Source: a virus (Duplodnaviria > Heunggongvirae > Uroviricota > Caudoviricetes). From it: a stretch of 16,129 nucleotides of DNA. Every line of letters starts with the position of its first letter. Positions within the stretch are counted from its first letter, which is position 1. The stretch lies in the IMG/VR virus record IMGVR_UViG_2563367001_000002. The stretch is one strand, 5' to 3'. The position numbers were made by a program, and so were the translations under genes. Below are positions 1 to 16,129 of the stretch, piece after piece. Under the pieces are notes generated by a model that searched no databases, had not been told where the DNA came from, and worked only from the letters and a program-made list of their open reading frames with translations.

Positions 1-2
1 GC

Positions 3-1913
3 GTGGAGGTGGACAAGGTCGCTGAAGCCTTCGGGAAGCTGACCACAGACCCGACGTCGGGGCTGACGGCGATGGCACGCCAGTTCCATAACGTGACGGC
101 GGAGCAGATTGCGTATGTTGCTCAGTTGCAGCGTTCCGGCGATGAAGCCGGGGCATTGCAGGCGGCGAACGAGGCCGCAACGAAAGGGTTTGATGACCAG
201 ACCCGCCGCCTGAAAGAGAACATGGGCACGCTGGAGACCTGGGCAGACAGGACTGCGCGGGCATTCAAATCCATGTGGGATGCGGTGCTGGATATTGGTC
301 GTCCTGATACCGCGCAGGAGATGCTGATTAAGGCAGAGGCTGCGTTTAAGAAAGCAGACGACATCTGGAATCTGCGCAAGGATGATTATTTTGTTAACGA
401 TGAAGCGCGGGCGCGTTACTGGGATGACCGTGAAAAGGCCCGTCTTGCGCTTGAAGCCGCCCGAAAGAAGGCTGAGCAGCAGACTCAACAGGACAAAAAT
501 GCGCAGCAGCAGAGCGATACCGAAGCGTCACGGCTGAAATATACCGAAGAGGCGCAGAAGGCTTACGAACGGCTGCAGACGCCGCTGGAGAAATATACCG
601 CCCGTCAGGAAGAACTGAACAAGGCACTGAAAGACGGGAAAATCCTGCAGGCGGATTACAACACGCTGATGGCGGCGGCGAAAAAGGATTATGAAGCGAC
701 GCTGAAAAAGCCGAAACAGTCCGGCGTGAAGGTGTCTGCGGGCGATCGTCAGGAAGACAGTGCTCATGCTGCTCTGCTGACGCTTCAGGCAGAACTCCGG
801 ACGCTGGAGAAGCATGCCGGAGCAAATGAGAAAATCAGCCAGCAGCGCCGGGATTTGTGGAAGGCGGAGAGTCAGTTCGCGGTACTGGAGGAGGCGGCGC
901 AACGTCGCCAGCTGTCTGCACAGGAGAAATCCCTGCTGGCGCATAAAGATGAGACGCTGGAGTACAAACGCCAGCTGGCTGCGCTTGGCGACAAGGTTAC
1001 GTATCAGGAGCGCCTGAACGCGCTGGCGCAGCAGGCGGATAAATTCGCACAGCAGCAACGGGCAAAACGGGCCGCCATTGATGCGAAAAGCCGGGGGCTG
1101 ACTGACCGGCAGGCAGAACGGGAAGCCACGGAACAGCGCCTGAAGGAACAGTATGGCGATAATCCGCTGGCGCTGAATAACGTCATGTCAGAGCAGAAAA
1201 AGACCTGGGCGGCTGAAGACCAGCTTCGCGGGAACTGGATGGCAGGCCTGAAGTCCGGCTGGAGTGAGTGGGAAGAGAGCGCCACGGACAGTATGTCGCA
1301 GGTAAAAAGTGCAGCCACGCAGACCTTTGATGGTATTGCACAGAATATGGCGGCGATGCTGACCGGCAGTGAGCAGAACTGGCGCAGCTTCACCCGTTCC
1401 GTGCTGTCCATGATGACAGAAATTCTGCTTAAGCAGGCAATGGTGGGGATTGTCGGGAGTATCGGCAGCGCCATTGGCGGGGCTGTTGGTGGCGGCGCAT
1501 CCGCGTCAGGCGGTACAGCCATTCAGGCCGCTGCGGCGAAATTCCATTTTGCAACCGGAGGATTTACGGGAACCGGCGGCAAATATGAGCCAGCGGGGAT
1601 TGTTCACCGTGGTGAGTTTGTCTTCACGAAGGAGGCAACCAGCCGGATTGGCGTGGGGAATCTTTACCGGCTGATGCGCGGCTATGCCACCGGCGGTTAT
1701 GTCGGTACACCGGGCAGCATGGCAGACAGCCGGTCGCAGGCGTCCGGGACGTTTGAGCAGAATAACCATGTGGTGATTAACAACGACGGCACGAACGGGC
1801 AGATAGGTCCGGCCGCTCTGAAGGCGGTGTATGACATGGCCCGCAAGGGTGCCCGTGATGAAATTCAGACACAGATGCGTGATGGTGGCCTGTTCTCCGG
1901 AGGTGGACGATGA
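3..1913 (+). CDS. H: Tail tape measure protein (lambda gpH-like), C-terminal 636 aa; 5' end outside window
   Basis: ORF open from the window edge. Charged coiled-coil-like region, then a Gly-rich segment and a C-terminus ending ...MRDGGLFSGGGR, consistent with my recollection of lambda gpH. Sits immediately upstream of M-L-K-I-J. Stop overlaps the M start (ATGA at 1910-1913). Confidence 0.9.
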   Translation: MEVDKVAEAFGKLTTDPTSGLTAMARQFHNVTAEQIAYVAQLQRSGDEAGALQAANEAATKGFDDQTRRLKENMGTLETWADRTARAFKSMWDAVLDIGRPDTAQEMLIKAEAAFKKADDIWNLRKDDYFVNDEARARYWDDREKARLALEAARKKAEQQTQQDKNAQQQSDTEASRLKYTEEAQKAYERLQTPLEKYTARQEELNKALKDGKILQADYNTLMAAAKKDYEATLKKPKQSGVKVSAGDRQEDSAHAALLTLQAELRTLEKHAGANEKISQQRRDLWKAESQFAVLEEAAQRRQLSAQEKSLLAHKDETLEYKRQLAALGDKVTYQERLNALAQQADKFAQQQRAKRAAIDAKSRGLTDRQAEREATEQRLKEQYGDNPLALNNVMSEQKKTWAAEDQLRGNWMAGLKSGWSEWEESATDSMSQVKSAATQTFDGIAQNMAAMLTGSEQNWRSFTRSVLSMMTEILLKQAMVGIVGSIGSAIGGAVGGGASASGGTAIQAAAAKFHFATGGFTGTGGKYEPAGIVHRGEFVFTKEATSRIGVGNLYRLMRGYATGGYVGTPGSMADSRSQASGTFEQNNHVVINNDGTNGQIGPAALKAVYDMARKGARDEIQTQMRDGGLFSGGGR

Positions 1914-2239
1914 AGACCTTCCGCTGGAAAGTGAAACCCGGTATGGATGTGACATCGGCTCCTTCCGTCAGGGAGGTGCGCTTTGGTGATGGCTATTCCC
2001 AGCGTGCGCCTGCCGGGCTGAACGCTGACCTGAAAACGTACAGCGTGACGCTGTCTGTCTCCCGTGAGGAGGCCACGGCGCTGGAGTCGTTTCTGGCTGA
2101 GCACGGGGGCTGGAAGGCCTTTCTGTGGACGCCGCCTTATGGTTACAGGCAGATAAAGGTGACCTGCGCAAAATGGTCGTCGCAGGTCAGTATGTTGCGT
2201 GTTGAGTTCAGCGCAGAGTTTAAACAGGTGGTGAACTGA
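1910..2239 (+). CDS. M: Minor tail protein M (lambda gpM-like), 109 aa
   Basis: 109-aa ORF, the same length as lambda M, beginning MKTFRWKVKPGMDV... Translationally coupled to H upstream (ATGA) and L downstream (TGATG). Conserved gene order. Confidence 0.9.
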   Translation: MKTFRWKVKPGMDVTSAPSVREVRFGDGYSQRAPAGLNADLKTYSVTLSVSREEATALESFLAEHGGWKAFLWTPPYGYRQIKVTCAKWSSQVSMLRVEFSAEFKQVVN

Positions 2240-2937
2240 TGCAGGATATCCGGCAGGAAACACTGAATGAATGCACCCGTGCGGAGCAGTCGGCCAGCGT
2301 GGTGCTCTGGGAAATCGATCTGACAGAGGTTGGTGGAGAACGTTATTTTTTCTGTAATGAGCAGAACGAAAAAGGTGAGCCGGTCACCTGGCAGGGGCGA
2401 CAGTATCAGCCGTATCCCATTCAGGGGAGCGGTTTTGAACTGAATGGCAAAGGCACCAGTACGCGCCCCACGCTGACGGTTTCTAACCTGTACGGTATGG
2501 TCACCGGGATGGCGGAAGATCTGCAGAGTCTGGTCGGCGGAACGGTGGTCCGGCGTAAGGTTTACGCCCGTTTTCTGGATGCGGTGAACTTCGTCAACGG
2601 AAACAGTTATGCCGATCCGGAGCAGGAGGTGATCAGCCGCTGGCGCATTGAGCAGTGCAGCGAACTGAGCGCGGTGAGTGCCTCCTTTGTACTGTCCACG
2701 CCGACGGAAACGGATGGCGCTGTTTTTCCGGGACGTATCATGCTGGCCAACACCTGCACCTGGACCTATCGCGGTGACGAGTGCGGTTATAGCGGTCCGG
2801 CTGTCGCGGATGAATATGACCAGCCAACGTCCGATATCACGAAGGATAAATGCAGCAAATGCCTGAGCGGTTGTAAGTTCCGCAATAACGTCGGCAACTT
2901 TGGCGGCTTCCTTTCCATTAACAAACTTTCGCAGTAA
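2239..2937 (+). CDS. L: Minor tail protein L (lambda gpL-like), 232 aa, Cys-rich C-terminus
   Basis: 232-aa ORF, the same length as lambda L. C-terminal cysteine cluster (CTWTYRGDECGY...CSKCLSGCKF) as in the gpL family. Conserved position. Confidence 0.9.
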   Translation: MQDIRQETLNECTRAEQSASVVLWEIDLTEVGGERYFFCNEQNEKGEPVTWQGRQYQPYPIQGSGFELNGKGTSTRPTLTVSNLYGMVTGMAEDLQSLVGGTVVRRKVYARFLDAVNFVNGNSYADPEQEVISRWRIEQCSELSAVSASFVLSTPTETDGAVFPGRIMLANTCTWTYRGDECGYSGPAVADEYDQPTSDITKDKCSKCLSGCKFRNNVGNFGGFLSINKLSQ

Positions 2938-2941
2938 TCCC

Positions 2942-3685
2942 ATGACACAGACAGAATCAGCGATTCTGGCGCACGCCCGGCGATGTGCGCCAGCGGAGTC
3001 GTGTGGCTTCGTGGTGAGAACGCCGAAGGGGGAAAGATATTTTCCCTGCGTGAATATCTCCGGTGAGCCGGAGGCGTATTTCCGGATGTCGCCGGAGGAC
3101 TGGCTGCGGGCAGAAATGCAGGGTGAGATTGTGGCGCTGGTCCACAGCCACCCCGGTGGTCTGCCCTGGCTGAGTGAGGCTGACAGGCGGCTGCAGGTGC
3201 AGAGCGATTTGCCGTGGTGGCTGGTCTGCCGGGGTGAGATTCATAAATTCCGCTGTGTGCCGCATCTTACCGGGCGGCGCTTTGAGCACGGGGTGACGGA
3301 CTGTTACACGCTGTTCCGGGATGCTTATCATCTGGCGGGGATTGAGATGCCGGATTTTCATCGCGGGGATGACTGGTGGCGTCACGGTCAGAATCTCTAT
3401 CTGGATAATCTGGAGGCCACAGGGCTGTATCAGGTGCCGTTGTCATCAGCACAACCGGGCGATGTGCTGCTGTGCTGTTTTGGTTCATCGGTGCCGAATC
3501 ATGCCGCCATTTACTGTGGTGATGGCGAGCTGCTGCACCATATTCCTGAACAACTGAGCAAACGAGAGAGGTATACCGACAAATGGCAGCGACGCACACA
3601 CTCCCTCTGGCGTCACCGGGCATGGCGCGCATCTGCCTTTACGGGGATTTACAACGATTTGGCCGCCGCATCGACCTTCGTGTGA
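2942..3685 (+). CDS. K: Tail tip assembly protein K (lambda gpK-like; MPN/JAMM-type and NlpC/P60-type domains)
   Basis: ORF in frame 2900..3685. I chose the ATG at 2942 (MTQTESAILAHARR...) because that N-terminus is the conserved one for this family. The lambda reference annotation would start at the internal ATG at 3086 (MSPEDW...), and the ORF track offers 2900, which overlaps L. HSHPGG is a JAMM-like motif; a Cys/His-containing C-terminal half is NlpC/P60-like. The 3' end overlaps I by about 100 nt, as in lambda. Confidence 0.85.
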   Translation: MTQTESAILAHARRCAPAESCGFVVRTPKGERYFPCVNISGEPEAYFRMSPEDWLRAEMQGEIVALVHSHPGGLPWLSEADRRLQVQSDLPWWLVCRGEIHKFRCVPHLTGRRFEHGVTDCYTLFRDAYHLAGIEMPDFHRGDDWWRHGQNLYLDNLEATGLYQVPLSSAQPGDVLLCCFGSSVPNHAAIYCGDGELLHHIPEQLSKRERYTDKWQRRTHSLWRHRAWRASAFTGIYNDLAAASTFV

Positions 3686-4254
3686 AAACGGGGGCTGAAG
3701 CCATCCGGGCGCTGGCCACACAGCTCCCGGCGTTTCGTCAGAAACTGAGCGACGGCTGGTATCAGGTACGGATTGCCGGGCGGGACGTCAGCACGTCCGG
3801 ATTGACGGCGCAGTTACATGAGGTTCTGCCTGACGGCGCTGTGATTCATATTGTTCCCAGAGTCGCCGGGGCCAAGTCAGGGGGCGTATTCCAGATTGTT
3901 CTGGGGGCTACCGCCATTGCCGGATCATTCTTTACTGCCGGAGCCACCCTTGCAGCATGGGGGGCAGCCATTGGGGCCGGTGGTATGACCGGTATCCTGT
4001 TTTCTCTCGGTGCCAGTATGGTACTTGGTGGTGTGGCGCAGATGCTGGCACCGAAAGCTAGAACTCCCCGTACACAGACAACGGATAACGGTAAGCAGAA
4101 CACCTATTTCTCCTCACTGGATAACATGGTTGCCCAGGGCAATGTTCTGCCTGTTCTGTACGGTGAAATGCGCGTGGGGTCGCGGGTGGCTTCTCAGGAG
4201 ATCAGCACGGCAGACGAGGGGGACGGTGGTCAGGTTGTGGTGATTGGTCGTTGA
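3583..4254 (+). CDS. I: Tail tip assembly protein I (lambda gpI-like), 223 aa
   Basis: 223-aa ORF, the same length as lambda I, beginning MAATHTLPLASPGMARICLYGDLQRFGRR... with a Gly/Ala-rich hydrophobic C-terminal half. Overlaps the K 3' end in another frame. Confidence 0.9.
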   Translation: MAATHTLPLASPGMARICLYGDLQRFGRRIDLRVKTGAEAIRALATQLPAFRQKLSDGWYQVRIAGRDVSTSGLTAQLHEVLPDGAVIHIVPRVAGAKSGGVFQIVLGATAIAGSFFTAGATLAAWGAAIGAGGMTGILFSLGASMVLGGVAQMLAPKARTPRTQTTDNGKQNTYFSSLDNMVAQGNVLPVLYGEMRVGSRVASQEISTADEGDGGQVVVIGR

Positions 4255-4274
4255 TGAAAAACGTTTTATGTGAA

Positions 4275-4300
4275 ACCGCCTCAGGGCGGTTTTGTCGTTT
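4275..4300 (+). terminator. Short I-J intergenic hairpin with U-rich tail (possible attenuator)
   Basis: ACCGCC-tcag-GGCGGT (6-bp stem, 4-nt loop) followed by TTTTGTCGTTT, sitting between the I stop (4254) and the J start (4315). Weak stem, so low confidence. Confidence 0.3.
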
Positions 4301-4314
4301 CTGGAGCGTGAGGA

Positions 4315-7300
4315 ATGGGTAAAGGCAGCAGTAAGGGGCATACCCCGCGCGAAGCGAAGGACAACCTGAAATCATCCCAGATGCTGAGCGTGATAGACGC
4401 CATCAGTGAAGGGCCGATTGAAGGTCCGGTGGACGGATTAAAAAGTGTGCTGCTGAACAGTACGCCAGTGCTGGACAGTGAGGGGAATACCAATATCTCC
4501 GGTGTCACGGTGGTTTTCCGGGCAGGTGAGCAGGAGCAGACACCGCCGGAGGGATTTGAATCCTCCGGCTCCGAGACGGTGCTGGGTACGGAAGTGAAGT
4601 ACGACACGCCGATTACCCGGACCATCACGTCTGCAAACATCGACCGTCTGCGCTTTACCTTCGGTGTGCAGGCACTGGTGGAAACCACCTCAAAGGGGGA
4701 CAGGAATCCATCGGAAGTCCGCCTGCTGGTTCAGATACAACGTAACGGTGGCTGGGTGACGGAAAAAGACATCACCATTAAGGGTAAAACCACCTCGCAG
4801 TATCTGGCCTCAGTGGTGGTGGATAACCTGCCGCCGCGCCCGTTTAATATCCGGATGCGCAGGATGACGCCGGACAGCACCACAGACCAGCTGCAGAACA
4901 AAACGCTCTGGTCGTCATACACCGAAATCATCGATGTGAAACAGTGCTACCCGAACACGGCACTGGTCGGCGTGCAGGTGGACTCGGAGCAGTTCGGCAG
5001 CCAGCAGGTGAGCCGTAATTATCATCTGCGCGGGCGTATTCTGCAGGTGCCGTCGAACTATAACCCGCAGACGCGGCAATACAGCGGTATCTGGGACGGG
5101 ACGTTTAAACCGGCATACAGCAACAACATGGCCTGGTGTCTGTGGGATATGCTGACCCATCCGCGCTACGGCATGGGGAAGCGTCTCGGTGCGGCGGATG
5201 TGGACAAATGGGCGCTGTATGTCATCGGCCAGAATTGCGACCAGTCGGTGCCGGATGGCTTTGGTGGCACGGAGCCGCGCATCACCTGTAATGCCTGGCT
5301 GACCACGCAGCGCAAGGCGTGGGATGTGCTCAGTGATTTCTGCTCGGCGATGCGCTGTATGCCGGTATGGAACGGGCAGACGCTGACGTTCGTGCAGGAC
5401 CGGCCATCGGATAAGGTGTGGACCTATAACCGTAGTAATGTGGTGATGCCGGATGATGGCGCGCCGTTCCGCTACAGCTTCAGCGCCCTGAAGGACCGTC
5501 ATAATGCCGTTGAGGTGAACTGGATTGACCCGAATAACGGCTGGGAGACGGCGACAGAGCTTGTGGAGGACACGCAGGCCATTGCCCGTTACGGTCGTAA
5601 CGTCACGAAGATGGATGCCTTTGGCTGTACCAGCCGGGGGCAGGCACACCGCGCCGGGCTGTGGCTGATTAAAACAGAACTGCTGGAAACGCAGACCGTG
5701 GATTTCAGCGTCGGCGCAGAAGGGCTTCGCCATGTACCGGGTGATGTTATTGAAATCTGCGATGATGACTATGCGGGGATCAGCATTGGCGGGCGCGTGC
5801 TGGCGGTGAACAGCCAGACCCGGACGCTGACGCTCGACCGTGAAATCACGCTGCCATCCTCCGGTACCACGCTGATAAGCCTGGTTGACGGGCAGGGGAG
5901 TCCGGTCAGCGTGGAGGTTCAGTCCGTCACCGACGGCGTGAAGGTGAAAGTGAGTCGGGTTCCTGACGGCGTTGCCGGATACAGCGTGTGGGGGCTGAAG
6001 CTGCCGACGCTGCGCCAGCGCCTGTTCCGCTGTGTGAGTATCCGTGAGAACGACGACGGCACGTATGCCATCACCGCCGTGCAGCATGTACCGGAAAAAG
6101 AGGCCATCGTGGATAACGGGGCGTACTTTGACGGCGACCAGAGCGGCACGGTGAATGGTGTCACGCCGCCAGCGGTGCAGCACCTGACCGCCGAAGTCAC
6201 CGCAGACAGCGGGGAATATCAGGTGCTGGCGCGCTGGGACACGCCGAAGGTGGTGAAGGGCGTGAGCTTCCTGCTCCGTCTGACCGTAACAGCGGATGAC
6301 GGCAGTGAGCGGCTGGTCAGCACGGCCCGGACGACGGAAACCACATACCGCTTCAGGCAACTGGCGCTGGGGAACTACAGGCTGACAGTCCGGGCGGTAA
6401 ATGCGTGGGGGCAGCAGGGCGATCCGGCGTCGGTATCGTTCCGGATTGCCGCACCGGCAGCACCGTCGAGGATTGAGCTGACGCCGGGCTATTTTCAGAT
6501 AACCGCCACGCCGCATCTTGCCGTTTATGACCCGACGGTACAGTTTGAGTTCTGGTTCTCGGAAAAGCGGATTACCGATATCAGGCAGGTTGAAACCACA
6601 GCCCGCTATCTTGGTACGGCGCTGTACTGGATAGCCGCCAGTATCAATATCAAACCGGGCCATGATTATTACTTTTATATCCGCAGTGTGAACACCGTTG
6701 GCAAATCGGCATTCGTGGAGGCCGTCGGTCGGGCGAGCGATGATGCGGAAGGTTACCTGGATTTTTTCAAAGGCAAGATAACCGAATCCCATCTCGGCAA
6801 GGAGCTGCTGGAAAAAGTCGAGCTGACGGAGGATAACGCCAGCAGACTGGAGGAGTTTTCGAAAGAGTGGAAGGACGCCAACGATAAGTGGAATGCCATG
6901 TGGGGCGTCAAAATTGAGCAGACCAAAGACGGCAAACATTATGTCGCGGGGCTTGGCCTCAGCATGGAGGACACGGAGGAAGGCAAACTGAGCCAGTTCC
7001 TGGTTGCCGCTAACCGTATCGCATTTATTGACCCGGCAAACGGGAATGAAACGCCGATGTTTGTGGCGCAGGGCAATCAGATATTCATGAACGAAGTGTT
7101 CCTGAAATATCTGACGGCTCCCACCATTACCAGCGGCGGTAATCCTCCGGCATTTTCCCTGACACCGGACGGGCGGCTGACGGCGAAAAATGCCGATATC
7201 AGCGGTAACGTGAATGCGAACTCCGGGACGCTCAACAACGTCACGATTAACGAGAACTGCCGGGTTCTGGGAAAACTGTCCGCGAACCAGATTGAAGGCG

Positions 7301-7710
7301 ATCTCGTTAAAACAGTGGGCAAAGCTTTCCCCCGTGACTCCCGAGCACCGGAGCGGTGGCCATCAGGGACCATTACCGTCAGGGTTTATGACGATCAGCC
7401 GTTTGACCGGCAAATTGTTATTCCGGCGGTGGCATTCAGTGGCGCTAAGCATGAGAGAGAGCATACTGATATTTACTCCTCATGCCGTCTGATAGTGCGG
7501 AAAAACGGTGCTGAAATTTATAACCGTACCGCGCTGGATAATACGCTGATTTACAGTGGCGTTATTGATATGCCTGCCGGTCACGGTCACATGACACTGG
7601 AGTTTTCGGTGTCAGCATGGCTGGTAAATGGCTGGTATCCCACAGCAAGTATCAGCGATTTGCTGGTTGTTGTGATGAAGAAAGCCACTGCAGGCATCAC
7701 GATTAGCTGA
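4315..7710 (+). CDS. J: Host specificity protein J (tail tip / central fibre, lambda gpJ-like), 1131 aa
   Basis: 1131-aa ORF (lambda J is 1132 aa) beginning [20 protein letters not shown]... Long collinear similarity to lambda J as I recall it. The last ~150 aa differ from lambda (receptor-binding region). SD-like GGAG upstream. Confidence 0.92.
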
Positions 7711-7729
7711 ATTTTATAACCCAGATACG

Positions 7730-7753
7730 GGCACCAGAAATGGTGCCTTTTTT
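7730..7753 (+). terminator. Rho-independent terminator downstream of J
   Basis: GGCACCA-gaaa-TGGTGCC (7-bp perfect stem, GNRA-type tetraloop) immediately followed by TTTTTT; 20 nt after the J stop. Confidence 0.8.
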
Positions 7754-7777
7754 ATTGCAGAAAAGCGAGAGGTAATT

Positions 7778-8377
7778 ATGCGTAAATTATGTGCTGTTAT
7801 TCTGTCCGCAGTAGTCTGGCTGGTTGCCGCTGGTACGCCAGCGAGCGCAGCAGAGCATCAGTCCACACTAAGCGCCGGGTATCTTCAGACCCATACTGAT
7901 ATGCCAGGCAGTGATGACCTGAAGGGCATTAACGTGAAATACCGTTATGAATTTACGGACACGCTGGGGCTGGTGACGTCATTCAGTTATGCCAATGCCA
8001 AAGATGAGCAAAGAACGCATTACAGCGATACCCGCTGGCATGAAGATTCAGTGCGTAACCGCTGGTTCAGCATGATGGCGGGGCCATCTGTACGCGTGAA
8101 TGAATGGTTCAGTGCTTATGCGATGGCAGGTGTGGCTTACAGCCGTGTTTCGACGTTCTCCGGGGATTATCTCCGCGTAACTGACAACAAGGGGAAAACG
8201 CACGATGTGCTGACCGGAAGTGATGACGATCGCCACAGCAACACGTCTCTGGCGTGGGGAGCTGGCGTGCAGTTTAACCCGACCGAATCCGTGGCCATTG
8301 ATATTGCTTATGAAGGCTCCGGCAGTGGCGACTGGCGCACTGACGGTTTCATCGTGGGTGTCGGTTATAAGTTCTGA
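7778..8377 (+). CDS. lom: Lom outer membrane protein (Ail/Lom/PagC family beta-barrel), 199 aa
   Basis: Signal peptide (MRKLCAVILSAVVWLVAAGTPASA), alternating aromatic beta-strand pattern, C-terminal ...GVGYKF. Position right after J as in lambda. Own SD (GAGAGG) and flanking terminators. Confidence 0.9.
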   Translation: MRKLCAVILSAVVWLVAAGTPASAAEHQSTLSAGYLQTHTDMPGSDDLKGINVKYRYEFTDTLGLVTSFSYANAKDEQRTHYSDTRWHEDSVRNRWFSMMAGPSVRVNEWFSAYAMAGVAYSRVSTFSGDYLRVTDNKGKTHDVLTGSDDDRHSNTSLAWGAGVQFNPTESVAIDIAYEGSGSGDWRTDGFIVGVGYKF

Positions 8378-8403
8378 TTAGCCAGGTAACACAGTGTTAT
8401 GAC

Positions 8404-8431
8404 AGCCCGCCGGTTCAGGCGGGCTTTTTTG
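8404..8431 (+). terminator. Rho-independent terminator downstream of lom
   Basis: AGCCCGCC-ggttca-GGCGGGCT (8-bp stem) followed by TTTTTT; 27 nt after the lom stop. Confidence 0.8.
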
Positions 8432-8441
8432 TGGAGTGGAT

Positions 8442-10820
8442 ATGGCAGCAGTAAAAATCTCAGGTGTGCTGAAAGATGGTGCGGGAAAACCAATACAGAA
8501 CTGCACTATTCAACTGAAGGCAAAGCGTAACAGCACCACGGTACTGGTGAACACGGTGGCTTCTGAAAATCCGGATGAAGCCGGACGTTACAGCATGGAT
8601 GTTGAGTATGGCCAGTACAGCGTCACCCTGCTGGTTGAAGGTTTTCCGCCTTCACATGCCGGGACCATTACCGTCTATGAAGGCTCCAGACCAGGTACGC
8701 TGAATGATTTTCTCGGTGCCATGACGGAAGATGATGTCATGCCGGAGGCATTGCGTCGTTTTGAGGAAATGGTGGAAGAAGCGGCACGCAACGCTGAAGC
8801 CGCCTCTCAGAGCGCAGCGGCGGCAAAGAAATCCGAAACTGCAGCGGCATCATCGAAGAACGCGGCGAAAACCTCAGAAACGAATGCAGCTAATAGTGCA
8901 CAGGCGGCAGCGACCTCAAAGACTGCATCGGCAAACTCCGCGACAGCAGCCAAAAAATCAGAAACCAACGCGAAAAATAGCGAGACAGCCGCAAAGACGA
9001 GCGAAACCAACGCAAAGTCCAGCCAGACGGCAGCGAAAACCAGCGAAACGAATGCCAAAGCCAGTGAAACTGCGGCAAAAAACAGCCAGGTTGCAGCAGC
9101 CCAAATCGAGAGCGCGGCAGCCGGTTCTGCGACTTCAGCAGCTGGATCAGCAACTGCTGCGGCTAACAGCCAGAAAGCTGCGAAGACGAGTGAAACTAAC
9201 GCAAAGTTCAGCCAGACGGCAGCGAAGACCAGCGAAACGAATGCCAAAGCCAGCGAAACTGCGGCGAAAAACAGTCAGGATGCAGCAGCCCAAAGCGAGA
9301 GTGCTGCAGCTGGTTCTGCAAGCGCGGCGGCTGCTTCTGCCACTGCATCAGCCAACAGTCAAAAAGCAGCAAAAACCAGTGAAACCAATGCAAAGACAAG
9401 CGAGACTGCAGCGGCGAACTCGGCGAAAGCATCGGCAGCAAGCCAGACAGCAGCTAAAGCAAGTGAAGACGCAGCCAGAGAGTATGCAAGTCAGGCAGCA
9501 GAGCCGTATAAATATGTCTTACAGCCGCTGCCTGATGTGTGGATACCATTTAACGATTCGCTGGATATGATTACGGGCTTTTCGCCATCATATAAAAAAA
9601 TTGTTATTGGTGACGATGAAATAACGATGCCTGGCGACAAGATTGTTAAGTTTAAACGTGCATCGAAAGCAACCTATATTAACAAATCTGGTGTGCTGAC
9701 AGAGGCTGCCATTGACGAGCCACGATTTGAACGTGATGGCCTGCTTATTGAGGGGCAAAGAACAAACTACATGCTCAATTCGGAAAGCCCTGCAAGTTGG
9801 GGGCGATCATCAAATATGGATGTGCCCGAAACAGGGACGGATAATTTTGGTTTTACCTATGGAAAGTTTGTCTGCAACGATTCTCTGATTGGGCAAACCT
9901 CAGCCATTAATATGGCATCAATTGCTGCAACAAAGTCAGTTGATGTCTCAGGCGATAATAAACACGTGACAACCTCATGTCGTTTTAAAACAGAACTGCA
10001 GGTAAGGTTGCGTATCCGGTTTGATAAATATGACGGTAGCACAACAACTTTTCTTGGTGATGCGTATATTGATACACAAACGCTTGAAATTAATATGACA
10101 GGCGGTGCTGCCTCAAGAATTACAGCGAGAGTCAGAAAGGACGAAGCTACCGGATGGATTTTTGCAGAGGCAACAATTCAGGCAATTGATGGGGAGTTAA
10201 AAATAGGCTCTCAGATACAGTATTCTCCTGGGCAGGGTGGGGCAACAGTATCTGGTGACTATATTTATCTTGCCACCCCACAAGTAGAGAATGGGCCGTG
10301 TGTATCATCATTTATTATTTCAGGAGGCAGCGCAACGACAAGAGCCAGTGATTTGGTTAGTATCCCCACCAGAAATAATCTTTATAAGTTACCATTTACT
10401 TTTTTACTTGAGATTCATAAAAACTGGGATATTGCACCAAACGCCGCACCCCGCGTGTGGGATATAGCAGCAGCCAATACCGGGCAATCAGCAATTGCAG
10501 CAATCAACAGAGGTAGTGGTAAGTTATATATGAGTCTGTCAAACCCTTCAGGCTCGTATGTTAATAGCGCAGCGACAGATGTATTTGCAGAGAAAACCAC
10601 ATTTGGATGTATTGCAAAAGCTGATGGTCACTTTCATGTGGTGACAAATGGTAAAGCGGTTAATGAAGTTTATTGTGAATATAATGGCGTGACCGCTGAT
10701 AAAAATATCCGATTTGGAGGGCAGACGAATACTGGAGAACGACATCTGTTTGGCCATATTCGCAATTTCCGCATATGGCATAAAGAATTAAATGACAGGC
10801 AATTAAAAGAGGTCGTATGA
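8442..10820 (+). CDS. stf: Side tail fibre protein (Stf-like N-terminus, Ala/Ser/Thr-rich repeat shaft, LamG/ConA-like C-terminal domain)
   Basis: N-terminus MAVKISGVLKDGAGKPIQNCTIQLKAKRNSTT... matches the lambda Stf N-terminus as I recall it. I chose the ATG at 8442 with GGAG 5-8 nt upstream; the ORF track's 8436 is a GTG two codons earlier. The central part has KTSETNAK-type repeats. The C-terminus ends ...IRFGGQTNTGERHLFGHIRNFRIWHKELNDRQLKEVV, the typical end of a LamG (concanavalin-like lectin) domain. Confidence 0.8.
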   Translation: MAAVKISGVLKDGAGKPIQNCTIQLKAKRNSTTVLVNTVASENPDEAGRYSMDVEYGQYSVTLLVEGFPPSHAGTITVYEGSRPGTLNDFLGAMTEDDVMPEALRRFEEMVEEAARNAEAASQSAAAAKKSETAAASSKNAAKTSETNAANSAQAAATSKTASANSATAAKKSETNAKNSETAAKTSETNAKSSQTAAKTSETNAKASETAAKNSQVAAAQIESAAAGSATSAAGSATAAANSQKAAKTSETNAKFSQTAAKTSETNAKASETAAKNSQDAAAQSESAAAGSASAAAASATASANSQKAAKTSETNAKTSETAAANSAKASAASQTAAKASEDAAREYASQAAEPYKYVLQPLPDVWIPFNDSLDMITGFSPSYKKIVIGDDEITMPGDKIVKFKRASKATYINKSGVLTEAAIDEPRFERDGLLIEGQRTNYMLNSESPASWGRSSNMDVPETGTDNFGFTYGKFVCNDSLIGQTSAINMASIAATKSVDVSGDNKHVTTSCRFKTELQVRLRIRFDKYDGSTTTFLGDAYIDTQTLEINMTGGAASRITARVRKDEATGWIFAEATIQAIDGELKIGSQIQYSPGQGGATVSGDYIYLATPQVENGPCVSSFIISGGSATTRASDLVSIPTRNNLYKLPFTFLLEIHKNWDIAPNAAPRVWDIAAANTGQSAIAAINRGSGKLYMSLSNPSGSYVNSAATDVFAEKTTFGCIAKADGHFHVVTNGKAVNEVYCEYNGVTADKNIRFGGQTNTGERHLFGHIRNFRIWHKELNDRQLKEVV
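8991..9413 (+). repeat. In-frame 189-bp (63-aa) tandem repeat inside stf, about 2.2 copies, roughly 90% identical
   Basis: Unit A 8991-9179 (gcaaagacgagcgaaaccaacgcaaag...) recurs as unit B 9180-9368 (gcgaagacgagtgaaactaacgcaaag...), with a partial third copy to about 9413. Protein-level repeat ...AKTSETNAK(S/F)SQTAAKTSETNAKASETAAKNSQ...ANSQKA. Confidence 0.85.
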
Positions 10821-11095
10821 AAGATTTAACTTTGAAGTTTCATGACAAACTGCAGTTTAAGGCCTTCCTGTCATCTCTTGGCTGGGCGGAAGATGAAGAC
10901 CTCCAGAATAAACTGTTAGTTGATGAAATTGGTTTCACCTACACAGAAACAGGGGTAACAGAAGAGGGAGAACCTGTCTGTATCCGGAATGATGGTTATT
11001 TTGTCAACATTCGCATTCTTGATGACTTGTTTGATGTTTCTGTATTCTCTGATTATGTCGTGGAGCTGGAAACACCGCTTCGGGAATGGAGCTGA
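10817..11095 (+). CDS. Hypothetical acidic protein, 92 aa, translationally coupled to stf
   Basis: ATG overlaps the stf stop (ATGA, 10817-10820). Good SD (AAGAGG) 6 nt upstream. No TM segment, net acidic. I recognise no family. About 41% GC. Confidence 0.55.
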   Translation: MKDLTLKFHDKLQFKAFLSSLGWAEDEDLQNKLLVDEIGFTYTETGVTEEGEPVCIRNDGYFVNIRILDDLFDVSVFSDYVVELETPLREWS

Positions 11096-11107
11096 AAGGA
11101 GGAAATA

Positions 11108-11401
11108 ATGGATATAAGCCCCTTACTTCATGCACTTTGTGCTGTGGCTGCGCAGATACTGGTTGGTCTTTTTACCGGAAACTGGGCTTACGGAGCGATA
11201 GCCGGTTGTACGTTCTTCATTGCGCGTGAACATACCCAGGCAGAATATCGCTGGATTGAAATGTTCGGGCATGGCAAGCGAATGAATATGCCGTGGTGGG
11301 GCGGTTTTGATCCGCGAGCTTGGGATGTGGCAAGCCTGATGGATTTTGCTGTGCCGGTGGTGGCGTGTCTGCTGGTCTGGCTGTTGGTTAATCGTGGGTG
11401 A
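11108..11401 (+). CDS. Hypothetical small membrane protein, 97 aa, two predicted TM helices
   Basis: Strong SD (AAGGAGG) 5-6 nt before the ATG. Hydrophobic stretches LLHALCAVAAQILVGLFTGNWAYGAIAGCTFFI and FAVPVVACLLVWLLV. Family not recognised. Confidence 0.55.
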   Translation: MDISPLLHALCAVAAQILVGLFTGNWAYGAIAGCTFFIAREHTQAEYRWIEMFGHGKRMNMPWWGGFDPRAWDVASLMDFAVPVVACLLVWLLVNRG

Positions 11402-11411
11402 AAAAAGGTGA

Positions 11412-11541
11412 GCTGTATATGCAACGGAGGAAGAAACCCCGTTGCTGGAAGCCAGGAAAAAGTATCGGGTGTTGCTGAACCGTGTTGATACATCAACTGC
11501 ACCTGATATTGAGTGGCCTACGAACCCTGTCAGGGAGTAAT
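11412..11541 (+). pseudogene. tfa: Tail fibre assembly protein (Tfa) C-terminal remnant, about 42 codons (tfaD-like)
   Basis: Frame translates ...[39 protein letters not shown], matching the conserved Tfa C-terminal motif (...[26 protein letters not shown]). No N-terminal part; an in-frame stop lies immediately upstream (11409-11411). Confidence 0.7.
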
Positions 11542-11554
11542 CATTGGGATTATG

Positions 11555-11604
11555 CCGCAGCACGTCTTAAGCAAGAACGTGCTGCGGTTGGATGCTATTT
11601 TTTC
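11555..11604. terminator. Hairpin between the convergent Tfa remnant and methyltransferase gene (candidate bidirectional terminator)
   Basis: Perfect 11-bp stem CCGCAGCACGT / ACGTGCTGCGG (11555-11565 and 11577-11587) with an 11-nt loop; a T-run (TATTTTTT) lies 9 nt downstream on the + strand. No U-tract on the minus-strand side. Confidence 0.45.
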
Positions 11605-12263
11605 CCTGAAGCGGAAAACATTACTACAGTACCTTGAACCTTGGTTTTAACATTCTCGAAATGCTCTGAGAGTATATGTGTTAAGCCTTCTTCGGAATCT
11701 TTTGTGTTTGAAAAGATGCCTTTCTGATTGTAAATGCGCATCAGTTTTTGACCGAAGCTATTGTGCACAACGCCGTCACCAAGAATTGTGGCTCCGTATA
11801 GAGTTCCATCGTCAGTTAAGGCCTGCGCCGCATTGCGTATTACACAGCTTTTTGTAGATATATTTCCAGGCAGGCAGTGAAGAAGGTAAAACATGGAAAT
11901 GGAATCAAATTGACCATGTAACGCCGCGGGATAAGGATCAAAAACATCATGGCTAATTTTATGTTTAATTTTTGATTCCCCAGCCCTTGTAGATGCCGCG
12001 TTCAGGCTAGCTTCGTTCAAATCCATTAAAGATATCAGACTACTCTCAGGTACGTGAGTAAGGTAAAACCCAGTTCCAACACCAATATCCAGATGGTTGT
12101 TACCTAAATGTTCCAGAAAGTGTGGAAGAAGGTGTTCCTTTGTAGGACATCCCCATGCAAGCCGATTTGATACTCCCAAAACCCACCAGTCATAAAGCTT
12201 TAGGGTAAGTGGTGTGTAAATTTTAGCCCCATCATCTGTGTTTTTTTTCATTAATTTCACCAT
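11595..12263 (-). CDS. ybcY: Class I SAM-dependent methyltransferase (ybcY-like), 222 aa
   Basis: Motif I LDIGVGTG (GxGxG), acidic residue in LMDLNE about 20 aa later, motif II-like FDSISMFYLLHCLP. Sits between two Tfa remnants exactly like ybcY in the K-12 DLP12 tfaD-ybcY-tfaX arrangement; the symbol is assigned from that context. A second in-frame ATG at codon 5 (CDS 11595..12251) has a better SD (GGTGA). Low GC. Confidence 0.7.
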   Translation of the reverse strand: MVKLMKKNTDDGAKIYTPLTLKLYDWWVLGVSNRLAWGCPTKEHLLPHFLEHLGNNHLDIGVGTGFYLTHVPESSLISLMDLNEASLNAASTRAGESKIKHKISHDVFDPYPAALHGQFDSISMFYLLHCLPGNISTKSCVIRNAAQALTDDGTLYGATILGDGVVHNSFGQKLMRIYNQKGIFSNTKDSEEGLTHILSEHFENVKTKVQGTVVMFSASGKK

Positions 12264-12319
12264 GTTATAGTTTTATTTGTGAATTAAATCAATTATGGCG
12301 ATGAATTACAAGGGGTTAA

Positions 12320-12618
12320 ATGCTGCCGCAGCATAGCGATATTGAAATAGCCTGGTATGCTTCGATACAGCAGGAGCCGAATGGCTGGAAGACCGTCACC
12401 ACACAGTTCTACATCCAGGAATTCAGTGAGTATATTGCGCCACTGCAGGATGCTGGGAAATCGCAACGGAGGAAGAAAGATCGTTGCTGGAGGCATGGAA
12501 TAAATATCGGGTATTGTTGAATCGTGTTGATACATCAGTAGCTCTGGGTATGAAGCTGTTTGTAACTCATGTTACAGTAACAACCATTACTATCTCGAAG
12601 GTGCAAAATGTATATTGA
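12320..12618 (+). pseudogene. tfa: Tail fibre assembly protein pseudogene (tfaX-like), frameshifted
   Basis: One frame gives ...[10 protein letters not shown] and, after a shift of frame near 12455, ...[30 protein letters not shown]... These are both parts of the conserved Tfa C-terminal domain, split across frames. The C-terminus diverges from the Tfa consensus after VDTS. Confidence 0.6.
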
Positions 12619-12746
12619 TTTGATATTTTATAAATTTACTTCGAATCTGGCACGTCAACTTTTGATTAAAGTAATATCAGTTTTCGGCGAAAAAAGGACC
12701 GTGTATATGAGACGATTTCATACAAGAATAACAAAAATATGAATAT

Positions 12747-12780
12747 GCTCCCAATGCAATATATGTTTTGCATTGGGAGC
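12747..12780 (-). terminator. Rho-independent terminator for the minus-strand peptidase gene
   Basis: Perfect 12-bp stem GCTCCCAATGCA / TGCATTGGGAGC with a 10-nt loop, 22 nt downstream of the peptidase stop. On the minus-strand transcript it is followed by AUAUUCAUAUUUUUGUUAUU. Confidence 0.65.
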
Positions 12781-12801
12781 AAATAGCGGAATATTTTGAA
12801 A

Positions 12802-14286
12802 TTATTGTATTTCTGCTTCAGAATTTCCTGGGCAGTATATATTTTCTATTTTTTGTGGAGTGATCAGGTGATGTACAACTGCTTTATCTACACATAAATT
12901 AACTCCGGTGAGAGCTAATGTATGCCCATCACCATTTATTGTTAGTAACGGGCTGGAAAATTTCTCTGCCATCTTACGGGCATTAATCCAGGGCGTTGTT
13001 GGGTCGTATTTGTGTGCTACAAACAGTAAACCAGAGGGCAGAACAGTATTTTTCAGGCGAGTTTTGTTCAGGTCGCTATGTATTGGCCATAATTCACAAA
13101 AATCAGGTGAATCGGAACGTCCATTGTCAAAGTTAATGGCCGGGAAGGCATTCGCAAGAGCGTCTTTTCGGGATTTTCGCTCTTCTGGTGTTAATTGCTC
13201 ATCCCCCTGATCTACACAGAGGATTACCCCCGAAGCATCGCTTGACTCTTCTGAGGCTATCGGAGCACTGAGCGCAGTTTCAATTTCATTACTGACAATC
13301 CCCTGAGAGAACTGGCGTATGGCAGTTGCAAGGGTTGGCCATGATGAACGCCATAGCAGAAGGTCTGTTGTTAATGATATGAGTTCATCTGAAGATATAT
13401 TTTCTCCCTTACTGTCTAATAAAGGTTTGTGATGTAATTTTGATAATAGCTCATGGAACTGAGTTATTGCCTTATCTCTGTCTGAAGAAAGCGGGCAACT
13501 TTTTGTACGCGCACACCAGGATGCAAAGCGATCAAACGTTTCCTGATAACTCTGTGCCTGTTTGAGTTGCCATGTGAAGTTGTCCTCCAGGTCATCGATA
13601 TCGACGACTCCATCAAGAACGATAGATCTTACGTTGTAGGGAAAACGTTCTGCATATAAGGCTGCAATTTGAGTTCCATACGAATACGCCACGGCTGTCA
13701 GTTGTTTATCCCCCAAGGCTTGCCTAATACGATCAATATCGTATACAGCCTCGTTAGAGCCGATATGGCGAATGACTTCGGCTCCGGTATTATGGATACA
13801 GGCATTAATTTTATTTAATACTTGTTGCTTTTCGGTTATGTTTTCCTGAGTCTCTGTATCTGATTGCCGGCAGTTTATTGTCGGAGTGGACTGTCCGACG
13901 CCTCGAGGATCAAATCCAATAATATCCCATGACTCACGAAGATTTGTGACTGGCCAGTCAAAGTTAATATAAGGATTTATGCCTGGTAACCCGGGACCAC
14001 CACTTATTATCAGGATACTTCCTTTATGCTTGCTTTTTGCCGGCAATTTTGTCAACGCTAGTTTGACTTGTGATTTTTTTTCATAAGAAGCATCTCCGCC
14101 TGTGTCTGTATATTTTAATGGAACAGACAAATAACCACATAGTAAGTCAGGAGACGGTTTTTCCTCACCAAACCAGTGGTTGAATTGACTGGCCATACAG
14201 GATTGCCACTGTATCTGCTGGGCAGATACGGTTACTGGTAGAAGTAACGTTAAAACAACTTTGAAATGAGTAATTATTTTTCGCAT
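12802..14286 (-). CDS. Signal-peptide-bearing (exported) alpha/beta-hydrolase peptidase, S33 / TAP-like (tripeptidyl or prolyl aminopeptidase family), 494 aa
   Basis: N-terminal signal peptide (MRKIITHFKVVLTLLLPVTVSA|QQ). GGPG oxyanion motif (ILIISGGPGLPG), GFDPRGVGQS, nucleophile elbow AYSYGT (GxSYG-type), C-terminal Asp/His region (INGDGHTLAL). Low GC. Confidence 0.75.
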   Translation of the reverse strand: MRKIITHFKVVLTLLLPVTVSAQQIQWQSCMASQFNHWFGEEKPSPDLLCGYLSVPLKYTDTGGDASYEKKSQVKLALTKLPAKSKHKGSILIISGGPGLPGINPYINFDWPVTNLRESWDIIGFDPRGVGQSTPTINCRQSDTETQENITEKQQVLNKINACIHNTGAEVIRHIGSNEAVYDIDRIRQALGDKQLTAVAYSYGTQIAALYAERFPYNVRSIVLDGVVDIDDLEDNFTWQLKQAQSYQETFDRFASWCARTKSCPLSSDRDKAITQFHELLSKLHHKPLLDSKGENISSDELISLTTDLLLWRSSWPTLATAIRQFSQGIVSNEIETALSAPIASEESSDASGVILCVDQGDEQLTPEERKSRKDALANAFPAINFDNGRSDSPDFCELWPIHSDLNKTRLKNTVLPSGLLFVAHKYDPTTPWINARKMAEKFSSPLLTINGDGHTLALTGVNLCVDKAVVHHLITPQKIENIYCPGNSEAEIQ

Positions 14287-14424
14287 TGTGTCTCTGAATA
14301 TCGGAATAAAGATAAGATTTGAATATATTGAGGTCTTGTGTTGCGGTAAGAGATTACACGTTATGACATAGGTTAAATGCTTACAAAATTAGTGGATATT
14401 GTCTACTTGTAACTGTAAACAAAT

Positions 14425-14453
14425 TCCCCGGGGTTATACAATACCACCGGGGA
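14425..14453 (-). terminator. Candidate terminator for ompT
   Basis: TCCCCGG ... CCGGGGA inverted repeat (7-bp stem, 15-nt loop) about 20 nt downstream of the ompT stop, followed on the minus-strand transcript by AUUUGUUUAC. Confidence 0.5.
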
Positions 14454-14472
14454 GAAAATCTGGTTAACTTCG

Positions 14473-15426
14473 TTAAAAGGTGTACTTAAGACCAGCAGTA
14501 GTGATGAAGTTATAGTTTTCTATGCCTGCACCATTTTTGCTGTAGTCTGAAGTGTTATCATTGTGATCATAAAGTGAAGTATTACCTTTTTTATTCGTAA
14601 CCCGATTCCATGCGCCTTCAACATAAACTTTTGCGTTAGGTGTTACGTAATAACCTGCATTGACTGCAACAGAATAGTAATTTTGGTCTTTGACTTTACT
14701 GCGATAAGTGATTCTTTTTCCTGGGTCATAGTGCTCATCGTTATCAGATGCTTCCACCCAGCCGCTGTATTTAAATGTGCCACCTAGCTCAAAATCTTCA
14801 TAACGATAACTTCCAGTCAAGCCAATGTAGGGCATTTTAAAACGTTGTTTGTAGCCGATTGCTCTTTCTCCATTCGGGAAGGAGCCGATATCATCTCTGA
14901 ATCCCTCCTCAGAACTGTAGATATAGGAACCACCTCTGGCTGTAAAGCTATAACGGCTTTCCTGATATCCGGCCATGAGTCCCAGGCGGTAATTGGGTTC
15001 GTTGAGGAGCCAGCCTTTGATATTCAGATCAAATTCGTTGGCATAATTGAGTTGTGTATCAGGGTGCCTACTTTCATCTGTCCAGGTTCCGGGGTTACTG
15101 GAATCCATCCAGTCCTGATCGACCATATTGCCACCTCGGCTGCCGAGAGTAGTCCAGCCCGCAGCCCCAATAGATATCTGGGGCATCAAATCCCAATTAA
15201 TTGCACCTTTAATAATTGCAGCGTTATTGAATTTCCAGTCAAGTTGACTGACTTTTCGGCCTCCTTCTTCGGCTAGATAAACACGCTCTTTTGTTTTTCC
15301 GCTCAGAGTTCCAAGACTAATGTCCGCATTTATGTTGTCAGGAGTAAACGATAAAGTCTCGGTAGAAGCAAAAGAGCTGATCGCAATAGGGGTTGTCAGG
15401 ACTATTCCCAGAAGTTTCGCCCGCAT
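14473..15426 (-). CDS. ompT: Outer membrane protease OmpT (omptin, peptidase family A26), 317 aa
   Basis: 317-aa ORF with signal peptide MRAKLLGIVLTTPIAISSFA and C-terminal ...TTAGLKYTF. Essentially collinear with E. coli K-12 OmpT as I recall it. GGAG SD 8 nt upstream of the ATG. Confidence 0.93.
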   Translation of the reverse strand: MRAKLLGIVLTTPIAISSFASTETLSFTPDNINADISLGTLSGKTKERVYLAEEGGRKVSQLDWKFNNAAIIKGAINWDLMPQISIGAAGWTTLGSRGGNMVDQDWMDSSNPGTWTDESRHPDTQLNYANEFDLNIKGWLLNEPNYRLGLMAGYQESRYSFTARGGSYIYSSEEGFRDDIGSFPNGERAIGYKQRFKMPYIGLTGSYRYEDFELGGTFKYSGWVEASDNDEHYDPGKRITYRSKVKDQNYYSVAVNAGYYVTPNAKVYVEGAWNRVTNKKGNTSLYDHNDNTSDYSKNGAGIENYNFITTAGLKYTF

Positions 15427-15700
15427 AAAAGTTCTCCATTCAATCGTTTTAATGATTGAATATGTATTTTTTATATCTAACTTAATGAGTCAATTACATA
15501 TTGCTCCACTGTTTATATTTTGTTTAGTATTGAATGATTATCACAATGCGCTATCTGTTTTTGGTTTAATTATCTGTTATTGTTTTATGTTGCGGTTTTA
15601 CTGTGTGGTTTTTTATGCTTTTGTGGTGTTTTTATCTATTTAAGCGCCATGCCTTTAGAGGCATATAAGCGAAAATAGCATGAGGTTTATCCTCAATTGC
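15427..15700 (-). promoter_or_regulatory. AT-rich ompT upstream/promoter region
   Basis: Very AT-rich, T-tract-rich non-coding DNA directly upstream of ompT. Contains a 7-bp inverted repeat TTCAATC-N8-GATTGAA at 15437-15458. No promoter elements mapped with confidence. Confidence 0.4.
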
Positions 15701-15848
15701 TATGTTTTTTGGTACAAAAAAGAGGGACAAAACTGAGACACATAAGGCCTCACAATGGCTTGCAAGGCTTTACATGTTTTGAGGTAGTGGGACGTGTGAG
15801 CGCAGAGATGGCGCGGTAAGTTGTTGACTTAAAATGTCGTTCTAGGAA

Positions 15849-15893
15849 CTTCTAAGTCGTGGGCCGCAGGTTCGAATCCTGCAGGGCGCGCCA
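15849..15893 (+). tRNA. Partial tRNA-Arg (argU-type) 3' segment: anticodon loop through CCA, with no functional 5' half (attachment-site core)
   Basis: cttctaagtcgtgggccgcaggttcgaatcctgcagggcgcgcca matches the 3' ~45 nt of E. coli argU (UCU anticodon; T-arm GCAGG-TTCGAAT-CCTGC; acceptor 3' strand and CCA). The required acceptor 5' strand GCGCCCT is absent; upstream there is only a degenerate tRNA-like stretch starting at 15811 (gcgcggtaag...). Confidence 0.65.
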
Positions 15894-15900
15894 TTAAAAT

Positions 15901-16129
15901 TCAATCAGTTACGCCTTCTTTATTTCTTCTATAATTCCAGAGTGGGACATTATCACCAAAAATGTCGTCTATTTTCCTCGCGTGCTCAGTCAAATGATTA
16001 GGAGCAAGGTGAGCATATCTACGAACCATTTCTCTGGACTCCCATCCGCCCATTTCCTGAAGCACTGATAATGGGACGCCTGACTGAATCAGCCAGCTTG
16101 CCCAGGTGTGTCTGAGGTCATGGAAACGG
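15901..16129 (-). CDS. int: Tyrosine-type integrase (P4/DLP12-type), C-terminal 76 codons; 5' end outside window
   Basis: Minus-strand translation: [75 protein letters not shown]. Carries the HxLRHT box and the catalytic-Tyr region RRYAHL of tyrosine recombinases. The stop lies 7 bp from the tRNA fragment's CCA end. Not listed in the ORF track because it is truncated by the window edge. Confidence 0.85.

Follow-up and report, generated by a model that had tools for sequence, protein, structure and literature searches.

The stretch of phage DNA analysed here (16,129 nucleotides of a Caudoviricetes genome, record IMGVR_UViG_2563367001_000002, hereafter the window) comes from a lambdoid prophage of E. 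coli and carries a tail tip gene, J, that is composite: a lambda-like body is followed by a tip of the 2G7b/VT1-Sakai type, whose receptor-binding domain (RBD) would very likely act on OmpC instead of LamB. According to the ORF list of the window and its translation, J is a single intact ORF, and protein alignment gives an overall identity of 90% to lambda J (KT232076). Its Pfam domains, each above cut-off, follow one another in the order FNIII-A_GpJ, Phage-tail_3, Ig_J, Ig_J_second, Phage_Tail_Tip and Ig_GpJ_C, which is the arrangement of a lambda gpJ-type protein (hub, FNIII/Ig, tail-tip fibre and C-terminal Ig-like RBD). The coordinates of J, of its parts and of the neighbouring features are collected in Table 1.

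Table 1. Features of the J region, in window coordinates; the domain names used for the J body are those of the lambda structure paper (PMC11101478).
Feature	Position	Strand	Basis or remark
Gene J, tail tip / central tail fibre (host specificity) protein	4315..7710	+	ORF list and translation; 1131 aa
Lambda-like J body: hub, FNIII domains, alpha-helical shaft, proximal beta-prism fibre	4315..7094	+	~96% nt identity to lambda
Approximate recombination junction, lambda-like body / VT1-Sakai/2G7b-type distal module	7078..7094	+	difference map
Exchanged distal module, J aa ~927-1131: distal beta-prism and receptor-binding domain	7095..7710	+	100% nt identity to 2G7b
Region flagged by the initial annotation, strong aa divergence from lambda	7255..7710	+	aa 981-1131
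Ig-like C-terminal receptor-binding domain, Pfam PF12421 Ig_GpJ_C	7315..7707	+	aa 1001-1131; E = 6e-37
Predicted receptor-side loop 1, aa ~1004-1017	7324..7365	+	between model strands 39-44 and 59-67
Predicted receptor-side loop 2, aa 1047-1052	7453..7470	+	between model strands 85-87 and 94-104
Predicted receptor-side loop 4, aa 1104-1115	7624..7659	+	between model strands 132-144 and 157-163
Terminator-like hairpin and T-run, directly 3′ of the J stop codon	7729..7756	+	
lom (Ail/Lom outer-membrane beta-barrel)	7778..8377	+	Pfam Ail_Lom, E = 6e-127
Stf side tail fibre, 794 aa	8436..10820	+	Pfam phage_tail_N at N-terminus; ConA-like lectin match, aa 668-789

Mosaic Structure of Gene J

The initial annotation had described J as mostly collinear with lambda J, except for a C-terminus of about 150 aa that departs from it while keeping the same overall layout. 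Protein alignment bears this description out. Identity to lambda J amounts to 97.1% in aa 1-975, to 42.7% from aa 976 onwards and to 41.4% in aa 981-1131; the last value lies far below the identity of more than 90% across the C-terminus that the annotation had named as speaking against its reading, and that we took as the mark of a lambda-type LamB-binding RBD (aa ~980-1132, including loops L1-L4). The motifs of the common layout are indeed retained: PFDRQIV is the same in both proteins, and DMPAGxG is present in each, as VIDMPAGHG in J and as IVDMPAGRG in lambda. Over the same aa 981-1131, identity to J of VT1-Sakai, an O157 prophage, reaches 98.7%.

In the nucleotide sequence the change is abrupt. 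In steps of 100 nt, the identity to lambda is 0.87-1.00 as far as about position 7215 of the window and 0.55-0.63 beyond it, the megablast match to lambda ends at J nucleotide 2945 (window 7259), and blastn returns one lambda segment of ~96% identity (window 1316-7247), with no lambda similarity found by plain blastn from 7248 to 8249. The start at 7255, as originally proposed, opens the region of strong amino acid divergence, but at the nucleotide level the mosaic junction lies ~160 nt upstream. There, the last difference from VT1-Sakai before the shared stretch is found at 7092, and dense differences from lambda begin at 7095 (aa ~927). Between 7093 and 7259 the window and VT1-Sakai have zero nucleotide differences, and from 7093 to 7744 they have 14; from aa ~927 to the stop codon the two J proteins differ by just 2 residues; on the other hand, the hub and shaft segments of VT1-Sakai J are only 40-68% identical to the window in nucleotides. 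The match to phage 2G7b (LR595866, Nesevirus nv2G7b), whose J is also 1131 aa long, is complete in the distal part, with 0 mismatches in the 616 nt from 7095 to 7710, as compared to 96.0% nucleotide identity in the rest of J (4315-7094).

Such a pattern is not expected by chance, because identity steps from ~96% to ~55% within tens of bases and the distal part is 100% identical to 2G7b. These sequence comparisons indicate that J is a recombinant that arose by a module swap and not by gradual drift. Divergence by gradual point mutation was considered separately and is ruled out by the step change, since the distal 616 nt equal those of 2G7b while the body stands at 96%.

Module swapping in J is already known in lambda-like phages, and the present gene is an ordinary case of it. 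Residues 960-1132 of J were shown in 2018 to be modular and were termed the specificity region (PMC6646904), and the J of 2G7b has been published as having a lambda-like body and divergent last 150 aa (bioRxiv 10.1101/2020.06.25.171868). The modular specificity region, the RBD type and the receptor class have thus all been described before, and J brings no new biology.

OmpC as the Probable Receptor

The name 1A2 designates a natural gpJ C-terminus that Brödel et al. (Nature 2024, PMC11338833) grafted, in recoded synthetic form, onto lambda gpJ, with the joint at residue 964. In lambda particles, the resulting chimera changes the receptor from LamB to OmpC. Delivery into a ΔlamB ΔompC K-12 strain takes place only if a suitable OmpC is supplied; the OmpC of EDL933 (G17) works, that of K-12 fails, and delivery exceeds 75% for 20 of the 23 OmpC groups (PMC11338833). 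We compared J with 1A2 by a frameshift-tolerant alignment. In the ~168 aa after residue 964, the only clean differences are R1048K and G1106N; ~5 further apparent differences lie beside errors in the 1A2 sequence, which was machine-extracted from a PDF with bases dropped or added, and were taken as artefacts. The same two differences are found between J and VT1-Sakai, whose J has K1048 and N1106 just as 1A2 does, and the 1A2 C-terminus is of the VT1-Sakai/O157 prophage type. The C-terminal module of 1A2 has the same length as that of J and, these two residues aside, the same loops; its fusion point to lambda gpJ, residue 964, lies beyond the natural junction of J, near aa 927. By sequence, the specificity region of J is nearly identical to that of the 1A2/VT1-Sakai type.

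From this near-identity we infer that the window variant (R1048, G1106) behaves like 1A2, that is, independently of LamB and in dependence on OmpC. The suggestion, made at the outset, of a different receptor or different binding properties finds support here, the C-terminus being almost that of the OmpC-dependent 1A2. In the mechanism that we propose, the J trimer would attach through the loops of its RBD to the outward-facing side of trimeric OmpC and not to the maltoporin LamB. By analogy with lambda on LamB and A8 on OmpC, binding would spread the bottom of the RBD trimer, and this spreading would twist the beta-prism fibre, flip the helical shaft and open the tail tip, leading to DNA ejection. 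The conformational mechanism of J opening has been described (PMC11101478), and the trigger in the window protein is presumably the same as in lambda and A8. Since the RBD loops would dock on OmpC and trigger ejection, the RBD would set which OmpC alleles, and hence which E. coli strains, the phage can infect, apart from maltose regulation. For the annotation of the prophage, the predicted receptor would become an OmpC of non-K-12 type in place of LamB. RBDs of this type already serve to direct DNA delivery vectors built on lambda towards gut E. coli and pathogenic E. coli strains.

Fold and Predicted Receptor-Side Loops of the RBD

The Ig_GpJ_C match to the C-terminus scores 127 bits (cut-off, 26). 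The AF2 model of the RBD has a mean pLDDT of 80.2, most blocks of 10 residues in its core reaching 87-97, and Foldseek aligns it to 9wca, 9wcb, 8xck and 8xcj (E = 1e-19 to 4e-17, TM 0.73-0.74). Going by their PDB titles, 9wca is the closed A8 gpJ and 9wcb the open form with EDL933 OmpC (G17); 8xck and 8xcj are lambda gpJ closed and open with LamB, respectively. The model is consistent with the PF12421 fold, an Ig-like beta-sandwich like that of the solved gpJ RBDs. The facing side of loop 1 was assigned in the model from strand alternation and is therefore a prediction.

The specificity hot spots of lambda J include residue 1012, an indel at 1048-1049 and residue 1107, the last of which is required for the shift of lambda from LamB to OmpF (PMC6646904). 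In the clade of RBDs to which the window belongs, loop 1 is variable at aa 1008-1014 and aligns with hot spot 1012. Loop 2, which aligns with the lambda indel, is the most variable stretch of the clade, where as many as 8 different residues are seen at aa 1049; it holds R1048 (codon 7456-7458), replaced by K in 1A2 and VT1-Sakai (nucleotide difference at 7457). Loop 4 holds G1106 (codon 7630-7632), replaced by N in the same two proteins (nucleotide differences at 7630 and 7631), and this residue aligns with lambda D1107. Both differences from 1A2 are thus placed in predicted loops, at positions aligned with lambda hot spots.

This location leaves room for a second reading, namely that J binds OmpC as 1A2 does while R1048 and G1106 alter the spectrum of alleles, with K-12-type OmpC gained or other alleles lost and, in the extreme, a switch to OmpF. 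We consider it quite unlikely. The two substitutions do fall at the most variable positions of the clade (G, N, D, K and A are all seen at aa 1106, and up to 8 states at 1047-1053), and they align with lambda 1048 and with 1107, needed for the shift to OmpF; yet the exchange of R for K is conservative, and at both positions the window has the residue most often seen in representatives of the clade (R1048, G1106). Phage 2G7b, which has the same RBD, was isolated on one or the other of two indicator strains, MG1655 hsdR and E. coli C (bioRxiv 10.1101/2020.06.25.171868), and no receptor is reported for it; but all phage records that match at ≥90% and give a propagation host name E. coli C or ECOR13 and not K-12, which fits a 1A2-like behaviour. 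It is likewise doubtful that the replacements K1048R (loop 2) and N1106G (loop 4) switch OmpC allele specificity, for example by opening K-12-type OmpC. If they did, the residues G, N, D, K and A seen at position 1106 among E. coli prophages would make up a natural series that pairs phages with OmpC alleles.

OmpC dependence of the 1A2 kind, which we prefer, also has to be set against an RBD that diverged in sequence yet still uses LamB. The fold, PFDRQIV and DMPAGxG are conserved, and porins are structurally similar trimers, all of which would agree with retention of LamB. However, a chimera that differs at two residues works in a ΔlamB host and needs OmpC; moreover, all four loop regions of lambda are changed in J, with a one-residue gap at lambda 1106/1107. 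Retention of LamB is therefore highly improbable.

Related RBDs and Their Prevalence

The RBD of lambda gpJ belongs to the same Ig_GpJ_C family and shares the Ig-like fold and its four loops on the receptor side, but binds LamB; the body of lambda J is shared with the window up to aa ~926 (~96% in nucleotides). The top structural match to the window RBD is A8 gpJ (TM 0.73), of the same family and fold, which uses OmpC and whose RBD is the same as that of phage PhiR30_1 J. Identity to window J over aa 981-1131 is 58%, and the C-terminal strand is almost as in J; on the other hand, loop 2 of the A8 RBD is extended by an insertion of 5-6 residues, its loop 1 is shorter, and A8 recognises K-12 OmpC, which 1A2 does not. 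The window RBD therefore shares the fold of the A8/PhiR30_1 type, but not its sequence type or loop lengths. Among solved OmpC complexes, that of A8 (9wcb) is the closest to a 1A2-type RBD.

Phage 434, for which OmpC is given as the receptor (Hantke 1978, as reported in a citing paper), likewise combines a lambda-like J body with a PF12421-type RBD. Its RBD is an independent type, only 39% identical to that of J over aa 981-1131, with loops 1 and 2 longer and loop 4 shorter. OmpC is also the receptor of the EHEC siphophage phi330, a possible carrier of the RBD type of the window that we did not count as evidence here. For the ECOR-derived PhiR phages that share the RBD of the window, the literature found covers SNIPE/ManYZ and does not give the outer-membrane receptor. 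No FhuA or BtuB users were recognised among the matches listed (best 40 of 243 in tblastn).

The use of the lambda tip as the norm, implicit in the initial annotation, proved misleading. The tip type of the window is common in E. coli, being present in 3372 of 5426 complete genomes, while the tip type of lambda itself occurs in 98 of them. Given these counts, lambda is the unusual one, and its LamB tip is the exception among lambdoid prophages of E. coli.

Tail-Gene Context

The placement of J fits the tail gene order H-M-L-K-I-J-lom-stf, as judged from the window ORFs, Pfam and the annotation of co-linear records. That the prophage is cryptic and J a decaying remnant devoid of current receptor function is very hard to credit: the prophage adjoins ompT, related genomes carry fragments of tail-fibre-assembly and integrase genes in the region, and the window covers just the tail end of the prophage, but J is full-length, its distal 616 nt are those of the plaque-forming 2G7b, and its neighbours H, M, L, K, I, lom and stf are likewise uninterrupted ORFs.

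The gene lom belongs to the same block as the J tip, lacking blastn similarity to lambda and being contiguous with 2G7b. Indeed, 2G7b and the window remain co-linear across lom and the greater part of stf, as far as position 10464. Beyond this point the Stf tip region of the window (10465-11096) derives from a different lineage; 2G7b differs there and possesses an extra tail-fibre-domain gene of ~1 kb. Stf is a second host-range determinant of the same tail as J. Finally, the hairpin that follows the J stop codon consists of an 8-bp stem with 5 G-C pairs and is followed by TTTTTATT; in phage 434, a terminator is annotated at the equivalent position.

Divergence of the J receptor-binding tip from lambda

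The window covers the terminal part of a lambdoid prophage within an E. coli chromosome, and its genes are listed in the following table.

Gene content of the window (positions in nt)
Feature	Position	Strand	Remarks
H			tape-measure gene, partial
M, L, K, I			in this order after H
J	4315-7710	+	intact ORF, 1131 codons
lom	7778-8377	+	199 aa
stf	8436-10820	+	side tail fibre gene
Two small ORFs			3′ of stf, before the minus-strand genes
SAM-dependent methyltransferase	11595-12263	minus	
Alpha/beta hydrolase	12802-14286	minus	494 aa, TAP-like C-terminus
ompT	14473-15426	minus	

The J protein displays the full gpJ Pfam architecture, whose last domain, PF12421 (aa 1001-1131, E = 6e-37), is labelled in Pfam 'Ig_GpJ_C, C-terminal receptor binding domain' (RBD). 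Compared with lambda J (KT232076) by BLASTP, it shows 90% overall identity and one single-residue gap; identity is 97.1% over aa 1-975 versus 41.4% over aa 981-1131. At the DNA level, identity to lambda per 100 nt is 0.87-1.00 until approximately position 7215 and 0.55-0.63 thereafter. The lambda megablast match stops at 7259, and blastn detects no similarity to lambda across 7248-8249, a block spanning the J stop, the terminator between the two genes and the greater part of lom. The divergent C-terminus that the initial annotation had placed at 7255-7710 is thus confirmed, with identity to lambda well under 90%, and so is the shared layout: PFDRQIV is kept in both proteins, and VIDMPAGHG in the window J corresponds to IVDMPAGRG in lambda.

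Two minor features accompany J. An antisense ORF of 674 aa (4915-6939, minus strand) lies within the gene; it carries no annotation in the related records examined and is most likely a by-product of J codon composition rather than a gene. In addition, the K-to-J stretch (3583-4315, gene I region) is 30 nt longer than in strain AST216, from which a J start at 4285 would be expected; this length difference points to an indel that preserves the frame, in gene I or close to it.

Recombination within J

The junction was mapped by aligning the distal J of the window, the O157 prophage VT1-Sakai, lambda, PhiR30_1 and 434. The window and VT1-Sakai show zero differences between 7093 and 7259, while differences from lambda are dense from 7095; this places the junction at approximately nt 7078-7094 (J aa ~927), within the beta-prism fibre and ~160 nt upstream of position 7255. 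From 7095 to the J stop the window is 100% identical to Escherichia phage 2G7b (0 mismatches in 616 nt), versus 96.0% in the remaining J, which rules out drift. As judged from these alignments, the distal divergence of J is recombinational module shuffling.

VT1-Sakai J has in common with the window J the RBD (98.7% aa identity) and also part of the second FNIII domain, while its hub and helical-shaft segments are 40-68% identical and contain insertions of 63 and 21 nt, located in the helical-shaft region. Over window positions 5755-7094 this J, annotated as mutation-truncated, is a patchwork in which 6475-6774 is 93-100% identical and the flanks 40-68%, showing that J recombines at several internal points and not at the RBD boundary alone.

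Identity of the tip and its probable receptor

The 456-nt segment encoding aa 981-1131 is 100% identical to 2G7b and 95-97% identical to J of VT1-Sakai, many long-tailed Stx1a/Stx2a phages, PPompW prophages and several ECOR-derived PhiR phages. Of the PDB sequences, 'A8 gpJ 713' (9wca/9wcb) matches it best, better than lambda gpJ. A8 and 1A2 are the two OmpC-dependent chimeras made by Brödel et al. (Nature 2024, PMC11338833), in which lambda gpJ is joined at residue 964 to a gpJ C-terminus of natural origin. The A8 RBD is exactly that of PhiR30_1 and shares 58% identity with the window over aa 981-1131; the RBDs of 434 and lambda are separate types (39% and 41%, respectively, over the same residues).

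The 1A2 gene text of the PMC11338833 supplement, machine-read with dropped and added bases, was aligned to the window protein using a frameshift-tolerant dynamic programme. Clean differences beyond residue 964 are limited to R1048K and G1106N; ~5 further mismatches, directly beside extraction errors, were treated as artefacts. The VT1-Sakai RBD differs from the window at exactly residues 1048 and 1106, likewise with K and N, and 1A2 can therefore be assigned to the VT1-Sakai/O157 type. At the sequence level, the RBD of the window and 2G7b is a two-residue variant of this type.

DNA delivery by 1A2 into MG1655 delta-lamB delta-ompC requires OmpC in trans, EDL933 OmpC being functional and K-12 OmpC not; 1A2 gives >75% GFP-positive cells for 20 of 23 OmpC groups, failing with G1, G2 and G40 (PMC11338833 and its source data). 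For the sister type A8, direct RBD-OmpC binding is structurally established, as stated in the title of PDB 9wcb ('Open state of A8 gpJ 713 central tail fiber with OmpC G17 from E. coli EDL933'). The near-identity to the 1A2 C-terminus supports the earlier proposal of a different receptor or different binding properties and, by analogy, OmpC is the putative ligand of the exact J variant of the window. Where phage records with this RBD type state a host, it is E. coli C or ECOR13 and in no case K-12, in weak agreement with a 1A2-like failure on K-12 OmpC.

Receptor-side loops and tail opening

An AlphaFold2 model of J aa 960-1131, built on a 40-sequence alignment, has a mean pLDDT of 80.2, the beta-sandwich core averaging 87-97 in most of its 10-residue blocks. 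Foldseek against the PDB returns strong matches only to 9wca, 9wcb, 8xck and 8xcj (E 1e-19 to 4e-17, TM 0.73-0.74). R1048 and G1106 fall within inter-strand loops (model residues 88-93 and 145-156) which, from the up-and-down strand order, are predicted to face the same domain end as the loops at aa ~1004-1017 and ~1074-1076. These four predicted loops correspond to the LamB-inserting loops L1-L4 of lambda (PMC11101478) and coincide with the four hot spots where indels and variation concentrate among natural J homologues (lambda residues 1012, 1048-1049, 1077-1078 and 1107; PMC6646904). Among 28 representatives of the window RBD clade, variation is highest at aa 1047-1053, 1090 and 1092, and 1103-1107, with G, N, D, K or A at aa 1106. 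Since R1048 and G1106 occupy specificity hot spots, the OmpC-allele range of the window J could differ from that of 1A2.

In the lambda-LamB structures, the bottom loops of the RBD trimer enter the porin trimer and the RBD bottom spreads; new hydrogen bonds then make the beta-prism more compact and turn it, the helical shaft flips over, the FNIII strings come apart and the tip of the tail is opened (PMC11101478). The closed and open A8 structures, the latter with OmpC, indicate a two-state behaviour as in lambda. The upstream machinery of the window J is entirely shared with lambda at 96-97% identity, and on this basis the same tail-opening trigger would operate, with OmpC as ligand.

Prevalence and earlier descriptions

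By megablast, the 456-nt segment has matches in 3372 of 5426 complete E. coli genomes (median 2 copies), with 205 records at ≥99% identity, versus 98 genomes for the equivalent lambda segment, all at ≥99%, with laboratory lysogens such as BL21(DE3) among them. Of the 243 phage records with a PF12421-type RBD, 57 carry the window type at ≥90% protein identity. These counts make the window tip the prevalent type and the lambda tip a rarity.

The same observation on J has already been made for 2G7b, whose RBD is identical to that of the window (bioRxiv 10.1101/2020.06.25.171868); J residues 960-1132 were shown to be a 'specificity region' that recombines independently and is subject to diversifying selection (Maddamsetti et al., 2018, PMC6646904), and the receptor class of this RBD type was established in 2024 (PMC11338833). 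Both the kind of feature and the RBD type are thus known, and the sole, trivial novelty is the occurrence of the R1048/G1106 variant in this prophage.

Neighbouring modules

Downstream of J, similarity to lambda (83%) returns only at 8250, and lom is of the 2G7b/434/VT1-Sakai type, not the lambda type. The stf tip and the next small ORF (10817-11095) derive from another lineage than in the closest relatives: region 10465-11096 has no match in 2G7b or AST216 and is identical to phage Perceval at 100%, to ev207 and mEp460_4F5 at 99.9% and to phage 21 at 98.8%. The window lacks the ~1 kb gene for a 'tail fiber domain-containing protein' that 2G7b and AST216 carry. The tail to which this J belongs has thus had a second host-range module exchanged, at the stf tip. 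Comparing the window with related stf genes also revealed an internal direct repeat, formed by overlapping 249-nt segments (8976-9224 and 9165-9413; 189-nt offset) that are 82% identical, an arrangement that points to a fibre-shaft unit repeated in tandem.

Finally, the three minus-strand genes (11595-15426) represent cargo at the prophage end. Related genomes carry gene fragments (tail-fibre-assembly, dinI and integrase) between and beyond these genes, indicating that ompT lies inside or beside stacked prophage remnants.

Follow-up and report, generated by a model that had tools for sequence, protein, structure and literature searches.

A candidate chaperone or cap that tracks a lectin-headed side tail fibre tip, and an apparently unrelated, highly conserved membrane protein encoded behind it

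What serves a side tail fibre when the gene for the usual assembly chaperone, tfa, survives behind it only as a fragment? The question is raised by a 16,129-nt stretch of DNA from a member of the Caudoviricetes (IMG/VR record IMGVR_UViG_2563367001_000002), called here the window, in which stf is followed by two small open reading frames, ORF92 and ORF97, and only then by a 42-codon remnant of tfa. All four elements, described in the original prediction, were confirmed by sequence and translation. The stf gene (8436..10820, plus strand; PF08400, E 7e-67; phrog_1419) encodes a side tail fibre of 794 aa, with an N-terminal phage_tail_N domain (PF08400), a shaft of Ala/Ser/Lys-rich repeats, a GTA_spike_fiber domain (NF048003, aa 437-637), and a Laminin_G_3 domain (PF13385, aa 668-789). 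The 424-aa C-terminal receptor-binding module (aa 371-794; 9546..10820, plus strand), termed StfC below, combines a GTA-spike-fibre domain with a LamG/lectin-like head. No Peptidase_S74 (PF13884) intramolecular chaperone was detected in Stf by a Pfam scan, and a sequence-profile search of PDB chains returned a solved relative for the N-terminal domain only.

The Tfa remnant (11412..11540, plus strand), identified by translation and PHROG comparison, is startless and comprises 42 sense codons (11412-11537) and a stop codon (11538-11540). It matches the C-terminal ends of Tfa PHROG profiles only and is non-functional; the RefSeq label at this site is ‘tail fiber assembly protein’. The 3' end of tfa is also the source of a 75-nt direct repeat, with its first copy at 11421..11495 (plus strand) and a second, 85% identical, at 12463-12537 (spacing 1042 nt), and the two copies flank a minus-strand methyltransferase cargo gene.

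ORF92 (10817..11095, plus strand) encodes a 92-aa protein. Direct reading of the sequence places a Shine-Dalgarno motif, AAGAGG (10807..10812, plus strand), within the stf 3' end, 4 nt ahead of the ORF92 ATG, which itself overlaps the TGA stop of stf (ATGA). The product contains 20 acidic and 8 basic residues (pI 4.17), lacks hydrophobic segments, and is predicted to adopt a soluble, acidic alpha/beta fold. It matches phrog_1361, a family without assigned function (E 3.2e-42, residues 1-91 on a 92-position profile). Searches of Pfam and NCBIfam gave no Tfa profile match, and the PHROG matches were limited to families of unknown function. Neither ORF92 nor ORF97 matched any Pfam, NCBIfam, PADLOC or PDB entry, the first three having also been scanned with distant homologues; the sole Pfam match from these scans was a sub-threshold one to PhoR (E 0.037). 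A Foldseek search of BFVD with the ORF92 model returned uncharacterised family members only. The original prediction could place neither protein in a known family, and these searches lead to the same result. No role is assigned to ORF92 in current annotation or in the papers cited here on these fibres.

Both reading frames are conserved in relatives. About 80 IMG/VR loci carry them intact, as do the plaque-forming phages 21, Perceval, 4A7, and ev017, at 97-100% identity. Median dN/dS values are 0.32 for ORF92, indicating purifying selection, and 0.12 for ORF97, and the frames remain open in relatives down to about 30% and 45% identity, respectively. Intact frames, low dN/dS and persistence at low identity together indicate that ORF92 and ORF97 are more than chance open reading frames.

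The distribution of ORF92 follows the fibre tip. In about 104 loci ORF92 always lies directly 3' of StfC and never occurs without it, and a local HMM found StfC right upstream of every ORF92 homologue. Among 70 genome loci retrieved through ORF97, ORF92-family frames were present in 9 of 9 with a StfC-type fibre vs 0 of 61 without one (Fisher's exact p = 1.5e-11); StfC is followed directly by ORF92 in 79 of 80 IMG/VR loci. In the phage collection, tblastn found StfC in 218 records, from lambdoid, T1-, T5-, and rV5-like phages, Dhillonvirus, and JenP-like phages. ORF92 is present in 191 records, and the counts per genus of the two agree closely. The linked loci span virulent T5-, T1-, and rV5-like phages, beta- and alphaproteobacterial prophages, and environmental viral contigs. 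The two genes abut or overlap in the T5-like JLBYU40 and IrisVonRoten, the T1-like Jahat, the rV5-like JeffSchatz, and an Aeromonas myophage. Distant loci were found with single distant proteins as queries; among ten environmental contigs carrying ORF92 relatives about 30% identical, nine have the StfC pair and the tenth is truncated on its upstream side.

The original prediction suggested that the acidic protein could be a chaperone or adaptor for the LamG domain. Comparative genomics strongly supports such a function, through the strict co-occurrence of ORF92 with the tip type, with the refinement that its partner is the whole 424-aa GTA-spike-fibre and LamG module, rather than LamG alone. 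Changes in the hypervariable LamG sequence are not mirrored in ORF92; in one related locus (L008) it is 99% identical while LamG has fallen to 31%. ORF92 is better conserved than the receptor-binding domains, which fits a chaperone and not an adhesin; an adhesin role was rejected for this reason.

Allelic variants of a single fibre gene bear on the same point. In the Vequintavirus group, an S74 ending and a StfC-plus-ORF92 ending are alternative alleles of one gene: rV5 gp41 has an S74-type chaperone ending and no ORF92, whereas the JeffSchatz allele has the StfC ending and is accompanied by ORF92. The same swap between S74 and lectin-head endings is reported with cryo-EM support (PMC12143355). 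Since the rV5 allele is of the S74 type and lacks ORF92, rV5 virion proteomics is uninformative on this protein. The absence of ORF92 from the allele with an intramolecular chaperone, and its linkage to StfC whatever the phage family or lifestyle, favour the chaperone idea.

On these genomic patterns, ORF92 most likely represents a new family of trans-acting assembly chaperones or caps. It would be made from stf mRNA through translational coupling, would bind a conserved part of the nascent fibre tip and help its folding or trimerisation, and might stay bound as a transient cap; strict gene linkage, the start-stop overlap, and purifying selection are observed, whereas binding to the fibre and a chaperone function are inferred. 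In this role ORF92 would replace both the lambda-type Tfa, dead here, and the S74 chaperone of alternative fibre alleles. As with the trans-acting chaperones Tfa of lambda, P2, and Mu (gpG, gpU), T4 gp38 and gp57A, and the ‘caps’ of Alteromonas phages V22 and A5 (PMC10579305), its gene is located right 3' of the fibre gene, its product is small and soluble, and it travels with the C-terminal fibre module in horizontal exchange and stands in for an intramolecular chaperone in allelic variants. It differs from Peptidase_S74 (PF13884), found in K1F endosialidase, T5 pb1, and DT57C LtfA/LtfB, which is covalently attached and auto-cleaved, in being a separate polypeptide with another predicted fold.

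Gene linkage fits a chaperone, a structural cap, or an adaptor alike, and the last of these deserves separate consideration. ORF92 might sit on the tip or side of Stf and dock a second distal fibre, giving a branched fibre of the DT57C or T-shaped type. Of 80 E. coli prophage loci, 38 have a second fibre gene directly 3' of ORF92, as do Jahat, JLBYU40, and IrisVonRoten; its product carries an S74 chaperone and shares the N-terminal consensus M[AV]T.TVIP.DI..LK. The sequence type of ORF92 tracks this arrangement, being at least 89% identical to that of the window where the second fibre is lacking and about 52% identical where it is present. The closest parallel is IrisVonRoten (Bas32), whose Gp22 and Gp23 are homologues of Stf (StfC 52% identical) and ORF92 (50% identical), respectively, their genes overlapping by 4 nt as in the window. 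The C-terminal domain of Gp22 was described as ‘galectin-like’, and Gp24 was modelled as attached to the proximal fibre Gp22, the gene for Gp23, annotated ‘tail fiber protein’, lying between them; the role of Gp23 was not discussed (PMC11990801). IrisVonRoten differs from the window in being virulent and T5-like, in having the T-shaped distal fibre Gp24 as a third gene, and in lacking ORF97 in its lateral tail fibre locus. Against docking, loci that lack a second fibre retain ORF92 as an intact frame under purifying selection; they include the window, phage 21, JeffSchatz, the Aeromonas myophage, Comamonas and Chelativorans prophages, and all 10 environmental contigs. The sole universal neighbour of ORF92 is StfC, and the adaptor is, on balance, unlikely. 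The DT57C LtfA/LtfB branched fibres were also considered as the same system and rejected, as both fibres have S74 domains and no small frame lies between their genes.

ORF97 (11108..11401, plus strand) begins 12 nt after the ORF92 stop, with a Shine-Dalgarno motif, AAGGAGG (11096..11102, plus strand), read directly from the sequence 5 nt ahead of its ATG. The two co-oriented genes are neighbours, only 12 nt apart, in the window and in 41 of 80 related loci, an arrangement that could suggest a two-gene system, such as a toxin-antitoxin pair or a soluble factor with a membrane anchor. However, each gene is abundant without the other. ORF97 is missing beside ORF92 in environmental contigs and in the examined fibre loci of T5-, T1-, and rV5-like phages, 61 of 70 genome loci have ORF97 but no ORF92, and in 38 of 80 loci the two are split by a second fibre gene. 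Their GC contents are 11 points apart, StfC and ORF92 sharing a low value (42.4% and 41.9%) that jumps to 52.7% at ORF97, and no toxin-antitoxin or defence family match was found for either in Pfam or PADLOC. A joint system is extremely unlikely and is effectively refuted by distribution; the toxin-antitoxin version was rejected, each gene being widespread without the other. The gene pair does not accompany LamG-type tips as a unit: ORF92 follows the tip, ORF97 does not, and the two genes are unrelated. We give roughly even chances to the overall proposal, in which ORF92 is a dedicated StfC partner or chaperone and ORF97 an independent accessory envelope factor, two unrelated modules co-transcribed with stf.

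The 97-aa product of ORF97 is a predicted inner-membrane protein matching phrog_1443, again without assigned function (E 2.4e-58, residues 1-96 on a 97-position profile). It was originally described as having two transmembrane segments; two strong hydrophobic segments (about residues 5-24 and 77-95) were indeed found, but there is a weaker one (26-39) and the AlphaFold model has three helices (pLDDT 93), so that the number may be three. A fold search gave nothing informative. PADLOC returned no match for ORF92, ORF97 or their distant homologues, and no known exclusion, defence or conversion protein similar to ORF97 was found.

ORF97 is widely distributed. It was found in 1903 of 5426 complete E. 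coli genomes (35%), often in several copies, and 577 homologues share its nearly invariant core, AREHTQAEYRWI…NMPWWGGFD, among Gamma-, Beta-, and Alphaproteobacteria and Desulfovibrio. These diverse homologues came from a search of genome contigs; an IMG/VR locus search with the ORF97 alignment yielded near-identical E. coli loci only. The copy of an E. coli phage is 57-65% identical to those of Aeromonas or Comamonas. Homologues more than 75% identical are confined to temperate phages, and distant or partial ones occur in a few large, probably virulent phages (Carin-5, AVP1, KFSST3). In lambda-, P22-, and P2-like temperate phages the gene lies behind unrelated receptor-binding proteins, and homologues follow an S74 fibre (P2-like Leclercia prophage), a pectate-lyase spike (Citrobacter), a gpJ-like protein (Comamonas), a tailspike and O-acetylase (a Lederbergvirus), and an Mtd-like protein upstream of bAvd. 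ORF97 is absent from T5- and T1-like loci bearing the same fibre cassette. Chromosomal copies in Aeromonas and sphingomonads, next to ligA, pnp or Pirin genes, have no phage context.

The original prediction suggested lysogenic conversion or superinfection exclusion, for example by masking the receptor of this LamG-type fibre. A role in lysogeny is plausible, given the restriction of close homologues to temperate phages and the moron architecture seen in Gally. For a receptor mask, ORF97 does adjoin the fibre gene, as the known receptor-blocking genes cor and llp adjoin receptor-binding protein genes (PMC8594841, PMC11990801). Yet identity remains at 95-100% in ORF97 where it falls to 17-40% in the neighbouring LamG and GTA-spike domains, and homologues 60-84% identical lie behind a P22-type tailspike, an S74 fibre, and a pectate-lyase spike in other host genera and classes. 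This near-invariance beside unrelated receptor-binding proteins, together with the chromosomal copies, speaks against the mask, which is very unlikely.

Another reading is a late lytic factor, either holin-like and concerned with lysis timing or guarding progeny from re-adsorption to the dying cell. In the window no promoter-like site was found upstream of ORF97 on the plus strand, nor was a terminator detected on that strand, and with the 12-nt gap this means that ORF97 is expected to be expressed late with stf, in close translational packing with the stf-ORF92 transcript. Such timing suits a role in the lytic cycle no less than lysogenic conversion. The gene directly precedes genes for membrane, endolysin-like (GH108), and spanin-like proteins in Comamonas and Pantoea-labelled prophages, and with about 100 aa and three helices it resembles class I holins. 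Holins typically end in a charged tail, however, whereas ORF97 ends only in ‘NRG’; no endolysin gene lies near it in the window, adjacency to a lysis cassette being confined to some Comamonas-type prophages. Its long invariant loop is also atypical, as are its cellular homologues (45-60% identity). The lysis genes of lambdoid phages, including phage 21 (S21/R21), are located at another site. In Gally and 611R6, ORF97 is in the conversion locus beside int. In the P22-like Gally, the homologue forms its own terminator-bounded unit, parted from the late operon by a strong upstream terminator; the AT-rich region before it holds one promoter-like match (9/12), a frequency no higher than in shuffled sequence. 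A late lytic role is accordingly quite unlikely.

ORF97 is thus probably a lysogeny-associated envelope factor and not a mask for the receptor of this fibre. It is an independently mobile accessory gene, probably of the moron type, from a family that is also cellular, and temperate phages of three morphotypes carry it just behind receptor-binding protein genes. The product would most likely act on a conserved component of the host envelope or inner membrane, and would exclude phages or protect the lysogen or infected cell independently of the receptor, probably with no action on the fibre or its receptor. Like Cor, Llp, HK97 gp15, P22 SieA, T4 Imm, and the GtrA/Oac morons, ORF97 is a small (predicted) inner-membrane protein, and its placement, after receptor-binding genes or in a tailspike-int conversion locus with close homologues in temperate phages only, is moron-like. 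It differs from this group in having no above-threshold Pfam-A match, a comparison that covers the members modelled in Pfam, in being far more conserved than typical exclusion proteins, in having stable chromosomal homologues, and in its independence of receptor specificity. An LPS-directed role, hinted at by lipid A acyltransferase neighbours in Aeromonas, was rejected, being weakened by the chromosomal copies in sphingomonads, which are not known to have LPS.

A more specific version, itself unlikely, is offered only tentatively. ORF97 would represent an ancient Gram-negative membrane family with a polar core (H8, Q16, R40-E41-H42, E46, WWGGFD) that may be catalytic or ligand-binding, repeatedly captured by temperate sipho-, myo-, and podophages and placed directly behind receptor-binding genes. 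There it would block, whatever the receptor, a conserved step of phage entry or of progeny loss at the envelope or inner membrane.

Few receptor-binding modules of coliphages are exchanged as widely as tips with a GTA-spike and LamG lectin head; besides lambda-, T1-, T5-, and rV5-like phages and Dhillonvirus they are known in Queuovirinae, and their targets are probably glycans. If such tips need ORF92, the gene must be moved along with the tip in chimeric fibres or delivery particles, and its product should be included in structure predictions of these fibres. ORF97 is an unusually conserved and very common prophage gene with a consistent position after receptor-binding genes. Its target, once found, could reveal a general interaction between phages and the host envelope. 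If the tentative reading given above were true, ORF97 would amount to a general principle of exclusion carried by a third of E. coli genomes.

In the window lies the tail end of a lambdoid prophage, whose genes come in the order tape-measure C-terminus (3-1913), small tail genes, J (4315-7710), lom (7778-8377), stf (8436-10820). The stf stop overlaps the start of ORF92 (10817-11095) in an ATGA motif preceded by AAGAGG, and ORF97 (11108-11401), preceded by AAGGAGG, starts 12 nt past the ORF92 stop. Next comes a startless frame of 42 codons (11412-11540), the C-terminal end of a lambda-type tail fibre assembly protein (Tfa), and Tfa is dead in this window. This layout agrees in every described feature with the original prediction. 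The ORF92 product is acidic (pI 4.17) and has zero hydrophobic segments, and that of ORF97 has two strong segments and one weaker. A search of the + strand between 10300 and 12400 gave neither a sigma-70-like promoter nor an intrinsic terminator, and both ORFs are thus taken to belong to the stf transcript. The shaft of Stf is encoded by a long Ala/Ser/Thr/Lys-rich repeat (8800-9550) of the form ...KTSETNAK.S.TAA..., which gives rise to long spurious ORFs in other frames and on the complementary strand, such as 8731-9570 (+) and 8807-9247 (-).

ORF92 and ORF97 are genuine genes. The stf-ORF92-ORF97 block is 99-100% identical in the plaque-forming phages 21, Perceval, 4A7, ev017 and 1W/3W, so that both frames, whose loss in relatives would have spoken against a function, are kept intact. 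Most of the block occurs in about 1100 of 5426 complete E. coli genomes, and ORF97 taken alone in 1903 of them, with a median of two copies. Median pairwise dN/dS was 0.32 for ORF92 and 0.12 for ORF97. The products belong to phrog_1361 (ORF92) and phrog_1443 (ORF97), both families of unknown function, and zero matches to Pfam, NCBIfam or PADLOC were found for either. Fibre-specific chaperones and membrane-protein morons behind receptor-binding genes are known kinds of gene; these two families are unnamed, structurally unmatched and uncharacterised, and no paper assigning a role to either was found in the searchable library. What the analysis establishes is the gene linkage, the signals of coupling, the selection, the predicted folds and the distribution.

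The decisive evidence on ORF92 is its linkage to the last 424 residues of Stf, the receptor-binding module StfC, which comprises a GTA_spike_fiber domain (aa 437-637 of Stf) and a Laminin_G_3 head (aa 668-789). Of 70 genome loci collected by way of ORF97, exactly nine contain an ORF92-family ORF, and these nine are the ones with a StfC-type fibre; they come from Escherichia, Comamonas, a Pantoea-labelled assembly and Chelativorans. The other 61 have no such ORF (Fisher p = 1.5e-11). The proposed co-occurrence of the gene pair with LamG-type fibre tips thus holds for ORF92 (9/9 versus 0/61 loci) and fails for ORF97, which the 61 loci carry without a StfC-type fibre. StfC is directly followed by ORF92 in 79 of 80 IMG/VR loci, and in the GenBank phage collection 218 records match StfC and 191 match ORF92, with closely similar genus tallies. 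The pair is also found in strictly virulent phages, namely the T5-like JLBYU40 and IrisVonRoten, the T1-like Jahat and the rV5-like JeffSchatz, and in an Aeromonas myophage; in these phages the two genes invariably overlap or adjoin. ORF92 relatives of only about 30% identity were found on ten environmental viral contigs; the StfC-family ORF ends where ORF92 starts in nine, and the tenth is cut off upstream. In the StfC-family protein of two environmental contigs (L173 2175-4001 and L175 2217-4001), two tandem matches to the GTA-spike part of the profile precede the LamG head. The GC content of StfC and of ORF92 is about 42% each, and that of ORF97 52.7%.

Of 80 E. coli loci, 38 have a second, short fibre gene directly after ORF92, an arrangement shared with T1- and T5-like phages; examples are the comparison loci L085 (5918-6958), L087 (6286-6990), L055 (5307-5990), L155 (4792-5487), L154 (4789-6558) and L165 (8028-9752). 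The second gene encodes 227-589 aa with a conserved N-terminus, M[AV]T.TVIP.DI..LK, which resembles a docking motif, and the intramolecular chaperone domain Peptidase_S74 (S74) was confirmed by Pfam in both of the proteins tested (L085, L087). Its presence correlates with the ORF92 sequence type. In the model of IrisVonRoten published in the BASEL paper, Gp24 is a T-shaped distal fibre on the proximal fibre Gp22, whose C-terminal domain is described as 'galectin-like' (PMC11990801). Gp23, encoded between them and left undiscussed in that paper, is an ORF92 homologue of 50% identity. This arrangement, together with the downstream fibre gene, makes a structural adaptor or connector role for ORF92 possible, albeit unlikely. 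The second fibre is absent from the window, phage 21, JeffSchatz, the Aeromonas phage, the Comamonas and Chelativorans prophages and all the environmental contigs, and ORF92 is still kept there under purifying selection; the primary partner of ORF92 is thus StfC.

The fibre gene of Vequintavirus occurs in two forms, one ending in an S74 intramolecular chaperone without ORF92 (rV5 gp41) and the other with a StfC ending and an ORF92 homologue (JeffSchatz bas55_0026/0027). The same replacement of S74 by a lectin head is described with cryo-EM support in the RBPseg paper, the small gene being unmentioned (PMC12143355). A Pfam scan found no S74 domain in the Stf of the window. ORF92 varies less than the receptor-binding domains: locus L008 is 99% identical in ORF92, 31% in LamG and 37% in GTA-spike, and L045 is 97% identical in GTA-spike, 39% in LamG and 54% in ORF92. 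This lower variability makes an adhesin role unlikely and suggests that ORF92 recognises, in the manner of a chaperone, a conserved feature of the StfC module. We infer that ORF92 binds StfC and has chaperone activity; it is probably a trans-acting assembly chaperone of this module, possibly a transient cap.

ORF97 is not tied to the StfC-type fibre, as its contexts demonstrate. The Leclercia homologue directly adjoins the S74-type fibre of a P2/HP1-like prophage, that of Citrobacter comes after a pectate-lyase spike, and in Lederbergvirus 611R6 the homologue follows a tailspike, an O-acetylase and a fibre remnant, with int adjoining. These positions, together with non-phage chromosomal sites, speak against the proposal that ORF97 masks the receptor of this fibre, and fibre-specific masking is very improbable. 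In the Lederbergvirus Gally, a terminator with a 9-bp stem and a 190-nt AT-rich region separate the tailspike gene from the homologue, and int is next. The terminator, ACCACCTCC-ATT-GGAGGTGGT plus a T-run, is strong and intrinsic and ends the tailspike transcript; the AT-rich region has one promoter-like match, TTAAGA-18-TAGAAT, and shuffled sequence gives such matches at least as often (L167 4789-5001 for terminator and region together). The homologue of Comamonas nitrativorans and Pigmentiphaga is flanked by an Mtd-like variable protein (phrog_2889) on one side and bAvd on the other (L112 5785-7691, L114 5824-7691), apparently inside a diversity-generating retroelement cassette, the unit that diversifies a receptor-binding protein. 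Sphingobium and Halomonas prophages have tail fibre genes upstream of it, at a distance of two or three genes. In Comamonas testosteroni, a gene for a 2520-aa gpJ-like protein precedes the homologue, and membrane, endolysin-like and spanin-like genes follow. Of 75 phage records, those with a homologue of more than 75% identity are all of temperate types (lambdoid, P22-like and one 108-kb record), and a few large phages have only distant or partial matches. ORF97 is absent from the T5- and T1-like loci that share the fibre cassette of the window. Phage rV5 has another small membrane protein within its receptor-binding protein cluster, gp29 (88 aa, L166 6938-7204), wedged between the tail fibre genes gp30 and gp28; tblastn gave no match between it and ORF97.

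Chromosomal copies were distinguished from prophage copies by family scans of only about 30 neighbours, with genes in high-GC loci called by a simple ORF finder. In four alphaproteobacterial loci (L137, L147, L148, L149; position about 7000 in full-length loci), ligA, encoding the NAD-dependent DNA ligase, is directly upstream of the homologue on the same strand with no phage genes nearby, and this order is a stable chromosomal synteny. In another alphaproteobacterial locus, the adjoining gene is PNPase-like, as identified by eye. In Aeromonas, too, a homologue is found outside any phage context, with Pirin and lipid A acyltransferase genes beside it; in A. rivipollensis (L003 6473-9645) it adjoins two lipid A acyltransferase genes and a RIO1/Kdo-kinase-like gene. 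These neighbours would allow a link to LPS, to which the sphingomonad copies lend no support.

Downstream of ORF97, a class I SAM-dependent methyltransferase gene (11595-12263, - strand) is bracketed by a 75-nt direct repeat from the tfa 3' end (11421-11495 and 12463-12537; copies 85% identical), and appears to be cargo that entered between two tfa ends by insertion or recombination. Two tail fibre assembly genes are annotated at this site in some E. coli genomes. In phage 21, the record annotation places the sitABCD iron/manganese transporter operon directly after ORF97 on the opposite strand (L001 5794-9243), and with the methyltransferase of the window this marks the site as a cargo hot spot. 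The sequence to the right of the prophage end encodes a TAP-like alpha/beta hydrolase (494 aa, 12802-14286) and an omptin-family outer-membrane protease (317 aa, 14473-15426), both on the - strand.

The C-terminal K/R tails of its homologues suggest a C-in topology for ORF97 with a periplasmic loop. Tentatively, ORF97 may be an independently mobile accessory membrane protein, whose target would be a conserved component of the host envelope or inner membrane and which would give receptor-independent exclusion or protection. A late lytic or holin-like role of ORF97 is quite unlikely. ORF92 carries practical weight for fibre engineering, and ORF97 is a very common prophage gene.

Follow-up and report, generated by a model that had tools for sequence, protein, structure and literature searches.

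A phage-21-type side tail fibre gene combining a lambda-like attachment end with a low-GC, lectin-like head

The side tail fibre gene (stf; 8442..10820, + strand) of the window, by which the whole 16,129-nucleotide stretch of Caudoviricetes DNA analysed here is meant, has kept a lambda-type attachment end and coiled-coil shaft, the tip having been exchanged for a low-GC, lectin-like head. Its identification as the side tail fibre of a lambda-like prophage, belonging to the phage-21-type allele and bearing a lectin-like tip of two domains with a predicted glycan-binding role, is given a probability of roughly 60%. The chimera is not special to this locus, being the ordinary phage-21-type Stf, which is common and already catalogued; the NCBI and Pfam domain models already flag the head and the gene is known in phage 21, so that the find counts as a modest discovery. 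The details that are new in the present analysis are the independent reassortment of two cassettes within the head, the constant presence of the small gene orf92 after the head module, and the survival of tfa only as a 3′ remnant. Side tail fibres determine the adsorption speed and the strain range of lambdoid phages and of lambda-derived delivery particles, and a lectin-type head on a very common allele makes surface glycans a target for testing.

The stf gene, its attachment end and its shaft

The list of open reading frames and their translations gives a single frame for stf, which can start at 8436 (GTG) or 8442 (ATG), ends at 10820 and, from the ATG, encodes 792 aa plus the stop; the start annotated by RefSeq in a near-identical prophage is the ATG equivalent to 8442. 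The phage 21 annotation calls it a side tail fibre gene, and RefSeq entries from E. coli give its product as “prophage tail fiber N-terminal domain-containing protein”. Upstream of it in the window lie the tape measure, small tail genes, J domains and Ail_Lom, in the order of a lambdoid tail operon.

The N-terminal virion-attachment (collar) domain and linker (8448..8837, +), similar to the N-terminal part of lambda Stf, are recognized by Pfam as phage_tail_N (PF08400; residues 3–132, E 7e-67, 223.9 bits vs a cut-off of 26.6). The original prediction, that the first ~100 aa closely match lambda Stf, is borne out by this domain and by an identity to lambda Stf (orf-401) of 87–88% over residues 1–100 (84% over residues 1–118), the nucleotide similarity to lambda within the gene stopping at 8794. 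The collar of the Ur-lambda Stf, made up of residues 1–91, is seated where gpV and gpM meet (PMC12617516). The N-terminal 90–100 residues of the protein encoded in the window likewise constitute a lambda-type collar, anchoring the fibre at the junction of the tail tube and the tip, and attachment is presumably as four trimers at the gpV/gpM junction, by analogy with lambda.

The collar is followed by a shaft (8785..9494, +) rich in Ala, Ser, Thr, Lys and Glu. Its repeats, which had also been anticipated, are evident both in the TRF arrays (8942–9413), with a 189-nt tandem unit present 2.3 times at 8979–9413 and sub-repeats of 21/42 nt, and in a heptad periodicity of the protein, the residue autocorrelation being 0.50 at lags of 7, 14, 21 and 28 vs ~0.15 at other lags. 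This periodicity, taken together with what is described for lambda Stf (PMC12617516), points to an alanine-rich heptad coiled coil, predicted to be trimeric, which would form the fibre shaft. By BLASTP the shaft matches the proximal coiled-coil region of lambda (residues 119–342) loosely, at 44%.

The collar, the linker, the proximal heptad coiled coil and the place after J and lom are common to the Stf of the window and that of lambda (Ur-lambda). Lambda Stf continues beyond these parts through a hinge into a distal rod resembling gp37, and its tip, which binds OmpC (PMC12617516), requires the Tfa chaperone, whereas the Stf of the window is without the hinge, the distal rod, such a tip or a functional tfa, and has the lectin-like head, orf92 and orf97 in place of the distal parts of lambda. 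The Stf of Gifsy-1 is reported to have 50.65% identity to that of Ur-lambda, with conserved residues along the whole protein (PMC12312913).

The left junction and the origin of the head

The shaft gives way to the head at a mosaic junction (9480..9525, +), at which homology breakpoints and a change in composition fall together. The match to phage 21 restarts at 9498, that to the virulent phage tunus begins at 9480, and the motif PLPDVWxPxNDSL, which is conserved family-wide, begins at 9525; the maximum-likelihood change point in GC is at nt 9507, with a likelihood ratio that was matched by none of 500 permutations. The GC content is 0.525–0.544 over 8442–9524 vs 0.426 over 9525–10817 (chi-square p 8e-8), and GC3 is 0.46–0.51 before the junction vs 0.35 in the module (chi-square p 2e-4). 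The composition of the gene is therefore not uniform, and the sharp fall in GC that had been noticed near 9480–9600 is confirmed. The Ala-rich amino-acid composition of the shaft was considered as the sole cause of this fall and rejected, because GC3 drops as well and the change point is significant; the distal stf of lambda itself is less depressed, with a GC of 0.52 and a GC3 of 0.48. The protein beyond the junction was also expected not to resemble the distal fibres of the lambda/gp37 type, and the C-terminal 446 aa of Stf indeed gave no similarity to the distal Stf of lambda (orf-314), the best E being 0.88.

The head module (430 aa) occurs in addition on N-termini of the P2 type and of the TSP1/Gp66 (Tail_spike_N) type, and recurs in virulent phages of four unrelated groups. 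These varied anchors and carriers, the recurrent breakpoint at 9480–9525, which is also that of the GC change point, and the remnant of tfa described below support the proposal that the C-terminal module was acquired horizontally.

Domain structure and fold of the head

The head is a globular unit of 430 aa, in which a conserved neck and a GTA head-spike-fibre domain are followed by a Laminin_G_3 domain. The neck, together with the first framework strands (9525..9779, +), is the most conserved part of a 46-sequence alignment, with 56–74% column identity to the query, and nucleotide similarity within it extends even to the T5-like phage VSe12. Head domain 1 (9744..10346, +), a GTA head-spike-fibre-like β-sandwich, is matched by NCBIfam NF048003 (residues 435–635, profile positions 1–181 of 182, 51.4 bits vs a cut-off of 36), was found by phmmer to be similar to the RcGTA protein Rcc01080 (PDB 6tb9 chain F3; E 9e-8 over ~245 residues), and is modelled by AF2 with a pLDDT of >90.

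Head domain 2 (10437..10802, +) has family-level homology to Laminin_G_3 and the ConA-like jelly-roll fold, a β-sandwich. Its match to Pfam PF13385 (residues 666–787, profile positions 27–149 of 151, E 2e-5) scores 25.1–25.2 bits, falling 2.5 bits short of the gathering threshold of 27.6, and 26 of the 46 homologues match the same family. The LamG-type signature to which attention had been drawn at the C-terminus, FGHIRNFRIWHKELNDRQLKEV, is present in Stf and sits at the end of this match. The idea of a LamG head thus stands as far as the C-terminal Laminin_G_3 domain is concerned, but not in its implication of one domain, the GTA head-spike-fibre domain preceding it.

Both head domains are probably ConA-like, as suggested by the Pfam match on domain 2 and by the aligned lengths of the fold matches, which at 188–198 residues exceed the 146 residues of domain 2 and so cover more than that domain. 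An origin of the two domains by tandem duplication is unsupported at the sequence level (hhalign probability 0.1%). The structure prediction is that of the monomeric head.

It has to be considered whether the head could be a glycan-degrading depolymerase or lyase of the ConA-like glucanase type, cutting O-antigen or capsule in the manner of a tailspike, which we regard as distinctly unlikely. No GH16-type catalytic ExDxxE-type motif came up when the head was searched with a regular expression, and its best fold matches are non-catalytic modules. The non-catalytic ConA-like modules in question (AbnA domain 4, CBM40, BoNT/TeNT Hc-N, pentraxins and LamG) have just 7–18% identity to the head and belong to other biological contexts, and their ligand-binding residues are not transferable to it. 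No Pfam match to the Peptidase_S74 C-terminal intramolecular chaperone was obtained in Stf; among relatives the chaperone is confined to the third gene, which is optional.

In Rcc01080, as in Stf, the domain corresponding to head domain 1 is distal on the fibre and faces the ligand. However, Rcc01080 is a 325-aa head decoration, the first 10 residues of which are placed on the capsid-vertex pentamer, and it is without the lambda-type anchor and coiled-coil shaft, whereas the domain in Stf is carried on a tail-collar anchor and a shaft and is encoded in the tail operon. The match between the two ends at module residue 303 and at residue 285 of the 325 in the Rcc01080 chain, the remainder of which is too short for a second Laminin_G_3 domain. 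The two proteins share a domain, not a role.

Distribution and variable cassettes

Of 5426 complete E. coli genomes, 1597 contain part of the head module. Clustering at 50% leaves 2022 representatives of the module, which invariably occupies the very C-terminal end of the protein; the same fibre is found in phage 21, ev207 and many prophages. Escherichia phage 21 (OL657228, CPT_21_22), ev207, mEp460 and related lambdoids have the gene order J-(lom)-stf-orf92-orf97, like the window. The sequence of ev207 is 94.8% identical to the window across the entire stf–orf97 stretch; phage 21 has 93.7% nucleotide identity from 9498 to 11477, a span that takes in the head module, orf92 and orf97, and 83% nucleotide identity over the N-terminal 180 aa of its Stf. 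The phage 21 protein differs in length (686 vs 792 aa), its shaft being ~106 aa shorter, and the shaft in the window is of the Tritos/AST216 type, unlike that of phage 21.

Relatives of the module are carried on the fibres of T1-, T5-, rV5- and Nonagvirus-type phages. The lateral fibres of the Drexlerviridae (tunus), Markadamsvirinae (VSe12, AKFV33, SP15), Queuovirinae (JenP1) and Vequintavirinae (FFH2) have the same C-terminal head module, at 36–74% aa identity, followed by an orf92 homologue, and tunus has 83.9% nucleotide identity to the window over 9480–10464; these fibres differ in having their own anchors and shafts, fitted to each virion, and often an extra distal fibre gene after orf92. 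The fibres described for DT57C (PMC4728585) and Cronobacter (PMC12090712) are of a different type, with the S74 chaperone.

Two cassettes within the head are hypervariable, and numerous alleles of them occur across E. coli. V1 (~9780–10255) lies in head domain 1, the variable block of the 46-sequence alignment covering module residues 101–260, and V2 (~10465–10700) lies in head domain 2, with a recurrent junction at 10453–10464 in the comparisons with Tritos, AST216, tunus, VSe12 and L009. The two reassort independently of each other. Specificity would sit in V1 and V2, one per domain and between conserved strands, and these strands would double as recombination sites, allowing the cassettes to be swapped independently among temperate and virulent coliphages. 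For engineering, junctions are defined at ~nt 9480–9525, 10453–10464 and 10700.

Receptor and function

The head would bind a surface polysaccharide reversibly and without cleavage, the candidates being O-antigen, LPS core, capsule and ECA, and virions would thereby be enriched at the cell surface ahead of the contact between gpJ and its outer-membrane protein receptor. Carbohydrate binding and an altered host range, both put forward in the original prediction, are reasonable to suppose from the fold and by analogy with the RcGTA homologue, the head spike fibre that binds capsular polysaccharide (PMC10218006); reversible binding to O-antigen is the general rule for lateral fibres in T5- and T1-like phages (PMC8594841). 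The literature on phage 21 and lambdoid Stf, lateral fibres of the T5/T1 type, chimeric lambda Stf, head-spike-fibre/PF08400 proteins, Laminin_G_3 tail fibres and ECOR13 recombinants yielded no experimental receptor for this type of head and no adsorption measurements on such fibres.

An alternative that we consider unlikely is that an outer-membrane protein is the ligand of the head, as OmpC is for lambda Stf, with the lectin fold serving as a scaffold for protein–protein interaction. LamG, pentraxin and BoNT Hc domains also take protein ligands. Rough K-12 served as the isolation host for many phages with the module, and they plate on it, which would be compatible with a protein receptor and also shows that infection of such hosts does not depend on the fibre. 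The lateral fibres of these siphoviruses are, however, dispensable on K-12 (PMC8594841), so that plating on it is uninformative with respect to the ligand. Moreover, the closest characterized sequence homologue binds capsule (PMC10218006), and two many-allele hypervariable cassettes suit the diversity of glycans better than conserved porins, which argues for glycan binding over a protein receptor.

Genes downstream of stf

The conserved small partner gene orf92 (10817..11095, +; 92 aa) overlaps with its start the stop of stf (ATGA). Although uncharacterized, it follows the head module in every case and is part of the replaced segment; because this linkage is invariable, transplants of the head should include orf92. 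Being apparently coupled to stf in translation, linked to the module and located in the position of tfa in lambda, orf92 most probably encodes a factor for assembly of the head or an accessory subunit of it. A specific co-variation of orf92 with V2 is unsupported, since at the E. ruysiae locus orf92 has 90% identity and V2 29%; the correlation between the two reflects their physical proximity.

In a further model, the module and orf92 are mainly a docking platform for a separate distal fibre in a branched arrangement, the second fibre gene having been lost here to leave the fibre incomplete or weakened. In Tritos, AST216, JenP1, tunus and VSe12 the orf92 homologue is indeed followed immediately by an extra fibre gene (in Tritos, JenP1 and tunus its products have their N-termini in common and end in an S74 intramolecular chaperone), branched LtfA/LtfB fibres are described in T5-like phages (PMC4728585), and the structural neighbour Pa193 gp46 has a fibre-attachment loop (PMC11456595). 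Phage 21, ev207 and others are nevertheless viable and plaque-forming with the identical two-gene arrangement and no third gene, and the head itself carries adhesin-like hypervariable cassettes, which makes this model very improbable as the main function; a docking role and an adhesin role of the head could coexist.

It is tentatively proposed, as a possibility rather than an expectation, that the head module and orf92 form an uncharacterized, Tfa-independent fibre-tip system common to at least five coliphage lineages, with three lectin heads per coiled-coil shaft and two independently exchangeable specificity cassettes, orf92 being a new kind of assembly factor or adaptor that docks a second fibre in some phages. 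If true, this would provide a compact plug-in by which lambda-based delivery particles could be redirected towards surface glycans.

The right-hand scar of the replacement is a 3′ remnant of tfa (11421..11537, +), detected by tblastn with lambda Tfa; the remnant has 39 codons and corresponds to lambda Tfa residues 156–194 at 85% identity. Nucleotide similarity to lambda restarts at 11420–11589, and the equivalent of the remnant is labelled in RefSeq as an incomplete tail fiber assembly protein. Between orf92 and this remnant lies orf97 (11108..11401, +), encoding a small predicted membrane protein (phrog_1443; in phage 21 a putative membrane protein with 2 TMDs), which accompanies the cassette in lambdoid phages and has a GC content of 0.53, unlike the module.

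Side Tail Fiber Gene and Its Setting

Within the window lies the distal portion of a lambda-type tail operon, running from the tape measure protein through small tail genes, gpJ (4315-7710, all J domains being present), and lom (7778-8377) to the side tail fiber gene stf (8442-10820), which is one long ORF of 792 amino acids. In a 98%-identical prophage, RefSeq places the start of this gene at the ATG equivalent to 8442. G+C-rich hairpins followed by a T-run are found on the plus strand just 3' of J (7729-7748) and just 3' of lom (8404-8425, with an 8 bp stem containing 7 GC pairs). In phage 21, a terminator is annotated just upstream of stf and directly 3' of J, because that phage is without lom, and stf presumably needs Q-antiterminated read-through to be expressed.

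Consistent with the original prediction of a lambda-like N-terminus of ~100 amino acids followed by a repeat shaft, Stf is 87% identical to lambda Stf over residues 1-100 (84% over residues 1-118), and Pfam phage_tail_N matches residues 3-132 (E 7e-67). The subsequent ~235 residues are rich in Ala, Ser, Thr, Lys, and Glu and are encoded by a 189-nt tandem unit with 21/42-nt sub-repeats; their heptad periodicity is strong (residue autocorrelation of 0.50 at lags 7, 14, 21, and 28 vs ~0.15 elsewhere), in agreement with the proximal coiled coil described for the Stf of Ur-lambda (PMC12617516). The long alternative-frame ORFs over the shaft repeats (8731-9570 on the plus strand; 8807-9247, 8890-9153, and 9208-9441 on the minus strand), comparable to orf206b within lambda stf, most likely arise only because the repeat sequence is biased and poor in stop codons.

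Horizontal Acquisition of the Distal Module

The sharp fall in GC that had been claimed from ~9480-9600 is evident, from 0.525-0.544 (8442-9524) to 0.426 (9525-10817), with a maximum-likelihood change point at nt 9507 whose likelihood ratio was reached by none of 500 permutations. Since GC3 drops as well, from 0.46-0.51 to 0.35, this is more than an effect of the alanine-rich shaft; the tail genes H to J have a GC3 of 0.60-0.70, and lambda's own distal stf has a GC of 0.52 and a GC3 of 0.48. The claimed loss of the lambda-type distal fiber also holds, as the C-terminal 446 amino acids show no similarity to lambda distal Stf (E 0.88). At the nucleotide level, similarity to lambda ends at 8794 and is back only at 11420-11589, i.e. 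the last 39 codons of the tail fiber assembly gene tfa and downstream DNA; the shaft, the head, and two small genes, orf92 and orf97, have therefore taken the place of distal stf and of most of tfa. Two remnants of the tfa 3' end on the plus strand, at 11421-11537 (Tfa residues 156-194) and 12457-12543 (residues 154-182), each with ~85% identity, resemble scars left where recombination has recurred at the conserved end of tfa.

Identity to phage 21 rises from 83% over 8425-8971 to 93.7% over 9498-11477. Tritos and the AST216 prophage are 94-98% identical over 8425-10464, diverge over 10464-11097, and then become similar again. The virulent, T1-like phage tunus shares 83.9% nucleotide identity over exactly 9480-10464 (2501-3485 of its locus, L007), which is the neck and first head domain, with its ends at the recurrent junctions, providing an example of a fiber module exchanged by temperate and virulent coliphages. 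The GC change point falls at the left junction (9480-9525), as does the first motif conserved across the family, PLPDVWxPxNDSL. At 0.43, the GC of the module is close to the values of 0.39-0.42 that it has in low-GC virulent coliphages, and in each lambdoid or chromosomal context examined it is lower than that of the surrounding DNA.

The module has 2022 representatives (50% clustering, E<=1e-3) and is always located at the extreme C-terminus, with 0-7 residues beyond it in 51 representatives. The N-termini on which it occurs include lambda-type, P2-type (Phage_tail_fib), and TSP1/Gp66-type (Tail_spike_N) ones. It was detected by tblastn in lambdoid phages, Drexlerviridae, Markadamsvirinae (T5-like), Queuovirinae, and Vequintavirinae, and by a genome scan in prophages of Escherichia, Leclercia, Silvania, Buttiauxella, Atlantibacter, and Aeromonas. 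At the megablast level, 1597 of 5426 complete E. coli genomes carry part of the module, and 452 carry at least 80% of it. Together with the breakpoints and the coinciding change point, these varied N-termini and phage groups support the proposed horizontal acquisition. The records of "Campylobacter phage C15" (135 kb, rV5-like) and "Listeria phage LM 4-11-1" (a 1.5-kb fragment) contain the enterobacterial module with 39% and 75% identity, respectively, and their host labels look doubtful.

A lambdoid side fiber with an exchanged lectin-like tip is of a well-established kind, and the one in the window is not a novel form. Phage 21, whose fiber is essentially the same, was isolated in the 1950s, and its complete genome sequence was reported in 2022 (PMC9119081); ev207 is 94.8% identical all the way from stf to orf97. 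In RefSeq, proteins of this kind go under the names "prophage tail fiber N-terminal domain-containing protein" or "phage head spike fiber domain-containing protein", and no experimental characterization of this head type was found in the available literature. What is mildly new is the two-cassette anatomy of the head with its defined junctions, and the linked orf92 partner.

Architecture of the Head

Pfam Laminin_G_3, of the ConA-like lectin/glucanase superfamily, matches residues 666-787 (E 2e-5) with 25.1 bits, just short of the gathering threshold of 27.6 bits, and is matched by 26 of 46 aligned homologues at E<=1e-3 (best E 5.7e-14); the LamG-type end is thus recovered, and all descriptive elements of the original prediction were borne out. 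NCBIfam GTA_spike_fiber (NF048003) is passed over residues 435-635 (51.4 bits vs a cut-off of 36). The AlphaFold2 model, with the 46-sequence alignment as input, is confident (pLDDT 91.8, pTM 0.87) and all-beta, with a short neck and two β-sandwich domains at approximately module residues 57-296 and 300-446. The longest matches, of 188-198 aligned residues, exceed the 146-residue last domain, which is itself the one matched by Laminin_G_3, and we therefore infer that both domains would have a ConA-like fold; hhalign detected no sequence relationship between the two.

Conservation in the same alignment alternates between three high and two low segments. Residues 16-100 (~9525-9779; the neck and first framework strands), 261-300 (~10260-10379; PQxExG...TRAxD), and 421-440 (~10740-10799; RHLFGHIRNFRIW) are conserved and in the model correspond to the first and last strands of each sandwich. 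Residues 101-260 (~9780-10255) and 301-420 (variable core ~10465-10700) form the variable cassettes V1 and V2, which reassort independently. Relative to the window, phage 21 has 93% identity in V1 and 99% in V2, Tritos 98% and 37%, tunus 90% and 37%, and an E. ruysiae prophage 28% and 29%, and in many E. coli genomes the match is limited to the first 800-880 nt of the module. This pattern is as expected for an adhesin, in which exposed surfaces diversify and framework strands are the sites of recombination.

Proposed Role in Adsorption

If Stf is arranged as in Ur-lambda (PMC12617516), a collar made up of twelve N-terminal domains would sit on the gpV/gpM junction, with three chains joining in each of four coiled-coil fibers. 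Each fiber would be tipped by lectin-type heads in place of the gp37-like rod and OmpC-binding tip, and reversible binding of a surface glycan by these heads would speed adsorption before gpJ engages its receptor. Such reversible, non-enzymatic binding, to which we assign a probability of about 0.6, is favored because the nearest characterized sequence homologue, the Rhodobacter capsulatus GTA head spike fiber Rcc01080 (phmmer vs PDB, E 9e-8 over ~245 residues), binds capsular polysaccharide (PMC10218006), and because reversible binding of O-antigen has been described or proposed for the lateral fibers of T5- and T1-like phages (PMC8594841). Recognition of a protein receptor is considered unlikely, and a glycanase slightly more so.

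Genes Downstream of the Fiber

The 92-codon orf92 (10817-11095, plus strand) is translationally coupled to stf, its start overlapping the stf stop (ATGA). Homologues with 41-58% identity lie directly 3' of the module in VSe12 (T5-like), JenP1 (Nonagvirus), tunus, and FFH2 (rV5-like), and an HMM places the gene next to the module on its 3' side in 17-18 of 21 loci with the module, among them loci of distant Enterobacterales. The product belongs to phrog_1361 (function unknown), with no Pfam or NCBIfam match and no informative structural neighbor. As orf92 by its position replaces tfa, it is a candidate assembly factor or accessory subunit, and may act as a fiber chaperone or adaptor standing in for Tfa.

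A further fiber gene follows the orf92 homologue in Tritos, AST216, JenP1, tunus, and VSe12, with an S74 (Peptidase_S74-type) intramolecular-chaperone C-terminus in Tritos, JenP1, and tunus. This short gene, located between the orf92 and orf97 equivalents (5661-6701 in the Tritos locus L004, 12078-13115 in the AST216 locus L002, 4099-5154 in the JenP1 locus L006, and 4132-4869 in L007), has a shared coiled-coil-like N-terminus (MxTxTVIPxDIxxLKxDV) and suggests branched fibers in the phages bearing it. The extra gene is absent from the window and phage 21. That the head is a docking platform for another fiber is the least probable of the roles considered.

The 97-residue predicted membrane protein encoded by orf97 (11108-11401, plus strand; phrog_1443; two TMDs per the phage 21 annotation) accompanies the cassette in lambdoid phages only and, unlike the low-GC head and orf92, has a GC of 0.53; it could be a moron or superinfection-exclusion-type gene. 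Beyond the fiber cassette, three low-GC genes lie on the opposite strand (11595-15426), encoding a class I SAM-dependent methyltransferase (11595-12263), a 494-residue α/β hydrolase (12802-14286; phrog_20134), and OmpT (ompT, 14473-15426); the window therefore spans the prophage end or cargo region adjoining ompT.

Follow-up and report, generated by a model that had tools for sequence, protein, structure and literature searches.

A nine-heptad tandem repeat in the side tail fibre rod of a lambdoid prophage, with rare copy-number alleles that probably arise by unequal exchange

Several kinds of trimeric fibre carry a repetitive shaft in which the number of repeats sets the length of the structure independently of the head that it bears. 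Familiar cases are the pseudo-repeats of the adenovirus fibre shaft, the repeats of T4 gp34 and gp37, and the stalks of trimeric autotransporter adhesins. An example of the last of these is the repeat stalk of the adhesin BadA (PMC9602544). Among the side tail fibres (Stf) of lambdoid phages, one of the closest described systems is that of Ur-lambda (PDB 9e7m and 9mgh), in which cryo-EM and cryo-ET place Stf residues 102-393 in a proximal trimeric coiled coil (PMC12617516). A literature search found no description of the 63-residue repeat unit that is the subject of this report, or of variation in its copy number.

The window analysed here, a stretch of 16,129 nucleotides, covers the tail end of an E. 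coli lambdoid prophage, as judged from its list of open reading frames (ORFs) and their Pfam matches, and near-identical loci are found in many E. coli chromosomes. On the plus strand, a tape-measure gene is followed by small tail genes, by J (4315-7710, with six GpJ-family Pfam domains), by an Ail/Lom gene (7778-8377), by the fibre gene and finally by two small ORFs, and the opposite strand of the window carries genes for a methyltransferase and an alpha/beta hydrolase as well as ompT. The terminator-like hairpin upstream of the fibre gene has a stem of 8 pairs, 7 of them G-C, followed by TTTTTGTGGA. The fibre ORF opens with GTG at 8436, and a GGAG at 8433-8436 precedes an ATG at 8442. This ATG is the likely start of the gene; homologues of the protein begin MAVKISG or MAAVKISG. 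Long ORFs also cross the repeat in alternative frames and on the opposite strand; these were treated as by-products of periodic, GC-rich codons.

Two features of a lambda-type Stf are evident at the proximal end of the system. First, a collar domain is present, with a match to PF08400 ('prophage tail fibre N-terminal') of 223.9 bits (E 7e-67) and a match of fibre residues 5-97 to the solved collar of Ur-lambda Stf (PDB 9e7m residues 2-94; E 7e-49). Second, J and lom precede the fibre gene, in the same order as in lambda. Together with the heptad rod described below, these observations bear out the proposal of the earlier note that the repeat belongs to a fibre shaft, and phrog_1419 ('tail protein') covers the protein from end to end. 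The distal features of a lambda-type Stf are absent, however: neither a Tfa-type chaperone gene downstream nor a gp37-like tip was found, and the tip matches NF048003 ('phage head spike fiber domain', aa 437-637; 51.4 bits, cut-off 36) rather than the lambda tip. As a result, we consider that the window fibre shares the proximal half of Stf but not the distal half. A match to Laminin_G_3 (ConA-like) at aa 668-789 reached 25.5 bits, which is below the Pfam cut-off of 27.6, and is not claimed. The 92-aa ORF belongs to phrog_1361 (E 3e-42), and in all related loci that were examined it stands directly 3' of the fibre gene. Neither this ORF nor the 97-aa ORF downstream has a Pfam or NCBIfam match, and both fall in PHROGs of unknown function.

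Table 1. Features of the fibre locus, in coordinates of the 16,129-nucleotide window
Feature	Position (residues)	Strand	Basis or remarks
Terminator-like hairpin and T-run	8404..8432	+	Separates lom from the fibre gene
Side tail fibre gene (Stf family)	8436..10820	+	794-aa ORF; PF08400, phrog_1419
N-terminal collar domain	8448..8837 (aa 5-134)	+	PF08400; attaches the fibre to the tail (PMC12617516)
Rod of 35 consecutive heptads	8769..9503 (aa 112-356)	+	Consensus S-E-T-A-A-K-x; predicted trimeric alpha-helical coiled coil
Repeat unit 1 (U1)	8979..9167 (aa 182-244)	+	63 aa, 9 heptads
Near-identical core of U1	9009..9103	+	Partner in U2 is 9198-9292
Repeat unit 2 (U2)	9168..9356 (aa 245-307)	+	63 aa, 9 heptads
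Partial third unit, head only	9357..9413	+	44/57 nt identical to the heads of U1 and U2
C-terminal region, presumed receptor-binding part	9504..10817 (aa 357-794)	+	NF048003 at aa 437-637
92-aa ORF	10817..11095	+	ATG overlaps the fibre stop codon (ATGA)

The rod that joins the collar to the C-terminal region consists of heptads that are unbroken and without any shift of register, with Ser at position 1 and Ala at position 5 in 31 of 34 cases each, and its Fourier spectrum peaks at 7.0 and 3.5 residues. Directly after the collar it aligns with lambda orf-401 (285 aa aligned, 60% identical), and its place in the protein corresponds to the start of the region assigned to the proximal coiled coil in lambda Stf. 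Apparent similarities between the rod and the RNA polymerase II CTD, DnaX and SMC were set aside as compositional only. From the sequence we infer that the rod folds as a trimeric alpha-helical coiled coil. The candidate core residues would be Ser at position 1 and Ala or Asn at position 4, all of them small or polar and none of them Leu, Ile or Val; trimeric fibrous coiled coils with polar cores are known. An AF2 monomer model of low confidence (mean pLDDT 40), built with 14 close homologues and read for secondary structure only, is helical at residues 98-228 and 238-354, with a break in the helix and dips in pLDDT at the Gly-containing tails of the repeat units. A canonical coiled coil rises 0.148 nm per residue, and if the rod conforms to this geometry, one repeat unit would account for approximately 9 nm of a rod of approximately 36 nm. 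Because the rod is a single uninterrupted heptad array, the gain or loss of a whole unit would keep the heptad register.

Within this rod, Tandem Repeats Finder reports a single array of period 189 at 8979-9413, with 2.3 copies, 82% matches and 0 indels. Both full units begin on codon boundaries of the fibre ORF, and each is built from six heptads of the SET(A/N)AKx type followed by three that are rich in Ala, Gly and Ser. The earlier note had described this region as a recent, near-perfect in-frame tandem duplication of 189 bp, with two full units and a partial third that are about 90% identical and encode 63 aa each. Its count of the units and their length is accurate, and past the partial third unit the likeness to the repeat is lost (52/132 nt). 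The duplication is likewise real and in frame, but it is far from perfect. The two units agree at 159/189 nt (84%) and 54/63 aa (86%), their longest exact in-register run is 26 nt (9039-9064), and the divergence is uneven: the core matches at 89/95 positions (94%), against 24/30 for the head and 46/64 (72%) for the tail, so that only the 95-nt core attains the similarity that had been ascribed to the whole. Nor is the duplication recent. Codon differences between the units comprise 17 synonymous and 9 non-synonymous changes, and the 17 synonymous differences indicate that the window's own duplication is old.

One could argue that there has been no duplication at all, and that the similarity over 189 nt is a by-product of heptad periodicity and the biased composition of the rod. 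Periods of 21 and 42 nt are indeed detected throughout the rod, in agreement with the shorter upstream periodicities noticed earlier, and offsets at multiples of 21 give 45-50% identity. Nonetheless, when 8750-9500 is compared with itself, a check proposed before the analysis, offset 189 is the best. Moreover, among 1000 shuffles that preserve the heptads by keeping codons within their heptad positions, the best match over 189 nt averaged 111.9 +/- 3.4 and never exceeded 126, against the 159 observed. The core is 94% identical with synonymous sites included, and the Gly-containing unit tails recur solely at a spacing of 63 aa. We regard the by-product explanation as refuted, and its remaining probability as negligible.

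Homologous fibres form an allelic series of 728, 791 and 854 aa with one, two and three units, respectively. Compared with the common two-unit allele (P0012, 791 aa, representing a cluster of 4554 sequences), the three-unit proteins P0001 and P0002 (854 aa) and the one-unit protein L002 (728 aa) agree at 178-179 of 179 positions before the array and at 430 of 430 after it. Homologous prophages thus vary in copy number and keep an unchanged tip, as had been suggested, and, as in a VNTR, the polymorphism is found among otherwise identical alleles with one, two or three units.

The composition of the variant arrays is informative about their origin. In all three of the three-unit alleles, which come from draft assemblies (GCA_016595135.1, GCA_036902485.1 and GCA_016108505.1), the extra unit is a chimera with the head of U2 and the body of U1. 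The middle unit of L001 is of unit-2 type at positions 4, 8, 12, 15, 24 and 30 and of unit-1 type thereafter, which puts its breakpoint within unit positions 31-98, whereas the middle units of L006 and L007 are of unit-2 type at positions 4 and 8 only. In each allele, private variants of its own first unit are present in the middle unit as well. These different junctions and private first-unit variants point either to two or more separate gains of recent date or to a single gain that gene conversion then modified. Single-unit alleles occur in two forms. One retains the whole of unit 1 (L002, from a complete circular chromosome), and the other joins a unit-1 head to a unit-2 tail. The latter is carried by phage IdasGreatGrand (an isolate with a complete genome; 731 aa) and also by P0123 and 9 further protein clusters, and this form is the reciprocal outcome of the exchange by which a three-unit allele arises.

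We considered whether the array might truly be fixed at two units, with the variants representing repeat collapse or expansion during assembly. The draft origin of the three-unit alleles would fit this explanation, as would the frequent location of the fibre gene at contig ends and the many database entries that are marked 'partial'. However, one-unit alleles are present in a complete circular chromosome and in the complete genome of an isolated phage, and the three-unit alleles differ from one another in sequence and breakpoint and are all in frame. Furthermore, 189-bp units that are only 84% identical can be resolved by ordinary reads, and assemblers are more prone to collapse repeats than to expand them. 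On this evidence, an origin of the variants in assembly error is highly improbable.

Chimeric middle units and reciprocal single units are precisely what unequal homologous exchange between near-identical cores predicts. Our main reading, to which we assign a probability of roughly 80%, is that the repeat is a nine-heptad rod module between collar and tip, and that recurrent unequal exchange or slippage between units changes the length of the fibre. The earlier suggestion that the in-frame repeat expands and contracts, and thereby varies fibre length, appears sound in light of the chimeric extra units and the reciprocal single unit, with the addition that such change is rare.

In the mechanism we propose, the 63-residue module sits in the proximal rod, between the tail-docking collar and the presumed receptor-binding part at the C terminus, and the two units of the window descend from an old duplication whose heads and tails have diverged. 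The uneven divergence (94-100% identity in the core, approximately 70% in the tails) suggests that the cores are homogenised by gene conversion, and it is probably within these near-identical cores that unequal exchange takes place. From time to time, misaligned homologous exchange between units, or slippage, would produce a three-unit allele whose middle unit is chimeric; a one-unit allele would come from the reciprocal event, and gain and loss would both spare the collar and the tip. Heteroduplex repair could account for the patchy junctions of L006 and L007, as could slippage. The agent might be RecA, a phage Rad52-type recombinase (PMC3945230) or replication slippage, and the sequence cannot separate these. 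The recombination substrate in the window is modest (84% identity and a 26-nt perfect run), and a run of that length is near the lower limit generally cited for exchange by RecA. In the P0012 lineage, the identical inter-unit stretch extends to 68 nt. Lambdoid phage recombinases are reported to recombine diverged sequences (PMC3945230).

The frequency of length change was estimated from proteins and from genomes, and all of the values are approximate, given that the match lists are limited by ranking and that the counts read row by row come from small samples. Among the 167 listed protein clusters that carry both flank motifs, 149 have the two-unit spacing, 9 are shorter by 63 aa and 3 are longer by 63 aa. 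Single clusters lie at -7, -14 and -28 aa, and lengths that are not heptad multiples are represented by one cluster at -12 aa and two at -16 aa; most other in-frame length differences are multiples of the heptad (-7, -14, -28 and -105 aa). The 120 closest protein clusters comprise 117 with two units and 3 with three (854 aa). Summary counts from DNA searches are blind to copy number because BLAST pieces are joined per place, and so a query consisting of the flanks alone was used instead. Applied to complete E. coli genomes taken as a spread sample, this query found two units at 11 of 11 array-carrying places, and at seven further places it found a rod that is 315 nt shorter. The sequenced phages listed with the unit array include seven with two units and one with a single unit, and many other listed phages have the rod that is shorter by 315 nt. 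Overall, the unit array is present in about 970-1080 of 5426 complete genomes, and a doubled unit searched against complete genomes gave no match above 97.7%. A synthetic four-unit query returned mostly partial proteins and missed the known 854-aa alleles because its word prefilter was saturated, and it sets no maximum for copy number.

We conclude that copy-number variation is rare, and that the array is an ordinary, slowly varying module and not a hypervariable switch. A contingency locus would behave differently, acting as a fast and reversible length switch that leaves mixed fibre lengths within one population of lysogens. Independent gains and losses have been seen, and the activity on diverged sequences reported for lambdoid recombinases in the study cited above (PMC3945230) would be helpful to such a switch. 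In opposition to this possibility, the unit identity of only 84% and the 17 synonymous differences indicate that the two-unit state has long persisted, and that state prevails in 149 of the 167 listed clusters, in 7 of 8 array-carrying phages and in all 11 sampled array-carrying genome places. The combination of high unit identity and frequent change by which VNTR or contingency loci are recognised was not found here (84%, 26-nt exact run). It is very unlikely, then, that the array serves as a contingency locus.

Whether the rare variants matter to the phage is a separate question. They could well be real and functionally neutral, with the rod acting as a tolerant spacer whose copy number has no effect on adsorption or host range, and we put the chance of this at somewhat less than even. 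Neutrality would fit the observation that the variants are rare singletons, the spread of rod lengths across the family (from about 30 aa to 350 aa) and the phage 21 fibre, whose tip is the same although its rod is 105 aa shorter and lacks the 63-aa unit. Also, laboratory lambda does not need its side fibres (PMC12617516), and so a variant that is tolerated need not be functional. On the other hand, the side fibres of Ur-lambda contact the cell before the central fibre does (PMC12617516), which means that reach could matter. The more ambitious proposal is that the 63-residue module is a length-tuning cassette, in which gain or loss of a unit adapts side-fibre reach to the thickness of the host O-antigen or capsule. 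We hold this to be unlikely. If it were true, the natural alleles with one, two or three units and the same tip would be adaptive variants and not neutral accidents. This natural series, with the same collar and tip and with one, two or three rod modules, could be used to probe adsorption as a function of side-fibre length, and could guide the choice of rod length in lambda-based delivery particles that carry chimeric side fibres (PMC11338833). Beyond these uses, the array is a routine case of a fibrous protein whose length changes in frame through repeats.

The shafts of adenovirus, T4 and BadA differ from the window rod in fold and are unrelated to it in sequence, and the likeness is one of analogy only. 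The relationship to Ur-lambda Stf is closer, in that the collar domain and the gene site after J and lom are held in common (PDB 9e7m/9mgh; PMC12617516), and in that both lambda Stf and the window fibre continue, directly after the collar, into a heptad rod that carries AAKTSETNA motifs and has a high content of Ala, Ser, Thr and Lys. However, lambda Stf is without the 63-aa unit, which is found in 3 of 150 listed representatives of the family. The distal part of lambda Stf, with its hinge, gp37-like distal domain, OmpC-binding tip and Tfa chaperone, is replaced in the window by a domain resembling head spike fibres and a weak ConA-like match, followed by the 92-aa ORF.

Nearer relatives differ from the window in more restricted ways. 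P0012 and its 728-aa and 854-aa variants have the collar in common with the window protein and are 86-87% identical to it overall, and P0012 also has two units. In contrast, the last approximately 150 aa of the P0012-type fibres differ from those of the window fibre (23-28% identity at aa 682-760), and P0012-type loci have an extra fibre gene, encoding a 346-aa S74-peptidase protein, that the window lacks. The side tail fibre of phage 21 (OL657228, 686 aa) has the same collar and a C-terminal region of 431 aa that is nearly identical (400/431), whereas its rod is shorter by 15 heptads. Two small ORFs equal in length to those of the window follow the phage 21 fibre gene, and a terminator is annotated there at the position equivalent to the hairpin upstream of the window's fibre gene. 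Throughout the family, rods of very different length hold a constant heptad phase.

Comparison of the 794-residue fibre protein with other alleles shows that its tip is mosaic over window positions of about 10350-10817 (aa 640-794). Against alleles of the type common in E. coli prophages (P0012), identity of the protein is 95-100% as far as roughly aa 600, but only 23-28% over aa 682-760. Its match to the phage 21 fibre holds throughout, the mosaic tip region included. Loci of the P0012 type also carry, between their two small ORFs, an additional fibre gene coding for a 346-aa S74-peptidase protein; this gene is absent from the window.

The phage 21 fibre (L003 1498-3558) has the same collar and tip as the product of window 8436-10820, but its rod is shorter by 105 aa (15 heptads) and shows no relationship in its details. 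Exchange between fibres involves whole rod segments, beyond the 63-aa unit alone. Within the array, further alleles carry short in-frame deletions of 7, 14 and 28 aa; array variants that are not multiples of seven residues, if real, would shift the heptad register. In a low-confidence AF2 model, the Gly-containing unit tails (AAGSATSAAGSA and AAGSASAAAASA) each coincide with a helix break or a dip in confidence, and they might be softer joints of the rod.

A considerable fraction of the fibre protein copies in the database (entries P0271-P0390) are ‘partial’, cut at contig edges. The number of places matching the fibre gene in an E. coli genome has a median of 2 and reaches 13. The collar and rod sequence common to multiple copies appears to break short-read assemblies, and it provides homology for exchange among co-resident prophages.

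Features in and around the fibre gene (window coordinates)
Feature	Position	Strand	Remarks
Terminator-like hairpin	7729-7748		directly 3' of J
Terminator-like hairpin	8404-8432		between lom and fibre gene, directly 5' of the latter
Long ORF over repeat	8731-9570	+	other frame
Long ORF over repeat	8807-9247	-	
Long ORF over repeat	8890-9153	-	
Long ORF over repeat	9208-9441	-	
Gly-containing unit tail	about 9120-9146		aa 229-237; break/dip
Gly-containing unit tail	about 9294-9341		aa 287-302; break/dip
92-aa ORF	10817-11095		phrog_1361, PHROG label unknown function
97-aa ORF	11108-11401		phrog_1443; follows 92-aa ORF
SAM methyltransferase, TAP-like alpha/beta hydrolase, ompT	11595-15426	-	past fibre module
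Array-region length-variant proteins			P0331, P0332, P0343, P0334, P0121

Because terminator-like hairpins follow J and precede the fibre gene, expression of the latter would require late-operon antitermination, and lom would be a transcription unit of its own. The region past the fibre module looks like the remains of earlier prophages at the same site, since a near-identical genome (L009 14148-19446) has tail fibre assembly gene fragments, a DinI fragment and a broken integrase interspersed among the methyltransferase, hydrolase and ompT genes. The ORFs that cross the repeat in another frame or on the opposite strand are most likely by-products of periodic GC-rich codons; a comparable ORF, ‘orf206b’, is annotated opposite stf in the lambda record.

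At every locus inspected, fibre genes of the window's type are followed by the 92-aa and 97-aa ORF pair. The ATG of the first overlaps the fibre gene stop codon, and its product may be an assembly factor. The phage 21 counterpart of the second is annotated as a putative membrane protein. In lambda, the gene for the Tfa chaperone stands in place of this pair.

Follow-up and report, generated by a model that had tools for sequence, protein, structure and literature searches.

The locus described here is known and has long been annotated, as tfaD-ybcY-tfaX of the DLP12 prophage of Escherichia coli K-12, and it is a case of ordinary lambdoid mosaicism. A search of the literature found no paper discussing the structure of tfaD-ybcY-tfaX, which appeared in the tables of promoter screens only. 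The window that we analysed is the whole of a 16,129-nt stretch of DNA from a virus of the Caudoviricetes (IMG/VR record IMGVR_UViG_2563367001_000002), and several described phages and prophages can be compared with it.

In K-12 the locus (b0561-b0563) lies upstream of appY and ompT. Its gene order, its orientation, the chimeric start of tfaX and the argU core match those of the window. Positions 11421-12542 are collinear with tfaD-ybcY-tfaX over 1.1 kb at 96.7% identity, and the segment from ompT to the prophage end is 96.9% identical to K-12 DLP12. K-12 has a long tfaD (187 aa) joined to terminase debris, in place of the ORF97 and 120-nt remnant of the window; K-12 ybcY is a pseudogene, whereas the methyltransferase gene of the window is intact; and K-12 tfaX, with a TGA stop and another 3' half, precedes appY, whereas its counterpart in the window carries a 7-nt deletion and is followed by a hydrolase gene.

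Among deposited phage genomes, 2G7b, ev243 and PhiR49_1 contain the whole block, as does PhiR26_1, where it stands after an intact tfa. In Escherichia phage 2G7b (Nesevirus) the genes gp25-gp31 correspond to window positions 11097-16129, from ORF97 to the integrase, at 99.0% identity. The first tfa repeat (copy A), the methyltransferase, the frameshifted second repeat (copy B), the hydrolase, ompT and the attachment site are found in 2G7b, ev243 and PhiR49_1 as they are in the window. The fibre tip of 2G7b differs from that of the window, an extra 345-aa tail fibre gene lies between its homologues of ORF92 and ORF97, and its copy A differs at three sites.

Phage lambda has the same layout at the end of its late operon and the start of its b region, where tfa is followed by a hairpin and by leftward cargo, ea47. 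Window positions 11420-11589 are 86.7% identical to the tfa 3' end and hairpin of lambda; unlike the window, lambda has one tfa gene, which is intact, and lacks both the methyltransferase and a further tfa fragment. In phage 21 the fibre cassette consists of stf, ORF92, ORF97 and a tfa remnant, and the junction between ORF97 and tfa is identical to that of the window. The phage 21 remnant ends after 57 nt, where sitDCBA follows, and phage 21 has neither the methyltransferase nor copy B.

Morons and mosaic joints of lambdoid phages are concepts that came from comparisons of HK97 and HK022. The cargo in the window is moron-like: its G+C content is lower (0.41-0.43, against 0.49-0.55 in ORF97 and copy A), it is bounded by a hairpin, and the methyltransferase is present or absent between conserved neighbours. 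It differs from a typical moron in having pieces of one gene on both sides, which is less usual, and in that its promoter is only a candidate.

The repeat pair

Each repeat is a fragment of the tail fibre assembly gene tfa, from its conserved C-terminal part, and between the two lies an intact methyltransferase gene on the minus strand. A sequence-only reading of the window had recognised the conserved Tfa 3' end in two fragments of the same orientation, with about 85% identity over roughly 80 nt (11421-11505 and 12457-12540), on either side of a minus-strand gene like ybcY. Alignment bears this out with nearly the same coordinates. The ungapped direct repeat pairs 11421-11495 with 12463-12537, of which 64 of the 75 nt match (85.3%), and the similarity is significant at the nucleotide level, blastn of the window against itself returning the pair at E 3e-18. 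Both copies also match lambda Tfa, copy A at E 5e-16 and copy B at E 3e-11. The longest uninterrupted identity between them is 16 nt. The window contains no third tfa-like segment, and a search for an intact tfa frame that might have been overlooked found none there.

Copies A and B are recombination joints. We class them as pseudogene fragments and not as functional members of the Tfa family because start or N-terminal codons are missing from both, and copy B is in addition frameshifted and without its 3' end. A working assembly protein would not be expected from either.

The fibre cassette and copy A

The side tail fibre gene of the window (8436..10820, plus strand, 794 aa) is of the phage-21 type (Pfam phage_tail_N, E 7e-67) and is collinear with its counterparts in phage 21 and 2G7b. 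It forms the start of the fibre cassette, the right edge of which is copy A. ORF92 (10817..11095, plus strand) is a small gene that always follows a phage-21-type fibre gene; it belongs to phrog_1361 (E 3e-42), is present in phage 21, PhiR49_2 and 2G7b, and gave no match in searches of Pfam and NCBIfam. ORF97 (11108..11401, plus strand; phrog_1443, E 2e-58), another small gene, sits where tfa would be in phage-21-type cassettes. The phage 21 record describes its product as a putative membrane protein, with two transmembrane domains annotated.

Copy A is a tfa 3' remnant (11421..11540, plus strand) corresponding to lambda Tfa codons 156-194 and the stop codon. Its in-frame translation of 39 residues is 84.6% identical to lambda Tfa residues 156-194. 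The start codon and codons 1-155 are absent and an in-frame stop lies directly upstream, in agreement with the earlier remark that the first copy lacks its whole N-terminus; the RefSeq label for its equivalent is 'tail fiber assembly protein, incomplete, missing N-terminus'. The stretch that joins ORF97 to the remnant (11402..11420, plus strand) was aligned with phage 21, HannyBb, 2G7b, PhiR26_1, K-12 and lambda. Some of its bases may be decayed tfa sequence, with a gap of 9 nt, and homology to K-12 tfaD begins exactly at 11421. A terminator-like hairpin (11554..11588) separates the convergent tfa remnant and methyltransferase gene; its fold of -28.6 kcal/mol has a z of -4.3, and none of 200 shuffles was equally stable. 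Lambda homology extends to 11589, and lambda too has a terminator-like hairpin after tfa.

The same edge is found in other phages. Window positions 11095-11477 are 99.7% identical to phage 21 over 383 nt. Around the junction of ORF97 and the tfa remnant the shared sequence runs up to 11477 in phage 21, where sitDCBA begins, up to 11518 in HannyBb, where a DNA invertase gene begins, and through the terminator in PhiR49_2, where a dinI-like gene begins, so that one edge is followed by any of these or by the methyltransferase, depending on the phage. Very different genes follow this edge in phage 21, HannyBb and PhiR49_2: copy A is the invariant right-hand border of the phage-21-type cassette and not a scar of methyltransferase capture. 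In relatives whose fibres are of the lambda type, an intact tfa takes the position of copy A. The sequence-only reading had proposed a search for such phages, and PhiR26_1, with a tfa of 194 aa before the whole block, is one.

The HannyBb invertase gene lies just after the tfa remnant, and in Mu and P1 tfa genes are located inside invertible segments (a match to P1 was obtained). Both facts would suit a site-specific switch, in which the repeats were crossover sites of an invertible or excisable fibre segment such as Mu G, P1 C or e14 P. We give this reading practically no chance. It was rejected on the orientation of the repeats, which are direct and not inverted, and on the lack of an invertase gene. 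The annotations of the block in 2G7b, IAI39 and Combat2C1 contain no such gene, and the ORFs of the window from the fibre gene to the attachment site are all accounted for. The rearrangement variants that would be expected were not found among 5,426 genomes, the phage records and 80 prophage loci from IMG/VR.

The methyltransferase gene

The gene between the repeats (11595..12263, minus strand) encodes an intact class I SAM-dependent methyltransferase of the ybcY family (222 aa; phrog_2132, E 1e-156). It matches the Pfam families Methyltransf_12, Methyltransf_23, Methyltransf_25 and Methyltransf_11, scoring 37.5 bits for Methyltransf_12 (cut-off 30), 28.6 for Methyltransf_23 (27) and 24.4 for Methyltransf_11 (21.2). 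Among solved structures, juvenile-hormone acid methyltransferase and UbiG come nearest (E about 1e-3), and neither a specific family nor a close solved structure was found. An identity as a DNA methyltransferase was considered for 11595..12263 and rejected, only generic small-molecule-type families being matched; the predicted protein resembles small-molecule methyltransferases and not DNA methyltransferases.

A divergent intergenic region (12264..12319) separates the methyltransferase from the chimeric ORF that contains copy B. The promoter-like site on its minus strand (12319-12292) is weak and no better than chance. Between ybcY and tfaX of K-12, a constitutive-promoter site for the RpoD holoenzyme is listed from a SELEX screen (PMC3946193).

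The spacing between methyltransferase and chimera is constant in 78 of the 80 IMG/VR prophage loci, a set that was kept for carrying the methyltransferase. The gene is always linked to copy B and not always to copy A (O157:H7 and Shigella are examples). A bacterial origin is plausible for it because diverged homologues occur in Enterobacter chromosomes; in the GTDB species genomes these are 61-65% identical and stand in non-phage or other contexts, and none has tfa or phrog_3893 as a neighbour. A host-derived methyltransferase could thus have been trapped between two separate fibre-module replacements, each of which left one tfa scar, and copy A of the window does trace the replacement of a fibre cassette. 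We nevertheless think this course of events improbable. Where the fibres are of the lambda type, the left copy is an intact and presumably working tfa and no scar; the linkage is with copy B and not with both copies; adjacent tfa remnants lacking the methyltransferase were not found in the 5,426 genomes or in phage records; and one misaligned join suffices for the duplication. The gene, moreover, stands behind the tfa terminator, in the place that is normal for the first leftward gene of the b region. The methyltransferase is ordinary cargo in this slot, like ea47 in lambda. Of the earlier idea of recombination scars around a captured methyltransferase, the recombination joints stand, whereas copy A is better read as a cassette edge and the methyltransferase as a gene in its normal b-region place.

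Copy B and the chimeric tfaX frame

The second fragment had been taken for a tfa remnant. This holds for its tfa part, which makes up just one half of a chimeric ORF; the rest belongs to phrog_3893. The 5' part of this 'tfaX' ORF (12320..12424, plus strand) consists of about the first 35 codons of a small gene of the phrog_3893 type (E 4e-7), the match spanning residues 3-37 of the chimera, and an intact homologue of 79 aa is present in Klebsiella phage Kp4887-3. These 35 codons are not derived from tfa. For about 12338-12418, minus strand, RefSeq gives a pseudo-CDS of the 'DinI family'. We reject this assignment: there is no similarity to the DinI-like protein of a related locus, and the translation has no Pfam match even at an E of 1. 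The plus strand at this position is the phrog_3893 fragment.

Copy B is an internal tfa fragment (12413..12537, plus strand) corresponding to lambda Tfa codons ~132-182. One frame matches lambda Tfa residues 154-182 and the other reaches back to about residue 132; codons 1 to ~131 and the last ~12 codons are missing. The frameshift, which had been noticed from the sequence alone, results from the loss of 7 nt (TAGATCT, present in PhiR26_1 and K-12) between 12455 and 12456. When the 7 nt are restored the ORF matches Pfam PF02413 (Caudo_TAP) with an E of 9e-18 and 65 bits (cut-off 22.1), through its residues 31-77 and covering profile positions 75-121 of 131 only. In E. albertii and in 25 of the 80 IMG/VR loci copy B runs on through the tfa stop and terminator, and its 3' end was originally complete.

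The fusion point between phrog_3893 and tfa is identical in 15 of 15 compared sequences, E. albertii and Shigella included. Copy B differs from four intact tfa alleles at 14-18 of 114 nt, 9.5-11.5 of these differences being synonymous; dS is 0.45-0.59 and dN 0.05-0.08, giving a dN/dS of about 0.1 as estimated from 38 codons only. Since the differences from intact tfa are mostly synonymous, copy B came from a separate functional allele and not from a local duplication. In a local duplication a methyltransferase cassette would have inserted in a single tfa, doubling its 3' end, and the copies would then have drifted apart. The repeats are indeed direct and flank one gene, and both copies reach the tfa stop and terminator in some lineages, which gives the block a cassette-like look. 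Such an origin is very unlikely, however: a dN/dS of this size is not expected of a dead duplicate, the 5' end of copy B is fused to an unrelated gene fragment, the closest intact tfa in the phage collection has about 76% amino-acid identity to copy B at most, and the copy A allele is interchangeable across lineages.

An undisrupted chimeric ORF of 88-101 aa occurs in E. albertii, Shigella, PhiR26_1 and Combat2C1. It has a PHROG family of its own, phrog_2341, and may therefore have a function. Together with the annotation of tfaX as a CDS in K-12 and the SELEX promoter site, this would fit an expressed TfaX chimera that, for example, hinders fibre assembly by a superinfecting phage, or repeats that are selected as recombination linkers. 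The ORF has, however, been disrupted independently by the 7-nt deletion in the window, by the TGA in K-12 and by an IS66-family insertion just after the ORF in O157:H7; its 3' end varies by lineage; and copy A has no start codon. We consider functional elements of this kind a very doubtful explanation. There is little likelihood, too, that the chimera, as a phrog_3893 N-terminus joined to the Tfa oligomerisation domain, poisons or redirects the fibre assembly of competitors, or that the tfa 3' end and terminator are a selected linker; if the latter were true, the methyltransferase cassette would ride along with any fibre module.

The right flank

A terminator-like hairpin formed by an inverted repeat (12743..12784, minus strand) lies downstream of the gene for an alpha/beta hydrolase (12802..14286, minus strand, 494 aa; Pfam Abhydrolase_1, E 3e-33). 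The hydrolase is cargo linked to this lineage's right junction of copy B, and K-12 has appY there. The next cargo is a phage-borne ompT (14473..15426, minus strand, 317 aa), named after its annotation in homologous records. The attachment-site core (15846..15895) is the 3' end of the argU tRNA-Arg, with the integrase gene next to it. The core lies in both matches of this region, to the right end of K-12 DLP12 and to the tRNA-Arg/integrase side of strain 104, and window positions 15846-16129 are 96.5% identical to the tRNA-Arg 3' end and integrase region of strain 104. As the attachment core is followed by the integrase gene, the window is in free-phage gene order.

Exchange at the tfa 3' ends and a search for deletions

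The event is neither local nor recent in this sequence. The arrangement is old: of 5,426 complete E. coli genomes, 3,791 (about 70%) contain 80% or more of 11421-12537. Among the 80 loci, selected for carrying the methyltransferase, there are at least five classes of left junction and at least five of right junction, in many combinations, and all junctions fall in the tfa 3' end or the terminator. In line with the earlier suggestion of a hotspot, the tfa 3' ends appear to behave as an exchange zone at this locus. Between lambda and defective prophages, Red-type recombinases swap stf/tfa segments that are short and diverged (PMC3945230), and the conserved domain of Tfa is the C-terminal one (PMC9608196).

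Deletion of the methyltransferase through the repeats had also been suggested. Synthetic junction queries for the product, joining the ORF97 left flank to the hydrolase right flank, found it in none of the 5,426 genomes, and a query with the full-tfa left flank and the hydrolase right flank found it in none of these genomes and in no phage record. The query for a K-12-type junction with the appY flank was non-discriminating, the twelve best-ranked places all being two-piece matches that include the methyltransferase. With repeats this short and this diverged, deletion at a noticeable rate would be unlikely.

Probable origin, and significance

We consider it very probable that the repeats are joints left behind, as fossils, by module exchange where the late operon of a lambdoid phage of the DLP12 family has its right end. 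The first step would have been a single, ancient join of two lambdoid genomes, non-homologous and out of alignment, in which codon ~35 of a b-region gene of the phrog_3893 family was joined to codon ~132 of another phage's tfa. The left parent would have had its phrog_3893-family gene just beyond the methyltransferase, and the product would have carried its own tfa, the terminator, the leftward methyltransferase, an ORF fusing the phrog_3893 5' part to the tfa 3' part, and the cargo of the right parent. A single join would therefore place the tfa 3' end in the genome twice, in direct order and as two different alleles. We infer this step because an extant left parent was not found: the phage collection, the GTDB species genomes and IMG/VR contain no methyltransferase beside an intact phrog_3893 gene, and the methyltransferase matches (15 in the phage collection and the 80 kept from IMG/VR) are all at least 98.6% identical and either bear the chimera or are cut.

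Comparison of the relatives indicates that the tfa 3' segment, now present twice, has since served repeatedly as a patch of homology for later exchanges. It encodes the conserved C-terminal helical domain of Tfa and is common to otherwise unrelated fibre modules. On the left, a cassette of the phage-21 type (stf, ORF92, ORF97 and the 120-nt tfa tail) replaced a lambda-type stf-tfa and so gave the start-less copy A; on the right, varied cargo (hydrolase-ompT, appY and others) was joined inside or just after copy B. Comparison likewise shows a later loss of the 7 nt from copy B in this lineage.

Beyond annotation hygiene the importance of the locus is small. K-12 'tfaX' should be described as a chimera in which two unrelated genes are joined, nothing supports the 'DinI family' pseudo-CDS that RefSeq places at the locus, and the short tfa tail behind ORF97 belongs to the phage-21-type cassette and records no separate event. 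The locus is a well-sampled example of the tfa 3' end acting as a homology patch, which lets fibre modules on one side and cargo such as the methyltransferase, hydrolase, ompT, appY and the sit operon reassort among lambdoid phages.

The locus and its distribution

The window is the right arm of a lambdoid phage of the DLP12 family and has the gene order of a free phage. Its left part contains the tail genes, J and lom, which are followed by a side fibre gene of the phage 21 type (8436-10820), the small genes ORF92 and ORF97, and a 3' remnant of tfa on the plus strand (copy A, 11421-11540). A strong hairpin follows copy A (11554-11588, -28.6 kcal/mol, z = -4.3), and after it come, in order, a ybcY-type methyltransferase gene (11595-12263, minus strand), an ORF containing an internal tfa fragment (copy B, 12413-12537, plus strand), a gene for a 494-aa alpha/beta hydrolase, and ompT. 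At the right end (14473-16129) ompT is followed by an argU-type attachment core (about 15846-15895) and by the integrase start. Escherichia phage 2G7b matches the window at 99.0% identity from 11097 to the window's end; this match and the free-phage order make ompT and the hydrolase gene cargo of a deposited temperate-phage genome, not only of the defective DLP12 prophage.

The sequence-only reading had described two tfa remnants around the methyltransferase gene. This observation is correct with slightly shifted coordinates: 11421-11495 and 12463-12537 form a direct repeat with 64 of 75 nt matching, and both copies match lambda Tfa. When the window is compared with itself the pair has an E-value of 3e-18, and the one stronger self-match is a repeat within the side tail fibre gene (8976-9224 against 9165-9413, a 189-nt offset, 82% identity over 249 nt). 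The proposal that recombination left a captured methyltransferase between two scars holds in part; ordinary lambdoid mosaicism produced the feature, which is old, widespread and previously annotated. The tfaD – ybcY (pseudogene) – tfaX segment of the K-12 prophage DLP12 shares 96.7% identity with window 11421-12542, and in close relatives RefSeq labels both pieces 'tail fiber assembly protein, incomplete, missing N-terminus'. Of 5,426 complete E. coli genomes, 3,791 carry at least 80% of 11421-12537. Among deposited phages, 2G7b, ev243 and PhiR49_1 carry the block with an ORF97-type left flank, and in PhiR26_1, PhiR30_1 and PhiR29 it is preceded by an intact 194-aa tfa. Near-identical methyltransferase blocks (97-100%) also occur on short contigs of metagenome-assembled genomes labelled Bacillus sp., Planococcaceae and Segatella copri, most likely because E. 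coli prophage DNA contaminated the bins.

The methyltransferase

The gene between copies A and B encodes an intact class I SAM methyltransferase of 222 aa, of the small-molecule type; family and structure comparisons found no DNA-methyltransferase signature in it. It is a cargo gene, with a G+C content below that of ORF97 and copy A, and takes the first leftward b-region position behind the tfa terminator, the slot filled by ea47 in lambda. In O157:H7 strain WS4202 (locus 831-6903) a four-gene cargo, comprising a manganese catalase, two ferritin-like proteins and a general stress protein, lies between an intact tfa and the methyltransferase gene. Homologues of 61-65% identity are found on Enterobacter spp. 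chromosomes near Peptidase_M3, flhB-flhA-flhE and M90 peptidase genes. One of them immediately follows a 178-aa ORF, possibly a further tail-fibre remnant, that has a Peptidase_S74 (endosialidase chaperone) domain.

It had also been suggested that the repeats could mediate deletion of the methyltransferase gene. The longest identical run between copies A and B is 16 nt, shorter than the 23-27 bp or so that efficient recombination by RecA is commonly said to require. None of the 5,426 genomes and no phage record matched synthetic queries for the resulting junction; a further query, with the K-12 flank, was non-discriminating.

Copy A and the fibre cassette

Copy A translates in frame as lambda Tfa residues 156-194; it lacks a start codon and is directly preceded by a stop codon. 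The ORF97–tfa tail join also occurs outside this locus, in front of varied cargo. Phage 21 is 99.7% identical to window 11095-11477 and then continues into sitDCBA, HannyBb is homologous up to 11518, where a DNA invertase gene follows, and in PhiR49_2 homology extends through the terminator to a dinI-like gene. Since the same junction precedes different cargo, the phage-21-type fibre cassette, which has no intact tfa, has copy A as its constant right edge. Within 4399-7848 of the phage 21 record, sitDCBA, an operon for iron/manganese transport, comes after the ORF97–tfa remnant on the other strand; this is a further case of cargo joined within the tfa tail, here at the window equivalent of 11477. 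Up to about 11453, copy A of the window has two otherwise unique bases in common with phage 21, and beyond this point it matches the K-12/PhiR26_1 allele at every base; such a switch is what would be left by a homologous crossover within the tfa tail.

ORF92 (10817..11095, phrog_1361) and ORF97 (11108..11401, phrog_1443), both on the plus strand, always follow the phage-21-type fibre gene, in place of tfa. They may be assembly factors of this fibre; ORF97 is annotated in phage 21 as a putative membrane protein with two transmembrane segments. In 2G7b and IAI39 an extra tail fibre gene of 234-345 aa lies between the two, and the boundaries of the swap between the window and 2G7b are at window 10464 and 11097.

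Copy B and the chimeric ORF

The ORF starting at 12320 is a chimera. Its residues 3-37 match phrog_3893 (E 4e-7), a family to which an intact 79-aa protein of Klebsiella phage Kp4887-3 belongs, and its residues 31-77 match Caudo_TAP (E 9e-18). All 15 sequences compared, those of E. albertii and Shigella among them, share one fusion point, and the chimera therefore arose once. Many genomes, among them IAI39, carry a RefSeq pseudo-CDS labelled 'DinI family protein, incomplete' at 12338-12418 on the minus strand, for which no support was found; the plus strand here is the N-terminal fragment of a phrog_3893 gene.

Copy B matches residues ~132-182 of lambda Tfa in two frames. Compared with PhiR26_1 and K-12, it lacks 7 nt between 12455 and 12456, which breaks the frame; this deletion is rare (1 of 78 IMG/VR loci) and, among the sequences compared, confined to the window/2G7b/IAI39 lineage. 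Copy A has an apparent 9-nt gap, present in all phage-21-type phages compared. Both remnants thus have a small deletion at the same tfa spot (GCTGTAGATCTGGAAATCGC; window 11409-11421 and 12455/12456), which could be a coincidence or a slippage-prone site.

Against four intact tfa alleles, copy B differs at 14-18 positions over 38 codons, 9.5-11.5 of them synonymous (dS 0.45-0.59, dN 0.05-0.08). Because the differences are mostly synonymous, copy B diverged while coding, and by this comparison it comes from another tfa allele and is not a duplicate of copy A that has decayed. Copy B reaches the natural tfa stop and terminator in E. albertii and in 25 of 80 IMG/VR loci, so the original fragment had a complete 3' end. 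Elsewhere this end varies: it has the hydrolase flank in the window type, a different 3' allele with a TGA stop and the appY flank in the K-12 type, and a 3' part 96% like the copy A allele in the Shigella type. In O157:H7 an IS66-family element lies directly after copy B; in WS4202 (ISEc8/IS66 family) window 12536-12544 is matched on both its sides. A function for the chimeric ORF is unlikely, since several lineages carry independent disruptions of it.

Reassortment of the flanks and origin of the locus

Among 80 IMG/VR prophage loci, all carrying the methyltransferase gene, the chimeric ORF starts at a constant distance from it in 78. Left flanks are of at least five classes: a continuous tfa (26 loci), the ORF97 cassette (20), copy A cut at nt 23 (8), a junction within the terminator with various cargo (22), and a complete copy A with upstream sequence unmatched by the probes (4). 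The right flank also falls into at least five classes, and many left and right combinations occur. The constant core between varied flanks defines an invariant unit of terminator, methyltransferase and phrog_3893'::'tfa, and the exchange points on both sides fall in tfa-derived sequence.

The most economical history is a single join followed by repeated exchanges. One misaligned non-homologous join of two lambdoid genomes would have produced both the chimera and the duplicated tfa end, and the comparisons show that homologous exchanges in the conserved 3' segment of tfa took place repeatedly afterwards. Short diverged stf/tfa segments are exchanged between lambda and defective prophages by Red-type recombinases (PMC3945230). 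In Tfa the C-terminal helical domain, encoded by the tfa 3' segment, is conserved, and the N-terminal fibre-binding domain is variable (PMC9608196); homology is therefore kept at this very boundary.

Follow-up and report, generated by a model that had tools for sequence, protein, structure and literature searches.

We analysed a 16,129-nucleotide stretch of viral DNA (IMGVR_UViG_2563367001_000002), referred to here as the window. In it, a gene for a class I SAM-dependent methyltransferase lies on the minus strand, and its neighbours are tail fibre genes, two small phage ORFs, fragments of tfa, a gene for a TAP-like alpha/beta hydrolase and the gene for OmpT. The features of this region are listed below.

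11412..11540, plus strand: tfa 3' fragment on the tail-gene side, 87% identical to the 3' end of lambda tfa
11421..11495, plus strand: left copy of a 75-nt direct repeat (repeat family D1) made of tfa 3' coding sequence
11555..11587, no strand assigned: stable GC-rich hairpin, called from its folding energy, between the convergent tfa fragment and the methyltransferase gene
11595..12263, minus strand: ORF from the upstream ATG, class I SAM-dependent methyltransferase, intact form of ybcY (from Pfam, the structure model and the K-12 counterpart)
11595..12251, minus strand: probable coding sequence, 218 aa (from homologue starts, phrog_2132, RefSeq, the K-12 lesion and the promoter)
12264..12292, minus strand: sigma-70 promoter of the methyltransferase gene, TTGATT at 12292-12287, 17-nt spacer, TATAAC at 12269-12264; presumably active in the window strain, by analogy with K-12
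12320..12618, plus strand: second tfa fragment (tfaX equivalent) on the int side, frameshifted, in two frames, one with IAPLQDA...
12463..12537, plus strand: right copy of the 75-nt direct repeat, 85% identical to the left copy
12746..12781, minus strand: terminator-like hairpin after the hydrolase gene, 14-bp stem followed by a T-rich tail
12802..14286, minus strand: alpha/beta hydrolase (TAP-like), 494 aa, Abhydrolase_1 and Abhydrolase_4, phrog_20134
14473..15426, minus strand: ompT (omptin protease; Omptin, E 3e-130), with int just past the window

On the minus strand, the hairpin at 11555..11587 has a folding energy of -23.9 kcal/mol and a z value of -4.8; on the plus strand, its z value is -5.6. 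It is followed by a U-run on the plus strand only, and it may act as a terminator. The hairpin after the hydrolase gene sets the hydrolase transcript apart from that of the methyltransferase. The hydrolase itself, whose gene is also found in phage 2G7b, has an N-terminus that resembles a signal peptide, as judged by eye from the translation. Elsewhere, the tail-side tfa fragment is annotated as a partial tfa in APEC O18 and K-12, and the int-side fragment in K-12, phage 2G7b and strain 04-00955. The GC content of the methyltransferase gene is about 41%, compared with about 51% in the flanking phage genes and about 52% in the adjoining tfa region.

We found that the gene order of phage 2G7b is that of the window: J, lom, stf, small ORFs, the methyltransferase gene (minus strand), tfa fragments, and then the alpha/beta hydrolase gene, ompT and int, all on the minus strand. 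Therefore, the window spans the end of the tail genes together with the accessory region of a phage that resembles DLP12 or lambda. Among isolated lambdoid phages, 14 records contain the full-length protein at 98.6 to 99.5% identity; 2G7b, ev243, the PhiR series, Kati and Turner are among them, and an additional record comprises a fragment of 1.7 kb. Partial tfa sequences likewise enclose the gene in K-12 and phage 2G7b, in another prophage carried by APEC O18 and at two places in strain 04-00955, and flanking tfa sequence was present in every E. coli context that we examined.

Reading frame, promoter and the K-12 counterpart

The counterpart in K-12 is ybcY of the DLP12 prophage, which is annotated as "class I SAM-dependent methyltransferase, frameshifted" and to which the window gene is 98.7% identical at the nucleotide level. 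In K-12, a partial tfa gene flanks ybcY on either side, and appY and ompT come next. Thus, it is the same gene in the same place between tfa fragments, but the window copy is intact whereas the K-12 copy is broken, and the interval between tfaX' and ompT holds appY in K-12 and the TAP-like hydrolase gene in the window. The window gene is the intact form of ybcY and belongs to the YbcY / phrog_2132 family.

The ORF at 11595..12263 encodes 222 aa from its upstream ATG and contains no internal stop or frameshift. Within it, an inner ATG (12251-12249, minus strand) encodes M5 and is followed directly by a run of eight A residues. By alignment, the K-12 lesion consists of the loss of 2 nt, namely, the G of this inner ATG and one A of the run, and leaves the remaining frame intact; the K-12 copy has therefore lost the inner start codon. 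In 18 homologues from other genera, the first Met corresponds to residue 5 of the window ORF. The 218 positions of phrog_2132, a family of "unknown function," match residues 5 to 222 of the window protein from position 1 to position 218 (E 1.3e-156), and the RefSeq start for the sister copy in strain 04-00955 is the same Met.

The promoter of K-12 ybcY, TTGATT-17-TATAAC, was assigned by genomic SELEX with the RpoD holoenzyme in vitro, and the ybcY intergenic site in K-12 is also listed as an H-NS target (PMC3946193). The window holds a sequence identical to this promoter, the -10 box of which abuts the upstream ATG. Because a transcript from the mapped promoter can use only the inner ATG at 12251, the protein probably has 218 aa, and the true coding sequence is probably 11595..12251 on the minus strand, starting at M5.

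The initial annotation had described an intact 222-aa ORF on the opposite strand, carried as phage cargo, and had named the DLP12 counterpart as a pseudogene. The intact frame, the 14 phage records with the same layout and the frameshifted annotation of ybcY with its 2-nt lesion agree with this description. The upstream ATG does open the ORF, but translation probably begins four codons downstream, at M5.

The YbcY family in E. coli and beyond

To our count, 3832 of the 5426 complete E. coli genomes (71%) carry the gene at an identity of 95% or more, with up to four copies in one genome, and in 3799 genomes a locus covers at least 80% of the gene. The E. coli loci number 4877 in total. The frame is intact in all sampled full-length copies from E. 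coli and phages, save those of the K-12 lineage. The E. coli copies are annotated throughout as "class I SAM-dependent methyltransferase" (RefSeq, e.g., WP_000239878.1). The YbcY / phrog_2132 protein is already known, with annotations in RefSeq, PHROGs and thousands of genomes, and the novelty of the protein as such is therefore low. In the literature on ybcY, its Salmonella homologue STM1638 and methyltransferases among lambdoid accessory genes, we found positional or list mentions only, without functional data. Another K-12 prophage, e14, encodes the methyltransferase YmfD; we rejected a kinship of the two proteins, as BLASTP detected no similarity between them. Neither the presence of the gene in 71% of complete E. 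coli genomes nor the spread of related solo genes through bacteria and fungi, described below, had been mentioned in the initial annotation.

When 1.84 billion cluster representatives were searched with a profile, 1743 clusters matched at E<=1e-3 and 418 at E<=1e-30. Members were found in Enterobacterales, Pseudomonas, Xanthomonadales, Burkholderiales, Vibrio and Legionella and further in Acidobacteria, Myxococcota, Nostoc, a Bacillus-class genus, an actinobacterium and many ascomycete fungi. No family member that we found carries a functional name. Beyond the SAM motifs, residues Y16, Y24, D25, W37, C39, H57, H129, C130, K138, N179, F184, N186 and D189 are at least 90% conserved in distant members. 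The dN/dS ratio against Enterobacter and Klebsiella is about 0.1, at saturated dS, and sequence comparison thus points to purifying selection on the wider family. Differences among the E. coli copies are too rare for a dN/dS estimate, and since the copies are nearly identical, they offer little evidence of selection within the species.

Among the chromosomal homologues, Salmonella STM1638, named a putative SAM-dependent methyltransferase, is 57% identical to the window protein over its full length, has the same invariant residues and is likewise a solo gene. Unlike the window gene, however, STM1638 is not carried by a phage; it occupies a fixed chromosomal site, between the gene for a PMT_2 membrane protein and rydC/cybB, without flanking tfa fragments. 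Elsewhere, the homologue stands alone near a GDSL autotransporter gene in Yersinia, beside hydrolase, MerR, DJ-1 and ADH genes in Enterobacter, between IS elements in Aeromonas, between pirin and epoxide hydrolase genes in Lysobacter, within an HR-PKS, P450 and esterase cluster in Fusarium and among housekeeping genes in Trichoderma. The contexts in Pseudomonas and Janthinobacterium differ again. The Lysobacter, Enterobacter and Fusarium settings, which are few and lineage specific, hint by analogy at small-molecule chemistry.

We clustered all ORFs within 6 kb of the gene, all against all, at 80 species loci and found no specific conserved neighbour; the recurrent clusters were SDR and LysR proteins, both of them generic families, and antisense shadow ORFs only. 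Therefore, the enzyme appears to be self-sufficient. In strain 04-00955, the general-stress genes yciGFE-katN lie beside the methyltransferase gene, and one Pseudomonas homologue adjoins DUF892 and Mn-catalase genes. We rejected a general functional link with yciGFE-katN, as the association was repeated in only 1 of the 80 further species loci, that of a Pseudomonas. Longer homologues contained no informative fusion domains, save for one fungal gene model with RCC1 repeats. The phage tail and tfa flanks are confined to the copies in E. coli and Shigella, and the phage copy is the capture of a widespread accessory gene.

Methyltransferase motifs and predicted structure

The window protein scored above the Pfam cutoffs for Methyltransf_12 (37.5 bits versus 30), Methyltransf_23 (28.6 versus 27) and Methyltransf_11 (24.4 versus 21.2). 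Motif I reads 58-LDIGVGTG-65. Two acidic residues, D81 for ribose binding and D106 for adenine binding, are invariant or nearly so across the family and aligned to D77 and D102 of CysG. SAM would be bound via G61, G63 and G65 of motif I together with D81, D106 and S121.

We then compared the protein with the NCBIfam models. The only matches were to PmtA_Leg, CpaM, RquA and PRK14968.1-3, at 12.8 to 17.6 bits against cutoffs of 162 to 390, and the window protein did not reach the NCBIfam cutoff for UbiE/MenG/Coq5, UbiG, RquA, BioC or NodS. Among 90 diverse family members, at E<=0.01, BioC was matched by 56, UbiE/MenG by 41, NodS by 27 and RquA by 20; the best E values of these matches ranged from 1e-10 to 6e-5, and they are matches to the generic core. 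The window protein belongs to the class I superfamily but lies outside every characterised subfamily testable here.

An AlphaFold model built from 19 homologues (pLDDT 87, pTM 0.85) predicts a seven-stranded Rossmann fold with the strands in class I order. N-terminal helices at residues 18 to 36 and 41 to 52 are predicted to form a lid, a helical insert follows strand 5 in the model, and residues 1 to 16 are polar and disordered. The best matches in a Foldseek search of the PDB were JHAMT, the phosphatidylethanolamine (PE) N-methyltransferase 8ys9, polyketide C-methyltransferase (CMeT) domains, CysG/BelI, NodS and PfPMT. The substrates of the top structural neighbours are small molecules, lipid head groups or tRNA, and no DNA methylases were found among these neighbours. 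A search of the viral fold database BFVD returned generic methyltransferases only. Because the structural ranking is flat and the sequence alignment is limited to the Rossmann core, structure does not settle the class of the substrate.

At the sequence level, the profile of the 90 members matched CysG/BelI best in the PDB (E 8e-8), over the Rossmann core only, while the single sequence and the profile of close homologues matched JHAMT and UbiG best (E 1e-3 to 6e-6). The neighbours that recur at the top at the sequence level, JHAMT, CysG/BelI and BioC, are carboxyl-methylating enzymes, which may be a weak hint as to the substrate. CysG and BelI (PDB 9FCD and 9FCE) are metal-dependent carboxyl O-methyltransferases of beta-lactone biosynthesis. 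They share with YbcY a Rossmann core of about 100 residues at about 16 to 18% identity, whereas the N-terminal substrate lid is unrelated, and the phage gene, unlike theirs, has no biosynthetic cluster around it. In the profile alignment, H129-C130 of the family aligned to the metal-binding H122-H123 of CysG. The second position of the CysG His-His-Asp set is therefore a Cys in the YbcY family (Cys130, conserved in 98% of members). D189, which is invariant in the family, is a candidate counterpart of CysG D191. Candidate metal ligands are C39, H57, H129, C130 and D189. JHAMT (PDB 7EC0), which ranks first in Foldseek, is 21% identical over the core only, with the substrate-binding parts unaligned; moreover, JHAMT and UbiG serve insect and quinone pathways that have no counterpart in the window context.

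We also searched for the features of DNA methylases. A regular-expression search of the window protein for a (D/N/S)PP(Y/F/W) motif IV found none, the nearest string being DPYP at residues 109 to 112. The Pfam DNA-methylase families N6_Mtase, N6_N4_Mtase, MethyltransfD12, Eco57I and MT-A70 gave no match even at E<=1. Of the features of C5-cytosine methylases, PCQ and a DNA_methylase Pfam match were absent, and a lone ENV at residue 203 lies in a C-terminal strand of the model. In the model, the lid helices and the seven-strand core are predicted to fill the 218 to 222 aa, leaving no target-recognition domain. No restriction endonuclease or specificity subunit is encoded among the window neighbours, and PADLOC returned only a chance-level mad2 match of 13.9 bits.

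These results bear out the class assigned in the initial annotation, a class I methyltransferase with motif I and an acidic motif. The HMM classification and the structural model that it had proposed as checks agree, the former with three Pfam families above cutoff and none of the DNA-methylase families, the latter with a predicted Rossmann fold. It was also right that the protein lacks a DPPY/NPPY motif and that the gene is an orphan with no endonuclease or specificity subunit nearby.

Candidate substrates and proposed role in the lysogen

We consider it likely, although far from certain, that YbcY works alone as a small-molecule methyltransferase, that the lysogen produces it and that its substrate is a soluble metabolite or xenobiotic. 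Lambdoid phages carry the YbcY enzyme gene between the tail fibre genes and att/int, on the strand opposite to the late tail operon. In this proposal, the gene would form a separate transcription unit, read from a sigma-70 promoter of its own that H-NS probably damps, and the enzyme would thus be made in the lysogen and not as part of virion production. Its methyl acceptor would most likely be an oxygen or nitrogen atom of a small soluble compound, for example a metabolite or a xenobiotic in the form of an acid, a phenol or an amine. As modelled, the pocket would be lined on the lid side by the N-terminal helices with Y16, Y24, D25, W37 and C39 and on the core side by the loop after strand 4 (H129 and C130) and the insert after strand 5 (N179, F184, N186 and D189). 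H129 could serve as a general base or as a metal ligand, and no partner protein would be needed. The flanking tfa repeats would allow the cassette to move between lambdoid prophages by homologous recombination, and the gene has presumably spread among them in this way.

This layout resembles that of the lambdoid morons lom, bor and ompT, which, like the window gene, lie in the accessory region by the tail fibre genes, opposite to the late operon. The methyltransferase gene shares further moron traits, as it has its own promoter, a hairpin and a low GC content and is dispensable and variably present. However, the known morons lom, bor and ompT are envelope proteins with defined roles, whereas YbcY is a cytoplasmic enzyme. 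We infer that ybcY is an independent accessory gene, or moron, expressed in the lysogen and probably damped by H-NS.

We weighed several alternatives against the small-molecule reading. One is that YbcY methylates tRNA, rRNA or a protein and so tunes translation in the lysogen. The family is basic, with a median pI of 8.8 and 69% of members above 8, and a few members match the models for PrmC, RlmA and RsmC. However, these matches are weak and limited to few members, the window copy is neutral (pI 6.9 to 7.2), and the core and lid use all 218 aa, leaving no RNA-binding extension such as THUMP, PUA or S4. The NPPY of the PrmC-type glutamine methyltransferases is absent. In addition, the distribution is patchy and accessory, with fungal and IS-flanked copies and no fixed synteny, unlike that of housekeeping RNA methyltransferases. 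We regard this alternative as unlikely. We dropped pI as a sign of a nucleic-acid substrate, as the window copy is neutral and the family basic.

A second alternative is that the substrate is a membrane lipid or lipid-like molecule, either the PE head group, as for PmtA, or a quinone, as for UbiE, Coq5 and RquA. The enzyme would then alter the envelope of the lysogen, as lom and ompT of the same phage region do. The PmtA structure 8YS9 and PfPMT (3UJ7) are similar to YbcY in shape and length and have the highest TM-scores (0.63 to 0.67): 8ys9, of the same length, holds Foldseek ranks 2 and 4 (TM 0.63 to 0.66), and the Plasmodium phosphoethanolamine methyltransferases have the top query TM (0.67). 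In these enzymes, and by prediction in YbcY, an N-terminal lid with conserved tyrosines faces a His after strand 4. We take this Tyr...His arrangement to resemble the catalytic dyad of PMT, and the Y-x7-YD...W at the N-terminus of YbcY presumably resembles the N-termini of UbiE and PmtA. There are also weak NCBIfam matches to Legionella PmtA, RquA and UbiE/MenG. However, the window protein scores 17.6 bits against a cutoff of 390 for PmtA_Leg (NF045882) and 16.8 against 175 for RquA, and the profile match to 8ys9 (E 1.5e-4) covers the Rossmann core only and is weaker than those to CysG/BelI and NodS. An amphipathic membrane-binding N-terminus is not evident, as residues 1 to 16 are polar and disordered. 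Furthermore, we know of no report of methylated PE or phosphatidylcholine (PC) in E. coli strains with the intact gene. Thus, a lipid substrate seems quite unlikely.

It is also conceivable that the gene is intact but idle in E. coli, as H-NS-silenced baggage that hitchhikes between the tfa repeats of successful prophages. Its low GC content relative to the flanks and the listing of the K-12 site as an H-NS target fit such a history, as do the loss of the gene in K-12 through a 2-nt lesion and the little evidence of within-species selection given by the near-identical E. coli copies. In the sole assay reported, a K-12 deletion mutant was no different in Hha-overexpression toxicity. However, the frame is intact in all sampled full-length E. 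coli and phage copies bar the K-12 lineage, and the locus covers at least 80% of the gene in 3799 genomes. The catalytic and SAM motifs are all kept, the wider family appears to be under purifying selection, and the K-12 promoter was bound in vitro by the RNA polymerase holoenzyme. We therefore judge an idle gene to be very unlikely.

Finally, an orphan DNA methyltransferase that shields the DNA of phage or host against restriction, or that has an epigenetic role, would suit a gene without a partner in a prophage, orphan methylases being common phage cargo, but this reading is highly improbable given a protein without a DNA-methylase Pfam family, motif IV, PCQ or target-recognition domain, no meaningful PADLOC match and homologues in fungi, one of them inside a polyketide cluster; YbcY is almost certainly not a DNA methylase.

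The finding of a small solo methyltransferase is correct but ordinary: it reveals no new kind of system and mainly rules out the DNA-methylase reading. A bolder version, which we consider quite improbable, is that the lysogen gains new chemistry that was missed because K-12 has only a pseudogene, either by neutralising a specific toxic small molecule of the gut by methylation or by N-methylating an ethanolamine-type head group. Candidates for a toxic small molecule in the gut include microbial natural products and bile-derived or dietary compounds. If true, YbcY, which about 70% of E. coli carry, would be the first lambdoid conversion gene to work through methylation of a small molecule or lipid. 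The head-group version would mean that E. coli makes methylated phospholipids. More generally, the broken K-12 copy may explain why no phenotype has been seen. YbcY is among the most widespread uncharacterised phage-borne enzymes of E. coli, and in the window phage its gene belongs to the same cargo block as ompT and a putatively secreted hydrolase. If its substrate is a metabolite, a xenobiotic or a lipid, YbcY would represent a lysogenic-conversion function of a new chemical type.

Phage cargo: ompT and the neighboring hydrolase

Two minus-strand genes of the window belong here:

14473-15426, minus strand: ompT, compared with positions 10074-12673 of locus L014
12802-14286, minus strand: TAP-like alpha/beta hydrolase of 494 aa (Abhydrolase_1 and Abhydrolase_4; phrog_20134)

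We found that ompT is phage cargo in the window. In the isolated lambdoid phage 2G7b, int directly adjoins ompT (L014, 10074-12673), and thus a viable phage carries this outer-membrane protease along. The defective DLP12 prophage is therefore not the sole carrier of ompT. Phage 2G7b also encodes the hydrolase. In K-12 the slot of this gene, between the tfaX fragment and ompT, is occupied by appY. In PADLOC, the hydrolase matches a candidate model, C3a206 ("TAP-like protein"), at E 7e-56. Its N-terminus, judged by eye rather than with a predictor, looks like a signal peptide.

Separately, a 4.3-kb contig labeled "MAG: Bacillus sp." (JBJEFM010000006.1) carries the ompT-hydrolase-methyltransferase block of E. 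coli phage, with proteins 100% identical to those of that block. The contig is almost certainly from E. coli, either mis-binned or contaminating.

The tail fiber region

Three plus-strand features precede the tfa fragment:

8436-10820, plus strand: side tail fiber of 794 aa, with imperfect repeats at roughly 8730-9570
10817-11095, plus strand: small conserved phage ORF of 92 aa (phrog_1361)
11108-11401, plus strand: small conserved phage ORF of 97 aa, hydrophobic (phrog_1443)

The side tail fiber is unlike lambda Stf. It has a long region rich in Ala, Ser, and Thr with imperfect repeats (…AAKTSETNAKASETAAKNSQ…), and its C-terminal part matches the concanavalin-like Laminin_G_3 only below threshold (25.5 bits; cutoff, 27.6). 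Both small ORFs sit between stf and the tfa fragment, and the phrog_1443 product is probably located in the membrane. At the stf-tfa site, phage 2G7b has a complete tfa and an extra gene for a 345-aa fiber, both of which are absent from the window.

The methyltransferase gene: start site and neighbors

An A8 homopolymer follows the probable start codon of the methyltransferase gene (12240-12251, minus strand: ATGAAAAAAAAC), and the lesion of the K-12 pseudogene ybcY falls exactly on this start codon and tract (about 6650-6667 in L002, from the K-12-lineage strain PG20180050). Slippage in this tract could switch the gene on and off. At the other end of ybcY in PG20180050, a RefSeq 45-aa "nucleocapsid protein" (L002, 5919-6056) overlaps both the 3' end of this gene and the hairpin in the intergenic region; this looks like a spurious gene call.

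We observed catalase-type neighbors of the methyltransferase in two very distant lineages. In the prophage of E. coli 04-00955 (L023, 2358-5737), yciG, two ferritin-like (YciE/YciF) genes, and a Mn catalase gene are present as an inserted copy that directly adjoins the methyltransferase on the same strand. In a Pseudomonas subclade (L015, 3925-6681; L044, 3936-6645), DUF892, Mn catalase, DUF6388, and the methyltransferase homologue lie in a row. Among 80 loci from other species, a single one shows the Mn catalase/ferritin-like association again, and the arrangement is therefore probably a coincidence.

A fungal homologue in a possible polyketide cluster

The methyltransferase homologue from Fusarium denticulatum shares about 50% identity with the family member from Aspergillus. 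It is flanked by genes for a carboxylesterase, two P450s, a thioesterase-like protein, and a highly reducing polyketide synthase (PKS) (L104, 3186-20720) and may serve a polyketide cluster as a tailoring enzyme. Its setting is the sole genomic context that suggests a concrete type of substrate.

Follow-up and report, generated by a model that had tools for sequence, protein, structure and literature searches.

A gene for an uncharacterised Hip1/TAP-like hydrolase pairs with ompT on lambdoid phages and ColV-like plasmids and, as diverged copies, on F

Introduction

OmpT is a well-studied virulence factor that degrades antimicrobial peptides, and its presence in biotechnology strains is a standard concern. 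Its gene is a classical cargo gene of prophage DLP12, where E. coli K-12 has the order tfaX-appY-ompT. The window analysed here, a stretch of 16,129 nucleotides of Caudoviricetes DNA (IMG/VR record IMGVR_UViG_2563367001_000002), holds another gene in the place of appY. This raises the questions of what that gene encodes and whether it belongs with its neighbour in function as well as in position. A sequence-only reading of the window had seen a cargo module of two exported proteases that could act together, an S33 (TAP-like) alpha/beta-hydrolase and OmpT. Here, we report that an omptin gene and the hydrolase gene, in this order, form a unit of two that is mobile, a finding that is new, and that the hydrolase is an uncharacterised new member of an already known family. 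The best explanation, which we consider probable, is that the protein is an exported Hip1/TAP-like hydrolase acting as an accessory envelope peptidase and carried as phage or plasmid cargo beside ompT or ompP.

Results and Discussion

Location in the prophage

Both open reading frames lie on the minus strand, as had been read: the hydrolase gene at 12802-14286 (494 aa; ORF list, Pfam and alignments), directly downstream of ompT at 14473-15426 (317 aa; ORF list, Pfam and NCBIfam). The latter encodes an omptin outer-membrane protease with 99.4% amino-acid identity to OmpT of K-12, with all of the catalytic residues D83, D85, D210 and H212 (mature numbering) and with strong matches to the profiles PF01278 (E 2.8e-130) and NF008222 (708.3 bits, cut-off 537). 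Comparison with K-12 bore out both the layout stated for that strain and the placing of the hydrolase gene in the appY slot. The segment 12543-14422 (minus strand), comprising the hydrolase gene, its terminator and most of the spacer, is absent from K-12 and is replaced there by a 1.5-kb segment carrying appY. On one side, a ybcY-type class I SAM-dependent methyltransferase gene (11595-12263, minus strand) is intact where K-12 has a pseudogene, and Tfa remnants follow up to about position 12542. On the other side, 15849-16129 (plus strand) holds the 3' 45 nt of the argU tRNA-Arg gene (the att core) and then, on the minus strand, the 3' part of a gene for an intD-like integrase; a second, resident prophage remnant, DLP12-like, has its left end here.

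The pair is indeed phage-borne, occurring in 11 sequenced phage records. In sequenced phages of 45-48 kb (e.g. 2G7b, ev243 and PhiR26_1) it lies between the tail-fibre genes and int; the order in 2G7b and PhiR26_1 is tail fibre, ybcY, Tfa remnant, hydrolase, ompT, followed in 2G7b by int. The annotation of prophage Sp8 of O157:H7 Sakai includes it as ECs1662/ECs1663 (ECs_1662/ECs_1663), and among the close hydrolase copies in IMG/VR, 19 of 21 have ompT directly upstream. The pair is thus shown to be accessory cargo, a moron, at the attR-proximal end of lambdoid prophages. It shares its position downstream of tail-fibre genes and next to att/int with the b-region morons lom and bor of lambdoid phages and with ompT/appY of DLP12 in K-12; lom is also present in this prophage region (7778-8377). 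Morons of the lom/bor type are self-contained, have their own terminator and are expressed in the lysogen. The ompT-hydrolase cargo differs from them in being a two-gene unit and in being found outside phages too, on F-like and ColV-like plasmids. Each of the two genes, having a terminator hairpin behind it, may be likened to a moron of its own, and expression of the hydrolase from the prophage would be a case of lysogenic conversion.

An intact gene of the Hip1/TAP-like family

The assignment of the hydrolase to the Hip1/tripeptidyl-aminopeptidase (TAP-like, S33) branch of the alpha/beta-hydrolase fold is firm and agrees with what had been proposed from the sequence. The protein scores above the cut-offs of both PF00561 Abhydrolase_1 (E 3.1e-33; 115.9 bits, cut-off 25.8) and PF08386 Abhydrolase_4/TAP-like (E 1.7e-14; 54.2 bits, cut-off 21; residues 386-479). 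Its closest solved relative is Hip1 of M. tuberculosis, with an alignment spanning residues 21-475 (E 3.5e-51). In this alignment the GYSYG, DPxTP and GxxHT motifs of Hip1, whose triad has been assigned to S228, D463 and H490 (PMC4022732), match up with those around a triad of Ser202 (in A-Y-S-Y-G), Asp428 (in YDPTTP) and His455 (in DGHT) in the hydrolase. D428 and H455 fall within the TAP-like C-terminal match. In a set of 84 homologues with identities as low as 27%, D428 never varies, S202 and H455 are kept in at least 90%, and all ten cysteines of the hydrolase occupy conserved positions. Of the hallmarks named earlier, the GGPG motif (residues 96-99) and the C-terminal Asp and His were found as described; a strict G-x-S-x-G elbow was not, its place in the hydrolase being taken by A200-Y-S202-Y-G204. 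Most close proteobacterial homologues have this AYSYG elbow as well. AxSxG is known as an elbow variant that is tolerated, and the nucleophile is not lost. The gene at 12802-14286 (minus strand) is intact and evolving under purifying selection, with dN/dS of 0.12-0.14 (about 0.13) at dS values of 0.012, 0.17 and 1.1.

An AlphaFold model built on the 84-sequence alignment (pLDDT 91.4, pTM 0.91) has a Hip1-type fold, the top Foldseek matches being six Hip1 entries (E about 4e-33, TM 0.74-0.79). Structure prediction had been suggested as a check on the catalytic triad; the model confirms the fold, and D428, S202 and H455 are supported by the alignment. Hip1 (Rv2224c, CaeA; PDB 7sfm, 5ugq, 8e5w and 9md8) and the hydrolase share an alpha/beta core with a TAP-like C-terminal part. 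Their sequences align over the full length, with the triad and DPxTP matched and a Thr equivalent to T466 of Hip1, and the model superposes on the Hip1 structure at a TM of 0.79. Both are exported and cysteine-rich, with 10 Cys in the hydrolase and 11 in Hip1, and the ten conserved cysteines parallel the five disulfides predicted for Hip1 (PMC4022732). The two differ in that identity is only about 27%, the hydrolase comes from a Gram-negative host and is phage- or plasmid-borne, its elbow is AYSYG and not GYSYG, and it has a plain Sec signal where Hip1 shows mycobacterial envelope association.

What the enzyme cleaves is less readily read from its family. Hip1 is a cell-envelope serine protease with esterase activity too, which frees an N-terminal tripeptide and cleaves GroEL2 after Arg12; it is reported to be 30-38% identical to Tap/TPP A, SlpD and SlpE of Streptomyces lividans (PMC4022732). 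These MEROPS S33 enzymes, the namesakes of the 'TAP-like' domain PF08386, have the same pair of Pfam domains as the hydrolase and are exported or mycelium-associated serine peptidases; they are likened to it through the family, and tripeptidyl specificity is not inferable for the hydrolase from sequence. The earlier identification as an aminopeptidase or protease is not established: the prolyl-aminopeptidase equivalog failed widely, and the family includes the esterase-active Hip1 and, by structure matches, the non-peptidase enzymes TnmK1/K2. The equivalog, TIGR01249, gave 35.8 bits against a cut-off of 259.75, over residues 167-263 only, and prolyl aminopeptidase was rejected, the TM being 0.35. 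The proline iminopeptidases of this model (PDB 1qtr and 1azw) share the S33 clan, the alpha/beta fold and local similarity near the nucleophile with the hydrolase; unlike it they are cytoplasmic, of about 310 aa and devoid of the TAP-like C-terminal part (TM 0.33-0.35). The label 'lactone hydrolase' in phage record LR595866 was unsupported by every search made. Literature searches found no paper characterising the gene, in keeping with the earlier remark that it was not recognised as a described E. coli virulence factor.

Export

The hydrolase begins with a predicted Sec signal peptide (codons 1-22; 14221-14286, minus strand), MRKIITHFKVVLTLLLPVTVSA followed at the predicted cleavage site by QQ, which on inspection looks like a typical signal-peptidase-I signal and lacks a lipobox. 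Some annotations and the PHROG profile take M31 as the start. Translation truly starts at the upstream site, because W27 and C30, N-terminal to M31, are conserved in homologues. As judged from these features, the protein is firmly predicted to be exported. In the mechanism we propose, the Sec system would translocate the hydrolase, processing would follow Ala22, and the protein would fold in the periplasm with five disulfides; Ser202, Asp428 and His455 would then hydrolyse peptide bonds, and perhaps ester bonds as well, in peptides and proteins that belong to the envelope or come in from outside.

Transcription signals

The two genes had been read as separate transcription units with their own terminators. 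The terminators are there. A strong terminator-like hairpin with a 14-bp stem (12746-12781, minus strand; dG -24.4, z -6.2) lies 21 nt past the hydrolase stop codon, and a weaker, GC-rich one (14425-14453, minus strand; z -2.5), terminator-like with a weak U-tract, lies 3' of ompT and is conserved in K-12, ColV-like plasmids and F, where it is found 3' of ompP. Independence of the units is less well founded, as neither a sigma-70 promoter match above the scan threshold nor a PhoP box was found in the 186-bp spacer (14287-14472, minus strand). A weak sigma-70-like candidate can be made out there by eye (TTACCG at 14349-14344, 16 nt, TATATT at 14327-14322; 8/12 matches). Separate transcription of hydrolase and ompT is plausible, and read-through from the ompT promoter, which bears a PhoP box, may also occur. 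One site, at 15510-15526 (plus strand), was the only zero-mismatch match in the window, and Rfam gave no match anywhere in it. In microarrays of O157:H7 Sakai at entry into stationary phase, ECs1662 went down by log2 2.53 and ompT by log2 2.72, both within QT cluster 1 (PMC2241611); this is weak evidence of co-expression because that cluster is a very large growth-phase cluster.

Distribution and linkage of the pair

The hydrolase gene is present in 1254 of 5426 complete E. coli genomes (23%), which makes it an accessory and not a core gene. A single match covered at least 80% of the 3.2-kb two-gene region in 1221 genomes. About 97% of the hydrolase-carrying genomes have the gene adjoining ompT, and about 65% of ompT-positive genomes are without it. 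Lineages with the hydrolase include O157:H7, O55:H7, IAI39 and CE10, while K-12 and B2 strains have kept ompT and are without the hydrolase.

The full omptin-hydrolase pair is found on 156 plasmids and is common on F-like plasmids of cattle and environmental E. coli. ColV-like plasmids carry it beside iro genes as an IS-flanked module of about 2.8 kb, 91.8% identical to the prophage copy and corresponding to 12718-15544 (minus strand) of the window. On the F plasmid (NC_002483), ompP (32322-33269) is followed, after a spacer of 104 bp that is mostly terminator hairpin, by a paralogue of the hydrolase gene (33374-34861) that is 77% identical to the prophage hydrolase. This pairing, the strongest point of all, had been missed in the sequence-only reading. 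The pair thus travels on lambdoid phages, on ColV-like plasmids and, as diverged copies, on F. Since the pairing is also found on F, the arrangement with the hydrolase is probably the ancestral one, and that of K-12, with appY, the derived one.

The same adjacency could go back to a single ancient linkage event and have been passed on by descent. The hydrolase would then be independent of OmpT, a peptidase or esterase of general function, periplasmic or secreted, with a role in, for instance, nutrient scavenging, captured once before the split of ompT and ompP and retained since the unit is small. The homologues in other genera speak for such a history. None of 33 loci, which included Enterobacillus, Budvicia, Yersinia, Providencia, Serratia, Pseudomonas, Chromobacterium, Acinetobacter and Moraxella, had an omptin within 6 kb, and the neighbourhoods vary, with generic ABC transporters, a family-5 solute-binding protein in S. 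marcescens and a Tn7-like element in Salmonella. Clustering of the neighbours of 34 loci gave no signal of a neighbour conserved across genera and no recurrence of the SBP_bac_5 protein beside the S. marcescens copy; the neighbours that did recur, EF-G-like, AraC-type and generic ABC-transporter genes, represent Serratia synteny only. The individual hairpins of the two genes and the retention of ompT alone in K-12 and B2 strains point the same way. Mere descent is harder to reconcile with an adjacency that has persisted to dS values above 1 and on four or more kinds of replicon or site, with plasmid copies excised as exactly ompT plus hydrolase, and with the near-complete linkage in hydrolase-bearing genomes. 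We regard descent alone as a possible but rather doubtful account.

A possible role beside OmpT

Under the accessory envelope peptidase reading that we prefer, the likeliest role of the hydrolase would be to degrade further what OmpT or OmpP has first cut at the surface, candidate substrates being, e.g., fragments of cationic antimicrobial peptides or proteins. The substrate and the cooperation with OmpT are hypotheses. A functional coupling of the two is unproven because no omptin adjoins the homologues of other genera and K-12 has a working OmpT in the absence of the gene. The OmpT of that strain is the prototype omptin and has no hydrolase neighbour, and most ompT-positive genomes likewise lack the gene, so that OmpT does not need the hydrolase. 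A more elaborate scheme of two-step envelope proteolysis may be envisaged, in which OmpT or OmpP would cut cationic host peptides or proteins at the surface, leaving fragments for the TAP-like enzyme in the periplasm to trim to tripeptides that are harmless and can be imported; alternatively, that enzyme would process one particular envelope or host protein, as Hip1 does. With lambdoid phages and F-type plasmids as its vehicles, such a system would make carriers (O157:H7, ExPEC of phylogroups D/E/F and ColV-plasmid strains) more resistant to antimicrobial peptides, or better able to modulate immunity, than strains with ompT alone, such as K-12. In this full form the scheme is speculative, and we think it unlikely.

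The relationship to Hip1, a virulence protease of M. tuberculosis and the closest characterised relative, also suggests a virulence or immune-modulating factor that reaches the surface or the medium, cleaves specific bacterial or host proteins and dampens host responses in EHEC and ExPEC lysogens. Carriers are rich in pathotypes (O157:H7, O55:H7, IAI39, CE10 and the ColV-like plasmids with iro), and lom lies in the same prophage region. However, the low identity to Hip1, the abundance of the pair on F-like plasmids of cattle and environmental strains, and a Sec signal with no secretion system or surface anchor evident make such a role improbable.

A further reading starts from a full-length match of the hydrolase to PADLOC model PDLC01094 ('C3a206, TAP-like protein'; E 6.8e-56) and holds that the protein, alone or with OmpT, serves envelope defence or exclusion against other phages or conjugative elements. 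The position of the gene near the prophage att end and beside a plasmid replication region would fit, as such positions often hold accessory and exclusion genes. The PADLOC match is, however, as remote as that to Hip1 and therefore shows family membership and not orthology; the model is listed in the PADLOC library merely as a TAP-like protein, and a disulfide-rich exported hydrolase would be an unusual form for a defence protein. We give this reading very little credence. The neighbouring methyltransferase gave no significant PADLOC match.

In about one third of ompT-positive E. coli, O157:H7 included, and on the F plasmid, the omptin has as its companion an exported hydrolase of the Hip1 kind that is conserved but unstudied, and work based on K-12 or CFT073 has therefore seen only half of the unit. 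If the hydrolase is a periplasmic tripeptidyl- or endopeptidase, carriers have an extra proteolytic activity in their envelope, and this might help explain differences in peptide resistance between strains that have so far been ascribed to ompT promoter variants. If it is unlinked to OmpT, it is one more uncharacterised passenger gene of phages and plasmids. F' strains carry both ompP and the hydrolase gene, which could matter for the degradation of recombinant proteins in the periplasm.

Results

The two minus-strand open reading frames described in the sequence-only reading match the ORF list exactly: the hydrolase at 12802..14286 (494 aa) and its partner at 14473..15426 (317 aa), separated by a spacer of 186 bp. 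That the partner is ompT was borne out, as its product carries the Pfam Omptin domain (E 2.8e-130), scores 708 bits against NCBIfam NF008222 (cut-off 537), is 99.4% identical to K-12 OmpT and has all of the catalytic residues D83, D85, D210 and H212. Both Pfam domains for which a search had been proposed were found in the hydrolase above the curated cut-offs, Abhydrolase_1 at E 3.1e-33 and the TAP-like Abhydrolase_4 at E 1.7e-14. Among the S33 hallmarks first listed, the GGPG motif (residues 96-99) and the C-terminal Asp and His (Asp428 in YDPTTP, His455 in DGHT) are present, but the elbow is AxSxG instead of GxSYG, with the nucleophile Ser202 within A-Y-S-Y-G. In an alignment of 84 homologues D428 never varies, at least 90% keep S202 and H455, and the ten cysteines (30, 50, 139, 163, 258, 264, 357, 397, 465, 485) occupy positions with little or no variation. 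The N-terminal sequence, MRKIITHFKVVLTLLLPVTVSA/QQ, looks like a signal peptide of the signal-peptidase-I type without a lipobox, which fits the signal peptide originally claimed. Met31 serves as the start in the PHROG profile and in some phage annotations; since W27 and C30 upstream of it are conserved among homologues and the alignment to Hip1 starts at residue 21, the long reading frame with the signal peptide is the real one.

When solved structures were searched by sequence, the top match was Hip1 (Rv2224c/CaeA) of Mycobacterium tuberculosis (E 3.5e-51, hydrolase residues 21-475), with the nucleophile, DPxTP and HT motifs in register. Structure prediction with the 84 homologues aligned gave a pLDDT of 91.4 and a pTM of 0.91 (pLDDT 36 without the alignment), and in a Foldseek comparison of this model with the PDB the first six entries were Hip1 (E about 4e-33, TM 0.74-0.79), followed by TnmK1/K2. 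Of the original designation as a tripeptidyl/prolyl aminopeptidase, the TAP-like family stands and the prolyl aminopeptidase falls, with 35.8 bits against an equivalog cut-off of 259.75 and a structural TM of only 0.33-0.35. Hip1 is a cell-envelope serine protease (triad S228/D463/H490) with esterase and protease activities, which cuts GroEL2 after Thr3 (this frees a tripeptide) and also after Arg12; five disulfides are predicted among its 11 cysteines (PMC4022732). The hydrolase has the aligned motifs and, as modelled, the fold, with 10 cysteines to the 11 of Hip1, and its predicted family, fold, triad and export are well supported.

No paper characterising the gene was found among open-access PMC papers and bioRxiv preprints, in line with the initial impression that it is not a described E. 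coli virulence factor, and its family in PHROGs (phrog_20134) is listed without a function; the protein adds an uncharacterised member to an enzyme family already known. That it acts as a secreted virulence factor in the manner of Hip1 we consider unlikely. A full-length match to the PADLOC model PDLC01094 'TAP-like protein' (E 6.8e-56) raises an envelope-level defence or exclusion function, but this match is no closer than that to Hip1 and such a role seems highly improbable. On our best reading the gene codes for a serine hydrolase of the Hip1/TAP-like type that is exported and is most likely a peptidase of the periplasm; phages would carry the gene for lysogenic conversion and plasmids as an accessory gene.

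The hydrolase gene is accessory and not the widespread core gene considered as an alternative at the outset: 1254 of 5426 complete E. coli genomes, IAI39, CE10, O55:H7 and O157:H7 among them, contain it. Most of these copies are at least 99% identical to that of the window, and the sole annotation is 'alpha/beta hydrolase'. A 3.2-kb region over both genes was at least 80% covered in 1221 of the complete genomes and the ompT region was matched in 3543, so that about 97% of the genomes with the hydrolase have ompT beside it and about one third of the ompT-positive genomes hold the hydrolase. Nei-Gojobori dN/dS for the hydrolase was 0.12-0.14 at three depths (Sakai, dS 0.012; a ColV-like plasmid copy, dS 0.17; the F plasmid copy, dS 1.1) and 0.04-0.17 for the omptin; both genes are under purifying selection.

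Homology to K-12 covers 11421-12542 (ybcY, tfaX) and restarts directly past the ompT terminator hairpin, over 14423-15895. The segment between, 12543-14422, with the hydrolase, its terminator and the spacer, is swapped in K-12 for a 1.5-kb appY segment, and the hydrolase thus does lie in the slot of appY. The neighbouring ybcY-type class I SAM-dependent methyltransferase (11595-12263, minus strand; phrog_2132, unknown function) is intact with 222 aa, as in sequenced phages and Sakai (ECs_1656), and is a pseudogene in K-12. At the other end, 15849-16129 is 92.8% identical to the 3' end of K-12 argU and the start of the DLP12 intD region, an attL-type junction that follows ompT in only 79 of 5426 genomes. 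Strain AST216, 100% identical here, continues with a pseudogene for an integrase, a fragment of Tfa, another ybcY-type methyltransferase and another ompT, this one lacking hydrolase and envY, before ybcH-nfrA; these are two prophages in tandem at argU with two ompT copies, the hydrolase coming from the incoming phage only.

The description of the pair as phage cargo was confirmed in sequenced phage genomes and in an annotated prophage. The hydrolase occurs in 11 deposited phage records of 45-48 kb, which represent nine phages (Turner, 2G7b, ev243, PhiR26_1, PhiR29_1, PhiR29_2, PhiR30_1, PhiR49_1 and PhiR49_1_star), as 2G7b and ev243 were each deposited twice. The order in 2G7b is Lom, tail fibres, ybcY methyltransferase, Tfa remnants, hydrolase, ompT and int, and PhiR26_1 agrees as far as ompT. 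In Sakai, ECs_1662 ('hydrolase') adjoins ECs_1663 (ompT) within the lambda-like prophage Sp8, beside minCDE and hence at a chromosomal site other than that of DLP12. Among 21 close hydrolase copies in IMG/VR, 19 have ompT directly upstream; one of the others ends at the contig edge and one has an IS in the spacer (corresponding to 14367). Two IMG/VR contigs have discordant hydrolase/ompT identities to the window (L115, 96%/92%; L116, 95%/99%), which suggests recombination of module variants inside the spacer. A 4.3-kb contig labelled 'MAG: Bacillus sp.' (JBJEFM010000006.1) is practically identical to the E. coli module (proteins 100% identical for the hydrolase and 99.7% for OmpT) and is almost certainly a binning contaminant.

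ColV-like plasmids have the block 12718-15544 (91.8% identity) between IS elements, and iroBCDEN adjoins it. The F plasmid (NC_002483) carries ompP at 32322-33269 and, after a 104-bp gap, a hydrolase at 33374-34861 (77% amino-acid identity in global alignment; against the window, the DNA identities of the two genes are 79.6% and 73.6%). The complete ompP-hydrolase pair was found on 156 plasmids, of which most are conjugative and nearly all come from E. coli. Directly upstream of the F pair are two autotransporter genes of very large size (21541-31673), and O157:H7 has an autotransporter pseudogene (ypjA) just past the ompT module. Omptins are known to release surface-displayed passenger domains, so this neighbourhood could be meaningful or could be chance.

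A hairpin follows each gene, as the claim of separate terminators would have it: a strong one after the hydrolase (12781-12746, minus strand; 14-bp stem, z -6.2) and a weaker, GC-rich one with a poor U-tract after ompT (14453-14425, minus strand; z -2.5), the latter conserved in K-12, in ColV-like copies and after ompP in F. Separate transcription is less certain. A consensus scan of the coding strand of the spacer gave no sigma-70-like site; by eye, a candidate was seen at 14349-14322 (TTACCG-16-TATATT, 8/12 matches). As the 104-bp F spacer is mostly hairpin, transcription that starts at the omptin promoter may read through into the hydrolase. Upstream of ompT (15510-15526) there is a perfect PhoP box, TGTTTATATTTTGTTTA, the sole zero-mismatch match in the window; none with up to three mismatches was found in the spacer. 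In a Sakai growth-phase microarray, ECs1662 and ompT fell by log2 2.53 and 2.72 at the stationary transition and belonged to one large expression cluster (PMC2241611). The fall shows that the hydrolase gene is transcribed in exponentially growing lysogens; as evidence of co-regulation with ompT the microarray is weak.

Discussion

The omptin-hydrolase pairing is common to lineages that have diverged as far as ompT and ompP and, by parsimony, is most likely older than their split; the K-12 (appY) and B2/CFT073 (ompT adjoining ybcY) arrangements would then be derived losses. Three downstream contexts of ompT have been described (Desloges et al. 2019, PMC6854850), and in isolate 'cystitis 6' the text to Figure 3a has the putative cold-shock gene 'ymcE' lying '186 bp downstream of ompT'. 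This spacing is identical to that of the window, and this 'ymcE' is probably the hydrolase under an erroneous annotation. The unit, also in its F plasmid form, seems to have gone unremarked in the open-access PMC and bioRxiv texts searched; it does not amount to a new category of system, and the mechanism proposed for it is hypothetical.

Cooperation between the hydrolase and OmpT, in which the surface omptin would generate fragments that the hydrolase trims, is an attractive but unproven hypothesis. In its favour, the two genes stay adjacent in phages, on plasmids of two kinds and at different sites in the chromosome, the plasmid unit is bounded tightly around exactly this pair, and both products are envelope hydrolases (predicted for the hydrolase) under purifying selection. 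Against it, K-12 OmpT is fully functional without the hydrolase, which is absent from most ompT-positive genomes, and no omptin was found within 6 kb of homologues from other genera (0 of 33 loci). It is possible that the two genes are linked by descent only, and with evidence on both sides our explanation is kept limited to the predicted enzyme and its carriage. As a hypothesis, cooperation is clean and cheap to test, and it bears on a gene much studied in virulence and biotechnology.

The neighbourhoods of the homologues from other genera were heterogeneous and gave no informative pattern. A 53% identical homologue in Salmonella enterica adjoins a Tn7-like module (TniQ, TniB, Mu-type transposase, resolvase) and has a gene for a serralysin-type M10 protease a few kb away; it, too, is mobile.

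Follow-up and report, generated by a model that had tools for sequence, protein, structure and literature searches.

Escherichia coli K-12 carries the defective prophage DLP12 at the tRNA-Arg gene argU. The K-12 record annotates DLP12 at 564755-586056, a start that is the exact first core base within argU. At its right end, a P arm is followed by the same 45 nt + TT as in the DNA studied here, and the sequence then diverges towards envY. The attR of DLP12 has been described as a 47-bp copy of the argU 3' end (PMC6379469, citing Lindsey et al. 1989), and DLP12 is present in 74% of strains (PMC6379469). The pathogenicity island PAI-IHE3034-argU (559677-609271) carries Iss and ompT (review PMC7545054). 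For tandem prophages, the accepted origin is two phages with a common attB (PMC8112680).

We analysed a 16,129-nt stretch of viral DNA (IMG/VR virus record IMGVR_UViG_2563367001_000002, Caudoviricetes), the whole of which we call the window. A first-pass annotation had proposed that a prophage ends within 15427-16129 at an att hybrid site, where a second integrase-bearing element begins. We put a probability of roughly 0.88 on the window ending in the attR of a DLP12-type (IntD/argU) lambdoid prophage that integrated beside an older, decayed prophage of the same family. In substance this bears out the first-pass interpretation, with the corrections given below. The features of the window are as follows:

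1-11401, plus strand: tail module of the left lambdoid prophage (tape-measure C-terminus, M, L, K, I, J, Lom, side tail fibre, small ORFs)
11595-12263, minus strand: class I SAM-dependent methyltransferase (ybcY-type) of the phage b-region (Pfam Methyltransf_12/23)
12802-14286, minus strand: alpha/beta hydrolase with a TAP-like C-terminal domain (Pfam), phage cargo; the 'S33 peptidase' of the first-pass annotation
14473-15426, minus strand: ompT (omptin protease), the final gene before the phage attachment site (Pfam Omptin)
15427-15848, no strand: attP-derived P arm including the ompT upstream region (attP comparison)
15849-15896, plus strand: att core, the 45-nt argU 3' part (15849-15893) + TTA (four-way alignment)
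15901-16129, minus strand: 3' end of a DLP12-type integrase remnant, int' (translation, stop codon, PF00589)

The phage side, the core and the integrase remnant

The tail module, with Ail_Lom and phage_tail_N domains by Pfam, is collinear with an annotated prophage in E. coli AST216. The methyltransferase gene (11595-12263) is also found in phage 2G7b, and a paralogous copy lies in the remnant described below. The hydrolase matches Abhydrolase_1 (E = 3e-33) and Abhydrolase_4/TAP-like (E = 2e-14) in Pfam, and the ompT product has a complete Omptin domain (PF01278 positions 1-283/283, E = 2.8e-130). Hydrolase, ompT, attP and int are contiguous in the free phages 2G7b, ev243 and Turner, which are 99.1-99.3% identical to 12700-16129, and 2G7b is collinear with the entire window (95% coverage, 98.1% identity). 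Because free phages carry both genes, ompT and the hydrolase are phage-borne. They are the terminal cargo of the phage, in agreement with the first-pass annotation.

The slot between the tail-fibre-assembly fragments and ompT (window 12264-14472; locus L007 19376-21180) is a variable cargo space, with the alpha/beta hydrolase in the window, appY in K-12 and none in the remnant. In phage Perceval (OV696612), the feature names in this slot point to the sitA/sitD iron/manganese transporter. Further left, window 10817-11401 is without a 1038-bp 'tail fiber domain-containing protein' gene (compare L001 14308-15975), which AST216 and 2G7b have between two small ORFs. The tail-fibre module of the window resembles that of strain IHE3034, while its junction is identical to that of AST216, a combination that is ordinary lambdoid mosaicism.

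The P arm is of phage origin. Over the stretches aligned, it is identical to the attP of 2G7b (15649-15848), where it is unrelated to the folD-argU flank, to the attP arm of Turner (15757-15848) and to the attR arm of K-12 DLP12 (15761-15848). The whole arm (15427-15848) lies inside the 99.1-99.3% free-phage match, and its identity to the arm upstream of the remnant's ompT is ~88%. Several PhiR phage records match only up to window 15895, and for at least one of them, PhiR30_1, the match ends 4 nt short of the record's end, which suggests that records of this type were linearised at the att site.

The core at 15849-15893, CTTCTAAGTCGTGGGCCGCAGGTTCGAATCCTGCAGGGCGCGCCA, is identical at 45/45 positions to argU nt 33-77, from the first anticodon-loop base to CCA, in the argU copies of E. 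coli AST216, AVS0756 and K-12. The alignment proposed by the first-pass annotation thus holds. A 40-nt part of the core occurs once in the window and matched in 0/200 shuffles. A direct repeat of the argU 3' end (~47 bp) is therefore present, as 45/45 + TTA, at the end of the prophage that lies away from int. Between the ompT start codon, which ends at 15426, and the core there are 422 bp, close to the ~420 bp first estimated.

A four-way alignment across the core compared the window with the attP of the free phage 2G7b, the AST216 attL and the AVS0756 site, which is unoccupied. On the left side of the core, the window is identical to the 2G7b attP, and the AST216 attL to the unoccupied host site. 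On the right side, the alleles of the window are those of the AVS0756 remnant int', and those of the AST216 attL are those of the phage int. We therefore show that the att site is a chimera, as the hybrid-site proposal had it, because this copy of the core is flanked on one side by a phage attP arm and on the other by the sequence that follows argU in a prophage-free strain. Attachment sites attP, attB, attL and attR have a 48-bp block of identity in common. Its leftmost limit is set at 15848, where phage and host first differ, and its rightmost at 15897, where remnant and phage first differ. Since the switch between phage and remnant alleles falls between 15848 and 15897, it lies inside 15849-15896, and strand exchange would be located within this block. 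The window and attL are, as read from these alignments, the reciprocal chimeras expected of Campbell-type site-specific integration next to the remnant.

The motif GTCGT stands in two copies, at 15836-15840 and 15856-15860, and the downstream copy forms the 3' strand of the anticodon stem in argU. The first-pass annotation took this duplication for a crossover scar. We rejected this idea: the upstream copy pre-exists in the free-phage attP and in the K-12 DLP12 attR, both of which already have the two copies. Moreover, tyrosine recombinases are not known to produce duplications.

Right of the core, the remnant int' matches the catalytic domain PF00589 (E = 3.6e-15, profile positions 128-171 of 172), and its translation keeps the HxxR and catalytic Tyr motifs (HDLRH, RRYAH). 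This 3' end is 75-80% identical to the integrases of P22-like and Sf phages. The C-terminus is frameshifted by an 11-bp deletion after 15942, which swaps the final 16 integrase residues for a different tail. The deleted 11 bp are one unit of a tandem TGGGACAT-ATT repeat (deletion point 15943-15950), and the loss is consistent with replication slippage. Because the deletion shifts the frame, the minus-strand reading frame stops at a TGA at 15901-15903, and 7 bp separate it from the core. The stop codon of intact intD corresponds to 15909-15911 and is 15 bp away from the tRNA. The 7-bp distance given in the first-pass annotation was hence correct, but this spacing is a product of the deletion and is not that of intD.

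Remnant-type alleles are found in the window at 15897, 15924, 15927, 15930, 15982, 15988, 16018 and 16034, in addition to the 11-bp deletion. From 16085, the window has intD/phage-type alleles, unlike other remnants. The right flank is thus a mosaic and not a pure remnant allele. In AST216 (int' at L001 20471-21100), the intD-type segment extends for ~250 bp from 16085, with one remnant-type site inside, after which int' returns to remnant type as far as the deletion breakpoint. The int' at the IHE3034 junction is remnant-type throughout. The simplest account, suggested by this pattern of alleles, is that gene conversion took place later between the two copies of int in the tandem array. Note that the window ends 236 bp into the integrase; it is other genomes that show where int' is truncated and what else the remnant contains.

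The junction in complete E. coli genomes

The junction at 15427-16129 is 100% identical in three complete E. coli chromosomes, where int' is a ~590-bp pseudogene without its N-terminus. It is covered over at least 80% of its length in 79 of 5426 complete genomes. The window as a whole was matched at 100% by no complete genome.

AST216 shows both ends of the prophage. At the left end are folD, an intact argU (595922-595998) and a complete intD on the minus strand (596014-597177), and a ~60-kb lambdoid prophage lies between argU-intD and the junction. An intact argU and a second integrase at the far left had been anticipated, and both were found ~60 kb to the left in the junction-identical genomes. 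The early genes of the prophage are DLP12-type (emrE, ybcK, ybcN, ninE, ybcO, rusA, ylcG) and are followed by iss/bor, head and tail genes, a methyltransferase, the alpha/beta hydrolase, ompT and the junction. To the right of the junction are the int' pseudogene, of 592 bp in this strain, a tail-fibre-assembly fragment (tfa'), a second methyltransferase, a second ompT, ybcH and nfrA. Gene order in IHE3034 is the same. We infer that the source genome of the window continues as do the three junction-identical genomes.

In the matched genomes, the right-hand remnant is ~3 kb. An element does follow the junction, as the first-pass annotation supposed, but it is a decayed DLP12-type remnant and not a second phage. 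The second ompT (L001 22422-23375; also L008 8736-9689) lies ~3 kb right of the junction, and the OmpT proteins of the window and of the AST216 remnant are identical at 314/317 aa. A third, degenerate core (41/45; L001 ~23799-23843) ends the remnant's P arm, and the ybcH flank lies beyond. With a P arm of its own and a degenerate core, the remnant is itself an old prophage end of this family. The 'chromosomal' ompT thus also marks where such an older prophage ended. In the prophage-free strain AVS0756, an intact argU stands directly before the remnant's int', tfa', methyltransferase, ompT and ybcH. Together with the alleles right of the core, this demonstrates the remnant origin of the right side. 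The remnant was found in 1117 genomes (5426 complete genomes were searched for the junction). Strain VTB96775v has a complete prophage ending in hydrolase-ompT-core, then envY-ybcH, and no remnant.

In AST216, the major capsid gene of the prophage is interrupted after nt 245 by a ~10.7-kb island (L002 25026-36784) with genes for a tyrosine integrase, a primase, an SSB, a major capsid protein of its own, decoration proteins, a small terminase and Abi. The island looks like a capsid-forming PICI satellite. No flanking direct repeats of at least 14 nt were found, and a ~10-bp direct repeat, AGCCGAAGCA, flanks it (BLAST and by eye). The capsid::island junction occurs in 173/5426 complete E. coli genomes.

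The mechanism would be as follows. The phage attP consists of a P arm that reaches ompT, the 48-bp core and, within the int 3' end, a P' arm. Int-mediated recombination would combine the tRNA 3' half brought in by the phage with the 5' half of the host gene, and argU is indeed intact at attL, next to intD. The original host 3' half would be displaced ~60 kb to attR, as 15849-15893. Because the host flank was the old remnant, the displaced tRNA half would then be followed by the truncated remnant integrase, and the lysogen has two ompT copies and three argU 3' ends. For tyrosine recombinases that integrate into tRNA genes, strand exchange is described in the anticodon loop. By analogy, exchange here probably takes place in CTTCTAA (15849-15855), the 7-nt anticodon loop with which the block begins on its left. 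The remainder of the block would restore the tRNA, and IHF and Xis presumably participate.

Rival accounts of the junction

The window could instead be a free, episomal or circularly permuted phage, in which case the junction would be a plain attP and the integrase would belong to the same element as the tail genes. The hydrolase-ompT-P arm-core-int order of 2G7b, ev243 and Turner is that of the window, at 99.1-99.3% identity, and the collinearity of 2G7b with the entire window also speaks for such a phage. We nevertheless consider this improbable. All five phage records with full coverage are 11-13 bp longer over the stretch, and 2G7b, the one aligned across the indel, has the 11 bp missing from the window. 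Moreover, at 8/8 SNP sites from 15897 to 16034 the allele is intD-type in 2G7b and Turner and remnant-type in the window, and the three chromosomes that are 100% identical over 15427-16129 have a truncated integrase pseudogene. We give a similarly small chance to homologous recombination between the phage int (or ompT) and its remnant copy, as opposed to Int acting at the core. Phage and remnant do have in common ~590 bp of int at ~95% identity and ~1.4 kb of ompT + P arm, and the mosaic of remnant-type and phage-type segments in int' means that homologous exchange has happened at the junction. However, after a crossover inside int the junction should have phage-type sequence directly to the right of its core, and attL should be remnant-type; the reverse is observed. 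The switch from phage to resident sequence falls inside the 48-bp block, as site-specific recombination predicts, and the mosaic is better explained by gene conversion after integration.

A reading of 15810-15893 as a real, though unusual, tRNA or tRNA-like gene is barely tenable. In its favour, GenBank records of the phages Turner and Kati label the identical sequence as an 84-nt tRNA-Pro, GGCGCG (15810-15815) is able to pair with CGCGCC (15887-15892), the T arm is intact and the Rfam tRNA model matches with E = 0.011. However, that match scores 24.8 bits, below the gathering score of 29, and its alignment starts at model position 9, without the acceptor stem and with a 29-nt insertion. ARAGORN made zero tRNA calls in the window and none at the phage loci, yet it detected argU in the control loci. 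Folding of the 84-nt stretch was no better than shuffles (z = -1.15, versus -2.24 for real argU), and 3 extra bases set the T stem apart from the alternative acceptor stem. The argU 5' half is not present beside the core in the window, and the locus does not form the cloverleaf, with 7-bp acceptor stem, D arm and anticodon arm, of a functional tRNA-Arg (argU) gene. The first-pass annotation was right that there is no functional tRNA at the core. An intact or degenerate tRNA at 15799-15893 was likewise ruled out by ARAGORN, Rfam and folding. The 'tRNA-Pro' of Turner and Kati (Turner, L006 4613-4696 = window 15810-15893) consists of the attP core and 39 upstream nt, and this annotation is probably an artefact.

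Consequences and relation to known systems

The 422 bp that serve as control region upstream of ompT are also the P arm of attP, an overlap kept from free phages to the DLP12 remnant of K-12. On this overlap one may speculate, as a long shot, that ompT expression is tied to the recombination machinery, in that Int, IHF or Xis bound at the P arm would modulate the ompT promoter. If this were true, ompT would be a conversion gene with an output that depends on prophage state. When 15300-16129 was scanned for promoters and terminators, no signal exceeded that of shuffled sequences. A repeat search of the 2G7b attP for Int arm-type sites returned short two-copy matches only, such as AAAATGTCGT at window 15831-15840 and 15959-15968. 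We make no claim of Int arm sites, because 973 bp should by chance alone contain ~0.5 exact 10-mer pairs.

Viable lambda-like phages thus carry, as their terminal cargo, the gene for the OmpT protease, which is listed among ExPEC virulence factors. Two ompT copies are present in some lineages, including IHE3034, because a new phage landed beside an old remnant. These findings are of use for annotation and for copy-number-aware typing of ompT; the biology itself is not new. Our literature searches on 2G7b/ev243 and on ompT-carrying temperate phages found nothing relevant.

The locus shares with K-12 DLP12 its argU attachment site, the duplication of the 45-nt core + TT at the right end, an identical P arm over 15761-15848, an ompT ~422 bp from the core, the integrase family and an int 3' end that abuts the tRNA. 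It differs in three respects: the left element, as seen in the matched genomes, is a lambdoid prophage of full length with head and tail genes, the alpha/beta hydrolase takes the place of appY, and an integrase remnant, instead of envY, lies beyond the core. The free phages 2G7b (genus Nesevirus), ev243, Turner and PhiR (induced from ECOR strains) are collinear with the window and 95-98% identical to it between the tape-measure gene and the core, and they share the hydrolase, ompT and the attP P arm. After the core, however, they have an intact int of their own, whereas the window has the remnant allele with its 11-bp deletion.

A second integration into a regenerated attB, giving head-to-tail elements with a copy of the core between them, is also described for the tandem PPompW prophages of O157:H7 (PMC8112680). 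In phages with a P22/SfV-type Int, attP overlaps a tRNA 3' end, as it does here. PPompW and the P22/SfV-type phages use other targets (thrW, ompW), and in our case the older partner has decayed to ~3 kb. The ExPEC islands PAI-IHE3034-argU and PAI-S88-argU (PMC7545054) are also close to the locus: IHE3034 has the order prophage, hydrolase-ompT, core, int', tfa', methyltransferase, second ompT and ybcH, and this whole array, with its version of the junction, falls within the published island coordinates, 559677-609271. IHE3034 differs in having ~95% identity to the window at 87% coverage, with an int' that is purely remnant-type where that of the window is mosaic. The arrangement is therefore a standard and documented one, of which the attachment site, the mechanism and the island are all already known.
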